The notes below the pieces were generated by a model, which had not been told where the DNA came from, did no database searches, and saw only the letters and a list, made by a program, of their open reading frames with translations. Shown piece after piece: positions 1-55,946 of a stretch of DNA of 55,946 nt (positions within the stretch are counted from its first letter, which is position 1; each line of letters begins with the position of its first letter). Source of the stretch: an uncultured virus (IMG/VR IMGVR_UViG_3300048813_000256). Taxonomy: Duplodnaviria; Heunggongvirae; Uroviricota; Caudoviricetes. The DNA lies in the IMG/VR virus record IMGVR_UViG_3300048813_000256; one strand, written 5' to 3'. The position numbers and the translations under genes are program-made.

Positions 1-125
1 CCTCCTCGCTTCCACAGGTACTCGAACGAAGTGAGGTATTCGGCGTTCGCTTCGCAATTCTTCGACGGGCAACCCTGCGGGGGACGGTCCTGCGGCCACG
101 CTTCGATGGTGTAGCTCTCCGCCAT
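1..125 (-). CDS. hypothetical protein, runs off the window start (partial)
   Basis: ATG at 125 directly after the TGA of the upstream gene; MAESYTIEAWPQDRPPQGCPSKNC... Confidence 0.5.
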   Translation of the reverse strand, partial: MAESYTIEAWPQDRPPQGCPSKNCEANAEYLTSFEYLWKRG

Positions 126-126
126 T

Positions 127-402
127 TCAGGCTCTCGCCTTCCGTCGTTTGCGCTTCCGCGCGTCGTACTCGCAGCGCGGGCAGCCAACGGTTGGCAGCT
201 TGCCGAAGGACGCACCGTCGCGCACTGCGTTGCATTCCGGGGAATGCTTCGGCGGACGCCCGCCCAGGAGCCCATTGCGGGCGCTGGCCGGCTTGGGGAC
301 TCCGGCGCCGCGCGCGCCTACGCACGCGGGACAGACCAGCTTGACGTGTTCGTGACCTGGGACGGTACAGGTCGGCGCGCGTCTTCGTTTCGTTGCAGGC
401 AT
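127..402 (-). CDS. small basic Cys-containing protein with SARNG..GGRP motif (possible DNA-binding)
   Basis: Start refined to MPATKRRR; CxxC pairs and KPASARNGLLGGRPPK. Confidence 0.6.
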   Translation of the reverse strand: MPATKRRRAPTCTVPGHEHVKLVCPACVGARGAGVPKPASARNGLLGGRPPKHSPECNAVRDGASFGKLPTVGCPRCEYDARKRKRRKARA

Positions 403-419
403 GATCTCCGATCCTATCA

Positions 420-722
420 CTACCATGCCGGCAGCGCCGCGATTTCGCGGTCGGTGCGGGCAATGATTTTGGCGCATCGTTCCTGATTCGGTTTGGTGGT
501 GGGCGGGCTGCTCAGGCAAAGGGAATAGAGTGCGGCGTCGGTGTCCCCGTGCAGGTGGCGGACGATTTCGATGTGGTGGTAGACAATCTCGGCTTCGTCG
601 GCGGCAAGCTTCCGCGCGGCCCAGACCGGCATGTCTTCGGCCTTGGGTTGGGGCGCGGTCGCGCAGCCAGCCGTGGTTAGCACGGCCAGCAGCGCGATTG
701 AGGCGGTTATCCGGCGATTCAT
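420..722 (-). CDS. putative lipoprotein
   Basis: MNRR + hydrophobic core + TAGC lipobox-like motif; coupled to the upstream gene. Confidence 0.65.
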   Translation of the reverse strand: MNRRITASIALLAVLTTAGCATAPQPKAEDMPVWAARKLAADEAEIVYHHIEIVRHLHGDTDAALYSLCLSSPPTTKPNQERCAKIIARTDREIAALPAW

Positions 723-889
723 CAGTTCCTCCCGGTGCCGGCGATCAGCTCGCCGTGCTGGTTGTACATCTCCCGCTCGTCCATGCGTCCGTTCAAGAAC
801 GTGGTGACGATGACGGCGGCAGCTCCCGGTTCTTCGCTGGGAAAAGTCAGCACGCGGACCATGACGTCGACCTGGTTGTAGGCTTCCAT
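722..889 (-). CDS. hypothetical protein
   Basis: ATG at 889 overlaps the TGA of the upstream ORF (TGATG); MEAYNQVDV... Confidence 0.6.
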   Translation of the reverse strand: MEAYNQVDVMVRVLTFPSEEPGAAAVIVTTFLNGRMDEREMYNQHGELIAGTGRN

Positions 890-1293
890 CAGCGGCCGCC
901 TTTCAGGCTGGGATTCTCCGCGCACACGGCGCGATCGAATCGAGCGTTGCCAACGGCGTTGCGGGTGCGCTCCTCAGTCTGGCCGGCGAGCTCGGGCTGC
1001 TGCATCGCGCCTTTGGCGATGCGGGCGGCTTGGCGGGTCATGGCGTCGGCGTCTCCGTCGTCGCACAGCGCGGCGATCTGGCGCAGGGCGGCGTCGATGG
1101 CTCCGCGCTCCGAGAGTCCGGCGATCATCTTGCGGTAATCGCTGATGCTGATTTCTACGGTGCCTTCGTTGTCAATGAGGCGCTGAATCGCCTTCTCGTC
1201 GGCGGCGATGGCGCGGGCTAGGGTTGGGGCGTTGCGTCGGCGCTGGATGGCGCGGGCGCTGGGCGCTGGGTTGGTTCGCTTGGTTGCTTTCAT
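889..1293 (-). CDS. hypothetical cassette protein
   Basis: 134 aa, GAAGGGAG RBS after repeat 1320-1371. Confidence 0.75.
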   Translation of the reverse strand: MKATKRTNPAPSARAIQRRRNAPTLARAIAADEKAIQRLIDNEGTVEISISDYRKMIAGLSERGAIDAALRQIAALCDDGDADAMTRQAARIAKGAMQQPELAGQTEERTRNAVGNARFDRAVCAENPSLKGGR

Positions 1294-1368
1294 CGGTGCG
1301 TGTGGCTCCCTTCGGTTTTTAGCTGCTCAGGATCGCGCCAACCTTGCGGCGGGCGCGATGCTCAGAAG

Positions 1369-1659
1369 CTAGGCATTCATGTGTTGCACGCTGCGGGCCT
1401 TAATGCGGTCATCGGCGGCGGTGCGCTGCTTTTCCGCCCGCTCTTTGGTTCTGGCCTTTGCCACGCGGGTTTGAATTTCCTCATACAAGGCCGGCCACTG
1501 GCTGCGAATGTGGGCGCGGGTGGCTTTGTCTTTGCCGCCCCAATACTCCACGGGGTCGTCGTCGAAGTCGTCGCGGTCGAACGTGTCCCATTGTTGATTG
1601 GCGCGGGCGGTCACTTCCTGCACGCATCCGCCTTCCACGATTACGAGAATGGTCTGCAT
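1369..1659 (-). CDS. hypothetical cassette protein
   Basis: 96 aa, RBS GAGG, TAG stop supplied by the repeat. Confidence 0.8.
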   Translation of the reverse strand: MQTILVIVEGGCVQEVTARANQQWDTFDRDDFDDDPVEYWGGKDKATRAHIRSQWPALYEEIQTRVAKARTKERAEKQRTAADDRIKARSVQHMNA

Positions 1660-1738
1660 CGGTTCCTCTTTCGGTTTTGGATTTAGCTGCTCAGGATCGC
1701 GCCAACCTTGCGGCGGGCGCGATGCTCAGAAGCTAGGA

Positions 1739-1930
1739 CTAAGCCCGCTGCTGCACGTCGTCTAAGAACGCTCCCACGGAGTTGCGGAGTTGGCAGATGC
1801 GGGTGTAGTCGTCCTGGGTAAATCCCTTGCCCTCCTCTCCGTGGATCATTCCGGCTGCGCTGGTCAGTGCGCTCTCGGCGGTTTGCAGGTTGCGGGTGAT
1901 ATAGTCCCGCGTCGATGTGGGTGCGCTCAT
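1739..1930 (-). CDS. hypothetical protein
   Basis: Start refined to MSAPTSTRDY (ATGA overlap with upstream stop). Confidence 0.65.
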   Translation of the reverse strand: MSAPTSTRDYITRNLQTAESALTSAAGMIHGEEGKGFTQDDYTRICQLRNSVGAFLDDVQQRA

Positions 1931-2139
1931 CGACCGCCCCGCGGTTTCCGCTCGTATAGAAAATGCTCGTTGGCCCGCATGTCCTGATGCTCGAATCCGA
2001 TGCGGCTGGATTCGCAGAAGTGGCGGACATCGCAAAGCAGGTTGGTGATTGCGTCCATTGGATCGGCGGACAATCCGTAGTCTTTCAGGACGCGGGCGGC
2101 TCTCGCGGCGCGTTCTGTGCTGCTGAGGTTTCCAAACAT
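1927..2139 (-). CDS. hypothetical protein (RA..A..L..Y / DLL.D..H family), paralog of 2881-3186
   Basis: 70 aa, GAAAGGAG RBS after repeat 2158-2210. Confidence 0.75.
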   Translation of the reverse strand: MFGNLSSTERAARAARVLKDYGLSADPMDAITNLLCDVRHFCESSRIGFEHQDMRANEHFLYERKPRGGR

Positions 2140-2222
2140 CTAGTGCTCCTTTCGGGTTAGCTGCTCAGTACCGCGTCAACCTTGCGGGCGGGCGCGGTGC
2201 TCGGAAGCTAGTCGTTCTCCGG

Positions 2223-2420
2223 TCAATCGTCGGCTCCGGTGTAGGCGGCGAGTCCGGGCCACTCCTCGATGAGTCCCTGCCATGCCTCCTCGTCGGCGCG
2301 GGCGCTGACTTCTTCTTCGGTGGTGGTGTCGTCGAAGTCGTATTTGTTGTCGTCCGCTGCGATGGCGAATAGCTGCTCGTAACGGTGCTTCTGCTGGGGC
2401 GTGAGGCGGGCGCGGGTCAT
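2223..2420 (-). CDS. small acidic hypothetical protein
   Basis: Start refined to MTRARLTPQQ (ATGA overlap). Confidence 0.65.
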   Translation of the reverse strand: MTRARLTPQQKHRYEQLFAIAADDNKYDFDDTTTEEEVSARADEEAWQGLIEEWPGLAAYTGADD

Positions 2421-2884
2421 GCGAAGTCCGGGTCTGCCGCGCTGATTACCAGCGTGCGCTGCGCGTAGGATTGCGGCGGTTCGTAGTTGTCGGCGCGGCG
2501 CTTTTCCTCTGCTGCCCGCAGGGCCTCGCGCTGCTGGTGGTGGGCGAGACAGTAGACTGCGCCTGGGCAATCGGAATCGCCTACTTCGTATGCGTCGTTG
2601 GCGGCGGCGTCGGCAAGGTTGGTCACGGTGCCAAGTTCGCGGCATGGGAAAACTTCGTCCCACTCTCCGGTGCCTAAACGGGCGTGCCGGGTTTCGTGGG
2701 TGCATCGGTCAAGGGTCTGCGCTGGATCGCCCGCGATGGTGCGGCGGAGGTAGCGCACGTTAGCAAGGGTGGCGTCGGTCTGGCGGCAATACTCCGCGAT
2801 GCACTCCGCCAGCGCGTGAACTTCGGCGTTGGCTCTTTCTGACGCGGCTAGGGTCGCGGCGCTGAGTCCGGTGGCGGCGCTCAT
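2417..2884 (-). CDS. hypothetical protein with Cys/His residues
   Basis: Start refined to MSAATG (ATGA overlap). Confidence 0.65.
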   Translation of the reverse strand: MSAATGLSAATLAASERANAEVHALAECIAEYCRQTDATLANVRYLRRTIAGDPAQTLDRCTHETRHARLGTGEWDEVFPCRELGTVTNLADAAANDAYEVGDSDCPGAVYCLAHHQQREALRAAEEKRRADNYEPPQSYAQRTLVISAADPDFA

Positions 2885-3186
2885 GGGCGCACCATCATTT
2901 GACGTTGGCGGCTCCATCGGGCGGGCGCTTCGGCTTCGCGTTTGAATTCGGTGGCGTAGTGGGTGCGGGCGGTTTCCAGCGCGGAGTCAAATTGCACTCC
3001 GGGGCAGCACGCGGCTAGGTGCATGAGGTCTGCCAGAAGATCAGTTAGCAGCGTGCCTCGGTTGGTTTCGTTGGTGTCCATGCTCTTGCGGTAGGCGGTG
3101 ACGGCGGCGCGGGCGCGGTGGGCGCGGTCGCGGTTGCTGGGGCGGATCGTGATTGTGTTAAGGTGTACAGGATCGCGTTTCGGCAT
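2881..3186 (-). CDS. hypothetical protein, paralog of 1927-2139
   Basis: NRDRAHRARAAVTAY...TDLLADLMH...F..A...ARTHY..E. Confidence 0.75.
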   Translation of the reverse strand: MPKRDPVHLNTITIRPSNRDRAHRARAAVTAYRKSMDTNETNRGTLLTDLLADLMHLAACCPGVQFDSALETARTHYATEFKREAEAPARWSRQRQMMVRP

Positions 3187-3271
3187 TGGTGCTGGTGTCC
3201 TTTCGGGTTTAGCTGCTCAAAGCGAATCAGAATCGCGTCATGCCACGGTGCCGGACGCGATTCTCACTTTC

Positions 3272-3394
3272 TTAGAGCCATCCAAGATCGCTCAAAGTAA
3301 CAAGCACGAAGATCGCCAGAGCGATCACGGCATCGGCTATCAGTGCGTTGCGAATTCCCTCCCACGCGGAACGCCAGAGGTTTTTCGGTTTCAT
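3272..3394 (-). CDS. small single-TM membrane protein
   Basis: MKPKNLWRSAWEGIRNALIADAVIALAIFVLVTLSDLGWL; ATGA overlap; stop at the edge of the variant repeat. Confidence 0.55.
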   Translation of the reverse strand: MKPKNLWRSAWEGIRNALIADAVIALAIFVLVTLSDLGWL

Positions 3395-4380
3395 TGGGTT
3401 TGCTCCTCTCCGCTGGCAAACAGGCTCATCTGCTGGGCTGGGATCGCGGCGGTTGGGGCAAGCGTTAAAACTTCTTCCGGCGCTGCGGGCGGTTGCTCCT
3501 CCTCCTCCGGTTCGTAATAGTCGGGGTCGTCCATGTCGTCCTCGTCGGGCAGCAATTCTTCTTCCTCGTCGCCGTTGGCGATGGCTTCCTGCTCGGCTTC
3601 GCAGATGCGCTCCTCCTCGCGGGTGGCGTGCGCGTGAGTGGGCGCGGGTTCGTCGGGTTCGTCGCCTCGGACGCTGATCTCTCCTGATCGCGGTCCCATG
3701 ACGAATTGATCCTTGCCGCGTTTTACCCTGATGCCTTCGTAGGTGAACTCCTCGCGGTGCATGTCGGCGTAGGTGGTGGTCGGCTTCTCGCCCCACTCCG
3801 CTGGGGTTAGCAGGGGCCAAAGATGCGCCTCGTTGCTGCTCTGTCCGGTGACGGTGTACGGTTTGCCTTCGATGGTGATGACTCCGCGAATCTTGCCGTT
3901 TGCAATGATGTCGGCGGAATAGGCTTTGTGGATGTCGCCTTCTCCGATGTGTTTCTGTTTGGCTGCGTCCCACTTGCCCCAAGACAGGCGCGAAGCGGGT
4001 ACGGTGTGGATCGGTGGCACAGGTTCCTCCTCTGGGGTTAAAACTTCTTCGGCTGGCTGGGGCGGCGCGGCTGGCTCGTCGTCCATGCGGTTGCTCGGGT
4101 CGTCGTCCGGCTCCGGGGGTTCGTCCTCGTCCTGGGGCGGCGCGTTCATGGTGAGCACTACCGCGCTCACTCCCGTATCTTCGTCGCCGATTTCGCCGGC
4201 CAATTCTTCGCAAAGGTCGGCGCGGTCTGGTGTCCACATCGGGGCTACAAAAATTTCCTGCCTCGGTGCCCAGATGAAACCAGCGGCGCGGACTCGTTTA
4301 TAAGTCTCCTCGTCGAGTCGGGCGCTGGCGGTTAGGCGGAGTTTGTTATCTTCGGGTGAATAGGTGGCGCTGTACTGCAT
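3391..4380 (-). CDS. acidic protein with an N-terminal domain like that of DUF3560-containing plasmid/ICE proteins
   Basis: ATYSPEDNKLRL.AS.RLD.ETY.RV.AAGF.WAP.Q..FVAP.WTP motif; start MQYSAT with GAAAGGAG RBS; D/E-rich linkers. Confidence 0.7.
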   Translation of the reverse strand: MQYSATYSPEDNKLRLTASARLDEETYKRVRAAGFIWAPRQEIFVAPMWTPDRADLCEELAGEIGDEDTGVSAVVLTMNAPPQDEDEPPEPDDDPSNRMDDEPAAPPQPAEEVLTPEEEPVPPIHTVPASRLSWGKWDAAKQKHIGEGDIHKAYSADIIANGKIRGVITIEGKPYTVTGQSSNEAHLWPLLTPAEWGEKPTTTYADMHREEFTYEGIRVKRGKDQFVMGPRSGEISVRGDEPDEPAPTHAHATREEERICEAEQEAIANGDEEEELLPDEDDMDDPDYYEPEEEEQPPAAPEEVLTLAPTAAIPAQQMSLFASGEEQTQ

Positions 4381-4449
4381 GGGGCTTCTCCTTTCGGTTT
4401 CTAGCTGCTCAGTCACCGCGCCAAACTTCTCGGGCGCGGTGCTGAAAAG

Positions 4450-4782
4450 CTAGTGTTTGGCGATGGCTTCAAGGGCGGCGGCGAATCGGCCTAAGCGGGC
4501 TTGCTCCTCGGCCACAAAGGCGCGGGCTTCGTGGGTGTGGGTTTCGTCGTCCACGCGGCACAGGCTGTCAAATTCTCCGCGGGCGGCGCGTACTTCCTCC
4601 TGCTGGGCTGGAGTCAGGCGAGGATCTGCGGCGGAGTCGGTCAGGATCGCGTCGAGCGCCTGCTGATAGGTTTGGCCGTGGCCGTCGGGCGCGTTGCAGT
4701 CGTTGCGCCAATACTCCGGGGCTTGGGCGGTGGCGCTGAGGGTTAGGGCGAGAGTGGCGGCGAGGGCGAATGGTCGGTGCAT
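4450..4782 (-). CDS. secreted hypothetical protein
   Basis: Signal peptide MHRPFALAATLALTLSATAQA; TAG from the repeat. Confidence 0.75.
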   Translation of the reverse strand: MHRPFALAATLALTLSATAQAPEYWRNDCNAPDGHGQTYQQALDAILTDSAADPRLTPAQQEEVRAARGEFDSLCRVDDETHTHEARAFVAEEQARLGRFAAALEAIAKH

Positions 4783-4857
4783 GTTGTGTTCTCCTTTGTG
4801 GGTGTTTCTAGCTGCTCAGTACCGCGTCAACCTTGCGGCGGGCGCGGTGCTCAGGGG

Positions 4858-5043
4858 CTAGGCTTCCATTCCTGCCAAGTTGTAGGCGTTGGCGGCGATG
4901 GCGTTCTGCACTCGCAAGGTCTGCTCTGTGAGTGCTTCCAGTTCGTCCCGCAAGTTGCTGGCGGCGGGCGCGTGGTGGGTGGCTTGGCTTAATAGCTTGA
5001 CTGCGGTCTGCACGGTGCCAAGAACAATAGGGAACTGCGTCAT
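4858..5043 (-). CDS. hypothetical cassette protein
   Basis: 61 aa, AAGGAGG RBS, TAG from the repeat. Confidence 0.7.
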   Translation of the reverse strand: MTQFPIVLGTVQTAVKLLSQATHHAPAASNLRDELEALTEQTLRVQNAIAANAYNLAGMEA

Positions 5044-5117
5044 GTGGTAATCCTCCTTGGTGTTTCTAGCTGCTCAGTACCGCGTCAACCTTTGCGGGCG
5101 GGCGCGGTGCTCAGGGG

Positions 5118-5978
5118 CTAGGCTTTGAGTTCGGCCATGCGCTCGGCAAGCTGCCACAGGGCGCGGTTTAGCTTTACGTCTTGGTCAATGCCCTTCACTT
5201 CGCGGGTGGTGACGGCGCGGAGTCTGCGGCCGCCTGGGTCGCGCTGAACTCCATGCAATCCGCCTCGGATGACGTTCTCTTGTACGCGGTTCATGGTGTG
5301 CCACAGGTCGGCGGCGTCATCTTCGGCGCGGCGCGGTCTGAGGAGCTGGGCGGCGGTTATGGGCGTGGTCACTTTGCCTTCGGAATCGGCGAAGCGCATG
5401 GTGTGGGCGGCTTCGGCGTATGCGGTCTGCTCTCCGGTGGTCAGTTGCAGATTGCCCCACACTCCGATTGCCCCGAGTGCTTTCTTGGAATCCTCCACGA
5501 TCCTGTAACTGCCTTCGATCACGTTTTCCAGAATGTTGCCTTTGTGGTGAATGGCGATGCTGCCCGTCGTCGATTCGGCGACTACCAGCCCGTTTGAGCA
5601 AACCAGCCGAAAGACTCCTGCAACTAGCTTGTAGGCGCTGGTTCCGTCGTGCGAGTTAATTAAAACGATCTCGGGAACGGAGTCCCCCACGGCAAGCGCG
5701 GCGCTGGTCTGGTGGCGGAATCGGATCATGTGCTTTGTAAAGGCTTCCTTGCCTTCAATCCGGCTGCTGCTCTGGCTGGCTTTGAACGGCTGAAAACCTT
5801 CGCGCATCATGCCCTCGATAATGTTCATGGTGGGAATGTAGGTGTAACGGTCTGAGCGGGAAGCGTGCGGCGCGGTCGCCATTGCGGACGGCGCATAGTG
5901 CGCGATCTGGTCAAGGGTTAGGGGCTGTTGTGGGCGGTTGGCTGGGGTTCCGTGGGTAAAGCTGTGTCGGTAGTTCAT
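5118..5978 (-). CDS. DUF932 domain protein
   Basis: SRSDRYTYIPT, TKHMIRFR, EIVLINSHDGTSAY, GVFRLVCSNGL, DLW..MNRVQEN, LNRALW motifs. Confidence 0.9.
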   Translation of the reverse strand: MNYRHSFTHGTPANRPQQPLTLDQIAHYAPSAMATAPHASRSDRYTYIPTMNIIEGMMREGFQPFKASQSSSRIEGKEAFTKHMIRFRHQTSAALAVGDSVPEIVLINSHDGTSAYKLVAGVFRLVCSNGLVVAESTTGSIAIHHKGNILENVIEGSYRIVEDSKKALGAIGVWGNLQLTTGEQTAYAEAAHTMRFADSEGKVTTPITAAQLLRPRRAEDDAADLWHTMNRVQENVIRGGLHGVQRDPGGRRLRAVTTREVKGIDQDVKLNRALWQLAERMAELKA

Positions 5979-6069
5979 GGTTTGGTGCTCCTTCGCGTTT
6001 TAAGCCCGCTGGGGCTGGGTTAGCTGCTCAGTACCGCGTCAACCTTGCGGCGGGCGCGGTGCTCAGGGG

Positions 6070-6495
6070 CTAGAGGGTGGCGGCGGTTTCGGCGGTTAGG
6101 GTTAGCGTGGTTTGCGTTTCCGGCTTGGCTGGTAGCTGGATCGTGAGCAAGCGGGCATAGATGGCGGCGGGCGTGACAATCCGCCACTTGGCCCGCTCCG
6201 GGGCGATGGCAAGGACGCGGAGCACGCGGGCGGCGTGTTCGTCCATGCTGAAACCTGCTTTCAGTTTGCCCGCGATTTTCCAGCCGTAGGTATGCGGTCG
6301 CCCGTCCGGTCTGCCGTTGGCTAGGTCGAGCGAGTCCGGGCGGAAGCGCACGTCCCACTTTTCCATGATCTTGCCGTCTGCCATGTAAGCGCGGGTTTTG
6401 CGCTCCCAGTTGCAGAGTCGATCTTCCGAGTCTGGGATGGTGCGTTCCTGTTCTAGCCTGAGAATTTCGCGTCCGTGTGCTGATAGCTTCGCCAT
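6070..6495 (-). CDS. hypothetical cassette protein
   Basis: 141 aa, AAGGAG RBS, TAG from the repeat. Confidence 0.75.
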   Translation of the reverse strand: MAKLSAHGREILRLEQERTIPDSEDRLCNWERKTRAYMADGKIMEKWDVRFRPDSLDLANGRPDGRPHTYGWKIAGKLKAGFSMDEHAARVLRVLAIAPERAKWRIVTPAAIYARLLTIQLPAKPETQTTLTLTAETAATL

Positions 6496-6567
6496 GCGTG
6501 TTACTCCTTCGGTGAATTTAGCTGCTCAGTACCGCGTCAACCTTGCGGCGGGCGCGGTGCTCAGGGG

Positions 6568-6963
6568 CTAAAGCAATCCGGCATTTTTGAGGCGCTGAAT
6601 CCTTCCGGCGAGCTCCTCCGCGTTGGCTTCCCGCGCCTGTGTCTCGGTCTGCTGCGGGGCGGGCGCTGCGGGCGTGGGGCTGGGCGTGGGGCTGGCTATG
6701 ATCTCGCCACAGACAAAACGGAAATTTTCTTCCCTCTCCGCCTCGCATTCGCCGATGATTCCCAGCGCGTTATAGAATGCGGCGCGGAGTGCGGTTACTC
6801 CGGCTTTGCTCTGGGGCTGTCGGGTTCCGGTAAGTGCGCTTAGGATGCGGGCGCGGCGGTCGGCGTTTCTGGCTCCGGCAAGCTGCCAGATGTCGAAACG
6901 GTTGGCGGTGTTGTGGCCTAGCAATCGAATGGCGGTGAGTGTGGCGGGCGTGACGGTGGTCAT
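6568..6963 (-). CDS. hypothetical cassette protein
   Basis: 131 aa, AAGGAGG RBS, TAG from the repeat. Confidence 0.75.
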   Translation of the reverse strand: MTTVTPATLTAIRLLGHNTANRFDIWQLAGARNADRRARILSALTGTRQPQSKAGVTALRAAFYNALGIIGECEAEREENFRFVCGEIIASPTPSPTPAAPAPQQTETQAREANAEELAGRIQRLKNAGLL

Positions 6964-7050
6964 CGGTGGTAATCCTCCTTCGGGTTGTCTAGCTGCTCAG
7001 TACCGCGTCAAGCATTCGGAGTGCCGAAGTCCGGGCGCGGTGCTCAGGGG

Positions 7051-7374
7051 CTAGGGGCGCGGCGGCTGAATGAATTTTTCAACGTCGGCTAGGGCGGCGT
7101 GTGCTGCCAGCATTTCCGCTGCTTCGACGTGGGTAATCGCGTCGAGGAACGGCTGCGGGCGGCGGTGAATCCACGCGATAAAGACATCATGGCGGCTCTG
7201 GCCATTTATGCCGGGTACTTGGTCGAGTCGGTCGCTAGCGTAGAAGCGGCAAGCAACGTCAAAGGCGGTCACAGGGGCGCGGCGGATCGCTTCGCAAACG
7301 GAGCAATAGTTAAGGCGGCTGCAAGTCTGCTGGCGGTGTAGGGCAACGGCGCGGGTGAATTCGTTTTGCATCAT
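7051..7374 (-). CDS. hypothetical cassette protein (CxxC motif)
   Basis: Start refined to MMQNEF after AAGGAG RBS; TAG from the repeat. Confidence 0.7.
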   Translation of the reverse strand: MMQNEFTRAVALHRQQTCSRLNYCSVCEAIRRAPVTAFDVACRFYASDRLDQVPGINGQSRHDVFIAWIHRRPQPFLDAITHVEAAEMLAAHAALADVEKFIQPPRP

Positions 7375-7592
7375 GGGCGTTTTCTCCTTCGGTCTTTTTA
7401 GCTGCTCAGGATCGCGCCAACCTTGCGGGCGGGCGCGGTTCTCAGAAGCTAGTGAGCGGGTTTCGGTGTTGGTGTTGGTGGTGGTCATGGGTTTAGTTTT
7501 CGCCCCTGTTCGGGTGCGTGGTGCTTTGTTGGCAACGTGTGTTTAGCTGCTCAGGATCGCGCCAACCTTGCGGCGGGCGCGGTTCTCAGAAG

Positions 7593-7709
7593 CTACGCGG
7601 CGCGGCGGCTGCGGGGTTGGTGAATCATTGCGAGAATCTTCCGCGTGGGTGCGTTGGCGCGGAGTGCGGCGATTAGTTTGTCGGTCTGGTTGGCGCGTGC
7701 GGTTTTCAT
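7593..7709 (-). CDS. 38-aa basic peptide (not in the ORF track)
   Basis: GAAAGGAG RBS, MKTARANQTDKLIAALRANAPTRKILAMIHQPRSRRAA, TAG from the repeat. Confidence 0.65.
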   Translation of the reverse strand: MKTARANQTDKLIAALRANAPTRKILAMIHQPRSRRAA

Positions 7710-7780
7710 GGTGTGGTGCTCCTTTCGGGTTTTTAGCTGCTCAGTACCGCGCCAACCTTGGCGGGCGCGGTGCTCAAAAG

Positions 7781-8002
7781 CTAGGCGGATTCAAAGAATC
7801 GGGCGCTGGCGATTACTGCCGTGTGTCCGTTCGCGTATTCGGTCGTGATCAGGTCATAGTCTGGGATGTGATTGCAGGAAATGAGGCGAACATCCGTCAC
7901 GGTCAGGTCGGACACGGCTGGAATCTGTTTCTGGAAACAGTCGGTAAAGGATTTGGCTGTTACTTTGTCGCCGATCTTGAATTGTGGTGCGGTAGTGGTC
8001 AT
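7781..8002 (-). CDS. small protein, possibly SH3/KOW-like
   Basis: FKIGDKVTA start motif; RBS; TAG from the repeat. Confidence 0.7.
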   Translation of the reverse strand: MTTTAPQFKIGDKVTAKSFTDCFQKQIPAVSDLTVTDVRLISCNHIPDYDLITTEYANGHTAVIASARFFESA

Positions 8003-8068
8003 GGTGCTCCTTTCAGGTTTCTAGCTGCTCAGTACCGCGCCAGACTTCGCGGGCGCGGTGCTCAAAAG

Positions 8069-8317
8069 CTAGTAAAGTCGGAACGCGGGCGCGGGTTCGG
8101 GCGCGGTATTTTCGGTACATGCGGCGGGCGCGGGTTCCAAGGTTAAAGACGATTGCCCAAGGCGGGCGGCGATCCTGCGGGCATTCTCAGAGGCGCGGCG
8201 GAGTCCCACTCCATGATTGACTCCGCCACAGACGCAAACGCACGTTTGGTGCTTCGCGTCATAGCATCTTTCGTCACAGCCCGTTAGCCCGGTAATCGCG
8301 TGCATGAGCATCGGCAT
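8069..8317 (-). CDS. small Cys/His-rich putative metal-binding protein
   Basis: CDERCYDAKHQTCVCVCGGVNHG. Confidence 0.7.
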   Translation of the reverse strand: MPMLMHAITGLTGCDERCYDAKHQTCVCVCGGVNHGVGLRRASENARRIAARLGQSSLTLEPAPAACTENTAPEPAPAFRLY

Positions 8318-8386
8318 TTTGTTCCCTCCGGTAGTTTTAGCTGCTCAGTACCGCGCCAGCCATGCGGCGGGCGCGGTGCTCGGAAG

Positions 8387-8803
8387 CTACGCGGCGGCGC
8401 GGCGGGCGGGCTGGGGATTCTCCGCGCCCGTCATTTCCCAGCGGGCTAACTGGCGCGGCATCCAAGTAGGATCGGCATATTCCGCCCGCATCGCGGCGGC
8501 GCGGGCGATACCTTCCGCCCGCCATTCGGCAGACGGCACAAAGGCGGGCAGGTTAATAGGTACGCCAGTCTCGCCTAGCAGCATGATTCCGGCAGTGGCG
8601 GGCAGTCCCTTAAAATCGCGGGCGATTGCTTCCAGTTCATCGGCGCGGCGCAAGCTGTGGGCGCGGACATTGTGCAAGAACGTGGCGCGAGTCCACGGCG
8701 CGTAAGGTTTCGGGGTTAGAAGATCGGCGGGCGCGGCGGGCGCGAAGATCGGCGGCGCGGCGGGCGGGAATGCTAGGCTGGTTTGCTGCTCTTGCGCGTG
8801 CAT
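8387..8803 (-). CDS. hypothetical cassette protein
   Basis: 138 aa, GAAAGGA RBS, TAG from the repeat. Confidence 0.7.
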   Translation of the reverse strand: MHAQEQQTSLAFPPAAPPIFAPAAPADLLTPKPYAPWTRATFLHNVRAHSLRRADELEAIARDFKGLPATAGIMLLGETGVPINLPAFVPSAEWRAEGIARAAAMRAEYADPTWMPRQLARWEMTGAENPQPARRAAA

Positions 8804-8876
8804 CTGGTTTTCCTTTCGTCTTGCGTCTAGCTGCTCAGTACCGCGCCAACCTTGCGGCGGGCGCGGTGCTCGGAAG

Positions 8877-9593
8877 CTACGCGGCCATAATCTCTACATC
8901 TAGCGCCATGAGCGCCGCCCGGACGTTGTTAGCGCAATCCTTGACAATGCGGGCGAAGTTAGGCGCGGGCGATCCGGCGGGCGCTTTCGCTTCCCAGATG
9001 CGAGAGAGTAGGGCAGTCACTTCGCGGGCGATTCCGTAGCTGGAAAAGTCAATCGGCATGGAGCGAGACAGGAAAGCAGCGTCTAGCCCATCTTCCGTAT
9101 TCATCGTGAAAATAAAGATCGTGTTAGGCGGGAATGCTGTGGCATCCAAGAGCGAGAGGAAAGCAGTTTGCGCCGCCCGCGTCATATAGTGCGCCTCATC
9201 TACTAAGACAAGGTGCGCTTTGCAGTTTTTCGTGATGTCCCAAGGATCATGCGGCATCCGATAGCATTGCGCCGCCACACTGTTTACAGTGTCTAGCGTG
9301 CAATCCTTAGAGGCTATGTGATGGAGTTCAGCGGGCATGAGCGCCGCGATAGCAAGCGCAAGAGTGGTCTTGCCTGTACCGGATGGCCCAACAAAACGGA
9401 GTGAGCAAGACTTAGGTTGCCTGATTAAACTGGCGGCGATTTTTCGCGCCTTTTCTAGTCCGACAAACTGATCTAAGGTACGCGGGCGGAATTCCTCAGT
9501 GAGTGAGACAGGGAAGCTAAAACCGCATTGTGCGGAATCTGGCGCGGCATCTGGCGCGGCGGGCTGGGATACTAAGGTTAGATCGTTTTCCAT
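8877..9593 (-). CDS. AAA+ ATPase of the clamp-loader clade (DnaX/RarA-like), short
   Basis: FRPRTLDQFVG, Walker A GPSGTGKT, Walker B LVLVDEAH, FIFTMN, LSRS, NVRAAL. Confidence 0.85.
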   Translation of the reverse strand: MENDLTLVSQPAAPDAAPDSAQCGFSFPVSLTEEFRPRTLDQFVGLEKARKIAASLIRQPKSCSLRFVGPSGTGKTTLALAIAALMPAELHHIASKDCTLDTVNSVAAQCYRMPHDPWDITKNCKAHLVLVDEAHYMTRAAQTAFLSLLDATAFPPNTIFIFTMNTEDGLDAAFLSRSMPIDFSSYGIAREVTALLSRIWEAKAPAGSPAPNFARIVKDCANNVRAALMALDVEIMAA

Positions 9594-9631
9594 TTCCTTG
9601 CCTCTTTCTCGCCTGTGGCGATCCTGCCATT

Positions 9632-9661
9632 AACCTATGCCGCATAGGTTTCTAGAGTCAA
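9632..9661 (-). promoter_or_regulatory. sigma70-like promoter with an overlapping palindromic operator
   Basis: Minus strand TTGACT-N18-TAGGTT; inverted repeat AACCTATGC-N-GCATAGGTT at 9632-9650; A-tract upstream at 9684-9691. Confidence 0.6.
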
Positions 9662-9925
9662 TAACAATCCGCGCCCGCCCGTCTTTTTTTTCGTGTCCTG
9701 GCCCATAACGGGAATGCCGGCATTCTGGGAAACCAGCCCGCCCGCCTTGCCCGCCCGTCTGCCCTGCCCAGCCCGCCCGCGTCTGCCCGCGTCTGCCAGC
9801 CATCGGCGCGGGCCATGACATCGGCGGGCGATTAGCAAGCGATCCGCACGCGATCCGCGAGAATCGAGTCTCGCCGCCAGTTTTCGAGTGGCATTCCAGT
9901 TTAAGTACCGTGTAATCAGCGGCTT

Positions 9926-10012
9926 AGGGGTAGGGGGCTTGCATCTCTAGCGACGCCGCGCTGCGACCGGCCTGCTGCGATGTACACACTCCCGCAGCAA
10001 AAGATTTTTCCT
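9926..10012 (+). other. candidate cos/packaging-initiation region
   Basis: GGGGTAGGGGG...ATCTCT...GACCG...AAAAGATTTTT pattern resembles sequences at cos ends of HNH/P27-TerS phages; sits at the divergence point just before HNH-TerS. Confidence 0.4.
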
Positions 10013-10077
10013 ATGAACGCTGCCGAAAAACAGGATCACGAAGAATCGGCCACCGATCCCGTGCGGTTGGGGGCCTG

Positions 10078-10437
10078 ATGCCTGCGCGTGCGCCTGTGCA
10101 TCGCGTGGCGGTGGCCAATGGGATCGGCTCAGACGCGGCCCGGCGCAAGGTTTACAACTCCTCTCTCTGGCGATATGGCACGCGTCCGAGGATCTTGGGG
10201 CGCGATCCCGTGTGTCAGATCGCCGTGCTCTGCCGCGGCTACGGGTCGAGCGTCGAAGTGGACCATGTGATCCCGATTCAAGACGGCGGCGACGAAAGCG
10301 ACGAGAACCTGCAGGGCACTTGCCACGCTGATCACTCCAGAAAGACAGCCATGGAACGTCGCGGCGGTTGGGTGCAGCCGGATCCGAAAGCAACCGTCCG
10401 CGTGGCGACGGCGCCGGCCAACCTGCGAAAGGCGTGA
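10078..10437 (+). CDS. HNH endonuclease (HK97 gp74-like terminase cofactor)
   Basis: RDPVCQ...VDHVIP..DGG....NLQ..C..DHSRKT; directly upstream of TerS. Confidence 0.9.
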   Translation: MPARAPVHRVAVANGIGSDAARRKVYNSSLWRYGTRPRILGRDPVCQIAVLCRGYGSSVEVDHVIPIQDGGDESDENLQGTCHADHSRKTAMERRGGWVQPDPKATVRVATAPANLRKA

Positions 10438-10440
10438 GTT

Positions 10441-10965
10441 ATGGGTGGAAGAGGATCGGGCGGTTCCAACCGCAAAGCAGCGGAGTTGAAGAAGCTGCAG
10501 GGAAATCAGGGACATCGCGACCTAAAGGTCCGCGCCATCAAAGGCGCGCCTGGACTCCCCGCAATGCCACCCGGCCTGACCAAGGTCGCGCAGAAAGAGT
10601 GGAAGGCGATCGTTCCGCTCCTGGTTCGCATGGGCGTGGATCTTAGCGCCGGCGACGGCAAAGCGCTGGCGGCCTATTGTTCCTGCTACGCGCAGTGGAT
10701 GCTGGCCGAGGCAGAGATTGAGCAGCACGGCATCACCATCCCGACATTCCACTTGGCCGATGGCGAGTTGATCGCCATGGACCGCAAAGTAAATCCCGCA
10801 GTCCGGGTGCGCTCTGACGCGCTGCGCCAGATGAAGAGTTTTCTGATCGAGTTCGGCCTAACTCCTGCCTCGCGCTGCAAGCTGGAAGTAAAAGATCATG
10901 GTGGAACACAAGACCCACTGGAAGACTTCCTCAGCGGAAAAGCTTCTGGGGACGTCGTGCAGTAA
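10441..10965 (+). CDS. terminase small subunit, P27 family
   Basis: LKKLQGNQG, A.KEW, LAAYC, NPA, EFGLTPASR motifs. Confidence 0.92.
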   Translation: MGGRGSGGSNRKAAELKKLQGNQGHRDLKVRAIKGAPGLPAMPPGLTKVAQKEWKAIVPLLVRMGVDLSAGDGKALAAYCSCYAQWMLAEAEIEQHGITIPTFHLADGELIAMDRKVNPAVRVRSDALRQMKSFLIEFGLTPASRCKLEVKDHGGTQDPLEDFLSGKASGDVVQ

Positions 10966-12700
10966 CATCCCGACCTTTGCTAGGTACTGCCGCGACGTGT
11001 TGGCCGGAAACATCCCCACCGGCCGGCTGGTGTTCCTGGCGGTCCAGCGCCACCTCGACGATCTCGACCAAGGGGCCAAGCGCGGCCTCCGCTTCGATCA
11101 GGACGCGGCCGCCCGCGTCATCAAATTCTTCCGCGACTTCGCTCCCTTCAAGCTTGAGCCCTTCCAGCAGTTCAAGGCGGGCTGCCTGTTTGGATGGAAG
11201 GGACCGGACGGGTTCCGCCGCTTCCGCACCGCGTACATGGAGGAAGGCAAGGGCAACGGGAAAACTCCGTGGGGCGCCGGAATTGCAGTTTACGGGCTGG
11301 TGGCCGATGGGGAGCCGGACGCCGAGATCTATTGCGCCGCGGTGACCAAGGAACAGGCTGGAATCAGCTACCGCGACGCCGCGATCATGCGCGATGCCTC
11401 GCCGCTGCTCAAAGCGAAGATCGCCAAGCACCGCAACAATCTCTCGATCGAGAAAACCAATTCGTTTCTGCGGCCGATTTCGAGCGAACATCGGGGACTC
11501 GACGGCAAGCGGCCGCACATCGTCCTGATCGACGAACTGCACGAACACCCCACCAGCCTGGTCGCCGACAAGATGCGCGCCGGGACCAAGGCCCGCCGGC
11601 AGGCTCTCATTCTTGAGATCACCAATTCCGGATACAACCGGGAAAGCGTGTGCTACCACCACCACGAATACAGCCAGAAAGTGCTGGAGGGCATCCTCGA
11701 AAACGACGGCTGGTTCGCCTATGTCTGTCACCTCGACGCGTGCGAGGAGCACCAGAAGAACGGCTACATGCAGCCCGCCGGGGACTGCAATAAGTGCGAT
11801 TCCTGGCTGGATCCGGAAACCTGGATAAAAGCCAACCCGGGCCTCGGCACCATCCTCCCGCGGAAGTACCTGCAAGAGCAGGTGACCGAGGGCGTGGCGA
11901 TGCCCAGCAAGGAAAACATCGTCCGGCGCCTGAATTTCTGCATGTGGACCCAGCAGGACGTGCGCGCGATCGGCGCCCAGGCGTGGGCCGCATGCGCCGG
12001 CGTGGAGCGGGACGCGGACCCGGTTAAAGTGCGCGAGCGATGGCTGGAGGAGCTGCGCGGCTTTTACTGCTACGGCGGCGTCGACATCGGCTGCACCGAT
12101 GACATGACCGCTTTTCTGTTGCTCTTCCCCAAGCAGGGCCCGCTGCTGAAACCGCGGGTGCTGCCCTGGTTCTTTACACCGCGTGAGTCGGTAGGGTTGC
12201 GGACCCAGCAGGACCGCGTGCCTTACGACGCGTGGGAGAAACAAGGCTTCCTGACGGTCACGCCCGGGCAGACCACGGATTACGATTTCATCCGCGCGAA
12301 AGTCAACAAGTGCGCCGCCGACTTCGATCTGCGAGAGGTTCACTTCGACCCGTACCGCGCGGTCCACATCGTCAACAATCTGCTGGCTGATGGGATCCGG
12401 ATGGTGAAGCACAGCCAGGGCATCCTCGCCATGCACGATCCTGTGGTCAACGTTCTCTCGATGGTACGGGGCGCGGAGTTTGAACACGGCAACAATCCCG
12501 TGCTGACCTGGATGGCCGACAACCTGGTGGTGCGCGCGGACGCTCAGGGAAACCAGCAGATGCAGAAGCCGGAGAATCCCAAGTCGCCCAAAAAGATTGA
12601 CGGCATGGTCGCCTTCGCGCTGGCTAAAGGCGCGCAGGATGCCAATGGCGGGGACGGCGGCGGCTCAGTCTATGAAACCCGCGGCGTGCTGGTGCTGTGA
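10898..12700 (+). CDS. terL: terminase large subunit
   Basis: RRFRTAY, Walker A GKGNGKT, DELHEH, WIKANPGLG, FDPY, KIDGMVA; true start uncertain. Confidence 0.95.
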   Translation: MVEHKTHWKTSSAEKLLGTSCSNIPTFARYCRDVLAGNIPTGRLVFLAVQRHLDDLDQGAKRGLRFDQDAAARVIKFFRDFAPFKLEPFQQFKAGCLFGWKGPDGFRRFRTAYMEEGKGNGKTPWGAGIAVYGLVADGEPDAEIYCAAVTKEQAGISYRDAAIMRDASPLLKAKIAKHRNNLSIEKTNSFLRPISSEHRGLDGKRPHIVLIDELHEHPTSLVADKMRAGTKARRQALILEITNSGYNRESVCYHHHEYSQKVLEGILENDGWFAYVCHLDACEEHQKNGYMQPAGDCNKCDSWLDPETWIKANPGLGTILPRKYLQEQVTEGVAMPSKENIVRRLNFCMWTQQDVRAIGAQAWAACAGVERDADPVKVRERWLEELRGFYCYGGVDIGCTDDMTAFLLLFPKQGPLLKPRVLPWFFTPRESVGLRTQQDRVPYDAWEKQGFLTVTPGQTTDYDFIRAKVNKCAADFDLREVHFDPYRAVHIVNNLLADGIRMVKHSQGILAMHDPVVNVLSMVRGAEFEHGNNPVLTWMADNLVVRADAQGNQQMQKPENPKSPKKIDGMVAFALAKGAQDANGGDGGGSVYETRGVLVL

Positions 12701-13146
12701 GGACGAGCGCTCGTCGGCCTGAGGGCCTTCATGCGCTCAAGTGTTCTGGCAAAAAGATCCTTTTTGAATCGGGCCCAATCCTCGTCCGACGCGAACTGAT
12801 AGACCTTGGCCACGTTGCGCCATGCGGCACCCGAGTCCTCGGCTTTGGCCTTCTGGTAGCGGGCTCTCGCCTTTTCATCTGTCCCGGATTTGCCCATATC
12901 GCAACTGCCGCAGATCCTCGTAGAACTAACTGAGGCTGTGCATCCCATCGAACGGCCGCATCGAATGCAGCTTGCCGAGCCTTCATAGATCAGGCTTGCG
13001 AGAAACCGGCCGCCCTCTCCGCTGAATCTGTAGGGCGCATGCCAGAGCGTGCCGGCGAGGGCGGGCACTTCAACGGTGGCGCCTGCGGGAACCATGACCG
13101 TTTCAACTTCGGGGAAGAGGCGATCCGTCACGTTGCCAGTGGACAT
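12670..13146 (-). CDS. hypothetical protein with CxxC...CxxC, antisense to the virion operon
   Basis: 158 aa ORF filling the TerL-portal gap; CIRC and CGSC. Confidence 0.55.
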   Translation of the reverse strand: MSTGNVTDRLFPEVETVMVPAGATVEVPALAGTLWHAPYRFSGEGGRFLASLIYEGSASCIRCGRSMGCTASVSSTRICGSCDMGKSGTDEKARARYQKAKAEDSGAAWRNVAKVYQFASDEDWARFKKDLFARTLERMKALRPTSARPHSTSTPRVS

Positions 13147-13363
13147 GAGTCCGATCCTATTCCTTTTTCAGCCGCCGGAGTCCGACGCTGGTAATCAGCC
13201 ATGTGCCGATGGGCGCAAGACCGAAGGCCAGCGCGGTCCACCAGTGGCGCAGCAAAAGATGGAACGCGGCGACAAACCAGAAAGTCAGCGTCCAGATACG
13301 CCGAGTGCTCCTTAGCAACTTCTCTCGGTCCATAGCGGGACGATCCTACCACGAGGCGTGCAC

Positions 13364-13537
13364 ATGGAACTGGCCAGCGATATCTCCATCCTCCTCGGCG
13401 TCCTCGTCGTCATCGGAGGGCTCGCGTGGATCTGGTGGCCCCTGGGCCTGCTCGCTTTGGGGTTGACGCTGATCGCTCTGGGTTTCCTGTTCCATGCCAA
13501 AGCCGCGCGGAGCAAGGCCGGCAAGGATAAATCATGA
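13364..13537 (+). CDS. small membrane protein before portal (not in the ORF track)
   Basis: MELASDISILLGVLVVIGGLAWIWWPLGLLALGLTLIALGFLFHAK..., GAGG RBS, ATGA overlap with portal. Confidence 0.75.
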   Translation: MELASDISILLGVLVVIGGLAWIWWPLGLLALGLTLIALGFLFHAKAARSKAGKDKS

Positions 13538-15159
13538 TCCTCGACTCGTTGCTCCACATGCGCGCGGACGCCGGCACCAGCACCATGGGCAATCCCGCTG
13601 GCTGGCTTTTCGATTCTTTCGGCCTGGTCCCATCCGAAGCCGGCATCCTGATTTCGGAGCGGAACGCGGTTGGCCTTTCTGCAGTGTGGACGTGTGTCAA
13701 CATTCGCGCCGGCCTTCTGGCCTCGCTGCCCTTCAATCTTTACGCGCGCACTCCCAGCGGCGGCCGCAAGCTGGCGCTCAACCGGCGCGAGCACACGATC
13801 CTGCATGATCGCACCAGCCCCGAGGATACCTCTTATCAGTTTCGCCACAAGATGGCGGTGAACTGGCTGCTGTGGGGCAACGCCTATGCCCAGATCGAGG
13901 AGGACGGCCGCGGCCAGTTGCGTTTCCTCTGGCCCTACCATCCGACCAACGTTCGCGTGCACTACGGCACAACGCGCGGCGAGTACCACTACATCGTGAC
14001 CGGGCAGGGTCAGGACGGCGGATTCGTGCAGCAGAAGGTGCTGCCCGAAAACATGCTGCACCTGCGCGGCTTCTGTTACGAAGGCGTCGAGGGCATCTCC
14101 CCGATTCAGAACTATCGCCGCGGGCTGGGCCTGGCCGTCGCCATGGAAGTCTTTTCCAGCGCCTTCTATAAGAACGGTGCCAAGACTTCGGGCGTGCTGA
14201 TGTATCCCGGCCGCCTGAGTCCGGAGGGCCGCGACAATCTGAATAAGTCCTTCGCTAACAAATACGAAGGGGTGCAGAACGCCGGCCGCACGATCCTGCT
14301 GGAAGAAGGCGCCAAGTATCAACCGCTTTCGATGCCCATGTCGGACGCAGAATTCATCGCCTCGCGGCGCATGAGCCGGGCCGAGATCGCGGGCCTGTTC
14401 CGCATTCCTTCCATGCTTGTGCCGGGCTCTGACGACAAGGCGGCCACCTTCGCCTCGAGCGAGGTCTTCAACCGTACGCTGGTGGATTACACGCTGCGCG
14501 ACGACTGCACCATGTGGGAACACGAATTCGGCACCAAGCTGTTTCCCGATGGGGACCATTTCTGCCAGTTCGATTTGAACGACCTGCTGCGCGCCGACTC
14601 CGTGGCCCGCGCGCAATACTGGCAAGCCCGCTGGCAGAGTGGATCCATTTCCGCCAACGAGATCCGCGCCGACGAGGGCGAGAATCCCATCGCGGCTCCC
14701 AGTGGCAACAAATATTACGTTCCGGTCAACTATGTGGACGCCAACGCACCGCCCAAGCCGGAGGCCAAGGTTGATCCCGCTAACCCAGATGACCCGCCGG
14801 CAGATCCCGCGAACCCGGACCCATCCAAGCGCGACCCCGGCCGATCGCCTGCCAATCCACGGCCAAAGCCGGGCAAGTCGAGCGGTTTCCGGGTGCTTCT
14901 AGCAAACGTCGTGCGCGAGATTCAAGGCTGGCAAGCCTTCAATCCGGGGCGCGCCGCGGCCAAATTGCGCGGTGTGCTGCTCGAGCCCCTGGCTGCCGAA
15001 CTCGGGGTGGATATCGCCGTCAACGCCGAATTGATGGTCAGTTGTTCCGACGCGCTGGCGCTGCGCGTGCGCGACATCCCGCCGGAAAAGATCGCTGAGG
15101 AATTGGAGCACCTGGTTTACCTGCTGGAAGAAGGGTGCCCGAGCGAGGAGAAGCCGTGA
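13534..15159 (+). CDS. portal protein, HK97 family
   Basis: SAVWTCV, LLWGNAYA, MLHLRG, GISPI, LEEGAKY, EIAGLFRIP, LLRAD, NEIRADE. Confidence 0.95.
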   Translation: MILDSLLHMRADAGTSTMGNPAGWLFDSFGLVPSEAGILISERNAVGLSAVWTCVNIRAGLLASLPFNLYARTPSGGRKLALNRREHTILHDRTSPEDTSYQFRHKMAVNWLLWGNAYAQIEEDGRGQLRFLWPYHPTNVRVHYGTTRGEYHYIVTGQGQDGGFVQQKVLPENMLHLRGFCYEGVEGISPIQNYRRGLGLAVAMEVFSSAFYKNGAKTSGVLMYPGRLSPEGRDNLNKSFANKYEGVQNAGRTILLEEGAKYQPLSMPMSDAEFIASRRMSRAEIAGLFRIPSMLVPGSDDKAATFASSEVFNRTLVDYTLRDDCTMWEHEFGTKLFPDGDHFCQFDLNDLLRADSVARAQYWQARWQSGSISANEIRADEGENPIAAPSGNKYYVPVNYVDANAPPKPEAKVDPANPDDPPADPANPDPSKRDPGRSPANPRPKPGKSSGFRVLLANVVREIQGWQAFNPGRAAAKLRGVLLEPLAAELGVDIAVNAELMVSCSDALALRVRDIPPEKIAEELEHLVYLLEEGCPSEEKP

Positions 15160-15470
15160 AGATCAATACCCCCGATGGCCTGCTGGTAAGCGTGACCGAT
15201 TTCGCCTTTGGAGAAAGCGTGGCCGATCCTACGCTGCTTACTTTCGCGGTCAGCGATGACACCCTGGCGCAGATCTTCCTCAACGCCGACCAACCCAGCA
15301 GCATTCCGCTGGGGAGCGCCCTGATCCATGCCTTCGCAGCCGGCAGCTTTACCGTCACCGCTACCGACAATTCCTCTTCGGGGCCTCAGTCGTCGAGCGC
15401 GCTGGCCATGAGGTCGACGCTCATCTTCAACTCTTACGACCTGCCGCGCTGGCCCGTGAAGCTGGCCTGA
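15156..15470 (+). CDS. hypothetical protein
   Basis: GTG overlapping the portal stop, GAGGAG RBS. Confidence 0.6.
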   Translation: MKINTPDGLLVSVTDFAFGESVADPTLLTFAVSDDTLAQIFLNADQPSSIPLGSALIHAFAAGSFTVTATDNSSSGPQSSSALAMRSTLIFNSYDLPRWPVKLA

Positions 15471-15514
15471 CAAACATTCTCGGAACTAACGGAACTCACT
15501 AGGGAGCTGCCTTT

Positions 15515-18500
15515 ATGAAGAACCAAACGCACAAGCCGTGGATCATGACCGCCAAAGCGGGCGGCGTGCTCGAAATCCTGCTCTACGAAATGATTGGGCA
15601 GGACTTTTGGACCGGCGAAGGCACCACCGCCAAGTCCTTCGCCGAAGATCTGAAGGCTGCCGGCAGCGTCTCGAAGATCCATCTGCGGGTGAATTCGCCC
15701 GGCGGCAACGTGTTCGACGGCATCGCCATCTACAACACGCTGCTCTCCCACGGGGCCAAAGTCACGGCCCAGGTCGACGGCCTCGCCGCCTCGATCGCCA
15801 GCGTCATCATCATGGCCGCTTCCGAGATCTCGATGGGCGATAACGCCATGATGATGATCCACAACCCTTCCACCGTGATCGGCGGCGACTCCAACGACAT
15901 GCGGAAGATGGCCGACACCATGGACAAGGTGAAAACCAGCATGATCACGGCCTACCGCCGGCACACCAAGAAATCAACCGAGCAGATTGGCGCGCTGATG
16001 GATGCCGAGACGTGGATGACGGCCCAGGAGACGGTCGACAACGGCTTCGCCGAAAAGGTGGTCACCCCCGAGGGCAATGACGCCGACGTCGCCGCCAATT
16101 TTGGCCCGGTGCTCGCGGCCTTCCGCAAAGTTCCGCAGCAGATCGCGGCCCGCTTCGGCGGTTCCACTTCCCGCACCAAGCGCGTGGATGGCGAGAACCT
16201 GACGTCGGAATGCTTTCTCTATGTGGGCGATGAGGAAAAAACCGCTACCTGGCATCTGCCGTGGAAATTCAGCTCCGAAGAAAAAACTGAGAGCCACCTG
16301 CGCGATGCGCTGGCGCGCTTCGATCAGACCGACATTCCCGCGAGTGAGAAGCCGGCGGTCCGCGCCAAGCTGGTGCGGCTGTGCAAGGAGCATGGGATCA
16401 CCGTCTCCGACGAGAAGTCGGGCAAAGCGCTGGCCAAGCTGATCGCCGCGGCCGAACCCGGCGAGTGTGGCTGCGCCTGCCTGCCCTGCAGCAAAGAAAA
16501 CAACTGCCAGGATTGCACCAACGAAGGTTGCGACGACGAGGACTGCGAGGACTGCGCGATGCAGGCCAAAGCCCAGGCCAAGAAGACGAAGGCCAAGGCG
16601 CGCGCGGCCAAACTCGCCAAGCGCACTCGCGCGCAGATCGCGGTTGGCGAAGGGGAATGTGGCTGCACCTGCCTGCCCTGCAGCAAAGAGAATAACTGCC
16701 AGGACTGCACCAACGCGGATTGCATGGATGACGATTGCGAAGACTGCCCCATGCAGGACAAGGCTTCCGCGAAAGCGCTGGCCGCCCTCGAATCCCAACT
16801 CGCAACCGCGAATCAGACCATCGATTCCTTGCGGGGCGATCTCGAAACGGCCGTGGCAGCCAGCACAGACGGCGCCGCCACCGCTGCCCTCAACCTGAAA
16901 TGGTTGGAGCGCATCCGCGGGGATCTGGAGAAGGGCGCGGAGCTGTCCGCTTCGGCGGTCAAGGATCTGCCAGCGGAACGCGCGGCTGCGGAATCCCGCA
17001 TCGCCCAGCTCGGGGCGGACCTGGAAGCCGCGCAAACCGCCCTCGCCACCGAGAAGGCGGCGCGCCTCGAGGAATCCGGGGCACACGCGAAGTTTAGCGA
17101 GCGTCTGAGCGGAGAACTGCGGCAAGCGGGCAAACTGCATGCGGCTGCGGTCGAAGAAATGACTGACCTGGCGCGCCTGGCCGAAGTCCGCGTCACTCAG
17201 CTTGCGGCCGAACTGGAGGGCGCCCAGAGCGCGCTCGCCGGCGAGAAAAAGGCACGCGTCGACGAGAACGCCGCATACGTCCAGTGGACCGGACGCCTGA
17301 CCGGGGAACTTTCCAGCGCGGGCAAGCTCTATGCCTCCTCCATTGAAGAGTTGTCGCGGCGCATCGCGGCCGCCGAGTCTCGCGTGGCTCAGACCGAAGC
17401 CGAACTGGAGACGGCGCAAGCCGATCTTGCCGCCGAGAAACAGGCGCGCGTCGATGAGAACACCGCTCATGTGGAGTGGAGCGAACGCCTGACCGGGGAA
17501 CTCTCGAATGCGGGCAAGCTTTATTCCTCCGCCATGGAAGAACTGCCGCCGCGTATCGCTGCAGCGGAAGGCCGCGTCACGCAGATCTCCGCCGACCTGG
17601 AGACCGCCCAGGCTGCCCTCGCGGCCGAGAGAAAAGCGCGAGTGGAGGAAGCGACCGCATACGTGCAGAGTACGGCGCGCATCACCGCCGAGCTTTCCAG
17701 CGCGGGCAAGCTCTGTGCCGCCGCACCGCAACGCATCGCCGCTGCCGAGGGCCGCGTCACTGAAATCACGGCCGAGCTGGACACGGCGCAGGCTGCGCTA
17801 CTGGCCGAGAAAAAGGCTCGATCCGAGGAGGCCGCCGGGCATGTGCGGTGGCCCGAACAGATGCGCGCCGATCTCCAGAAGTGCGCGGATTTCTACGCCG
17901 AGGCATTGGCAGAACTCCCCCGCCGCGTCCGCGCCGCGGAAGTCCTGGCCGAACAAGCCCAGACTCACCTGGCCAACGCCCGCACCGCGAGCCTTCCCGC
18001 TGCGGTGATTCAGGCACTCGAAGCCGAGTCCAAGACCCGCGCCGAAGAAGCCGTCGCGATCAAGCAGTTCGTCGATCGCGTGACCGGCGATTTCGAGAAG
18101 GCCGCCGCGCTCTACAAGGAAGCTTTGGCTGAACTTCCCCGCCGCGCGCGCGCCGCCGAGACTCGTGTCACCCAGATGGCTGCCGAACTGACCGGGCTCG
18201 AGGCTGAGAACAGCTCCGGGAAGAGAGCTCGCAGCGAAGACGCCACGCGCCGCACTGAGGAGATCGCGGGCCTGACTGCCGAACTATCCAGCGCCGGCAA
18301 AGTGTGCACCGACGCGGTGGAAGAACTTTCCCGGCGGGCGCGCACCGCCGAGACTGGCGCGGCACAGATCACCAGCGAACTTGCCGGCACTCAGACGGCG
18401 ATGGAAGCCGCAAAGAAAGCGCGCGGCGAGGAAACCGCGACTCTCGCTGTCGAGATCGAACGCCTGACCGCCGACTTGACGCATGCGGGGAACGTCTACG

Positions 18501-19138
18501 CCCTCGCGGCGCAAGAGCTGCCGCGCCGGGCGCGCGCGAGCGAGACGGCCGCCGTCCAGATCACAGCCGAGTTGGAGAACGTTGAGGCTGCCATCGAGAC
18601 TCGCGAAGCTGGGAAGAAATCCCGTGTCAAGGAAAAGGCCGAACGCGCGGAGCGGACCGAACGCATGACCGCCGACTTGAAGCAGGCGGGTACGCTCTAT
18701 GCCGCCGCGGTGCAAGAGTTGCCGCGCCGGGCGCTTGCGGCCGAGGCCCGTGTCACCCAAATCACCGCCGAACTGGAGAGCCCGAAGCCGGCGGCCGAGG
18801 CCTCGAAGAAAGCGCGCGCGGCCGACGACGCCAACCGCGCGAAAGGGATTGAGCGCATGACCGCCAATCTCGAACAGGCGGGCACGCTGTATGCCTCGGC
18901 GCTCGAAGAGCTGCATCGCCGGGCCCGCTTCGACGAACAGCGCGTCACTCAAATCACCGAGACTCGGAACAGCGAGACTCGCCGCGACGGGAAGAAAGCC
19001 CGGGCGGAAGAGGCCGAGGCCCGCGCTGCCCGCGCGGAAGAGATCGAGCGCATGACCAGCGAGCTGCAGCAGGCGGCCGCGATCTACGCCTCCGCCAGCG
19101 AGGAAATCGCGCGCCGAGCACGCCTGGCTCAGTTATAA
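15515..19138 (+). CDS. ClpP-type head maturation protease with a very long C-terminal extension
   Basis: VNSPGGNVFDG, GLAASIAS (Ser), MMIHNP (His), ETWMTAQE; then Cys-rich duplication and ~60-aa coiled-coil repeats. Confidence 0.9.
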   Translation: MKNQTHKPWIMTAKAGGVLEILLYEMIGQDFWTGEGTTAKSFAEDLKAAGSVSKIHLRVNSPGGNVFDGIAIYNTLLSHGAKVTAQVDGLAASIASVIIMAASEISMGDNAMMMIHNPSTVIGGDSNDMRKMADTMDKVKTSMITAYRRHTKKSTEQIGALMDAETWMTAQETVDNGFAEKVVTPEGNDADVAANFGPVLAAFRKVPQQIAARFGGSTSRTKRVDGENLTSECFLYVGDEEKTATWHLPWKFSSEEKTESHLRDALARFDQTDIPASEKPAVRAKLVRLCKEHGITVSDEKSGKALAKLIAAAEPGECGCACLPCSKENNCQDCTNEGCDDEDCEDCAMQAKAQAKKTKAKARAAKLAKRTRAQIAVGEGECGCTCLPCSKENNCQDCTNADCMDDDCEDCPMQDKASAKALAALESQLATANQTIDSLRGDLETAVAASTDGAATAALNLKWLERIRGDLEKGAELSASAVKDLPAERAAAESRIAQLGADLEAAQTALATEKAARLEESGAHAKFSERLSGELRQAGKLHAAAVEEMTDLARLAEVRVTQLAAELEGAQSALAGEKKARVDENAAYVQWTGRLTGELSSAGKLYASSIEELSRRIAAAESRVAQTEAELETAQADLAAEKQARVDENTAHVEWSERLTGELSNAGKLYSSAMEELPPRIAAAEGRVTQISADLETAQAALAAERKARVEEATAYVQSTARITAELSSAGKLCAAAPQRIAAAEGRVTEITAELDTAQAALLAEKKARSEEAAGHVRWPEQMRADLQKCADFYAEALAELPRRVRAAEVLAEQAQTHLANARTASLPAAVIQALEAESKTRAEEAVAIKQFVDRVTGDFEKAAALYKEALAELPRRARAAETRVTQMAAELTGLEAENSSGKRARSEDATRRTEEIAGLTAELSSAGKVCTDAVEELSRRARTAETGAAQITSELAGTQTAMEAAKKARGEETATLAVEIERLTADLTHAGNVYALAAQELPRRARASETAAVQITAELENVEAAIETREAGKKSRVKEKAERAERTERMTADLKQAGTLYAAAVQELPRRALAAEARVTQITAELESPKPAAEASKKARAADDANRAKGIERMTANLEQAGTLYASALEELHRRARFDEQRVTQITETRNSETRRDGKKARAEEAEARAARAEEIERMTSELQQAAAIYASASEEIARRARLAQL

Positions 19139-19180
19139 GAAGTCTAGGAAGTGTAAGAAGTCTAAGAAGTATAAGAACTC
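19136..19180 (+). repeat. 5 x 9-bp tandem repeat TARGAAST(C/G/A)
   Basis: taagaagtc taggaagtg taagaagtc taagaagta taagaactc. Confidence 0.85.
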
Positions 19181-19442
19181 ACCAGCGGATCGCCCGCCAA
19201 TCGGGCGCAAGTTTGCGCTGTAGCTTCACCGCAGCCAAAAGGGGCTGGTCGGAAACGCAACAAAGCGTCTCTCTCGAAACCTTAAGCCCCTTTTCAATTT
19301 CCCCAAAAAGTTTGCCCGCTCCCACGTCCTGATCGAGTTCAGGCGGCGGTATTGGTCCGCGCGCGAGGGAACGGGAAAGCCACTGACAGCCGCCCTCATT
19401 GCGGGCAGCCGATAGGCATTCGCACCAACAGGAACAATCACC

Positions 19443-20744
19443 ATGACCACGAAAGAACTGAGACAGCAGCTCGGCAGCCTGCAAGACAAAATGGTTGCCG
19501 TCCAAAAGAAGGCCGATGCCGAATCCCGCAAGATGACGGCGGAAGAAACCGTTCTCTGGGATCGCATGGACAAGGACTACAACGATCTCCGCGCCGATAT
19601 CATGCGCCGCGAGACCAGCGAAAAGCGTCAAGCGGAACTGGAAGGCCGCGTGATCAACCCTCCCGTCGAAGCGCGCAATAACGGCGCCGAAACCGAAACC
19701 CTCAGCACCGAAGAGCACGAGAAGGTGAAAAAGGAAGGCTTCACCAACTTCCTGCGCTACGGCTACCAGGGCATGAGCGCGCAGCAGCGTCAGGTTCTGG
19801 CGCGCAACCAGACCCGCTTCGACGGCGCAGCCATCGGCAACGCACTCCCTGCCGAGATCCGCGCCGCGCAGGACGTGGGGACGGGATCGCAGGGCGGTTA
19901 CCTGGTTCCGACCGGGTTCAGCGGCATGCTCGAAGAGTTCCTGAAGGCCTACGGCGGAATGCGGCAGGTTTCGCGCATCTTCCCGACGCCCGATGGACGC
20001 ACCATCAACTGGCCGACGGTCGATGACACCGCCAACACTGGCGCGCTCATCGCGGAAGGCATCACCACCACCGAGCAGGACATCCCGTTCGCGCAGGTGA
20101 ATTTCCTGGCCTACAAGTACAGCTCGAAGTACATTCCGGTGTCGGTCGAGTTGCTGCAGGACAGCTTCTTCAACGTCGACGCCCTGATCGCCGAGCTGCT
20201 TTCGGTCCGCATCGGCCGTATCACCAATAACCACTTCACCGTGGGCACGGGCACCGGCCAGCCGCAAGGCGTGACCGTTGGGGCCACGCTGGGCACGACC
20301 GGCGCCACCGGCGAAACCACGTCGATCATCACCGACGACCTGTACAACCTGGAACACTCGGTCGATCCCGCCTATCGCGTGAAGAACGCGAGATGGATGT
20401 TCGCCGACTCCACCCTGAAAGTCATCAAGAAGCTCAAAGACAGTACGGGCCGCATGTTGTGGCAACCCGCGCTGGCTGGCATGGCCAACCCCGTGCCCGA
20501 CACGATTGATGGCTTCGCCTACGAGATCAACCAGGACATGCCGGCGATGGCTGCCGGCGCGGCCTCGGTCCTCTTCGGCGATTTCAGCAAGTACGTGATT
20601 CGCGATTGCAAGGACATCGTGATCGTGCGTCTGGTGGAACTCTACGCGCTGCTTGGTCAGGTCGCCTTCCTGGCCTTCTCGCGGCATGATGGCCGCATTC
20701 TGAACACGAATGCGATCAAGTATTTCGCCAACTCCGCCACCTAA
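19443..20744 (+). CDS. major capsid protein, HK97 fold with N-terminal delta domain
   Basis: Coiled-coil N-terminus, GGYLVP, VSVELLQDS, GTGTGQPQG, LKDSTGR, FGDFSKY, RHDGR. Confidence 0.95.
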   Translation: MTTKELRQQLGSLQDKMVAVQKKADAESRKMTAEETVLWDRMDKDYNDLRADIMRRETSEKRQAELEGRVINPPVEARNNGAETETLSTEEHEKVKKEGFTNFLRYGYQGMSAQQRQVLARNQTRFDGAAIGNALPAEIRAAQDVGTGSQGGYLVPTGFSGMLEEFLKAYGGMRQVSRIFPTPDGRTINWPTVDDTANTGALIAEGITTTEQDIPFAQVNFLAYKYSSKYIPVSVELLQDSFFNVDALIAELLSVRIGRITNNHFTVGTGTGQPQGVTVGATLGTTGATGETTSIITDDLYNLEHSVDPAYRVKNARWMFADSTLKVIKKLKDSTGRMLWQPALAGMANPVPDTIDGFAYEINQDMPAMAAGAASVLFGDFSKYVIRDCKDIVIVRLVELYALLGQVAFLAFSRHDGRILNTNAIKYFANSAT

Positions 20745-20827
20745 GACGTAGTGGAGTTGCCAGTTGCCGGCGCCCGGAGAACCTGCCGGGCGCTGGGCAC
20801 TGGAACTGAACTAAGCGGAGCGATCCA

Positions 20828-21097
20828 ATGACTTTCAAACTGGACGACGCAGAACAGGCGCGGCTGATGCGCGCGACCCGCACCAAAGGATTTTTGCAGC
20901 TTGCCGATCTGCTGGGCGATGACGTCAAAGCGGTGCGCGCGATGCGCGAGGAAACCGCCTTCATCCACACCCGGCCCGGACTTCCGCGAGGCGACGAATT
21001 TGCCGCCAAGGTCCGCGGCTGGCTGGTAGCGAACGGAATGGAATGGTCGCAGGAAAACCTGCAGGCCGCAGTCGACGCGGCCGGCGTAACTGCATAA
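20828..21097 (+). CDS. hypothetical protein
   Basis: 89 aa, GGAG RBS. Confidence 0.65.
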   Translation: MTFKLDDAEQARLMRATRTKGFLQLADLLGDDVKAVRAMREETAFIHTRPGLPRGDEFAAKVRGWLVANGMEWSQENLQAAVDAAGVTA

Positions 21098-21131
21098 CTG
21101 CTTAAAAGTGCAATTACCTCCGGAGGCGAAA

Positions 21132-21467
21132 ATGGAGCCCGCACCTTTTACGACGAGCAGCGACCGGCTGCGCCGCGTGGTGATCAGCTTCGAGATTCTG
21201 CAGGATCTATTCAGCGCGGGGCTGCACCCGCCCCACCGCTACGCGGTGACCAAAGGACCCATTCCAGCGGACGCGAAGCTGGTGAACGTGCAACACGCGT
21301 GGCCCAACTGCATCGAGCTGCTGCTGTGGAGCGAGAGCTTTGAGCCGGTGAAGCCGGGAGACATCATCCCGATGCTCGACATTCTGTGCGAGCGGCAGCC
21401 CGCAGCGCCTGTCACAACTGTCACAGATGTGACAGCGGGCGGGACGAGCAACCGATCTCAGCCTTGA
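21132..21467 (+). CDS. hypothetical protein
   Basis: ATG after GGAGG RBS (MEPAPF...). Confidence 0.6.
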   Translation: MEPAPFTTSSDRLRRVVISFEILQDLFSAGLHPPHRYAVTKGPIPADAKLVNVQHAWPNCIELLLWSESFEPVKPGDIIPMLDILCERQPAAPVTTVTDVTAGGTSNRSQP

Positions 21468-21554
21468 GCCGGATCCACGCGAAGCGTTCACCGCCCGGCC
21501 GCTACCGATCATCCCCGCCGATGAGAATCTGACCGGAGTGGCGGCGCCGAAAGA

Positions 21555-21740
21555 CTAGAGTTTGGCGCGCACGAAGCAGTCTTTGGCTTCGAGCAGCTTC
21601 CGCAGCCCGGCCGATTTCTCCGCGGAGTCGGGCAGTTCGGCATCCATCTTCTCGGCTAGCCCGGCGATGGGTTTGGAAACTTCCTGCAGCTCCGCCGGCA
21701 GGTGTTGATAGGCAAAGAACTTCATGATGGGGGCGCTCAT
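21555..21740 (-). CDS. small helical-hairpin protein, candidate Acb2/Tad1-like signal sponge
   Basis: MSAPIMKFFAYQHLPAELQEVSKPIAGLAEKMDAELPDSAEKSAGLRKLLEAKDCFVRAKL; GAGG RBS. Confidence 0.6.
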   Translation of the reverse strand: MSAPIMKFFAYQHLPAELQEVSKPIAGLAEKMDAELPDSAEKSAGLRKLLEAKDCFVRAKL

Positions 21741-21754
21741 TATGCGTAACCTCG

Positions 21755-22570
21755 ATGCGTGACCTCGCCCCGACATTATCGCATCCCGTCGCCATCGTCG
21801 TGCTGGCGCGGTATTGGGAGATCTTCGCGGGCTTCCTCGACAGCGTGGAAGAGATCGCGCCGGACGTTCCCAAAATTCTGGTGCGCGATCTTTCTCCCGA
21901 CAACTCAGGGCAGGCTCCGAAAACGTGGCCGCAACTCGGAGGACGCTGGCGGACGATCGCGGGCCCGGCAAAGTTTTCGATGGCGGCCAACGCCAACCTG
22001 GGAGTGAAAGCGGTCGACGCCGGCGCGGACGTCCTCTACTGCGGCGACGATATCCGTTTTCCCGAAAGCGGGAGCCTCGAGCGGCTGCAGGCGATCGCTT
22101 ATGCCCATCCCGAAGTGGGCATCCTTTCGCCCCGGCTGGATGGCCGCGCGAGCGTGGCCCTGGGGCATCCCGGCTCGGAGTGCGATTGGGTGTTGCCGTT
22201 GGATATGTGGTTTCCCTGCGTGTACGTCAAGCGCGAGCTGATCGACAGGATCGGCTATTGGGATGAGCAATTCGATTCCTTTGGCGACGATTTCGACTAC
22301 TCGGTGCGCGCGCTGTTTGCCGGCTACCGGCTGGCTGTGACTACTGCGGTCACGGTGGAGCATGGGAAGCCAGGCCCCGGCGGTCCGCCCACATTCGTGA
22401 GAAAGGGTGGCACGGCGCGGCACGCCGAACAGAAAGCGGAGACGCACGCGAAACTGGCTGCCAAATATGGGGTCACGCGGGATCGTCTGGCGGAATATTT
22501 CCGCACCGGCGAGCTGGCGATTTTGCAGCCGCCGGCGATCGTCGATACGAAGATCGGGGCCGCATCATGA
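21755..22570 (+). CDS. glycosyltransferase family 2-like
   Basis: FSMAANANLG, VLYCGDDI, GILSP, IGYWDEQF, DDFDYSVR. Confidence 0.85.
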   Translation: MRDLAPTLSHPVAIVVLARYWEIFAGFLDSVEEIAPDVPKILVRDLSPDNSGQAPKTWPQLGGRWRTIAGPAKFSMAANANLGVKAVDAGADVLYCGDDIRFPESGSLERLQAIAYAHPEVGILSPRLDGRASVALGHPGSECDWVLPLDMWFPCVYVKRELIDRIGYWDEQFDSFGDDFDYSVRALFAGYRLAVTTAVTVEHGKPGPGGPPTFVRKGGTARHAEQKAETHAKLAAKYGVTRDRLAEYFRTGELAILQPPAIVDTKIGAAS

Positions 22571-23475
22571 GTAAATACCTGATCACCGGGGGACTCGGAT
22601 TCCTCGGACAGCACATGGTGGAAGCGGTCAAACTGGCGGGCCATGCCGTCACTGTGATCGACAACCTGGAACCTGCCTGCGGCGGCGATCCCGCACTGGC
22701 CCGCTCCGAACGCTACCGCTATCTCAGAGTGGACATCACCGGCTTTGGGGAACTGCAGAATGCGGTCCGCGCCGTGGACCCCGACGTCATCCTGCATCTT
22801 GCGGCTTATGGCAGAAACCTGAGCTGCCGGGACTTCGCGGACCGCGCCCAGGCGGTGAACGTCCGCGGGACCGCAAACGTCCTGATGGCGGCCGCGCACA
22901 CCTGGTGGCGGCGGAGGGCTCCTCGCGTCGTGGTCTGCTCCAGCAACATCACGTTGAGCGATCAGGACACGGTCTACAAGTTCACCAAGCAGCAGTGCGA
23001 GAAACTGGTGGAAGATTACGCCCGCGCCGGACTATCGGTGATGGGCTTGCGTCCGTCGAACATCTACGGATCCGGTCAGTCGCGTACGGAACATCAACCC
23101 TGCGCTTTCGCGGCGCTGGATCTTGGCTACGAAAGGGACGGGCATTTCACTATCACAGGGGATGGATCGCAATCTCGCCGCTTCACCCACGCCGACGATG
23201 TGGCCGACGCCTTTCTACTCGCCGCCGATTCCGCTCTGAGCGGCTGCACGCTGGACGTCGCCACGGGCGTGCAGACTTCCATGAACCAGGTCGCCGCGCT
23301 GCTCGGCGTCAAAGTGGTTTATACCGATCCGCGTCCCGGCGATGCCATGACGCTGGTCAGCAACACGGAACCCGCCCGGGCGCTGCTGGGATTCACCGCC
23401 CGGCGTTCTCTGAACAAGCATATATTCGAGGCGTTTCCCGCGGTGGCGGGGTCAAGAGTCGGCAGTCTTGCATGA
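22567..23475 (+). CDS. NAD-dependent epimerase/dehydratase
   Basis: ITGGLGFLG, HLAA, NVRGT, YKFTK (YxxxK), NIYG, GDGSQSR. Confidence 0.92.
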   Translation: MSKYLITGGLGFLGQHMVEAVKLAGHAVTVIDNLEPACGGDPALARSERYRYLRVDITGFGELQNAVRAVDPDVILHLAAYGRNLSCRDFADRAQAVNVRGTANVLMAAAHTWWRRRAPRVVVCSSNITLSDQDTVYKFTKQQCEKLVEDYARAGLSVMGLRPSNIYGSGQSRTEHQPCAFAALDLGYERDGHFTITGDGSQSRRFTHADDVADAFLLAADSALSGCTLDVATGVQTSMNQVAALLGVKVVYTDPRPGDAMTLVSNTEPARALLGFTARRSLNKHIFEAFPAVAGSRVGSLA

Positions 23476-24113
23476 GGCCGGTGATCCTAGTCAGTTCGTG
23501 CCGCCAGGACGTAGCCAGCGGCTATAACAACGCTGTCCGCCTGACTTGGGGGAAAAACAGCGCCCTGCCGATTTTCTTCATTCTCGGCGAAGGCAACGCG
23601 GCTCCTAAAGCGGACGAGATCATCTTCCCGGTCAAAGACGACTATCTCTCGCTGCCCTGGAAAACCCAGCAGGGCCACAGGTGGGCGCGAGAACAAGGCT
23701 ACGATTACATCTTCCAGTGCTTCACCGACACCTACGTGGACACCGAGCGCCTGATCCAGAGCGAATTTGAACGCGGCGATTATGTGGGCAATCAAGGGGT
23801 GGGTTGCCGCGGTTATGACTTCTGTCACGGCGGACCGGGATACTGGCTGTCTCCGAAAGCCACCGATCTGATTCTTGCAGCGGACATCGGCGAAGAAACT
23901 CTGGAAGATCAATGGGTCGGTTGGGTGATGATCCAGAACGGAGTCGCCACCACGCCTGACTTCCGCTACTCCATGGGAACGTCTTACCGCTACAGGGAGG
24001 CGAAACCGGCGCCCGGCAACGAGCAGATTTCGTGTCATCTATCCGACAGCGGGCATTGCTACGAAGCGGCGATGATGTTTGCCGCCGAGCGTCTACGACG
24101 GACCGGCCAGTAG
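23472..24113 (+). CDS. GT31/Fringe-like glycosyltransferase
   Basis: DDYLSLPWKT, YDYIFQCFTDTYV, GGPGYWLS, EDQWVG; start at ATGA overlap. Confidence 0.8.
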   Translation: MRPVILVSSCRQDVASGYNNAVRLTWGKNSALPIFFILGEGNAAPKADEIIFPVKDDYLSLPWKTQQGHRWAREQGYDYIFQCFTDTYVDTERLIQSEFERGDYVGNQGVGCRGYDFCHGGPGYWLSPKATDLILAADIGEETLEDQWVGWVMIQNGVATTPDFRYSMGTSYRYREAKPAPGNEQISCHLSDSGHCYEAAMMFAAERLRRTGQ

Positions 24114-24133
24114 AATCGACTTGGGGGTAGCGA

Positions 24134-24412
24134 ATGGAAGCCGTGAGTCCGGTCCTGCCGATCAGCGCCGATGTGGAAACGGTGTACGCGAAGGATCAGC
24201 CGGAGTATGTGCCGCTTCCCACCTTTCGTTCCGAGAAAGCCGTTCTGAGCCGCTGGACTCTGAGCGATGAAGAGCGGGCGCACATCGCCGCCGGCGGCGA
24301 CCTGTTTATCTGCATGATGAATTTCGGAGGCCCGCTGCTTCCCATCCTGCCCATCGCGGCCGGTCCCGACCAGGCGCTGGAAATGATGCTGGCTGCGGAG
24401 GCCGCAATCTAA
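24134..24412 (+). CDS. hypothetical phage protein
   Basis: YAKDQPEY.PLP...SRW.LS.EER...FG.PL.P. Confidence 0.7.
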   Translation: MEAVSPVLPISADVETVYAKDQPEYVPLPTFRSEKAVLSRWTLSDEERAHIAAGGDLFICMMNFGGPLLPILPIAAGPDQALEMMLAAEAAI

Positions 24413-24537
24413 TCGCTAACGGAGCCGGCGCCCCGCAGCCGACACTCGCCACCAGTCCCGGAGGAAGAAGAAAGAAAAACAGGGAAACCTCCGCGATCTG
24501 GGCTCCTTGGAAGTGCCGGCTGCGCGACGCAGGCCTG

Positions 24538-24756
24538 CTACGCGGGTTGCTGCTGCGACGAATCCGCTGCGGCGCGGAGCCGGCTGGCAAGGGACATGCG
24601 GTCCGCGTCGGCGTCGGCGACCTCGTAGCGCAACAAAATCTCGTCCAGAAGAAGCGAGAGAGTCCTCGGATTTTGCTCCGTTGAAGCCCGCTGCAGTAAT
24701 TCGCAGAGCGGTAGGGACTGCAGGACGGTCGCAGAGGCAGACGCCGATTGTGTCAT
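24538..24756 (-). CDS. hypothetical protein (antisense island)
   Basis: MTQSASAS... start uncertain. Confidence 0.4.
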   Translation of the reverse strand: MTQSASASATVLQSLPLCELLQRASTEQNPRTLSLLLDEILLRYEVADADADRMSLASRLRAAADSSQQQPA

Positions 24757-24871
24757 TTGAAATATTCCAATCGCCGGGCGGCGGGCGCCGAGCGCAAGAG
24801 CGAAGAGACGCCACCCGCACTTCACGGGATAGCACTTCGCGCCCTGCGCGTCTGCCCGCTAGCGTACTCAG

Positions 24872-25117
24872 TTAAGAAGAAAGGCTTACACAGCGCAACG
24901 GCGGGATCGGCTCATAGACGAACAAATCGGGGCTGCTCGCCACGAGGCGGTAGTCGTCAGTCTCGATCACCGTCTCGAACTGCGGCAGTTCCGGCGTCGG
25001 GACGAAGAATGCGTCGCTGGCCCTTGCCGGGATGGGGACGCGGAAAAATCTCGGCGCACTGCGCTCAGGCCACTCGACAATTTCCACGCCTTCGGATTGG
25101 AGAAGAAACAGCCGCAC
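24872..25117 (-). CDS. hypothetical protein (antisense island)
   Basis: 81 aa, follows the 25127 gene. Confidence 0.5.
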   Translation of the reverse strand: MRLFLLQSEGVEIVEWPERSAPRFFRVPIPARASDAFFVPTPELPQFETVIETDDYRLVASSPDLFVYEPIPPLRCVSLSS

Positions 25118-25126
25118 CCGCCGATT

Positions 25127-25387
25127 CTAGCTCACCAGCATCTCGATGCCGGGGACGCCGGGGTTCTGGACCAGCTTCACGCCGTCGATGTAGGCGCCAT
25201 CTTCGCGGAAGTCGATATAGTCGCTGGCTTCGATCGAAGCCAGCACAGCCGCATAGACGGCGGGGTGCATCTCGATCTGCGAAGGCCTCTTTAGGGGACA
25301 CGGAATCCCGTTCTCATCGCAGCAATTGTCCTGCACAAACTGCACGATCTTCACCTTCGCCGCCATGTATGCGCGCGGGATCGTCAT
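25127..25387 (-). CDS. hypothetical protein (antisense island)
   Basis: MTIPRAYM start overlaps the upstream TGA. Confidence 0.6.
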   Translation of the reverse strand: MTIPRAYMAAKVKIVQFVQDNCCDENGIPCPLKRPSQIEMHPAVYAAVLASIEASDYIDFREDGAYIDGVKLVQNPGVPGIEMLVS

Positions 25388-25764
25388 AGCTTCTGGGCCA
25401 GCACGATGCAGTGTTCGTCCTTGTTGACCGCGATCGACCAACCGGTGGGCGGCTCCACGCTGTGGCCGTCCCAGCCGGTGAATTCAAACAGCCCCGCGAT
25501 GGTGTAAGCCGCGAAAGGGTTGGGATAGTCCTTGCTGGGAACCGAGATCGTGAGATGGCGAAACCACGCCGACGCATCGTGCGAGTAAGTGTGGGTGAAT
25601 ACGCAGCGGAAGCTGTTGAGTTCGGCGACGTGCTGCGGGTTCTCTCCGGGAATCAAGACGGCCGAGTCCGTTCCGCGGTTTGGGTCGTAGGGATGCGCCT
25701 TGGCGTAGGCCACAACGCGGGCGGCTTTGGCTTTGGCTTCCTCGTCGATGATCAGCGCCCTCAT
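25384..25764 (-). CDS. hypothetical protein (antisense island)
   Basis: MRALIIDEE..., FRHLTISVP motif. Confidence 0.65.
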   Translation of the reverse strand: MRALIIDEEAKAKAARVVAYAKAHPYDPNRGTDSAVLIPGENPQHVAELNSFRCVFTHTYSHDASAWFRHLTISVPSKDYPNPFAAYTIAGLFEFTGWDGHSVEPPTGWSIAVNKDEHCIVLAQKL

Positions 25765-25811
25765 GCTCGTCAGAATCTCGGGATCAGAGTCTAGCACGCG
25801 GAGCAATCGTC

Positions 25812-26021
25812 ATGATCACCAAGGAAATGCTCGATGAGCTGCACAAATTGGATCCACTGCGAAAGGCTCGTCTGACGCGCAAGGTTTTGCGCCATGACGA
25901 CGGCTCGCCGATCAAGACGCCGCTGGCCCTCGAGTTTCCTCTGCTCTCGCGCCGGCAGCGCCGCCTGTTACAGAAAAACCGCGCCCCAGAGATCGTGTGC
26001 GCCGAGCCAAAGCAGGCCTGA
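25812..26021 (+). CDS. small basic hypothetical protein
   Basis: GGAG RBS, 69 aa. Confidence 0.55.
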   Translation: MITKEMLDELHKLDPLRKARLTRKVLRHDDGSPIKTPLALEFPLLSRRQRRLLQKNRAPEIVCAEPKQA

Positions 26022-26023
26022 CC

Positions 26024-26638
26024 ATGGGAATCAAATGCTTCTGGCTGGAACCGACTGACCGGCAAAAGCGCTACCTCCGGCGCTACAACGGCAACCTCAA
26101 GTGCTCTGGGCCAATGTCCTACCACGACGCGATGGCGTTCGTGGATGAATCGCGGGAAGTGATGCGCGAGGACGGAAAGTGCTGGACCGATGACGGGAAA
26201 ACCGCCGCTGACTTCGAGGGACACCCGCTCTGGCCAACCCGGTGCGCGTGCGGTTACGAGTTTCAAGAAAAAGATGAGTGGCAACTCTTTGGCTCTCACA
26301 TCTACCGCCGCGCCGACAACGGCGAGGAAACGACGCTGCGAGATGCCGCGGACGGCGCCATGTGGGACGCGACCTGGTTTCACGGTTGCCCCGGCTGGTG
26401 CGGCGCGGATGGCCGCTCCATCATGTGCCGGGTGCCCACGAATCACGACTGGCACATTGATGGACCATGCAGCAATTGCACGCGTCCGAACCAGCCGCAC
26501 AAGTGCTGGGTGCGCCACGGCGTTCCGCCCAATTTGACCGTGGACAAAAACGGCGATACCTGCGCTGCCGGCGCGGGCTCGATCCTTACACCGGCCTGGC
26601 ACGGCTTCCTGCGCAACGGCGAACTGGTGGCATGCTGA
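26024..26638 (+). CDS. Cys/His/Trp-rich protein, C-terminus DUF6527-like
   Basis: CWVRHG.PP.LTV...SI....WHGFLRNG. Confidence 0.6.
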   Translation: MGIKCFWLEPTDRQKRYLRRYNGNLKCSGPMSYHDAMAFVDESREVMREDGKCWTDDGKTAADFEGHPLWPTRCACGYEFQEKDEWQLFGSHIYRRADNGEETTLRDAADGAMWDATWFHGCPGWCGADGRSIMCRVPTNHDWHIDGPCSNCTRPNQPHKCWVRHGVPPNLTVDKNGDTCAAGAGSILTPAWHGFLRNGELVAC

Positions 26639-27687
26639 TGGCCGAGAGTTGCCTCTGGTCGATCCTGATTCTGACCATGCCCGCGCGCGCGGCGCTGTTG
26701 GGCCGGCTGCTGGAAGTGTTGCGGCCGCAGCTACCTAAGGTTCCTAAGGTCGAGCTGCTCATCCGGGAATCGGATCCAGCTTTGCCGGTGGGGGAAAATC
26801 GCGAGGCTCTGCGGCAGCAGTCGCGCGGGGAATACATTTCCTTCATCGATGACGACGACCTGGTGCCACCGCACTTTGTGGAGCGCATCCTGCCGCATCT
26901 CGACGGCGTGGATTACGTGGCCTTCAATCTGGAACAGAGGATGGACGGCCACTTCCTCTGCATCGAGAAGCGATCGCTCGGCTACGGCCGCGTTGGGCGC
27001 GATGAGCGCGGCGGCCGCTTCCGCGATATTTCGCACCTGAACCCCATGCGGCGCGAGCTGGCGCTGCGCGTCCCCATGACGGGCTGGCCCTGCGAAGACA
27101 ACCGCTGGGCCGACGCCCTCCGCGAGTTGCACATTGTCCGGACGGAACACGTTCTGGACGAAACCCTTTACTACTACCTGACCCGAACCCGCAAGCCGGA
27201 ATACGCCTCGGCGACATTCCTGGTGAGCGTGGGATCGGAACCTTTTCCATGGAGCCTTATGCCAAAAATCAAAGTGAAAATGCTGACCTCGATCGCCGGC
27301 CTTGCCAACCCCGCCTACGATCTTCCCGAACACGGCTACCAGCAGGACGACATCGTGGAACTCCACCCGGTCCTGGCGAACGCCTGGATTGAAGCCGGCA
27401 TCGCCGAAGCGGTGAAAGAGAAAGACTCGAAAACCGGCAAGGCCGCGCCAGTTCCGTCAAGGGCGGAAGCGCCAGCGCCGAAGCCCGAAGAGTCACCCGC
27501 GGCAAAAAGTTACCATTTTCCTCCCTCAAATGAGGGCGAAAAACAGGAAGTGGCCAGCGCAGAGCCGCAACCGGCGGCCTCTTCGCCCGAGGCGGCAACA
27601 GCAAGCGCTTCCTCCTCGGCCAGCGGCGAGTCGACGGAAAAACCGGCGCCAAGGTCGCGCCGATCGCCCGCCAATCCCAACAGCTAG
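26638..27687 (+). CDS. glycosyltransferase family 2 fused in-frame to a small head-associated-type domain
   Basis: SILILTMPAR, GEYISFIDDDD, EDNRW; internal GGAG-ATG at 27259 (MPKIKVKMLTSIAG...). Confidence 0.8.
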   Translation: MAESCLWSILILTMPARAALLGRLLEVLRPQLPKVPKVELLIRESDPALPVGENREALRQQSRGEYISFIDDDDLVPPHFVERILPHLDGVDYVAFNLEQRMDGHFLCIEKRSLGYGRVGRDERGGRFRDISHLNPMRRELALRVPMTGWPCEDNRWADALRELHIVRTEHVLDETLYYYLTRTRKPEYASATFLVSVGSEPFPWSLMPKIKVKMLTSIAGLANPAYDLPEHGYQQDDIVELHPVLANAWIEAGIAEAVKEKDSKTGKAAPVPSRAEAPAPKPEESPAAKSYHFPPSNEGEKQEVASAEPQPAASSPEAATASASSSASGESTEKPAPRSRRSPANPNS

Positions 27688-27730
27688 CAAGCAGGGCTGC
27701 AGCCGTGCCGCAGAGAACTGAGAACTGCTT

Positions 27731-29002
27731 ATGGCCTCCATCCTCGAAGTCAGCCAACCCGTCGTCGATGCTGTCTCCGTGGCGGAGGCCATTGCATTTC
27801 TGCGCCAGCCGGTCACTACGCCCGATTCCGGGCTGATCCAGTCGATTTGGATTCCGGCGGCGCGGCGGTATGTGGAGAGCATGACCGGGCTTACCCTGGC
27901 GAAACGCAACTTCGTGCAATACGAGGAACGTTTCCCCACCACCCTCTGGCCGTTTTACTTCGACCAGTCGCGCGCGCCCATCATGAACCGGAAAGACCAG
28001 CGGGTGCGCCTGCTGCGTTGCCCGGTGGCGGCGGTGCAGAAGCTGGTCTATGTGGGAACGGACGGCCAGCTCCACGGCATGCTGCCGGGCCAGGACTTCG
28101 CCGTCGACTATGCCAGCCGTCCCGGACGCATCACGCCGCTGGCGGGGCAGACTTGGCCGGCGCTGCTGCTCGGGCAGTTCTGGCCTGAGTTGTATTTCCC
28201 CACCGAATTCTGGGCGCCCTCGATCAACGGCCTCAACCGGGTGCAGATTTTCTTTACCGCCGGGTTCACCTCGCTCTCGACCGATACCGAAGACATCAAG
28301 ATCGGGGCCCAGTGGCAACCCTATACCGCGTTCGCGCAATACTCCTACATCGTCGACGCCAATGGAAACATGGAAGTGCAGATGGCGCCGGCGACCGGCG
28401 CGGTGATCCCGCTCTCGGGAAGCGATCCTCCCACCTTCGCCGCCATCGGCCAGAGCGTCGCGGACGGCATGTGCTCGTGGTTTAATGCCGGGCCCGCGGG
28501 CATCTCGACCAAAGTCGACGAAACCGGTGATCAGGACTCCGACACCGCGATCGCGCCGCCGGCCTATCAGACCGGCCATGTTTACGCCGCGCCCTCGATC
28601 GTTCTGGACGGCAACGGGAACATTGAATTCACCCAGGCGGGACTCACCAGCGGTGGAAGCGCCCCGGCTTGGCCCGCGTCGAACGCTACCATCGGCACAG
28701 TCACCCCTGACAACGGCGGCTCCTGGATCTTCTTGGGCCCGGCTCAGGACCCGGGCCCGGAGTTTGCGGCGGCCATAGGCGGCACTGTGCTGGGCCCCAA
28801 CCAGCTCGTGGAGTATCAGGGCGACACCGGTATTCCCGAGGATCTGAAAATTGCCGTCCTAGCCATGGTTTCGCACTTCTACTACAACCGCGAACCGGTG
28901 GTGGAAGGCAGGGAAGGCAAGGTGGCGGACGTGCCCCACCTGGTCAGCCAGATCTGCTCGAATCATCGGGTGTGGGACTTTGGGGAGGGTTACGAGCCAT
29001 AG
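27731..29002 (+). CDS. head-tail connector (gp6-like adaptor) with large insertion
   Basis: VSVAEAIAFLR..D..LI....AARRYVE..TG at N-terminus; IPEDLKIAVLAMVSHFYYNRE at C-terminus. Confidence 0.85.
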   Translation: MASILEVSQPVVDAVSVAEAIAFLRQPVTTPDSGLIQSIWIPAARRYVESMTGLTLAKRNFVQYEERFPTTLWPFYFDQSRAPIMNRKDQRVRLLRCPVAAVQKLVYVGTDGQLHGMLPGQDFAVDYASRPGRITPLAGQTWPALLLGQFWPELYFPTEFWAPSINGLNRVQIFFTAGFTSLSTDTEDIKIGAQWQPYTAFAQYSYIVDANGNMEVQMAPATGAVIPLSGSDPPTFAAIGQSVADGMCSWFNAGPAGISTKVDETGDQDSDTAIAPPAYQTGHVYAAPSIVLDGNGNIEFTQAGLTSGGSAPAWPASNATIGTVTPDNGGSWIFLGPAQDPGPEFAAAIGGTVLGPNQLVEYQGDTGIPEDLKIAVLAMVSHFYYNREPVVEGREGKVADVPHLVSQICSNHRVWDFGEGYEP

Positions 29003-29146
29003 CCACAATTGTGGCTATCGGTTTCCCGGCTTTGCCCGGTTTCCCCCACGCTCCGTCAACCATGTTTTACCAAGACCTGCGCAACAGCATGTGGCTGCAA
29101 ACACAGGGGATGCGCCGATTCCGGAAGCTTTCAACCATGTTTTACC
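28999..29146. promoter_or_regulatory. perfect 20-bp palindrome plus 16-bp direct repeat
   Basis: ATAGCCACAATTGTGGCTAT 28999-29018; TCAACCATGTTTTACC at 29056-29071 and 29131-29146. Confidence 0.5.
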
Positions 29147-29328
29147 GCTGGGCCTTCCCCCAGCTTTTCCCGCATTTTCCCGGAGCCCACCATGCCCGCC
29201 CGAGCCATAGCAGCCCTGCAGAGCGCGCTGGGAAAGCCAGCGGGTGGCCCTGACCTTCGTCCGGCGGCCGCCGCGTGCGCCAGCGGGCCGGGAAACGGCC
29301 CTAGCGTTCGTTTTAAGCGAGGTTCCCG

Positions 29329-29643
29329 GTGAGAGCCTGCACCGGAGCAGGAGGGCGGTTACGAACCCCCTCCCGTGCGCGAGCACGGGCGGCCGCTCTC
29401 CTGGCTTTTGTTCGTCGAGCCGCTTTAGGTTCGAGCCTTTGGGCCAGAGCTGTTAGACCCCTGCTGATCACCTTGGTCGCCATGGTTGCCACGGGATGCG
29501 CGGGCAAACGGCCGGTGACGGTGTGGCGCTTCACCCACTGCGCCCATGAGAACGGCACGAGCGTCGTTATGGTCTGCGAGTGTTCCAGCTTCCACAAGCT
29601 TCTTGACGCCAAAACCGGGGCGGAAGTGCGGGTTTGTGAGTAA
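29329..29643 (+). CDS. possible lipoprotein
   Basis: Hydrophobic stretch ending VATGC; start uncertain. Confidence 0.4.
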   Translation: MRACTGAGGRLRTPSRARARAAALLAFVRRAALGSSLWARAVRPLLITLVAMVATGCAGKRPVTVWRFTHCAHENGTSVVMVCECSSFHKLLDAKTGAEVRVCE

Positions 29644-29836
29644 AACGCCCACTTTGGAGGCGAGGTACCAGCGTTACACACAGCAGTGTGATGGCTGGGG
29701 GGAGCCGCCTCAACCCTTCGAAAACTGGAAAGCCTACTGGCTGGTGTTCGCCAAGGACGCGGAGCTTCCGGCCGGAACATTCGCGCAAAAGGTTCCCACA
29801 GGAACGTTTGCACCTATAATGGTGCAAAAGACATGA
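29636..29836 (+). CDS. hypothetical protein
   Basis: GTG overlapping the upstream gene end. Confidence 0.45.
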   Translation: MSKTPTLEARYQRYTQQCDGWGEPPQPFENWKAYWLVFAKDAELPAGTFAQKVPTGTFAPIMVQKT

Positions 29837-29848
29837 ATTCAGGCCGAC

Positions 29849-30310
29849 ATGCTGAACCGGGAATATCAGTTGCGGGCAGTCCGCAAGGCCGGCGGCGGCC
29901 ACAGGGTCGCGGCGGATGCGGCGCTTCGTCTGCCCTGGGGTGGGATCTTCGAACCTGGGGTTAGCCGAGCATGGCGCCCCTACGTCCTGGTGGCGGCGGC
30001 TGCTGAGTCAACTGGCAGTTCTCCTCGAGCGTTCAAAGCCGGTCGCTCCAAAAAGAGCCAGCGGAGTCGCCAGATGCAGCTCTTCGACGGCAAGCTGCGG
30101 GGCGTCCAACTCGCGCTCTTCCCCGACAATGCTGCGGAAAATTTCACGGCTGCGGGAAAATTTACGGCTGGGGGAAAATCCATGGCGACCAAAAAATCCA
30201 CGCCTCCCGGCCTGCTGCCCGCCGAGTTCCCCTCGCCGGCTGCGGTGGAAGTGCCGCTGAGCGACCCGGACCGGCCGCTGTTCGACCTGTTCCCCGACGC
30301 TTATCTCTAA
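29849..30310 (+). CDS. hypothetical protein
   Basis: 153 aa; QMQLF/QLALF peptides; may be two genes. Confidence 0.4.
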   Translation: MLNREYQLRAVRKAGGGHRVAADAALRLPWGGIFEPGVSRAWRPYVLVAAAAESTGSSPRAFKAGRSKKSQRSRQMQLFDGKLRGVQLALFPDNAAENFTAAGKFTAGGKSMATKKSTPPGLLPAEFPSPAAVEVPLSDPDRPLFDLFPDAYL

Positions 30311-30321
30311 GGAGCGATCCC

Positions 30322-30465
30322 ATGCCCGCGACCAACGTTGTGGAGATCCCGCAGCACTTGAAGACGCTCGCCTGCGGCAAGTGCGGGCGCGAGATCAGTG
30401 TCAGCAAGAACACAATTCTCGCTTACTGCCGGGACTGTTCCGCGAACTTAGGAGTGAAACGATGA
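30322..30465 (+). CDS. 47-aa zinc-ribbon protein (not in the ORF track)
   Basis: AAGGAG RBS; CGKC...CRDC; ATGA overlap with the next gene. Confidence 0.7.
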   Translation: MPATNVVEIPQHLKTLACGKCGREISVSKNTILAYCRDCSANLGVKR

Positions 30466-30824
30466 CGACAGCCCAAAAGGTTGAATTCCTGGTTGACCAG
30501 CATTTCGCGACCGGGGAAAGCATCGACGCTCTGATCGCTCGCGGCCAAGAGCGCCATTGGGAGAGGGTCGATACTCCGATTCGTCACGACACTGAGCGCC
30601 CGAAAGGATCTCGCGCGCTGATCCCAGATCCCCAACCCAACGAGGAAGAACTAGAGATCATCCTTCTTCTGTCGCAGGGAGAAACCGCCGAGGACCTGCG
30701 CGCGAAGTACGAGATCGCTTTGGGCGCGATGCGTACCCGCATTTACCGTATCCGCCAGCTCTTCGGAGTCGATAACAACGTCGAGCTGGTGGCCACGGCT
30801 CTGCGGCGGGGCTGGATCCGCTAG
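30462..30824 (+). CDS. LuxR/GerE-type HTH transcriptional regulator
   Basis: EELEIILLLSQGETAEDL...RIRQLFGVDNNVELVATALRRGWI; AGGAG RBS. Confidence 0.8.
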   Translation: MTTAQKVEFLVDQHFATGESIDALIARGQERHWERVDTPIRHDTERPKGSRALIPDPQPNEEELEIILLLSQGETAEDLRAKYEIALGAMRTRIYRIRQLFGVDNNVELVATALRRGWIR

Positions 30825-31104
30825 AAGTTCCAAAACCAGCGCCTGCAAAACCTTTCGAAGCGCGCCAGCAGCTCGCGCCGGCGCGATCGCCGCCAGCGTT
30901 TGCCATCGCTCACCATGACGCGAATGGCACCGGGCGGAATCGGGCCATAGCCGTCGATCTCAACCGGCCCCGACTTGCTGGCCAGCACGACGTGCCCTCC
31001 CGCGCAGCAGGCGGGACTCGGCAAACCAATGTGCGTCACCGGTCCTAGTTGCAGTTCCATCGCAAACACAGTTGTACCACTCACTCAAAACCAAGGAGAA
31101 TGTC

Positions 31105-31557
31105 ATGAAATTCGCCCGCAGATCGTTTGCTTTTGTCGCCGTCCTGGTCGCCCTGGCCGGCATCATCACTTTTCTTCCCCTCAACCCGGTGCACGCCACC
31201 GGCCCAACCGCGCTCACTCCGGTGACGGTCAGAATCAACAATTATCAGGTGCAGGCCGGCGATCTCGTTGTCGTCCCCGCCGCCTGCGATGCCGTCAACG
31301 GTAACTCCTACATTTACACCGGGCAGGAGATCCTGATGGTCTATAACTCCGGAGGCAGCGGCTACACCTACACCGTGACTCCGGCGACCGACGCCTATGG
31401 CGCCCAGAACACTACGCTCAGCGCGGTGGCCATCGCGGCCGGGGCCTTCGACTTTGTCCAGATGAGCAATCCGCAAGGCTGGATTACTTCGGGGAACCTG
31501 ATCAACCTCACCTGCAGCAACGCGGCCGTCAAATTTGCCGTCCTGCGCCACAGCTAA
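31105..31557 (+). CDS. beta-rich protein with signal peptide
   Basis: AAGGAG RBS; MKFARRSFAFVAVLVALAG...VHA. Confidence 0.75.
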   Translation: MKFARRSFAFVAVLVALAGIITFLPLNPVHATGPTALTPVTVRINNYQVQAGDLVVVPAACDAVNGNSYIYTGQEILMVYNSGGSGYTYTVTPATDAYGAQNTTLSAVAIAAGAFDFVQMSNPQGWITSGNLINLTCSNAAVKFAVLRHS

Positions 31558-31571
31558 ACCGAGGTTCTCCG

Positions 31572-31943
31572 ATGCCGCTGCGCCGCATGATCACCACGGA
31601 CCCCAACTCCATCGGTGCCATTAACCGGCAGATCACTGTCTTCGCGCCGGGAACCCGCAATGTCACCGATGGAGGCACTTTGCCGCCCAGCCCACTCTTC
31701 ACGAGCTGGGCCAGCATTCGCACGCTCCGCGGCGACGAGCTGGACCGGGCGCAGCAGATTGCCCAGGACGTCCAGCACTGCCTCCGGATTCCCTACCAGT
31801 GGGGCGTGCCGGTGACGGGGGACATGACGGTGGGCTTCGAGAAGCGCACGTTTCAAATCCGCTACATCGCCGATCCCGACGAGATGCACACCTGGCTCGA
31901 TCTCTACTGCGCCGAGGTCGGTCAGAACGCGGGAGGATCCTAA
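31572..31943 (+). CDS. head closure/stopper protein (SPP1 gp16-like)
   Basis: INRQIT, WASIRTLRGDE, IPY..GV...M.V......FQI..I.DPDE....L.LYC.E. Confidence 0.85.
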   Translation: MPLRRMITTDPNSIGAINRQITVFAPGTRNVTDGGTLPPSPLFTSWASIRTLRGDELDRAQQIAQDVQHCLRIPYQWGVPVTGDMTVGFEKRTFQIRYIADPDEMHTWLDLYCAEVGQNAGGS

Positions 31944-32338
31944 TGCCGATTACCCATCGCTTTGGCTGCATCATTCCCGCCGGCGGCAATCCCAACAACG
32001 TCACCAGCACAAACTGGAACGACGGGCATCTGCGGACGCTGCTGCCCACGGCCTACAGCGCCAACGGGAATATCCCCCCTTGGTCGCTGATCGCGGGCGT
32101 CGCCAACGTGGAGCTGGTCGAAGCCACGGGCACGATCACGCTTACTCTTCCGCCGGCCACCGCGATCGCGGGCGGATTTCCGGGAATGAATGTCCGGTTT
32201 ATCAACATGGGCACGGGCACCATCACCATCACTGACGGCGGCAGCTTCACTTACAAACTCACCACACAGGGCCAGACCGTTCATATCTACGCCTCCAGCA
32301 TTACCGGTGCGTGGCAAGTCCTCACTCAGGCGGCCTAA
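31943..32338 (+). CDS. hypothetical virion-type protein
   Basis: TAATG coupling; ITLTLPPA...V.FIN.GTGTITI motif typical of tail-fibre beta domains. Confidence 0.65.
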   Translation: MPITHRFGCIIPAGGNPNNVTSTNWNDGHLRTLLPTAYSANGNIPPWSLIAGVANVELVEATGTITLTLPPATAIAGGFPGMNVRFINMGTGTITITDGGSFTYKLTTQGQTVHIYASSITGAWQVLTQAA

Positions 32339-32340
32339 CC

Positions 32341-35154
32341 ATGACGAAGAAAAGTATCCTTGGGGTCCTCGTAACGCTACTTTTGCTGGCCGGAGTATCT
32401 TTAGGCCAGGCGATCCCGGGTGTGGGGACGCGCGTGGCCAACGGCCCCACCCTGCCCACCAACGCGGGCCAGTACACCATGTTCGTGCTCACCACGGGCA
32501 CGCCCACGCCCTACATCTGCAATAACAACCCCTGCATGGTTTCCGGGGATTGGGTTGCCAGCGGCGGCGGCGGCGGAGGCGGAGGCGGCGCGAACACGGC
32601 GCTGTCGAACCTTTCCGGAACGGCCATCAACACCTCGCTGTTCGCGGCCAGCGGCGTGACCCTGACGCTTTCCGGCTTCAACGGAACCTCGTCGCTGGGT
32701 GCAACCGGGGTAACCATCGAAGGCGGCACCAGCTATTCGGGCGGTTCGCTGGCGGGACCGGGTGTCGTCATCCAAGGCGGCACGGCGGGGGGAATCGGCG
32801 GTAACGGCGGCAGCGTGAGCATCTTGGGGGGAACTGCGCTGGCCGGCGTGGGCGGTTCCATCTTCCTGACAGCCAACAATGGCGCCGGCTCCAATCAAGG
32901 CGGCGGCTCTCTGTTCCTCAAATCGGGTAGTCCGACCGGGACCGGGAATTATGGCTTCCTGAGCGTCGGGCTCTCGGGCGCCAATTACGTGGGATCGTAC
33001 ACGCCGCTCACCGGCTTTCAGCAGGGCGCCTACTTCAACGTGGGCAATACTCAGCCGGGCGAGATCGATTTCGTCTCCGGAGCCAGCTCGAACGGCGCCA
33101 TCCGGATTACGGGCATGAACTTCGCGTTCTCGCCCGACAACACTTACGACTTTGATCTCAGCACCTACCGGCCGCGCAACGCCTGGTTTGGCGGGAACAT
33201 CAACGCTGGCGGCTCCGGAACCTTCACCGGCGCGCTCACTTCGGGGGGCGCCATCACGGGAAATTCGGTGGCCACCAACGGCAGCGGGCCCTGGTCGGTG
33301 CAGGGTTCCTATGGAACGCTCTCGGTGGCGTCGGCGGGCAAAACGCGTTTTGGCTTTGGACCTCTGGGCCCGCAGTTCTCTTTCAATGGCGGCGCGCTCA
33401 CCTACTTCGCCAACCTCGACAGCGCCGGGGTCAATGTGGTGCAGAACGCAAACACGGCCACCAAGCTGGCCACCGCCGGCACGCCCTGCTCGGGAGAATT
33501 CTCCACCGGCGTAGATCAGTATGGCAACGCGCTCTGCAATGTGCCTCTGACCATTCAATTGCAGCAGTACAGCGCCGGATGCTCGACCATCCCCGGAGTT
33601 CCCGGCTACGGGATCATGTGCTTTGACCCGACCAGCGGGTTGATGACGGACATCAACAATGGCGGCTGGACGCAGTTCGTGCATTCCAACCTGTTCAACT
33701 ACAACGCCGACACAGTGGAAATGCACGACGGGACGGCCCCTCAGACGTTCAACATCTACGAGAGCTGGACCGATTCCACGGCCAACTTCACTCGCATGCG
33801 GCTGGGTTGGGACAGCGCCGCAAATTCCTTCGTGGTGGCCGCCGAGTACGGGAGTGTCAGCGGAACTGGAGAGCCGCTGTGCATCTATATGGGCTCCTAT
33901 GGGGCCGGAGCCGGGTGCCGCTGGAATTTCAGCGCGGGATCGGCGAGCGTCTTCTACCCGGCGGGCAACAGCACCCAGGACGTCGGCAAAACCGCCAACC
34001 AGGTGCGCGATTTCTATCTGGGGCGGTCACTCTATCTGGGCGGAAGCGCGGGAACGTCCGGCCAGTGCCCGATTTCGGCAGGCCCGGGTGTGGCCCCGGC
34101 TTGGGGGAGCTGCAGCACCGGGTTCTCCTATCCAACTGCCGGGGCGGTACTCTCGACGGGCAGCGCATTCACCTCGGTCGCGGAGACGAACAATTACGTT
34201 CTCGTAGGCGTGAGCGGGGCCTGGACCGCGGCGGCGATCACCGGAGCGATGTTGCCGAACCCCTCGGCGTCGACGCTGGGCGGCGTGGAATCGATCACTT
34301 CGGCTTCGCACAACTGGGTGGCCTATATCGACACCAGCGGCGTGCCGCACCAGTCGCAGCCGGGCTTCGCGGACATTTCGGGGACGATCTCGGCGGGGCA
34401 GTTGCCGAATCCCTCGGCGTCGACGCTGGGCGGCGTGGAATCGATCACTTCGGCTTCGCACAACTGGGTGAGCTATATCGACACCAGCGGCGTGCCGCAT
34501 CAATCACAGCCGACCCTCGCGGACGTTGCCGCGGGAGTCGCGCCCAGCGGGACTTTCGATTTCACCGGCGCCACGCCCAAGGTGCCAACCGGAACCGCGA
34601 ACAGCAACAATACGAATGCGGCCTCCGAAGCCTATGTGGATACCAACTACATGGGGAATTGGCTGCAGATCGGGCCCCCGAGCAGCGTTGGCTCCAACAT
34701 CACCGCTGGCGGCAGCAACGCCACGCACGGGAATATGTTCGAGTTCAACATTCCCTCGGCCATCACCACCGGGCACATCGAGGTTGATGTCACCACTGCC
34801 GACAACAGCGCCAACACGTACGACTTCTGCATTTACAGCGGCGCGGCCAGTTCGACCGTGAATCTGCTCGCGCACACGGGCGCGATCGCAGGTAGCTCGA
34901 TCAACGGCGGCGCGACCGGTTATACAAATCTAGCGTGGACTTCCACGGCGACATTGGCTCCGGGACGCTATTACCTGTTTCTCTTCGGCAACGAGGCCAC
35001 GCCCACGCTCACCATTGGCGGGACGACGTTCACCAGCTTTTATCACAATTCCAGTCAGGCGATTACCCCGACCGCCGGCGCGTGCTCCGCGACCTTGAGC
35101 AGCAGCGCGGACAGTCCGGGGCAGCCGACGTTCCCGTGGTTTACGTTGAATTAG
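32341..35154 (+). CDS. large Gly/Ser/Thr-rich fibre/adhesin-like protein with signal peptide
   Basis: MTKKSILGVLVTLLLLAGVSLG; Gly-rich repeats; 50-aa-period internal duplication. Confidence 0.75.
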   Translation: MTKKSILGVLVTLLLLAGVSLGQAIPGVGTRVANGPTLPTNAGQYTMFVLTTGTPTPYICNNNPCMVSGDWVASGGGGGGGGGANTALSNLSGTAINTSLFAASGVTLTLSGFNGTSSLGATGVTIEGGTSYSGGSLAGPGVVIQGGTAGGIGGNGGSVSILGGTALAGVGGSIFLTANNGAGSNQGGGSLFLKSGSPTGTGNYGFLSVGLSGANYVGSYTPLTGFQQGAYFNVGNTQPGEIDFVSGASSNGAIRITGMNFAFSPDNTYDFDLSTYRPRNAWFGGNINAGGSGTFTGALTSGGAITGNSVATNGSGPWSVQGSYGTLSVASAGKTRFGFGPLGPQFSFNGGALTYFANLDSAGVNVVQNANTATKLATAGTPCSGEFSTGVDQYGNALCNVPLTIQLQQYSAGCSTIPGVPGYGIMCFDPTSGLMTDINNGGWTQFVHSNLFNYNADTVEMHDGTAPQTFNIYESWTDSTANFTRMRLGWDSAANSFVVAAEYGSVSGTGEPLCIYMGSYGAGAGCRWNFSAGSASVFYPAGNSTQDVGKTANQVRDFYLGRSLYLGGSAGTSGQCPISAGPGVAPAWGSCSTGFSYPTAGAVLSTGSAFTSVAETNNYVLVGVSGAWTAAAITGAMLPNPSASTLGGVESITSASHNWVAYIDTSGVPHQSQPGFADISGTISAGQLPNPSASTLGGVESITSASHNWVSYIDTSGVPHQSQPTLADVAAGVAPSGTFDFTGATPKVPTGTANSNNTNAASEAYVDTNYMGNWLQIGPPSSVGSNITAGGSNATHGNMFEFNIPSAITTGHIEVDVTTADNSANTYDFCIYSGAASSTVNLLAHTGAIAGSSINGGATGYTNLAWTSTATLAPGRYYLFLFGNEATPTLTIGGTTFTSFYHNSSQAITPTAGACSATLSSSADSPGQPTFPWFTLN
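34251..34520 (+). repeat. intragenic tandem duplication, 150-bp period
   Basis: LPNPSASTLGGVESITSASHNWV(A/S)YIDTSGVPHQSQP encoded at ~34251 and ~34401. Confidence 0.9.
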
Positions 35155-35291
35155 GCCATATTGGGAAGGTGCCGATTCGGGAAGGGATGCGAAATAAAGA
35201 TCACGAGATCATGACGGTTCCACAGGGCTGCACGGTAGGGTGATTCAAAGCCACGTAGTGGCTTATCTCAGCAAAAAGGAAAACAACACCG

Positions 35292-36296
35292 ATGTTTCGA
35301 CGAACCCTCAGTTCTTCCGCGGTGCTGGCGCTTCTGCTAGCACTATCGAGCTTCGCCCATGCCGGCCTCAGCGAGATCAGGGCCGATTTTCCGAGTCAGA
35401 CGGCGGCACTCTCCGCGACGGCGATCTTCTCCGCGCCGTCGAGCAGCGCTAACTACCTGGTTTGCGCCTCACTCCAGCAATCGCCCGCCAATGCCATGAC
35501 CGCAACCGTGGCCTGGACGGACGAAAACGGCAACGCCCAGAGTTTCTCTCTCGTGGACTCCCAGGCGGGATGCTCCCTGATCCGCAATGAAGCCAGCACT
35601 GCGGCGACGATCGCTGTGTCCGGTACTCCCTATCCCATTTACTCGGTGTATGTCTTCGGCTTTGGCTTTTGGCCGGGGCAACCCCAGAAGCAGGCGGGCA
35701 TCACGGAAACGTTCAACTCCACCATCACCGCCGGTAACAGTTCGGGCTACATCGCGGCTGGCGATACGCTCGTCGCTGTCACCAGCGCATCCGGCAGCGG
35801 ATGCACATGGTCGGTCGGCTCCTACCCCTCGAACATTACCGGCATCGGCGTCGGCATCGTCGCCACCAACGAATCCAGCAGCGCCAACGTATTCAGCAAC
35901 ACCAGCTCAGGGTGCAGCGAGACGGTGGTGGCCCTCAACTTCGGAACTCCGGGCACCGGCTCGGGGCCGCTCACGGATTACGAATACAACTTGATCGGCT
36001 GGACCGACGCCACGGACCCAAATTACAAGACCGTCTTCACGGCAGGGAGTTCGGGAGCTTCGATCCTCATGGGAGCAAACATTGCCGAGCAGCCAAACGG
36101 CGGAAGCGTGAGCGAAGAGCTTAACACTCCCCTCGGGGACGTGACGGCCGGTCCCGGGGGCGCCCCTGCCAGCGAGACTGTGCCCGGTTCTGTCGCTGCC
36201 AATGCCGTGTTTCAGATCCTCACCCTAAACACTCCGGGGTCGCCCTGGGGAACGGCACCAGCCTACAGCGCAGAGACGGACGTCATTCAGTTCTGA
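35292..36296 (+). CDS. secreted beta-rich hypothetical protein
   Basis: Signal peptide MFRRTLSSSAVLALLLALSSFAHA. Confidence 0.75.
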   Translation: MFRRTLSSSAVLALLLALSSFAHAGLSEIRADFPSQTAALSATAIFSAPSSSANYLVCASLQQSPANAMTATVAWTDENGNAQSFSLVDSQAGCSLIRNEASTAATIAVSGTPYPIYSVYVFGFGFWPGQPQKQAGITETFNSTITAGNSSGYIAAGDTLVAVTSASGSGCTWSVGSYPSNITGIGVGIVATNESSSANVFSNTSSGCSETVVALNFGTPGTGSGPLTDYEYNLIGWTDATDPNYKTVFTAGSSGASILMGANIAEQPNGGSVSEELNTPLGDVTAGPGGAPASETVPGSVAANAVFQILTLNTPGSPWGTAPAYSAETDVIQF

Positions 36297-36321
36297 CCAC
36301 TGGCAACTTTCTCCCTTCAAA

Positions 36322-36351
36322 GGGCGCTGCTTCGGCAGCGCCCGTTTTATT
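36322..36351 (+). terminator. Rho-independent terminator
   Basis: GGGCGCTGC-TTCG-GCAGCGCCC followed by GTTTTATT. Confidence 0.75.
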
Positions 36352-36361
36352 GGAGCCGTCC

Positions 36362-38266
36362 ATGATCCTTCTGCTGCAACGATCGAAGTTTGGCCCGTGG
36401 CTCTTTGGCGCGATCCTGTTGCTGTGCGCGTGCTGCGGGCACGCCCAGACGCCAATGAATGGGAGCGCGACGATCTCTGGCTTCGGCGAGTTCGACTCCG
36501 GGCCGGGCATCATTCCCCCGACTCTGTTTGGGCTGCATTTTTCGCTGACCCGTAATGTGGGATCAGGCTATACCGGGATCCCCTGGCCTAACATTTCCGG
36601 GACAAATCTGGTCTTCGGTTCGCTGCGCCTCTGGGACGCCAACACCAACTGGACGCTGATGAATCAGACAGCCGGAAACTATAATTTTGCTTCGCTCGAC
36701 AGCTATCTCGCGGCTGCCAAGACCAACGGCCTCTCTGACGTCGTGCTCACGCTGAGTTCGACGCCCACGTTCATTTCGAGCGATCCCACCAACGCCAACT
36801 GCGACTATGGCTCCGCCTCGGGACTCACGTTTCAGGAAGCCAGCCCGACTACTCTGAACGGCAGTTGCGGAGCGCCTACTGATATAGCGACCAACGGGAC
36901 CGGGACCGACGCGACCTGGAAAAGCTTTATCACCAACCTGGGCCAGCACATCGCCGGCCTCAGCACTACCACCTATGCCACGGTGAGCTGGTTCGAGATG
37001 TGGAACGAATTCACACGCGGCAACACCGGAAGCTGTGGTGAAGTGGAGATTCCGACCTCGTGGGAAGGGACGTGCGCCCAGCTCGTCCGCATGGCGAACG
37101 ATGCCGACTGCATTCTGACCGGACGCGGCACCATCGCGGCGACGGGCGCACCCTGCACCAACCTGGCCCTGCTGCCCAACGCGTTGATGCTCACTCCGGA
37201 CGCGGTGCCACAGCAGCCCGATATCGTCTCCTTCGGCACTTACATAGGAACCTTTGGCGCGCTGAGTTATGGGCTGAGCGGCTCGGAAGTGGACAGGATC
37301 GCAGTCCATGCCTATGCCTACTCCGGCCTCGGCACCACCATGCCGGATTCGAGCGCCGCATTCAGCAATACTGGCTCGAGCCTGCCGGCGCAGTGGGGCA
37401 ATCTGCAGGGCGTGCTTCCGGGCAACGCTTTTGGGCTTCCGGTCTGGAGCACGGAAGGGAGCTGGGCCAGCGCCGCGAACCTGCCCGATCCCGACATGAT
37501 GATGGGCTATATTGCCCGCTACTATCTGGTGGGTTGGTCTTCGGGCTTCCGGCGGCTCTACTGGTACTCCGCCAACAATTCTTACGGCCGCCTGATCTGG
37601 CAGAACGGGGAAACCGAAACTTCCGCCACGTCGCCATACGGCGCCGCCGGCACCTGCGGCACGACCGCCGGCTGCCCCGTTCTCAACTCCGCCGGCACAC
37701 CGGTGGCAAACGCCTGGATCGCCGTCTACACCTGGATGGTGGGCAATGAGATGACCACCGGCTGCTCGCCCGATGCCACCGGGAACCTGTGGCAGTGTGG
37801 ATTGGTCACCGGAGGATCAACGCCGGCGATCGCAGTGTGGGATTCGAGCCAGAGCTGCAATTCGGGGACCTGCACTAGCAGTGGTTTGGCAACGGCGCAG
37901 ACTGTGACATTTGTGGCTGCAGTGGGTGGCACAGCTCAGGCGATCGCAGCCTCGGCGAGTTGGGTGACGGCCGGCGCCACGGTTGGAGGCTATGCCTCAT
38001 TTGTCGGCTCCGGAGCGCCTTCCGGCACCTTCTTGGTGACGGGCATCACGACGACGACGACGACGAATGACACTCTCCTGCTGGCGGATCCAAAGAGCCT
38101 GATCGGGGCCGCATCGAGTGTTTCAGTGGAGGCCTTTGCCCCTCTGAATCTGGGCGTCGCACCGGGTTCCTTTGGCCATTACGAAACCTTGGATAACACC
38201 CCGACGCTGCACGCGCTCACCGGGACAGTCACCATCGGCTGGAAGCCGATCCTATTAGTGCCATGA
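36362..38266 (+). CDS. secreted glycoside hydrolase, clan GH-A (GH39/GH5-like)
   Basis: Signal peptide; LRLWD..W, FEMWNE (acid/base), IAVHAY, PVWSTEG (nucleophile). Confidence 0.8.
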   Translation: MILLLQRSKFGPWLFGAILLLCACCGHAQTPMNGSATISGFGEFDSGPGIIPPTLFGLHFSLTRNVGSGYTGIPWPNISGTNLVFGSLRLWDANTNWTLMNQTAGNYNFASLDSYLAAAKTNGLSDVVLTLSSTPTFISSDPTNANCDYGSASGLTFQEASPTTLNGSCGAPTDIATNGTGTDATWKSFITNLGQHIAGLSTTTYATVSWFEMWNEFTRGNTGSCGEVEIPTSWEGTCAQLVRMANDADCILTGRGTIAATGAPCTNLALLPNALMLTPDAVPQQPDIVSFGTYIGTFGALSYGLSGSEVDRIAVHAYAYSGLGTTMPDSSAAFSNTGSSLPAQWGNLQGVLPGNAFGLPVWSTEGSWASAANLPDPDMMMGYIARYYLVGWSSGFRRLYWYSANNSYGRLIWQNGETETSATSPYGAAGTCGTTAGCPVLNSAGTPVANAWIAVYTWMVGNEMTTGCSPDATGNLWQCGLVTGGSTPAIAVWDSSQSCNSGTCTSSGLATAQTVTFVAAVGGTAQAIAASASWVTAGATVGGYASFVGSGAPSGTFLVTGITTTTTTNDTLLLADPKSLIGAASSVSVEAFAPLNLGVAPGSFGHYETLDNTPTLHALTGTVTIGWKPILLVP

Positions 38267-40884
38267 AACGATCTCTTCTCATCCTCGCTCTCGCCCTTCT
38301 GGCGATCCCGTTTGCCCACGCCCAAGTCAGCTACTACGTGGACTGCGCGAACGGATCAAACTCCAATGCCGGCACCAGTCCGGGGACGGCATGGAAGGGC
38401 CTGCACGCCGCCAACTTGGCCGCCTTCAATGGCGGAGACTCGCTCTTCTTGAAACGCGGATGCGTCTGGAACTGGTATCTGGCGCCACTCGTCACCGCCA
38501 GCGGGAGCAGCGTCTTCACCATTGGTGCCTACGGCAATGGCGCGCCGCCCACCTTGCAAAACGAAGTGGCGGTCCCAACTTCAAGCCCTGCCACCGCCTG
38601 GGTCACAGTGAGCGGGCACACCAACGTCTACGCGATCCCGGTGTACTCCCCCAGCGAAGGCACCGGATTTTCGCCTTATCGCATCGATGCGGTGAAACTG
38701 AACGGGATCTGGGGAAACTGCGTGGGCATGAACGATGCCGCCAATGACGATCAATATTGCGGCTCGACCAGCGCCACCACGGGCGTGGCCGCGCTCACCG
38801 CGAACGGGCAGTGGTATTACGACGGGAACTACAGCCAGGGCGGCAGCTATGGCGGCGGCCGGAACTGCACCAGCCAGACCAACCCCACGGGAAACCCCAA
38901 TGGGGACTGCGGCAATCTCTACGTTTACAGCTCCACTGGAGTGCCCACCAACGTCACCGTCACGCTGGACGGATCCACGAATCTGATCAAGATTGCGGGG
39001 ACCAGCTACGTCACCATCGAGCATGTGCGGCTGCTGAACTACTCCTGGTACGGGATCGAGGTTTCGGGCGCATCCGACCATCTGATTTTCGACAACATTT
39101 TCGCCGACACCGAAGTGCCCTTCAACTTCCACGGGACTGGCTTCTATCTGCATCCTTCCGGGACCGCGACCAGCATTCAACTTCTGAACACGGAATCGCA
39201 TCGCGGCTACTACGGCTACCAGATCGGGCTTGGCGGTACCACCATGGCCGCGAACGCGGTCACGCTCTCCAACTGCAAAGCTTATTTCAATCGCGATGCG
39301 GGGCTGGCCGACCTGACGGTCAGCGGGCTTTCCGTGGCTTATGACCACTGCCACTTCTACGGCAACGGGGTGGGATCGCCGATTCCAAACGATATCTCCA
39401 TCGACCCTAACACCAGCGCATGCACCGGCGGCTCACACATTTGCACGCCCGGAGGAACGGCCGGCGCGGGCAACATCGCGCCCAACACCGACCCCAAGGT
39501 TATCTCCTGGGCGAACTACACGCCCCGCTTCACGCTGCAATATCGCGGGCCGGGCTATGCTTTTGGGTCCGATGCTGCGTTGAACCTGCAACTCTCGGCG
39601 CTGGGCAGCGCGCCGCTTTCGATTGGGATTGGGACGAACTATTCCTTCTCGGCGAGTCTGATCCCGCAATTCAACACCTGGCTGGCCGATGGCTACGACC
39701 TGAACCTGATGGGCCTGTCGGCGGCGAGCTACGCCAACAATGGCACCTTCAACGTTCTCTATACGGGGACCTGCACCACGACGGCCCTCACCGTAAACGG
39801 TCCTCCAGCCACCAGCTTCGCCATCGCCGCCTCCGGTGGCACTTGTCCCGGAGGCGACAGTTTCAGCTTCACGATCACCAGCTCCTCCACGCTCGCGCAA
39901 TTGAAAGCGGCGTTGCTGGCCAATGGCAAATACACGGTGGCCTGGGTGCAGCCTTGCGGTTCCTGCGCCTGGGTGGACGGCAGCGCAATGCTGGCGCAAG
40001 ACCTGGCAACCGCGAGCGGCGCCTATGTGGGCCCGGTGGGGGGCGGTTTTGTGGCGCCCGGTTATTTCGTGCTCTTGAATCCCGACCAATTTCTCAAAGA
40101 CGAGACGGGGCTGTCGCAGGATTGGGTGCAAACCAATTTGACCGGGTGGGGATCCACCTGGGTGTATCTCTATCCCGGAACCCTGTTCAACCCCACCTCT
40201 CTCGGGGTAACGACAATCGAGCAGGACGTATCCGGCACGGCTGGAGGCACCTACCAGTCGCCCAACTTCGCCGGCGCTGTGGGCGCCAACACCATGCAGC
40301 TCGGGCGCGACGGCCTCTCCGGAGCCTTCGACGCGGTGGCTTCCAACGGCGTGGACGCGCAAGGGCTGACCACCTACTCGCTTTCCGGGTGGAACAATCT
40401 TTCGCCCCTGGCCTTGCAGGCGGCCATTCAGTCGGCGGTAGAGAAGGCCGCGATCTGGGGCGTCCCACAAACCCTCTACTGGCAGTCTGGCGATCTCACC
40501 AACCAGCAGCTCGCGCTGATCGTTGCGGACCTGCAGGCGAGCGGCGCCACGCTGATGACCAACAGCGCGCTGGTGAATTTTCTGACTACTTCTCCGCGGA
40601 CTCAGGTGGCCTCGCTTCCCCTGTCCTCCGGCTTCTGTTCCTGCTGGGCGTGGACGCCGGAAACCGGCATCGTCAACTTGCGGCCGACTTATCTGTCACC
40701 CACGGTGGGCACGGCCAATGGCACAGTCTGCGCGTCCTATCCCGTCGACGTGAACGGCGTGACCCAGCCTCAGACCTGGAGCGCCACCAACGCAAAAACT
40801 TCCGCCGTAGTGAGCAAGACGGGATGCGACATTGGAGCGCAGGCGCTCGTTCCGTCCTTCACCGGCCTCAGACCAGGACACTGA
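38263..40884 (+). CDS. secreted right-handed beta-helix protein with a possible degenerate deacetylase-like C-terminal domain
   Basis: Signal peptide; YYVD...GSNSNAGTSP.TAWK...F.GGD.L.LKRG..W pectate-lyase-like start. Confidence 0.7.
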   Translation: MKRSLLILALALLAIPFAHAQVSYYVDCANGSNSNAGTSPGTAWKGLHAANLAAFNGGDSLFLKRGCVWNWYLAPLVTASGSSVFTIGAYGNGAPPTLQNEVAVPTSSPATAWVTVSGHTNVYAIPVYSPSEGTGFSPYRIDAVKLNGIWGNCVGMNDAANDDQYCGSTSATTGVAALTANGQWYYDGNYSQGGSYGGGRNCTSQTNPTGNPNGDCGNLYVYSSTGVPTNVTVTLDGSTNLIKIAGTSYVTIEHVRLLNYSWYGIEVSGASDHLIFDNIFADTEVPFNFHGTGFYLHPSGTATSIQLLNTESHRGYYGYQIGLGGTTMAANAVTLSNCKAYFNRDAGLADLTVSGLSVAYDHCHFYGNGVGSPIPNDISIDPNTSACTGGSHICTPGGTAGAGNIAPNTDPKVISWANYTPRFTLQYRGPGYAFGSDAALNLQLSALGSAPLSIGIGTNYSFSASLIPQFNTWLADGYDLNLMGLSAASYANNGTFNVLYTGTCTTTALTVNGPPATSFAIAASGGTCPGGDSFSFTITSSSTLAQLKAALLANGKYTVAWVQPCGSCAWVDGSAMLAQDLATASGAYVGPVGGGFVAPGYFVLLNPDQFLKDETGLSQDWVQTNLTGWGSTWVYLYPGTLFNPTSLGVTTIEQDVSGTAGGTYQSPNFAGAVGANTMQLGRDGLSGAFDAVASNGVDAQGLTTYSLSGWNNLSPLALQAAIQSAVEKAAIWGVPQTLYWQSGDLTNQQLALIVADLQASGATLMTNSALVNFLTTSPRTQVASLPLSSGFCSCWAWTPETGIVNLRPTYLSPTVGTANGTVCASYPVDVNGVTQPQTWSATNAKTSAVVSKTGCDIGAQALVPSFTGLRPGH

Positions 40885-40987
40885 ACCGAAATCAGCGGGG
40901 CGCGCCATCCAGCGCGGCCCGCAAGCCGCAGGAGCCGACCGACTGGCTCTCGCTCGGAGGAACCGCCGCAAAGCGGTTTTCGAGAAA

Positions 40988-41503
40988 ATGATAGAAAGCG
41001 GACTCTCTATCTGGGCGCTGGGCAATCCCGGCATCACTCCGTTTCTGGGGCAGACGCAGAGTGACAAGTCGAACGGGATCTACAGCGCTTTTTATTTTTC
41101 CTACCTGCCCAAGGAACCGACCGGGGCCATTCCCGGAATCGTCCTGGACCGGCTCAACTCGCCCGACGCCGAAGACACGATTGATCCCCGCGATGCCCTG
41201 CCCGGAGACATCATCAAAGGCCGCTTTCAGTTTGGCAGTGTGGCCTCGGACGGCCCGCAGAATCCGAACCAGCAGACCAATGGATATCTGGCGGCCGCCG
41301 CTTTGTCGCGCGCCCTTCGGCGGCAACTCACCGGCCTCGCCACGGGCAAAGCGGTGCTGCCCGACATCAAGGGAAATCCGGCCATCGAGATCTCGAACGT
41401 TTACGGCTGGGACGAGTTCGACGCCCACTACGAGCTGGGCGGCTACGGCTACCTCATGCGCCGCATCCTGCAAGTCACCATCGAGTTTCAGGAACTCACC
41501 TAG
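40988..41503 (+). CDS. tail terminator/completion protein (DUF3168-like)
   Basis: MIESGL...; FQF....; position before tail tube. Confidence 0.55.
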   Translation: MIESGLSIWALGNPGITPFLGQTQSDKSNGIYSAFYFSYLPKEPTGAIPGIVLDRLNSPDAEDTIDPRDALPGDIIKGRFQFGSVASDGPQNPNQQTNGYLAAAALSRALRRQLTGLATGKAVLPDIKGNPAIEISNVYGWDEFDAHYELGGYGYLMRRILQVTIEFQELT

Positions 41504-41655
41504 CTTTTTCCCGAAAAACCGCGTGGCATTCGATCTTCGAGCCAGAGCAATCAGGCTCCTGCGGCGCGCTGCGCGGGCTGGGCCGCCCGCTCCGCTTTTC
41601 GGCTGCGGATCGATTGCAAATTCGATTCCCACATTCTCTACCACGGAGAAAATCC

Positions 41656-42330
41656 ATGAAGATACGACACGTCGTGCTATTAGGGGCGCTCCTGACGAGC
41701 GCTTTTTGTTTTGCACAAAGCGAGAAGCTGCAAACGCGCAGCGGGATCTCACGCCATTATTCCGGCCACCGAGGAACCGCGGAAGATCTAAGCACGATTC
41801 GCATTCGCGCCGTGCGCGTCCATCACCTGCCGCACTGGCTGCCCTTCAACCAGAAGTGGCTGTCGGTTCCGATGCAGGTGAACATGCACATCGTGGGACG
41901 CCATTCGAACGGCCGGATCTTCGCCGATCGCTGGATTCACAACCTGCGCACGACGGGCGGAGCGGACTGGCAGGCCCTCGCCATGGCCAGCACTTCTACG
42001 CCGCCGGCGACGGTGAACTATATCGCGCTCAGCAACAATTCCACTCCGCCCGCCGCCGGCGACTGCGCCGCCGGGTCCAGCACTTGCACTCTGACCGGCG
42101 AGATCGCCACCAACGGATTGAACCGGCATCAGGGAACCTTCGCGCACACCAACAGCACGGCCACCTGGACCCTGGCGTGGACCTGGACGGCGACAGGGAC
42201 GCAATCGGTGCAGGAGGCGGGCATGTTCAACGCTTCCAGTTCCGGGACAATGGTGTTTGAAGCTTCCTTCTCGCAGGTGAATTTGGTCAACACCGACACT
42301 CTGACGGTGACCTGGACAGTTTCGTATTAG
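41656..42330 (+). CDS. tail-collar/baseplate-like beta domain with signal peptide
   Basis: GGAG RBS; MKIRHVVLLGALLTSAFCFA; YIALS...LTGE...EAGMFNASSSGTM...DTLTVTWTV. Confidence 0.65.
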   Translation: MKIRHVVLLGALLTSAFCFAQSEKLQTRSGISRHYSGHRGTAEDLSTIRIRAVRVHHLPHWLPFNQKWLSVPMQVNMHIVGRHSNGRIFADRWIHNLRTTGGADWQALAMASTSTPPATVNYIALSNNSTPPAAGDCAAGSSTCTLTGEIATNGLNRHQGTFAHTNSTATWTLAWTWTATGTQSVQEAGMFNASSSGTMVFEASFSQVNLVNTDTLTVTWTVSY

Positions 42331-42339
42331 GAGCAAGTT

Positions 42340-42984
42340 ATGAGGACCTCCGGACCGCAAAACGTGAACCTGCAGGAACGCTGGATGGTGGCCTGGCTGG
42401 ATCACGGCTGCGTTCCTCTGGGGCTCTTCGGCAGCGATTTCGGTTTCGTGGATCAGCAAATGATTTTCCTGCGCCACGAACACAAACGCTGGGAGCGGCA
42501 GCAGGCGATGGCGGATTATCCCGTGCTCCATCATGTGCGGGTCGCGCTGAGAACCGCCAAAGGCTACCGGATGGCGCGATGGGAGAAAGTTGCGCTGCTG
42601 GCCGACTTGCTGTTGTGGGGCTATCCCCAGAGCATCGCCATTGCCACGGCAGGCGTCGACCCCCAAACCGCCTACAGCTTTCGGGACCGCATGATTCATG
42701 TGGGATTGTTGGGCGAGCACTGCTCTTGCGGGCGGCCATTCAGAAACCACTATGGCGTGTGCCGAGGCAGCGCCATGAGCGCGCGCAACGGCCTAGCCGT
42801 GAGCGATGGAGAAAAGCGGGCATTCCTTTCCGCTCTCGAAGGCGCCGTGCGGGACGCGAGAGGCCGCATCAACCGGCGCGAGTTAGCGAAGCGCCTGGGC
42901 GTAACCGAAAACCGGGTGAGGCATCTGCAACGGCGGACGCGGGGGACATCATGCTCAAGCGCTTCTTCCTCCTTGGCTGCCTGA
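42340..42984 (+). CDS. hypothetical protein with probable C-terminal HTH
   Basis: RRELAKRLGVTENRVRHL. Confidence 0.5.
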   Translation: MRTSGPQNVNLQERWMVAWLDHGCVPLGLFGSDFGFVDQQMIFLRHEHKRWERQQAMADYPVLHHVRVALRTAKGYRMARWEKVALLADLLLWGYPQSIAIATAGVDPQTAYSFRDRMIHVGLLGEHCSCGRPFRNHYGVCRGSAMSARNGLAVSDGEKRAFLSALEGAVRDARGRINRRELAKRLGVTENRVRHLQRRTRGTSCSSASSSLAA

Positions 42985-44231
42985 TCGTGCCGGCGTGGGC
43001 TGGGACCCCCCACTCCGTCAATCTCAACGAGAACCTGGTCACCAATGATGGCGGCCTGCAACTGCTTTCCGCGGGATACGCCCCCAACGAATTTGCCTGC
43101 ACCGCGGACGCGATCACAACCCAAGGACTGCCAAACCTCAGCCTGAACGAAGGCCCTTCGGTGCTGGTGAACACGGTGGCCGGGCAGCAGAACCAGGCGG
43201 GGAACTGGTACCGGGTCTATCGCGCCACCAGCATCTCAGGCCCCTTCACCCTCATCGCGGATTGCATTTACCTGGGCAACTATCTCGATGCCACGGTGCA
43301 GAGCGGCGTCACGTACTACTACCAGGTGACGGCGATGCAGTGGGGCGTGGAAAGCGCTCCTTTCGATCAGGCCACGGTAACTGTGCCGGTGTTCGACACG
43401 CTGATCGCATTCCGCGGCCGCAACGCGACGATATCGACTTCCCTGACCACTTCCGACGCCGCGACAAGAGTCCACGGCTATAACCCGTCCTCAAGCGAGA
43501 GCCTGACCACTTCTGACGCGCTGGGCCGGCAAGTGGGCTGGAAGCAGGGTTTGAGCGAAACGCTGAGCACGAGCGCCGCGCTCTCGGCGGTGGATCCGGC
43601 GAACGCCTCCGCCAGCCTCACCGAGGATCTGACCACTTCGGATGCGGCGGCATCGTCGCAGATCCTGACGCGCAGCCTGACCGAGAATCTTTCCACCTTT
43701 GCCGCGCTGGGCGATGTGATCGGGCCGGCGCTGCCGCCATCGGCTCCGTTCCCCACCTTGAACTGGCTCGACGATCAGGGGATGGCGGCGCTGGGGAGTT
43801 GCCCCTTCACGCTGAAAGTGATTGGCGGCAACTTTACCCCGCAGAGCGTGGTGAGCTGGAACGGGGGTACGCGCCAAACCACCTATGTGAGTTCCCAGAT
43901 TCTGCAGGTTGGGATCACCAGCGCAGACCTGTCTGTGGGCGGGAATTTCCCTCTCACGGTGACCAATGCACCCGGCACTGTTGGCGGCGGCAAAACGTTT
44001 TCCGTGGTGGCTGGGGCACCCACTGTCACCGGCACCTACGTTCTTGGCGCCACCCTCGTCCTCGACGGGACCAATTTCGTGCCACGCAACACGGTTGTGC
44101 TGTGGAACGGAACGGCGCTGGCCACGAACTGGTTTTCTGCCACCCGAGTGCAGGCGTTTCTGCCCGCCGGCGTGCGGGCGATCGGCAGCAACGCTGTGAC
44201 CGTGACCAATAGCGGCTGTCCGGCGAATTGA
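42951..44231 (+). CDS. secreted FN3- and IPT/TIG-domain protein
   Basis: Signal peptide MLKRFFLLGCLIVPAWA; YRVYRA..YYYQVTA...ESA (FN3); GGNFTPQSVV.WNG and GTNF...VLWNG (IPT). Confidence 0.75.
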   Translation: MLKRFFLLGCLIVPAWAGTPHSVNLNENLVTNDGGLQLLSAGYAPNEFACTADAITTQGLPNLSLNEGPSVLVNTVAGQQNQAGNWYRVYRATSISGPFTLIADCIYLGNYLDATVQSGVTYYYQVTAMQWGVESAPFDQATVTVPVFDTLIAFRGRNATISTSLTTSDAATRVHGYNPSSSESLTTSDALGRQVGWKQGLSETLSTSAALSAVDPANASASLTEDLTTSDAAASSQILTRSLTENLSTFAALGDVIGPALPPSAPFPTLNWLDDQGMAALGSCPFTLKVIGGNFTPQSVVSWNGGTRQTTYVSSQILQVGITSADLSVGGNFPLTVTNAPGTVGGGKTFSVVAGAPTVTGTYVLGATLVLDGTNFVPRNTVVLWNGTALATNWFSATRVQAFLPAGVRAIGSNAVTVTNSGCPAN

Positions 44232-44240
44232 GGTTGGATC

Positions 44241-44714
44241 ATGGCGAATCCTGTCTGGTACACCGGCCGCGGCACAGTGCTTTCCTACTCGCTGGACGGC
44301 CAGACCTGGGTCGCTCTGCCGCAGCTCCAGCAGTTCGAGCCCAGCGGCTCGAAGCAGACCATGGTGGATCAGACCAACCTGCAAACTCAGGGCAACTTTA
44401 CCCAGCCTCAGGCGGTCCAGGTGGATGCCGGGGAGGTTAGCTTCGCAGGCGTGTATGGTGGCCAGATTCAGCAGCTCCTCCTGGGCCAGTACCACGGCGC
44501 GTTGACACTGCTCTACTGGCAGGCGCAGCTCGTCGATGGCACGTTCTACACCTTCCAGGCCTTCGTGAGCGAGTTCAAACCTTACAGCGTGAAGTGGAAC
44601 AAGACCTACGGATTCAGCGGCAAATTGCGGATCGTGGGCGGCATGGAAAGCCCGCTCTCGGCCTTCCAGCCCAACGCATTCGACCCCAACGCCTTCCAGG
44701 TGGTTTTGATCTAG
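44241..44714 (+). CDS. tail tube protein paralog 1
   Basis: GRGT, D.T.L, D.GEVSF, L.DGT..TF.AFV; C-terminal AFQPNAFDPNAFQ. Confidence 0.75.
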   Translation: MANPVWYTGRGTVLSYSLDGQTWVALPQLQQFEPSGSKQTMVDQTNLQTQGNFTQPQAVQVDAGEVSFAGVYGGQIQQLLLGQYHGALTLLYWQAQLVDGTFYTFQAFVSEFKPYSVKWNKTYGFSGKLRIVGGMESPLSAFQPNAFDPNAFQVVLI

Positions 44715-44890
44715 GAGCTGCCTGATCCGTCACGGTGGCTAGTTTTCTAGCTTTCTAGCCCACGAATTTCCCCACAAGTTCACAGCGCGGGCCGCCCGCT
44801 TTTCAGCGGCGTGCGCGAGCCACAGGAGCCGAACCGCGCTCCCCTGGCCGGAAATGCCAAGCGGTTCAAACCAAACCAAGGAGAACACCC

Positions 44891-45352
44891 ATGCCAGCAA
44901 ACCCGGTTTCGTATCCCGGTCGTGGTACCACGATCGGATTCTCAGTTCTTCCTCTCGCCAGCCCTGCGGTCTATGTAGCCATGCCGCAACTGGAAAAGTT
45001 CGATCGCTCTGGATCGAAAACCGAAACTGACGATGTGACCTGTCTCGACACTCCGGGCAACAATAAAACGCCCGCGCCCGTCGTGGTGGATAACGGGAAA
45101 TACACCGCCGAAGGCGTGTATGACCCGCAGAATCCCAACATCGTCGTGATGCAGGGCTACCAGCAGAACATGACGCAGCTCGGCTACCAGATCGTGCTGG
45201 TGGACGGCACGACCCTCACCGGTTTGTGCTACGTGACTCAATTCGAGGCCCCCAAAATCGACCGCTACAAGCGCAACCGATTCAGCTTCGAGATCGACAT
45301 CTTCGGCGTCGAAGTGTTGGTCCCGCAGGGCGGCTCTGGCATCAACGAGTAG
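44891..45352 (+). CDS. major tail tube protein (paralog 2)
   Basis: AAGGAG RBS; GRGT, DVTCLD, DNGKY...G.YDP, L.DGT; downstream hairpin 45380-45401. Confidence 0.8.
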   Translation: MPANPVSYPGRGTTIGFSVLPLASPAVYVAMPQLEKFDRSGSKTETDDVTCLDTPGNNKTPAPVVVDNGKYTAEGVYDPQNPNIVVMQGYQQNMTQLGYQIVLVDGTTLTGLCYVTQFEAPKIDRYKRNRFSFEIDIFGVEVLVPQGGSGINE

Positions 45353-45437
45353 GGCTGTCCGGTTTGGTTCCATGGGCGCGGGGCGGACGCTTGTCCGCCC
45401 CCGTCTCCTGCTACCATCCCCACCAGAGGCTCCAACC

Positions 45438-45905
45438 ATGAGAAAAACTTTGCTCAACCTGTTCGCCGTGCTGCTGCTGCCGCATGCTCTGGCCTTTGGC
45501 CAGGCCTCGGCTACGGAGCCGTCGAATCACAAGACCATCAAAGTGCCGGTCCCGGCCGGCGATCACAACCCGGAAGTGGCGGCGCTACAGAAAAACGATG
45601 CGACCCCGCCCGACTTCACCCTGACCGAACTGCAGCACGCCAAGCTCGATGCCGCCCGGCGCGACATCTGGCACTGGCAGGACAATCTCAACCGGTCGCT
45701 GAACGAGTTCGGCGCCCTGTGCCAGGAAGCGGGCAAAGAAAACAAGTGGCCGCCCATCACCTGTAATTGGGACACGCTACTGGTGACACCGCAACCCAAG
45801 CCCCCAGGTCCGCCCGCTGGAAATCCAGCCCCGGCTGTCAACCCGGCGCCGCCCGCGGCAAAAGAAAATTCTCCGCCGGCCGCGACCTCGCCTCCAAAAA
45901 AATAA
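45438..45905 (+). CDS. secreted Pro-rich hypothetical protein
   Basis: Signal peptide MRKTLLNLFAVLLLPHALA; GAGG RBS. Confidence 0.65.
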   Translation: MRKTLLNLFAVLLLPHALAFGQASATEPSNHKTIKVPVPAGDHNPEVAALQKNDATPPDFTLTELQHAKLDAARRDIWHWQDNLNRSLNEFGALCQEAGKENKWPPITCNWDTLLVTPQPKPPGPPAGNPAPAVNPAPPAAKENSPPAATSPPKK

Positions 45906-45918
45906 CTGGAGTAATGCC

Positions 45919-46653
45919 ATGAACGCACATCTGCAGCAGGCCCTCACCGGTGCGCCGGTGACGGTGAATCTCGGCGGTAAAGAATACCCTCTCGCCTTTC
46001 CGATTGAGGGAGTGATCCTCTATCAAGAGGAGACGGCCACGCTCGATCGGTCGCGCGCCAAAGGACGCGACCGGCTGACCCGCGCCCTCAAAGACGGCCT
46101 GCGGGCGGAGCGTCTGCAGCTCCTCCAATCAGCGGAAAAGCTGCGTCCCCCCAAGGGCACGAAGAAGTGGGCGGACGACAATCTGGCGCGCTTCGGAGAT
46201 CTCCAGGACGAGGCGAACACGCTGAAAGTGCGGCTCGATGAAGATGCCGGCACCGGGGACAGCCTGTACGATTTGTACAATTGGCGCAAGATCAGTCCGC
46301 AGGGCGATCCTCAGCGCATGATTCTGGCCCTGTGGGTGGGACTGCACGTCTTCCAGAAATCGAAAACCGCCGGCGAGGATGATGACTATGTGGAAACTCT
46401 CACCCGCCGGCAATTGGCCAAGTTCGTCCACCTGGGGAATGGCAACGCACTGGTGGGGGCGGTGTCGAAGGCTCTGGCCTCCTATCTAGTCGATGAGACG
46501 GACGAGGGCGATGACGATGAGGAAGAAGAAAGCCCAAACCCGCAGCCGCCGGAAAAGCAGCCGGCGGTGATTCAGGCCCGGCCGGAACGGGGCTCACAGC
46601 CCCCGGAGGGGATGGAGGAACGCCGGCAGACGACGGGGGAACGCGCCAGCTAG
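45919..46653 (+). CDS. tail assembly chaperone (lambda gpG-like)
   Basis: V.LGGKEYPLAF start; position after tail tube; slippery site near the 3' end. Confidence 0.75.
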   Translation: MNAHLQQALTGAPVTVNLGGKEYPLAFPIEGVILYQEETATLDRSRAKGRDRLTRALKDGLRAERLQLLQSAEKLRPPKGTKKWADDNLARFGDLQDEANTLKVRLDEDAGTGDSLYDLYNWRKISPQGDPQRMILALWVGLHVFQKSKTAGEDDDYVETLTRRQLAKFVHLGNGNALVGAVSKALASYLVDETDEGDDDEEEESPNPQPPEKQPAVIQARPERGSQPPEGMEERRQTTGERAS

Positions 46654-47024
46654 AGCTGCGCGATCCTCCCGACATCCGCCAGCTTTGGCGAATCGCGCGC
46701 GTGCGCCTCGGCATGAGCGACGGGGAATTCCTCAAGATCAGCCCGGCAGCGCTGAACCTGCTGATGCGCGAGCTGCGCTCTGTCGATCGCAACCTGCTGC
46801 TCGGCCCCGCCATGATTTGCGCCGAACTGTGGAACTCCGCCGGCATGCACATCGACCGCGAAAAAATGGATGGAGTGTGCGCCCTCGACTTTCTACCGGA
46901 ACTTCCGGAAGAGACGGCGCGCCGCGAAGCCGAAGAAGAAGCGGCGCGGAACGCTCCCATCGATCCCACGGCCTTTGCCGCCTTCAAAGCGGGACTGCTG
47001 TCGATCGGGAAAAAGAAGCAGTAG
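46533..47024 (+). CDS. gpT-like chaperone extension reached by -1 frameshift
   Basis: C CCA AAC at 46533-46539; -1 frame open to 47024 encoding LWRIARVRLGMSDGEFLKISP. Confidence 0.75.
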   Translation, partial: PKPAAAGKAAGGDSGPAGTGLTAPGGDGGTPADDGGTRQLELRDPPDIRQLWRIARVRLGMSDGEFLKISPAALNLLMRELRSVDRNLLLGPAMICAELWNSAGMHIDREKMDGVCALDFLPELPEETARREAEEEAARNAPIDPTAFAAFKAGLLSIGKKKQ

Positions 47025-47038
47025 CGGGAGGCCTGAGC

Positions 47039-47317
47039 GTGAGCCAACCCATTTACGTGTTCGGACTCTCGGCTCTCGCTACCGCGGGCCTTGCCGTGAT
47101 GTGGGCGATTTTCTGGCGGGCGGCCGCCAAGCAGGGCGAGAGCATCCGCGGAATTCTGCTCAGTCCGGCGTTTTTTCGCACGGTCACGGTGATGGGCGTC
47201 ATTGCGGCCACAGTCGTGTTGAGTCTCGCCGGAGAGTTGGGCGGCAACATGCCGGGAGCCATCTTGAGCGGGATCGCGGGCTACGTGCTCGGACAAGGCG
47301 GGCAGCGGAGTGAATAG
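47039..47317 (+). CDS. small multi-TM membrane protein
   Basis: GGGAGG RBS + GTG; three hydrophobic segments, AILSGIAGYVLG. Confidence 0.65.
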   Translation: MSQPIYVFGLSALATAGLAVMWAIFWRAAAKQGESIRGILLSPAFFRTVTVMGVIAATVVLSLAGELGGNMPGAILSGIAGYVLGQGGQRSE

Positions 47318-47349
47318 GCAACGACTCCTGGGTCGCGCTGGAATATTTT

Positions 47350-47527
47350 TTATTCCAACTCGACTCGAACCTTTTCCGTGCGAGAAAGCACAATTTTTGT
47401 TCCAGTCGGCTCACTGACTCGTTTGGCTCTCCCGGTTTTCTCCGTGCCTCTGCTCTGGGGCGAGATCCGCCGCGACTTGATCTCGTCCTCAGCTTCTTCT
47501 GCCGTCATCCAGAACGTGCTTCTCATA
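47350..47527 (-). CDS. hypothetical protein (antisense)
   Basis: Short ORF filling the gap; weak support. Confidence 0.35.
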
Positions 47528-47585
47528 TCGCGCATTCTAAAACCGGCGCTGGACGGCTGGCCACTGGCAACTGGAGCACTGACCC

Positions 47586-48179
47586 ATGTTGATCATCGCC
47601 GATATCGAAGGCATTCCCGCGGTCGCCGCGCGCCTGGACAAGATGCAGCAGGCGCTGGCCGGGCCCATGGTCCGCAAGGCTCTTGAAGAGGGTGGCGAGA
47701 TCCTGCGGGCGCAGGCGGAAGAGAACGTCCACAAACTAACCGGCACGCTGGCCGCCGACATCGACGTGAAAGTAGGGATTTTCAAGGAGAGCCTGGTGAG
47801 CTATGCGGTGATTGGGCCGGGGTGGGATCCGACTTCGTTCCGCTGGGTGACCAACCGCAGCGCCCGCAACCGGGACGCGGCGCCCGAGCCTGACCAGACC
47901 ACCAACCCCGGCGTGTATGGTTACTTCCTCGAAGTGGGCCATCGCGCGCCCGGCCTGGGACTGGCCCACAATGCGGAGTATCAGCGCGCCGCCCGTTTCT
48001 CGCGCAAGCAGGGCAAGATGTTGAACACCTACACCAACCCGTCCTCGCGCGATTACGGCCACCTGAGCACGCCGCCTTATCCGTGGCTGCTGCCGGCGGC
48101 CGAGGAAAAAGGCGAAGCCGCGATGGAGCAAGTGGGTTTCAGCCTGGGCAAGAGTCTGGAAGCCAGCGAAGGGCATTAG
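47586..48179 (+). CDS. HK97 gp10-family neck/tail completion protein
   Basis: RKAL..GG......A......TG.L...I, YGYFLEVG, PYPWLLPA. Confidence 0.85.
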   Translation: MLIIADIEGIPAVAARLDKMQQALAGPMVRKALEEGGEILRAQAEENVHKLTGTLAADIDVKVGIFKESLVSYAVIGPGWDPTSFRWVTNRSARNRDAAPEPDQTTNPGVYGYFLEVGHRAPGLGLAHNAEYQRAARFSRKQGKMLNTYTNPSSRDYGHLSTPPYPWLLPAAEEKGEAAMEQVGFSLGKSLEASEGH

Positions 48180-48478
48180 TTTGGAAAACCGCTTGGGGCC
48201 GCTGCCCTCGCTGGCAGCACTCAGGCCTCTTGGCGCGCCCGCGCCGCTGTCCGGCGTCACGGGCTTCGAACGATCCCCGAATGGTGCGCGTCCCTGTATA
48301 GTTCCCGGAAATCGCGCACGGCTTTTGCGGCGGCTTCCTCATCCTTCAACGCGCTGACTACAGTCTGTATCGCGCATTGTGCCAAACGATGCAGCCAAAG
48401 CTTGTCGTCACTGGTTAGCGTCATGATTCCGAAATTCTAGAACTGGCCACTGGAAACTGGCCACTGGAAACTGAACCT

Positions 48479-51400
48479 ATGCCGACCATGAACGTCGCAC
48501 AATTCGCCATCAAGCTGGGGCTTGATCCCTCGTCGATTCCCGCCGACCTGCAGAAGGTGGTGGTGAATCTGACGTCGGCGCAGCGGCGTCTGGCGAAGGA
48601 CCGGAAAGCGCTCGAAGCGGAAATGATGGAGTCCGCGCGGGAATCGGCGGAGCGCACCGTGGCCGATCGCAAGTGGGCGGACGATGCCATCCTGCAGCAC
48701 GCCACCGCAACCGCCGCCAAACGCAAAGCGCTGGAAAAGGAGATCCTCGAGGCCACGCGCGCCCACGACCGCGGGGCGGGGACGAGCACTGCGCAAGCGG
48801 CCGATCGCGAGACGCTTTCCGCATCGCCGCAGGCCGCCAGGCGCGCCCTGGTGGAAGAGCAGATCATGGAGGCCACCAACCTCTACGCCACCGAAGAACT
48901 TGCCAAACGCGAGCAGGTAGAGGAAGAGAAGGCCGTGGCGGTTGCCCGGTCCGCCGCACAACGCAAGCTCCTGGAAGCGAAGATCATGGAGGCCACCAGC
49001 CTCTACGCCTCCGAAGAACTGGCCAAACGCGAGTGGGTGGAAGAAGAGAAGGTCCTGGCCGCGCAGAAATCCGCCGAGGCGCGGATGCTTCTGGAAGCCA
49101 AGGTCATGGAAGCGACGACCCTCCATGCCGAGCAGACGATCGCCAACGAAAGATGGGCGGCGGAGGCGAGGGTCGCTATCAACCGCAAGGCCGATATCCA
49201 GCGCTCCGAGAACACGATGGCGGAGACGAAGAGAGGCTTCGCCGGCATGATGCTGGCCAGCAACGCCATGGGTGCCGGAGTGCCGTGGCCCCTAGCCCGC
49301 GTGCTGAGCCAGCAATTCCCGATCATCAGCAAGATCACTGGAGCGTTGCTGGGATTTACCGCCGTGGGAGTCGGGATCAGAGTCGTTGTCGACATCTTCG
49401 AGCGCCTCGGCCAGAAGATGCAGGAGGCCAAGCAGAAGGAGCTGGAATACCAGGAGGCGGTGCAGAAAACCAAGATGGTGATTGGCGAAGCCGACGCCGC
49501 CAGCGAGATGCGCTTCGACAAGGCCGTGGCCCGATCCATGCGCGCCAAAGGAGACAAGAACGCCGCCGCCTTCGACGAAGGTCTGGTGAGCCAGTCCGAG
49601 GGCGTAGGGGCGATGGCGCGCGAAGTGGACAAGCTGGTGGAAGCCGAACTGAAGGAGGCGCGCGCCAAAGCCGCCCAGATGCAAGTGTGGGCGGCAGCGG
49701 GACGCGTGATGCACGAAGTCTTCAGCTTCGATTCCACGCTGAAGGTCGAAGCCATCAACGACCAGATGCAGAAATTGGGGGAGGAGTTCAGCCTGCGTTC
49801 GGTCGAGGATCAGATTAACCACACCGCGACGGCCTCCGAACTGCTGACCCAGAAAGCCAAGGAAGCCCACGAAGCGGTGACCGCGCTCGAAACCCAGCGC
49901 GACAAGATGGCGAAGATGGACACCGTGGAAAAGGCGGGATTGCCCATCTCCGTGCGGAAGTACATCTCTCAGGAAGAGATCGACGCTGCCAAGACCTACG
50001 CCGCGCTTCTCGACAGGATCACGGCCTCGGAAGCGAAGAGGCAAAAAGCCACCGCTGCGGAGAAACAGGCTGACATCGACGAGGCGAACAAGGCCAAGGC
50101 CAAGGACATCGCGGAAACGCGCGCCCGCGAAGTGCGCGAGGAGATCGCATCCATTGAACGGCTGATGGCGACGTCGAGCGCGGCCGCCGGCGCCGAGGAA
50201 TTGTTGGCCTCTGCCACCGACAAAGGCACAGCGGCCAGCATTCAGAACGCGGCTGCAGCCGAGGCGCAAAAGAGAATTCTCGACGCGATCGCCGAATCGC
50301 GCAGCAAGCTCGATCCCAGCGGGCGCCCCATCGGGGACGACAAAGGCGTGCAAGCGAAGCTTGCGGAATATGCCGTCGAGGAGCGCAAGAACGCGCTCAC
50401 TGAACAAACCGCCAAAGCGACCGGCGAACTCAACAAGCAGATCGCGGAACTGAATACGCGCACCGATGAGCACGTCTCCTCGCTGAATGAGGAAGCCTCG
50501 GGCCACAACAAAGTGTCGATCGAGCAGGCCAAGAATCTCGAACGGCTCATCCCGCTGGAGCAAAGGCTGCAGGGACTGAAAGACCTCTATGCCAGCCTGC
50601 CGGCGGCGGACAAAGTTGCCCCCGTCGTTGGGCCTCCGACAGTGGGGCAGGCATTCGCGCAAAAGACTGCTGGCGATATCGCCCACACCGGGTCTGGGCT
50701 TGACGCATTGCGCGGCAAAATCGGCGGCGAGAACGCGCAGATTCAGGCGGCCGCCTTCGCCGAGGAACTAAAGAAGGTCAAAGAACGGACGGCGGAGATC
50801 GCCGGGGCCGGAGTGTCGCCGTGGGCGAAGATCAATGCCGAAGTCGCGGCCGCGACCGAACGCATGCGCGGCCTGGGGCAAAGCGAGACAGAAGTTGCGG
50901 ATCAGGCTAAGCAGTTGCGCGCCGCGCTCTCCGGAGAGCAGCACTCGAAAATCGGCGCCGAGTTCGACAAGCTCACGGAGAAGGCCCGCGAGACGCGCGT
51001 CGAGCTGGGCGCATTGGCTTCGGGATCTCCGTTCGCCAAATCGATTGCGGAAGCGGAGAAACTTGGGCACGAAATGGGGATGACCGCGTTCGAGATCTCC
51101 CTGGTCCGGCAACGGCTGATCGAACTGCAGGCCATGCAGAATGCCAGCAAAGCCTGGGAAGGCGCGGACGCGCTGAGCGCCAGCGGCTCCAAGATGTATG
51201 AGTTGCAGCAGCAGATGGCGACTCTGCGCTCGGCCGCGACTACCGGGAAAGTCCGCGACGACAGCGGAGCCGAAAGCACGCTTTCCGCCGACGCACTGGC
51301 CGCGGTACACCTCCGGATGCAGGAACTGACGGAGGAAGAGGACAAGCTCCTGCTCAAGACAGGCGGGATCAATGACGGGTTTCAAGCGTGGCTTCATTCC

Positions 51401-52171
51401 CTCGACATGGTGGAGAGCGAGGGGACGACGGTCTTCAACGCGCTCACCCAAGCCACCAAAGGCTTTGAGTCCACGGCCGCCGATTCGCTGGTGAAGATTC
51501 TGGAAACACACGCCGGCCAGCACCAGAAGTTGATCCACCAACTGCGCCAGATGTGGGAAAGCTTCTTTGCAGGGCTGGCGAAGATGGCGATCCAGCGCGG
51601 CCTACAAGGGCTGTTAGCGCCCATCGCCGGGGCAATCGCCAAGAAACCTCAGAGCGCTGCCGGCACGGTGGACCTGGGCGCGGGAAGCGCCGAGCAATTC
51701 GCCAAAGGGCCGGGGGCGCTGTTCTCGGGATTAGGAAAAGCCGGGGGTGCCGGAGTCGCTGCGCTGCCCGCCAACACGACCGCAATCACCGCGAACACAA
51801 CCGCGCTGGGAGCGAACACCGCGGCGCTGGGCACGAAGGCCGGCACCAGCGCCATCCCGATCCCCGGAGCCACGCCGGGGAATGCGGCGGGAACTGACTC
51901 CTGGTCTGGCGGGTCAACCTGGGTTGGCGAGCAAGGGCCGGAAGTGGTGAACCTGCCGCGTGGATCCCAAGTCATTCCGAACGATGCGCTGCAGGCGAAC
52001 AGCGGCGGAGATAGCTACGTCCACAATGATTTCCGGGGCGCGGTGGTGACTGACGATCTGATGCGGAAGTCGGATGCCGTAAAAATGAGCCAACTGTCCG
52101 AGGACCGGGCTTACTCGCGGGCGGTGACGGCCAGCAAAGAGATCGCGCTGCGAAGCCGGCCCAGCCGCTAG
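48479..52171 (+). CDS. tail tape measure protein
   Basis: 1230 aa, Ala/Glu-rich helical, N-terminal IKLGLD, C-terminal WVGEQGPEVV..P.GSQVIPN. Confidence 0.9.
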   Translation: MPTMNVAQFAIKLGLDPSSIPADLQKVVVNLTSAQRRLAKDRKALEAEMMESARESAERTVADRKWADDAILQHATATAAKRKALEKEILEATRAHDRGAGTSTAQAADRETLSASPQAARRALVEEQIMEATNLYATEELAKREQVEEEKAVAVARSAAQRKLLEAKIMEATSLYASEELAKREWVEEEKVLAAQKSAEARMLLEAKVMEATTLHAEQTIANERWAAEARVAINRKADIQRSENTMAETKRGFAGMMLASNAMGAGVPWPLARVLSQQFPIISKITGALLGFTAVGVGIRVVVDIFERLGQKMQEAKQKELEYQEAVQKTKMVIGEADAASEMRFDKAVARSMRAKGDKNAAAFDEGLVSQSEGVGAMAREVDKLVEAELKEARAKAAQMQVWAAAGRVMHEVFSFDSTLKVEAINDQMQKLGEEFSLRSVEDQINHTATASELLTQKAKEAHEAVTALETQRDKMAKMDTVEKAGLPISVRKYISQEEIDAAKTYAALLDRITASEAKRQKATAAEKQADIDEANKAKAKDIAETRAREVREEIASIERLMATSSAAAGAEELLASATDKGTAASIQNAAAAEAQKRILDAIAESRSKLDPSGRPIGDDKGVQAKLAEYAVEERKNALTEQTAKATGELNKQIAELNTRTDEHVSSLNEEASGHNKVSIEQAKNLERLIPLEQRLQGLKDLYASLPAADKVAPVVGPPTVGQAFAQKTAGDIAHTGSGLDALRGKIGGENAQIQAAAFAEELKKVKERTAEIAGAGVSPWAKINAEVAAATERMRGLGQSETEVADQAKQLRAALSGEQHSKIGAEFDKLTEKARETRVELGALASGSPFAKSIAEAEKLGHEMGMTAFEISLVRQRLIELQAMQNASKAWEGADALSASGSKMYELQQQMATLRSAATTGKVRDDSGAESTLSADALAAVHLRMQELTEEEDKLLLKTGGINDGFQAWLHSLDMVESEGTTVFNALTQATKGFESTAADSLVKILETHAGQHQKLIHQLRQMWESFFAGLAKMAIQRGLQGLLAPIAGAIAKKPQSAAGTVDLGAGSAEQFAKGPGALFSGLGKAGGAGVAALPANTTAITANTTALGANTAALGTKAGTSAIPIPGATPGNAAGTDSWSGGSTWVGEQGPEVVNLPRGSQVIPNDALQANSGGDSYVHNDFRGAVVTDDLMRKSDAVKMSQLSEDRAYSRAVTASKEIALRSRPSR

Positions 52172-52425
52172 GCGCTGCCCTCGGCGGCTTTGGCCCGCGA
52201 GACTTCCCACATGGCGCGCAGCAATTGCTCCGCGTCCGGCTTGGCCAGGACAGCCCGCAGCGGGGGAAAGCGGTCGATCATGTCGGTTTGAAAAGATGCA
52301 CGCCAGACCTCGTAATTCTCGCCCTCGGCCAGCCTTTGGCGAATGTTGGGGAGCCAGCGCGAGTCGGCTTGCATGATCGCCGATACCAGCACTTCCGCGA
52401 CTTGAGTCATTTCGTCCCGGTTCAC
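52168..52425 (-). CDS. hypothetical protein (antisense island)
   Basis: GTG overlapping the upstream TGA, GGAGGAG RBS. Confidence 0.6.
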   Translation of the reverse strand: MNRDEMTQVAEVLVSAIMQADSRWLPNIRQRLAEGENYEVWRASFQTDMIDRFPPLRAVLAKPDAEQLLRAMWEVSRAKAAEGSA

Positions 52426-52604
52426 GGCTCCTCCAGGATGAAGATGTGGGGCGCGAACTCGCCCGCCCAGGCGGGCAGAATCAGCATACCTTCCGGGGTC
52501 ACGCGTTCCACCAGAAAGTAATTTCCCGGCACGTCGGGCATGTGGGCAAAGCGCACGCGTTTGCCGGCGAACTGAGCTGTGAGCGCGGCGATGTCGGCGG
52601 TCAT
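52422..52604 (-). CDS. hypothetical protein (antisense island)
   Basis: 60 aa, ATGA coupling. Confidence 0.6.
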   Translation of the reverse strand: MTADIAALTAQFAGKRVRFAHMPDVPGNYFLVERVTPEGMLILPAWAGEFAPHIFILEEP

Positions 52605-52780
52605 AGGTCAGTGGCCAGTGGAGCACGGTCGCGTACCGCGGGCGAAGTGTGCATGAGAACGATGCCCTCAAATGCTCCATCGCTCGAAACCTGCCACACA
52701 TAAGTCATCGTGGCGGGATCGTACCCTTCATGAACGGCGATGATTCCCGCGATCTGGTCGGCATCGAAGCTGATTCGCAT
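52601..52780 (-). CDS. hypothetical protein (not in the ORF track)
   Basis: AAGGAG RBS; MRISFDADQIAGIIAVHEGYDP..., 59 aa. Confidence 0.6.
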   Translation of the reverse strand: MRISFDADQIAGIIAVHEGYDPATMTYVWQVSSDGAFEGIVLMHTSPAVRDRAPLATDL

Positions 52781-52805
52781 TGAACTCCTTCACTGGCCAC
52801 TGCCG

Positions 52806-52970
52806 TTATCCGGTGATGCACGCAAAAAGCGGCTGCGGCTGCCCCGGCTCGCGCGAGTGACAGAGCAACAATGCCAGCGTGATCTCATCCGCGCTGGCCT
52901 CGCGGTCTGGATCCGTCGAGCGCAGAGTGGGGAGTTCGGCGAGTTGCTGTGCTTCTCCGATTAGCTTCAT
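52806..52970 (-). CDS. hypothetical protein
   Basis: MKLIGEAQQ, ATGA coupling. Confidence 0.5.
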   Translation of the reverse strand: MKLIGEAQQLAELPTLRSTDPDREASADEITLALLLCHSREPGQPQPLFACITG

Positions 52971-53224
52971 CGGAGCCTCGCCAGCCGGAGAAAGCGGCAC
53001 GCGGCCGCCTCGTCGAGGCTGGTCAGCATCGTGATGTCCTGACCGTCTTTCACCAACAGACCATGCTGTGGATCATTCTTCGCAGGGATGCGGTAAGAGC
53101 GCCTATCGGCTTCGACGTCTTCGAGCACGCGATGCATGAGGCGCATGAGATCGCGGCGTTGGAGATCGGTTAGGGCAAACTTGAACGGGCGGCGGACTCT
53201 GGCTCTGGCTCTAGTGGCTGGCAT
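52967..53224 (-). CDS. hypothetical basic protein
   Basis: MPATRARARV..., GAGGGA RBS. Confidence 0.55.
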   Translation of the reverse strand: MPATRARARVRRPFKFALTDLQRRDLMRLMHRVLEDVEADRRSYRIPAKNDPQHGLLVKDGQDITMLTSLDEAAACRFLRLARLR

Positions 53225-53588
53225 CGGGCTTCCCTCGTTTTCCTCGGCAAACTCCGGAGGGCACTTCGCTGCGGAGGGATTCATGTTTTTCCTTGGCGTG
53301 GGCCACGGCCAGCTCGATGCAACTGGTGAGCAGCCGGGGCCGGACGCCCTTGGATTTGAGATCGAAGAAGCGATCGCCACAGGCGGAGCATTCCACCCCG
53401 CACCTGCCATCGGCCTCTTTGACCATGTTGAACGTGATCTTTTCTGGTTTTGAACCGCTTGCGGTTGCGCGGCGAACATTGTGGATGGTCATCGATTCGT
53501 GCAAGCCCGTCTTACAGGCTTCGCCCTCTTTGGCACCGCACTTCTGGCAGGGCACGCTGAGCGCGTCAGGCATGGTTTCAGCTTTCAC
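53211..53588 (-). CDS. zinc-finger-like protein
   Basis: V.CQKCGA..GEAC...H..R and CSAC. Confidence 0.65.
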   Translation of the reverse strand: MKAETMPDALSVPCQKCGAKEGEACKTGLHESMTIHNVRRATASGSKPEKITFNMVKEADGRCGVECSACGDRFFDLKSKGVRPRLLTSCIELAVAHAKEKHESLRSEVPSGVCRGKRGKPDASH

Positions 53589-53800
53589 GATTTCCTCCGG
53601 GAGAGAGCCTTTTCGCGGCGGGCCGATTCGGCGGCGATCTCCATGGTGCGATGCAATACCGCATCCCAGGTGATGAAGTGAGTCTGGCGTTCGCGCTTAG
53701 CACGAAATTCCAAACCCAGAGGACGCATCTCGACCGACCATTGACGACGGTCGAAGGTGAGGGGAAGTTCGCGGCGGATGGGAGTTTTCAGTAGAGTCAT
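53585..53800 (-). CDS. hypothetical basic protein
   Basis: 71 aa, coupled to neighbours. Confidence 0.6.
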   Translation of the reverse strand: MTLLKTPIRRELPLTFDRRQWSVEMRPLGLEFRAKRERQTHFITWDAVLHRTMEIAAESARREKALSRRKS

Positions 53801-54195
53801 CGCGCCTCCGCGTCATATTTGCCGTTCCAGTCGTGGCCGGCGCGCCCGACCCCGAGTTCTTTATAGGCATCGCCTTCGGTGCAGACTCCGCCCATGCCTT
53901 GCAGGCCGCCGAACATCGCGATCTCGCGCATGGTGGCCGACTCGCGCCCATATCTTCGAAAAAGCAGAGCGCCCAGCAGGCGATGCGCTCCGCAGAAATC
54001 GTGGGCGTTGCGGTCTTCCGCATCGTGATCGCAAAGCTGGACAAGCTCCTCCAGGGTCGCGTCCAGACCCCCGCGGCTGAGAACTTTGGCGTCACCGTAG
54101 ACTTTGCCGTCATAGCTCAGGTAAGGGATCGCTTCGCCTGTCTTGGCGTCGCAAAAGTTGTCGGCGTCCAGAAGCCGGTAGATTTCATGCTTCAT
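53797..54195 (-). CDS. hypothetical protein
   Basis: 132 aa, GGAGG RBS, ATGA coupling. Confidence 0.65.
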   Translation of the reverse strand: MKHEIYRLLDADNFCDAKTGEAIPYLSYDGKVYGDAKVLSRGGLDATLEELVQLCDHDAEDRNAHDFCGAHRLLGALLFRRYGRESATMREIAMFGGLQGMGGVCTEGDAYKELGVGRAGHDWNGKYDAEAR

Positions 54196-54638
54196 GCTGC
54201 CTCCGCAAAATCAAACACAGCCTGCTCCACGCCATCGTCCATGACCACGACGGTCTTGGCCAGACAGAGCAAACCGTTGACGGTGTAGTTGCAGGGCTTG
54301 TGCTTCGCCGGGTCAAAGGCGCCCTCAGCTCCGGTAAAGCGGCCGATGCAAAGCTGCGCCGCCGTCGCGGGAGTGGCGCCGCGCTCTTTGTATTGCCGGA
54401 AGTCGCCGATGGCCTGAATGTGCCCGCAACTTGGGCACACAAATTTCCAGTCGGAGGGATTCTTCCCGAAGCGACGTTCGCCCTCGGCCAGCCAATCGGC
54501 GTGCGTGATCTTGTTCCATCCCTCGCCGTCGAAGCGGCAGCGGGAGAAATCGAGCAGGTTGAACGTCTGGCCGCCGCGGAAGCTGGCCTCCTGCGGAATC
54601 ACGCTGACTGTCCGATCTTTTTTTTCAGGTTGCGTCAT
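54192..54638 (-). CDS. VVA0879-family protein
   Basis: W.AEG.RRFG.....WKFVCPSCGH.Q...DF...CIGR...CNY...GL...F.FA. Confidence 0.75.
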   Translation of the reverse strand: MTQPEKKDRTVSVIPQEASFRGGQTFNLLDFSRCRFDGEGWNKITHADWLAEGERRFGKNPSDWKFVCPSCGHIQAIGDFRQYKERGATPATAAQLCIGRFTGAEGAFDPAKHKPCNYTVNGLLCLAKTVVVMDDGVEQAVFDFAEAA

Positions 54639-54823
54639 AGCAAGTTCTTGTCCGGCTCGATGCCGCGTTTTTTCGCTTCCTCCAGGATCCACTCGCAACG
54701 CGCGAGGTTGATGGGCGGTCCGGTCAGCAGGCCGTACTGGTAGCAGCTATCCACAGCCAGACAAAAGTAAGCGGCATCGGCAGCTTCTTGCCACTCGGCC
54801 TGAGTCTCAGGATCGCGGGCCAT
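54635..54823 (-). CDS. hypothetical protein
   Basis: 62 aa, coupled. Confidence 0.6.
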   Translation of the reverse strand: MARDPETQAEWQEAADAAYFCLAVDSCYQYGLLTGPPINLARCEWILEEAKKRGIEPDKNLL

Positions 54824-55024
54824 CGAGATCAGACTCTACGCCAAAGCCAGCGGGTGGCGTCAAGCGATCTGAGCCGATCTAGCAAAAAAGATTTGTGCAA
54901 AAGCCCAGAACGGGAATGAGCCCAAACGTAATCAAGCGGGACGCGCCGGACAGCGCGGCCCGCAAGCCGCAGGAGCCAAACGGCTTTCGCCCGGAGGAAC
55001 CGCGCTCCAGCGGTTTTCAAGATA

Positions 55025-55946
55025 ATGATCACTTACCCTCTCAACATTCCCGGTCCGGGCGGCGCCGGTCCCGGCATCGTCTTTCCGGGCACGGACATTC
55101 TGGTCCCGTCGACGCCCGGGCCGGCCAAAGCAAACCTGAAAAAGTTCGATCCCATCGCCGAGGTCATTGGGCCTTTCGACGGCAGCGCGCAGCAGCAGCA
55201 GTATCAGAACAATTGGTGGGAGCTGGATCTGGAATGGCCAGAGATGACGTGGGCGCAGTTTGCCCCGCTCGACGCCTTCGCCGGCGCGTTGAAAGGCAAG
55301 CTGGGTTCCTTCGTCTGGGGACCGCCGCTGGCGACCGGTCCGCAGGGGATGGGACTTCTCGCCGGCGTTCCAGTGGCGACCGGGGCCGATGCCGCGGGAA
55401 GCAATCAGTTGCACACCAGCGCGTGGCTGCCCACGCAATCGGGCATCCTGCTGCCGGGAGACTTCCTTGGCATCCCGCCGAATGCCCTAGTCATCGCGGA
55501 GCTGCAAAGCACGCTGATCAGCGGTATCTACTACATCGCCATCGCGGGCAACGGCGTCGTTCCTCCGTGGCTCACCTTCGGCGCGAACGTGTGGCTGGCC
55601 GGGACCGGATTGGTTGATGGAGGCCCCTACCAGGTCATCACCAGCCCTATCGTTGTGGGCTCAGTGGGTTGGAACATCACGCTGCAGTCCGCTTCCGCGC
55701 TCGCTCAGGGCACTTCGACGACGGGGACGATGGGCGAGGCGCCGGGCGCCAGCGCCGTGTTTCCGCGGCTGTATCAGTACGTGAATCCGCTTCCGCTTTT
55801 TAGCGACGGAGGCGGCAATGCCACGCTGGATATTTTTCCCAACCTGCGCGAAGCGCCGATCCCGGGCACGCCGCTGGTGCTGATCAATCCCACGGGAACC
55901 TTCCGTCTCGCGGAAAACCGCCGCGAGGCGGCCGCCATGAAAACCA
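55025..55946 (+). CDS. distal tail (Dit)-like protein, partial
   Basis: MITYPL...PF...QQ...W...L..P.M......AF...L.G..GSF..GPP...LLPGD; open to the window end; next + gene after tape measure. Confidence 0.7.
   Translation, partial: MITYPLNIPGPGGAGPGIVFPGTDILVPSTPGPAKANLKKFDPIAEVIGPFDGSAQQQQYQNNWWELDLEWPEMTWAQFAPLDAFAGALKGKLGSFVWGPPLATGPQGMGLLAGVPVATGADAAGSNQLHTSAWLPTQSGILLPGDFLGIPPNALVIAELQSTLISGIYYIAIAGNGVVPPWLTFGANVWLAGTGLVDGGPYQVITSPIVVGSVGWNITLQSASALAQGTSTTGTMGEAPGASAVFPRLYQYVNPLPLFSDGGGNATLDIFPNLREAPIPGTPLVLINPTGTFRLAENRREAAAMKT

Follow-up and report, generated by a model that had tools for sequence, protein, structure and literature searches.

A hairpin-punctuated gene array in a peat soil phage: probable RNA processing signals that may double as points of gene exchange

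An array of small genes in a phage from peat soil is punctuated by near-identical hairpins, most of which carry the stop codon of the preceding gene. Are these hairpins recombination sites comparable to those of integrons, signals acting in RNA, or repeats at which genes are exchanged by homology? We addressed this question in the whole stretch of DNA available, hereafter the window (55,946 nt), and in related loci. The window probably covers around two thirds of the phage genome, since a completeness of 56% is assigned to the nearest record, which is 48 kb long. We infer, as the best reading, that the phage infects Acidobacteria.

Organization of the array

The array has 15 elements, each 50-64 nt long, which all lie on the - strand within positions 1320-8879 and have no copy elsewhere in the window, plus one variant whose 3' terminus is at 3210. 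This agrees with the initial annotation, which had described 15 elements and one variant in a single orientation. The pattern of the 3' arm (up to 2 mismatches) had 19 matches, against 0.01 expected from 100 shuffles, and these correspond to 14 of the 15 element 3' arms and to 5 left arms read from the opposite strand. The ORF coordinates also confirm that the first TAG of the element is the stop of the upstream ORF in 12 of the 15 cases, and that it lies in frame 6 and 15 nt past this stop in two others. The remaining element closes a 95-nt unit without a gene of its own. After 14 elements, the following ATG starts 18-26 nt from the element end; after one, the distance is 42 nt. In total, the array comprises 19 ORFs across 1369-9593, and 4 further ORFs extend the operon to position 127.

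Transcription would start at a predicted early promoter, TTGACT-N18-TAGGTT (9632..9661; this and all features below are on the - strand), whose layout is shared with the relatives L292, L272, L284/L288, and L281. A 19-bp palindrome (9632-9650), possibly an operator, overlaps its -10. A strict sigma-70 scan of positions 1-10100 returned no site, this promoter included, and the call thus rests on conservation in the relatives. The first gene (8877..9593) encodes a clamp-loader-clade AAA+ ATPase of 238 aa, the most conserved gene of the arrays rather than the most variable. Although its relatives are automatically named RarA, small subunits of RFC outscore RarA, and we dropped the idea of RarA-driven short-homology recombination since the ATPase is nearer to RFC. 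When used alone as a query in viral contigs, the ATPase retrieved no relative.

The TAG of element 1 (8828..8879) is the stop of the ATPase gene. It is followed by ORF W1 (8387..8803, 138 aa), with no function assigned and a homologue in L271, element 2 (8338..8389), the Cys/His-rich W2 (8069..8317, 82 aa), element 3 (8022..8071), W3 (7781..8002, 73 aa), element 4 (7734..7783), W4 (7593..7709, 38 aa), and element 5 (7544..7595). The tail of W2 carries, from 8133, the leftover of the left arm of an element. Element 6 (7399..7451) closes the decayed 95-nt unit mentioned above and precedes W6 (7051..7374, 107 aa, no function assigned), element 7 (6990..7053), which has a longer loop, W7 (6568..6963, 131 aa), element 8 (6519..6570), W8 (6070..6495, 141 aa, no function assigned), and element 9 (6021..6072). 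The DUF932 protein W9 (5118..5978, 286 aa) comes next, with element 10 (5067..5120), W10 (4858..5043, 61 aa), element 11 (4809..4860), W11 (4450..4782, 110 aa, hydrophobic N-terminus), and element 12 (4402..4452), which has one additional base in the 3' arm.

The distal part starts with W12a (3391..4380, 329 aa), whose modelled N-terminus is similar to those in DUF3560/LPD29 clusters (a lead only, all leads of the Atlas searches being <0.9), and the hydrophobic W12b (3272..3394, 40 aa). The variant element (3210..3268) consists of a shifted hairpin and then the conserved 3' end. Three coupled ORFs (2223..3186) follow, W12c (phrog_3963, 2881-3186), W12d (2417-2884), and W12e (2223-2420), then element 13 (2158..2210), whose TAG is the one 15 nt past the stop, the coupled ORFs (1739..2139) W13a (weak phrog_3963, 1927-2139) and W13b (1739-1930), element 14 (1684..1735), whose TAG is 6 nt past the stop, W14 (1369..1659, 96 aa), and element 15 (1320..1371). 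The operon continues with four ORFs lacking elements (127..1293), the last of which codes for a Cys/His protein; in relatives, homologues of this protein mark the end of the arrays. The earlier view of these genes as early ones is supported: they are accessory genes located at what is probably an end of the genome, and their early timing is what we infer.

The hairpin and the other occupants of its slot

The search for related elements gave 31 metagenome loci, from which we left out 3 duplicates (L263, L264, L291) and 5 matches that lack a hairpin and are due to chance (L269, L275, L278, L283, L286); several of the 23 retained are redundant. The alignment A2 comprises 51 of the 57 unique elements and L199. 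Among the 57 unique elements, 53 pair along the 22 in-register positions of the stem without any extrahelical base, and 12 of the 22 pairs change on both sides, which none of 500 shuffles reached. The search anchor and the homogenization of the copies make the 3' arm seem more conserved than it is. Mispairs on the coding strand are G-U in 82 and A-C in 39 of 954 cells, whereas in 12 of the 15 window copies it is the antisense strand that folds with lower energy. Positions 6, 9, and 21 are conserved as unpaired. Of 63 elements, 53 have a stop codon at the base of the stem, and one copy in L284 breaks a pair yet retains the stop.

The element has no match in Rfam 15 at E up to 10 (positions 1-11000), and no hammerhead core was found in it on either strand; the readings as K-turn or hammerhead were rejected, geometry and core being absent. 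There is no obvious likeness to the stalks of host 16S. The covariance model R2 retrieved from 151 genomes of one class only G002, itself in the training set. In viral contigs, a tight pattern of the element had one match, without a hairpin, and a loose one matched 116 stretches, with one match each among the 80 listed, which we take as chance. We found no description of the element in the literature searched.

Other structures occupy the same intergenic slot in related phages. Of 52 related loci, 7 have type II hammerheads flanking the ATPase gene, in 6 of them 3-9 nt past its end (none in antisense, none in shuffles); the four tested all match RF02276 (E 0.0006-0.02). A twister-P5 lies two genes upstream in L212. 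We also found hairpins of a second family (L281, L284, L202, L204, L206, and L211; 10 copies), which likewise open on a stop codon and covary at 13 of 22 pairs (0 of 500 shuffles); the left arm of this family was present in 0 of 35 viral contig stretches. The GCAGCTA core that ends the array hairpin is not retained in L202, L204, L206, and L211. In the more distant relatives L119, L120, and L129, merely a small hairpin and a ribosome binding site (RBS) are repeated ahead of each gene. In other words, one slot in one phage family has three swapped solutions, two hairpin families and hammerhead ribozymes, and this interchange offers a natural comparison for the question of the role of intergenic ribozymes in prophages.

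Gene exchange and the integron question

Relatives differ by gains, losses, and reorderings of array genes, as the initial annotation had anticipated. W3 is replaced in L271 by a gene without blastp similarity, the homologue of W7 in L267 is placed after W10, W14 precedes W12c in L292, and the C-terminal part of W12a is a separate unit in L282. Sequencing runs were examined as assembled contigs, and uncovered stretches of the array in X4 and X8 were not counted as evidence. Contigs of X2 and X4 have a different sequence past position 7714 (W4), while W10 in one X3 contig and W14 in one X8 contig are skipped from element to element, which may be assembly artefacts. The junctions were expected to be fixed at the element, and this is not borne out: they are found inside the hairpin, at +4, +10, and +20 nt, and inside ORFs. 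In a small sample of close pairs, the whole element goes with the upstream gene in two (identity extends 4 and 10 nt beyond its end), while in two others either the whole element or just its 3' arm goes with the downstream gene. There are also mixed-arm copies. This pattern agrees with homologous recombination of the kind known for T4-type PeSLs, which is the probable pathway.

The proposal that the elements are attC-like sites fares less well. The attC core is AAC/GTT with RYYY/RRRY flanks. The array elements end in TAGC/GCTA instead, as already noted. According to PMC2727003, attC sites have 2-3 extrahelical bases and an unpaired central spacer; the array stems pair without bulges. The 3 nt outside the element ends are complementary in 51 of 210 comparisons, and in 42 of 162 for the circular form, which is the chance level. 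None of the 189 ORFs of the window (59 + 130, compared with Pfam) encodes an IntI integrase, in agreement with the initial annotation, nor does tblastn reveal one, about one third of the genome being probably missing; the HUH nuclease or tyrosine recombinase that might have been linked to the array is likewise absent from these ORFs. One could still imagine a phage analogue of integrons, with structure-specific DNA recombination sites folding on the antisense strand, a 7-bp GCAGCTA core, half-sites at promoters, a tyrosine recombinase encoded beyond the window, and a hairpin that is also an RNA processing signal. The stronger antisense fold would suit it, as would the pairs in which the upstream gene carries the whole element and the element-to-element skips in X3 and X8. 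GCAGCTA also occurs without the hairpin behind six promoter-like sites, at the predicted transcription starts of 4 of 5 visible ATPase promoters and of two further promoters; the window's own promoter lacks this leader. In L281 and L292, genes for tyrosine integrases lie at a distance of a few kb from the array, but the TIGR02249 (IntI) scores of these integrases, 15.8 and 16.2 bits, are far below the cut-off of 265. Together with the missing bulges and flank complementarity, the scattered junctions, the mixed-arm copies, the pairs in which the element tracks the downstream gene, the lack of the core in four relatives, and the fixed first gene, this makes such an analogue very unlikely.

RNA processing and comparison with known systems

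We consider it quite probable that the element functions at the level of RNA. The best fit combines the two alternatives raised at the outset, RNA processing and homologous shuffling: the elements are probably T7-like processing signals of an early operon that double as homologous swap points. A promoter near the genome end would give one long early transcript with the ATPase and about 20 accessory genes. Past each stop, a bulge-free hairpin of around 22 pair positions would fold, with the next RBS immediately after. Host RNase III is predicted to cut at left-arm positions 12/13 and 10 nt ahead of the element 3' end, and a cut at each hairpin would give every gene a separate message with a standard leader. 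Since the units are near-identical direct repeats, homologous recombination could remove, swap, or reorder whole genes, and crossovers anywhere in the hairpin, spacer, or RBS would leave the expression signals intact.

The geometry of the hairpin agrees moderately with RNase III rules. Substrates have about two helical turns of duplex (PMC1540722), and the 22-position stem places such a duplex in the intercistronic gap. A post hoc register scan with E. coli rules, in which key A-U pairs favour and C-G pairs inhibit cleavage (PMC1540722 and PMC6212723), gave 6.21 of 10 at centre 11/12, with a runner-up of 3.36. Permutations reached this value in 202 of 20000 cases at the fixed centre (p ~0.01) and in 2432 of 20000 at any centre (0.12). 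A-U is invariant on either side of the predicted cuts; A-U is missing at both of the most important E. coli positions in 12 of 53 elements, and the upper half of the stem usually has inhibitory C-G at key positions. In the second family, the lower-half pattern recurs at centre 14/15 (10, 10, and 9 of 10), a shift of 3 positions, and the unshifted centre scores 1.7 of 8. All four genomes behind the prophage loci encode RNase III, the window's own host being a presumed one. One contig from the sole RNA run (assembled contigs) spans element 2, which we count against cleavage. On balance, the chances that RNase III is the cutting enzyme are about even.

The hairpins might also remain uncut, as REP-like stem-loops that stabilize or insulate 3' ends and are coupled to a standard module for starting translation, where a ribosome terminating at the stem base may open the hairpin. 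This suits the stop at the stem base, the L284 copy that sacrifices a pair to it, the small hairpin and RBS of the distant relatives, and the imperfect fit to RNase III, but we find it unlikely given that self-cutting hammerheads take the same slot and that the fixed mismatch positions and 22-position length suggest a measuring protein. The hammerhead interchange, the conserved unpaired positions, and the lack of an Rfam match would agree with cutting by the hairpin itself, as a new small ribozyme, or by a phage nuclease other than RNase III. Judging from the known ribozyme classes, a single helix with 1x1 mismatches offers no junction or pseudoknot for a catalytic core, which counts against self-cutting; the ORFs scanned in this part of the genome include no ribonuclease family and, as nucleases, just HNH and terminase, so that cutting of this kind is clearly unlikely. 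It is extremely unlikely that the elements act as promoters or as promoter-terminator units in the manner of T4-type PeSLs: the 3' end of the element is the sequence at predicted transcription starts and a TTGRCG hexamer lies within the 3' arm, but a suitably spaced -10 is missing, none of the elements was called as a promoter or terminator, neither strand has a U-tract past the stem, and the real promoters of relatives are laid out differently. Sigma-54 and sigma-70 readings of the element were rejected by inspection, the spacing being wrong for the consensus.

If the preferred reading of processing signals and swap points is right, a single short element both cuts the early message into one-gene units and makes the modules exchangeable. 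The two hairpin families, both absent from catalogues and with cut sites predicted, could be tested cheaply in vitro. The RNase III sites of T7 are named R0.3-R1.3. The T7 early precursor RNA has five RNase III signals (PMC3867540), and the T7 record shows five related hairpins in the early region, placed, where folded, from stop to RBS. Both systems would have one long early message from promoter(s) at the genome end and related hairpins of 50-60 nt bridging the stop-RBS gap. The array differs by its 15 near-identical, homogenized copies, its variable gene content between copies, its 1x1 mismatches in place of an open internal loop, E. coli-type determinants in the lower rather than the upper half, and cleavage that is predicted only.

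Integron arrays resemble it in their promoterless ORFs of one orientation, stop-bearing imperfect inverted repeats, single promoter, and variable content (PMC2727003), but here the AAC/GTT core, extrahelical bases, unpaired central spacer, IntI, attI-type variable first position, and single crossover point are lacking. Tandem hammerheads also punctuate polycistronic phage RNA with cleavage signals near anti-restriction-type genes (PMC3088659); type II hammerheads take this slot in related prophages, whereas the window's element has no hammerhead core. PeSLs (PMC2839356) are repeated intergenic units with an RBS at which recombination removes, inserts, and reorders ORFans, with chimeric units, several crossover places, and no dedicated recombinase found, as in the array. 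They have a sigma-70 promoter, whereas the array element has none and holds the upstream stop in a long covarying stem, and their mini-circles are demonstrated, the array being known here from assembled contigs alone. Hence, the device is already known in kind from T7 and PeSLs.

Genome setting and array content

The window covers part of the genome of a tailed phage. From position 10078 onward, its + strand encodes an HNH protein, terminase subunits, portal, protease, capsid, and tail genes, and the array region forms an operon on the - strand, divergent from these late genes. The nearest record to the window is 48 kb long with a completeness rating of 56%, hence part of the window's genome is unseen. 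All five best-matching sequencing runs are peat metagenomes. The first gene of the array (8877..9593, -) encodes an ATPase of the clamp-loader clade, nearer to RFC small subunits than to RarA. Since 38 of its 40 closest loci (genome contigs) carry Acidobacteriota names, the host of the phage is probably an acidobacterium. Among 12 close viral loci, 7 have the ATPase match at a distance of 35-343 nt from the contig end, which suggests that the array may be an early operon at the genome terminus. We infer that this end would fall between 9661 and 10078 in the window.

Most array genes lack a family. The window has a DUF932 gene, and the arrays of relatives add LPD29, DUF7007, DUF7249, WGR-ligase, and a DUF2201 module. 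Domains of this kind, together with the position of the genes, make an anti-host role plausible.

The predicted promoter at the array head was not called by a strict promoter scan; four related phages share its arrangement, including a palindrome that covers the -10. This palindrome (9632-9650) overlaps an unusual -10, TAGGWW, and is conserved at the promoters of the related loci L292, L272, L284, and L281. It is likely an operator. Outside the elements, the motifs CGCCCGC and CCGCGCC are strongly enriched on the coding strand of 127-9593 (-), with 34 occurrences vs 9.4 expected (3.3, scaled, in the late genes), a signal that is weaker in relatives; there is also an inverted cluster at about 9669-9810. 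The excess could reflect element remnants (e.g. at 8133), Ala/Pro codon bias, or a Chi-like signal.

Among the late genes, a block of glycosyltransferases and a nucleotide-sugar epimerase (21755-27687), between capsid and connector genes, might possibly serve virion glycosylation. The Clp-type head protease (15515-19138, 1207 aa) has a long tail made of 192-nt repeats, and a 1230-aa ORF with 120-nt repeats (48479-52171) is probably the tape measure. A 147-aa HTH protein encoded amid the morphogenesis genes (30381-30824) has a weak sigma-factor match (phrog_3282, E 8e-7).

A family of stop-anchored hairpins

The elements form a genuine family of stop-anchored RNA hairpins that has not been catalogued. 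The initial annotation described 15 copies and one variant in one orientation, and this holds: all lie on a single strand (1320..8879, -), with none elsewhere in the window. A pattern for the 3' arm matches 19 times vs 0.01 expected by chance. The element's TAG does supply the upstream stop in 12 of 15 copies, and in two more it follows the stop in frame, at distances of 6 and 15 nt. A pattern scan of metagenomes gave 31 loci, of which 23 were kept, making 57 unique elements with those of the window. TAG is an in-frame stop in 53 of the 63 elements with enough sequence upstream. The arms pair in register and without bulges in 53 of the 57 unique elements, mismatches occupy fixed positions (6, 9, 12, and 21), and the conserved stretch stops at 22. 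Two-sided changes affect 12 of 22 pairs among 52 aligned sequences, which none of 500 shuffles reached; relatedness of the sequences inflates these counts, but slid controls stay far below them. Wobbles speak for the coding strand (82 G-U vs 39 A-C), while folding energy is lower on the antisense strand in 12 of 15 window copies, which counts against a coding-strand fold. No Rfam family matches the element, and no description of it was found in the literature searched, where coverage of subscription journals is thin. In the related locus L277, a collapsed element follows the ATPase stop (748-764): a deletion between the two 7-bp direct repeats within the hairpin has removed it, and the stop, core, and RBS are retained.

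The array had been proposed to be an integron-like platform with attC-like sites. The attC sites are described as commonly having extrahelical bases and an unpaired central spacer (PMC2727003), whereas the window elements have neither. Because these features are absent, the element flanks show complementarity at chance level only, no integrase gene occurs anywhere in the window, and the first gene keeps its place across phages even where identity falls to about 42%, the array is not an integron and resembles one in outcome only. Tyrosine integrases lie a few kb from the array in two relatives; they score about 16 bits vs the IntI cut-off of 265 and look like ordinary prophage integrases.

Gene exchange and its junctions

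Array genes are gained, lost, and reordered among relatives, as the initial annotation anticipated, but the junctions are not fixed at the element. Numbering the window ORFs in transcription order (W1-W14, with W9 the DUF932 protein), L271 has the order ATPase, W1, W2, a new gene, and DUF932, and lacks W3-W8. L267 has DUF932, W10, and then a W7 homologue, whereas W7 stands before DUF932 in the window, and W14 precedes W12c in L292, reversing the window order. In contigs of metagenome runs X2 and X4, a different sequence follows position 7714. One contig each of X3 and X8 skips one unit, from element to element, and both skips may have arisen during assembly, over stretches of 34-56 identical bases.

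In this small sample of junctions, identity extends beyond the element by 4 and 10 nt in two pairs and by 20 nt in X2/X4. The last element of L271 combines a different left arm with the same 3' arm and spacer as the DUF932 unit in the window. Between L274 and L284 the entire element travels with the downstream gene, and further breakpoints lie within ORFs (L282, L276/L284). There are also chimeric copies, with arms of different types in one element.

Evidence for a probable role in RNA processing

The slot, leader, and geometry of the hairpin point to RNA processing. Type II hammerheads occur in 7 of 52 ATPase loci, and six are separated from the end of the gene by 3-9 nt; neither the antisense strand nor shuffled sequence gave any. 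They adjoin the ATPase gene in Acidobacteria prophages (L198, L203, L208, L209, L210, L213, and L217) under the Rfam gathering score; the four tested all match RF02276 just below it. In L212 a twister is found two genes upstream. Cleavage has been demonstrated for tandem hammerheads between prophage genes (PMC3088659). Core-variant type II hammerheads were also recognised by eye beside the ATPase gene in L207 and L124. A second hairpin family likewise opens on a stop codon and covaries; it is present in L281, where it comes after the ATPase, L284, and four prophage loci. Its loci are L281, L284/L288, L202, L204, L205, L206, and L211, with mismatches at 9, 12, and 14, and no Rfam family matched at gathering level in L205, L211, or the intermediate L199. 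L281 and L284 have an upstream operon with its own promoter, where second-family hairpins lie between AAA_5 ATPase, DUF3150 (L284), and DUF2201 genes.

In 4 of the 5 visible ATPase promoters, the window's being the exception, and in two further promoters, the element's 3' end recurs directly at the predicted start or a little way behind it. Therefore, processing would give each gene a primary-like leader. A recombination relic would leave an identical shared 3' end behind promoters.

RNase III of E. coli is described as preferring roughly two turns of helix, G-C at proximal box 1 (boxes being pair-preference positions), A-U/U-A at boxes 2 and 4, and distal-box wobble (PMC1540722, PMC6212723, bioRxiv 10.1101/2023.03.12.532304). 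When the cut register is scanned with these preferences, centre 11/12 scores 6.21 of 10, against 3.36 for the second-best register. This centre is the middle of the 22 stem positions, flanked by both invariant A-U pairs. The predicted cuts lie between left-arm positions 12 and 13 and 10 nt ahead of the 3' end. When columns are permuted, 202 of 20000 trials reach the score at this centre, and 2432 of 20000 do so if any centre is allowed. The second family has an equal lower-half pattern at centre 14/15 and scores poorly unshifted; in the first, A-U is absent at both box-2 positions in 12 of 53 copies. The fit to RNase III rules is suggestive, not proof.

The window array resembles the early region of T7, where related hairpins also span stop codon to RBS and are described as processed by RNase III (PMC3867540). 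It also resembles PeSLs, the repeated promoter-bearing intergenic units of T4-type phages, for which crossovers at several places and resulting chimeric units are described (PMC2839356), in line with the scattered crossovers and mixed-arm copies of the window's element family. Judging from sequence, the hairpins most likely act as processing signals of the T7 type and, at the same time, as swap points of the PeSL type.
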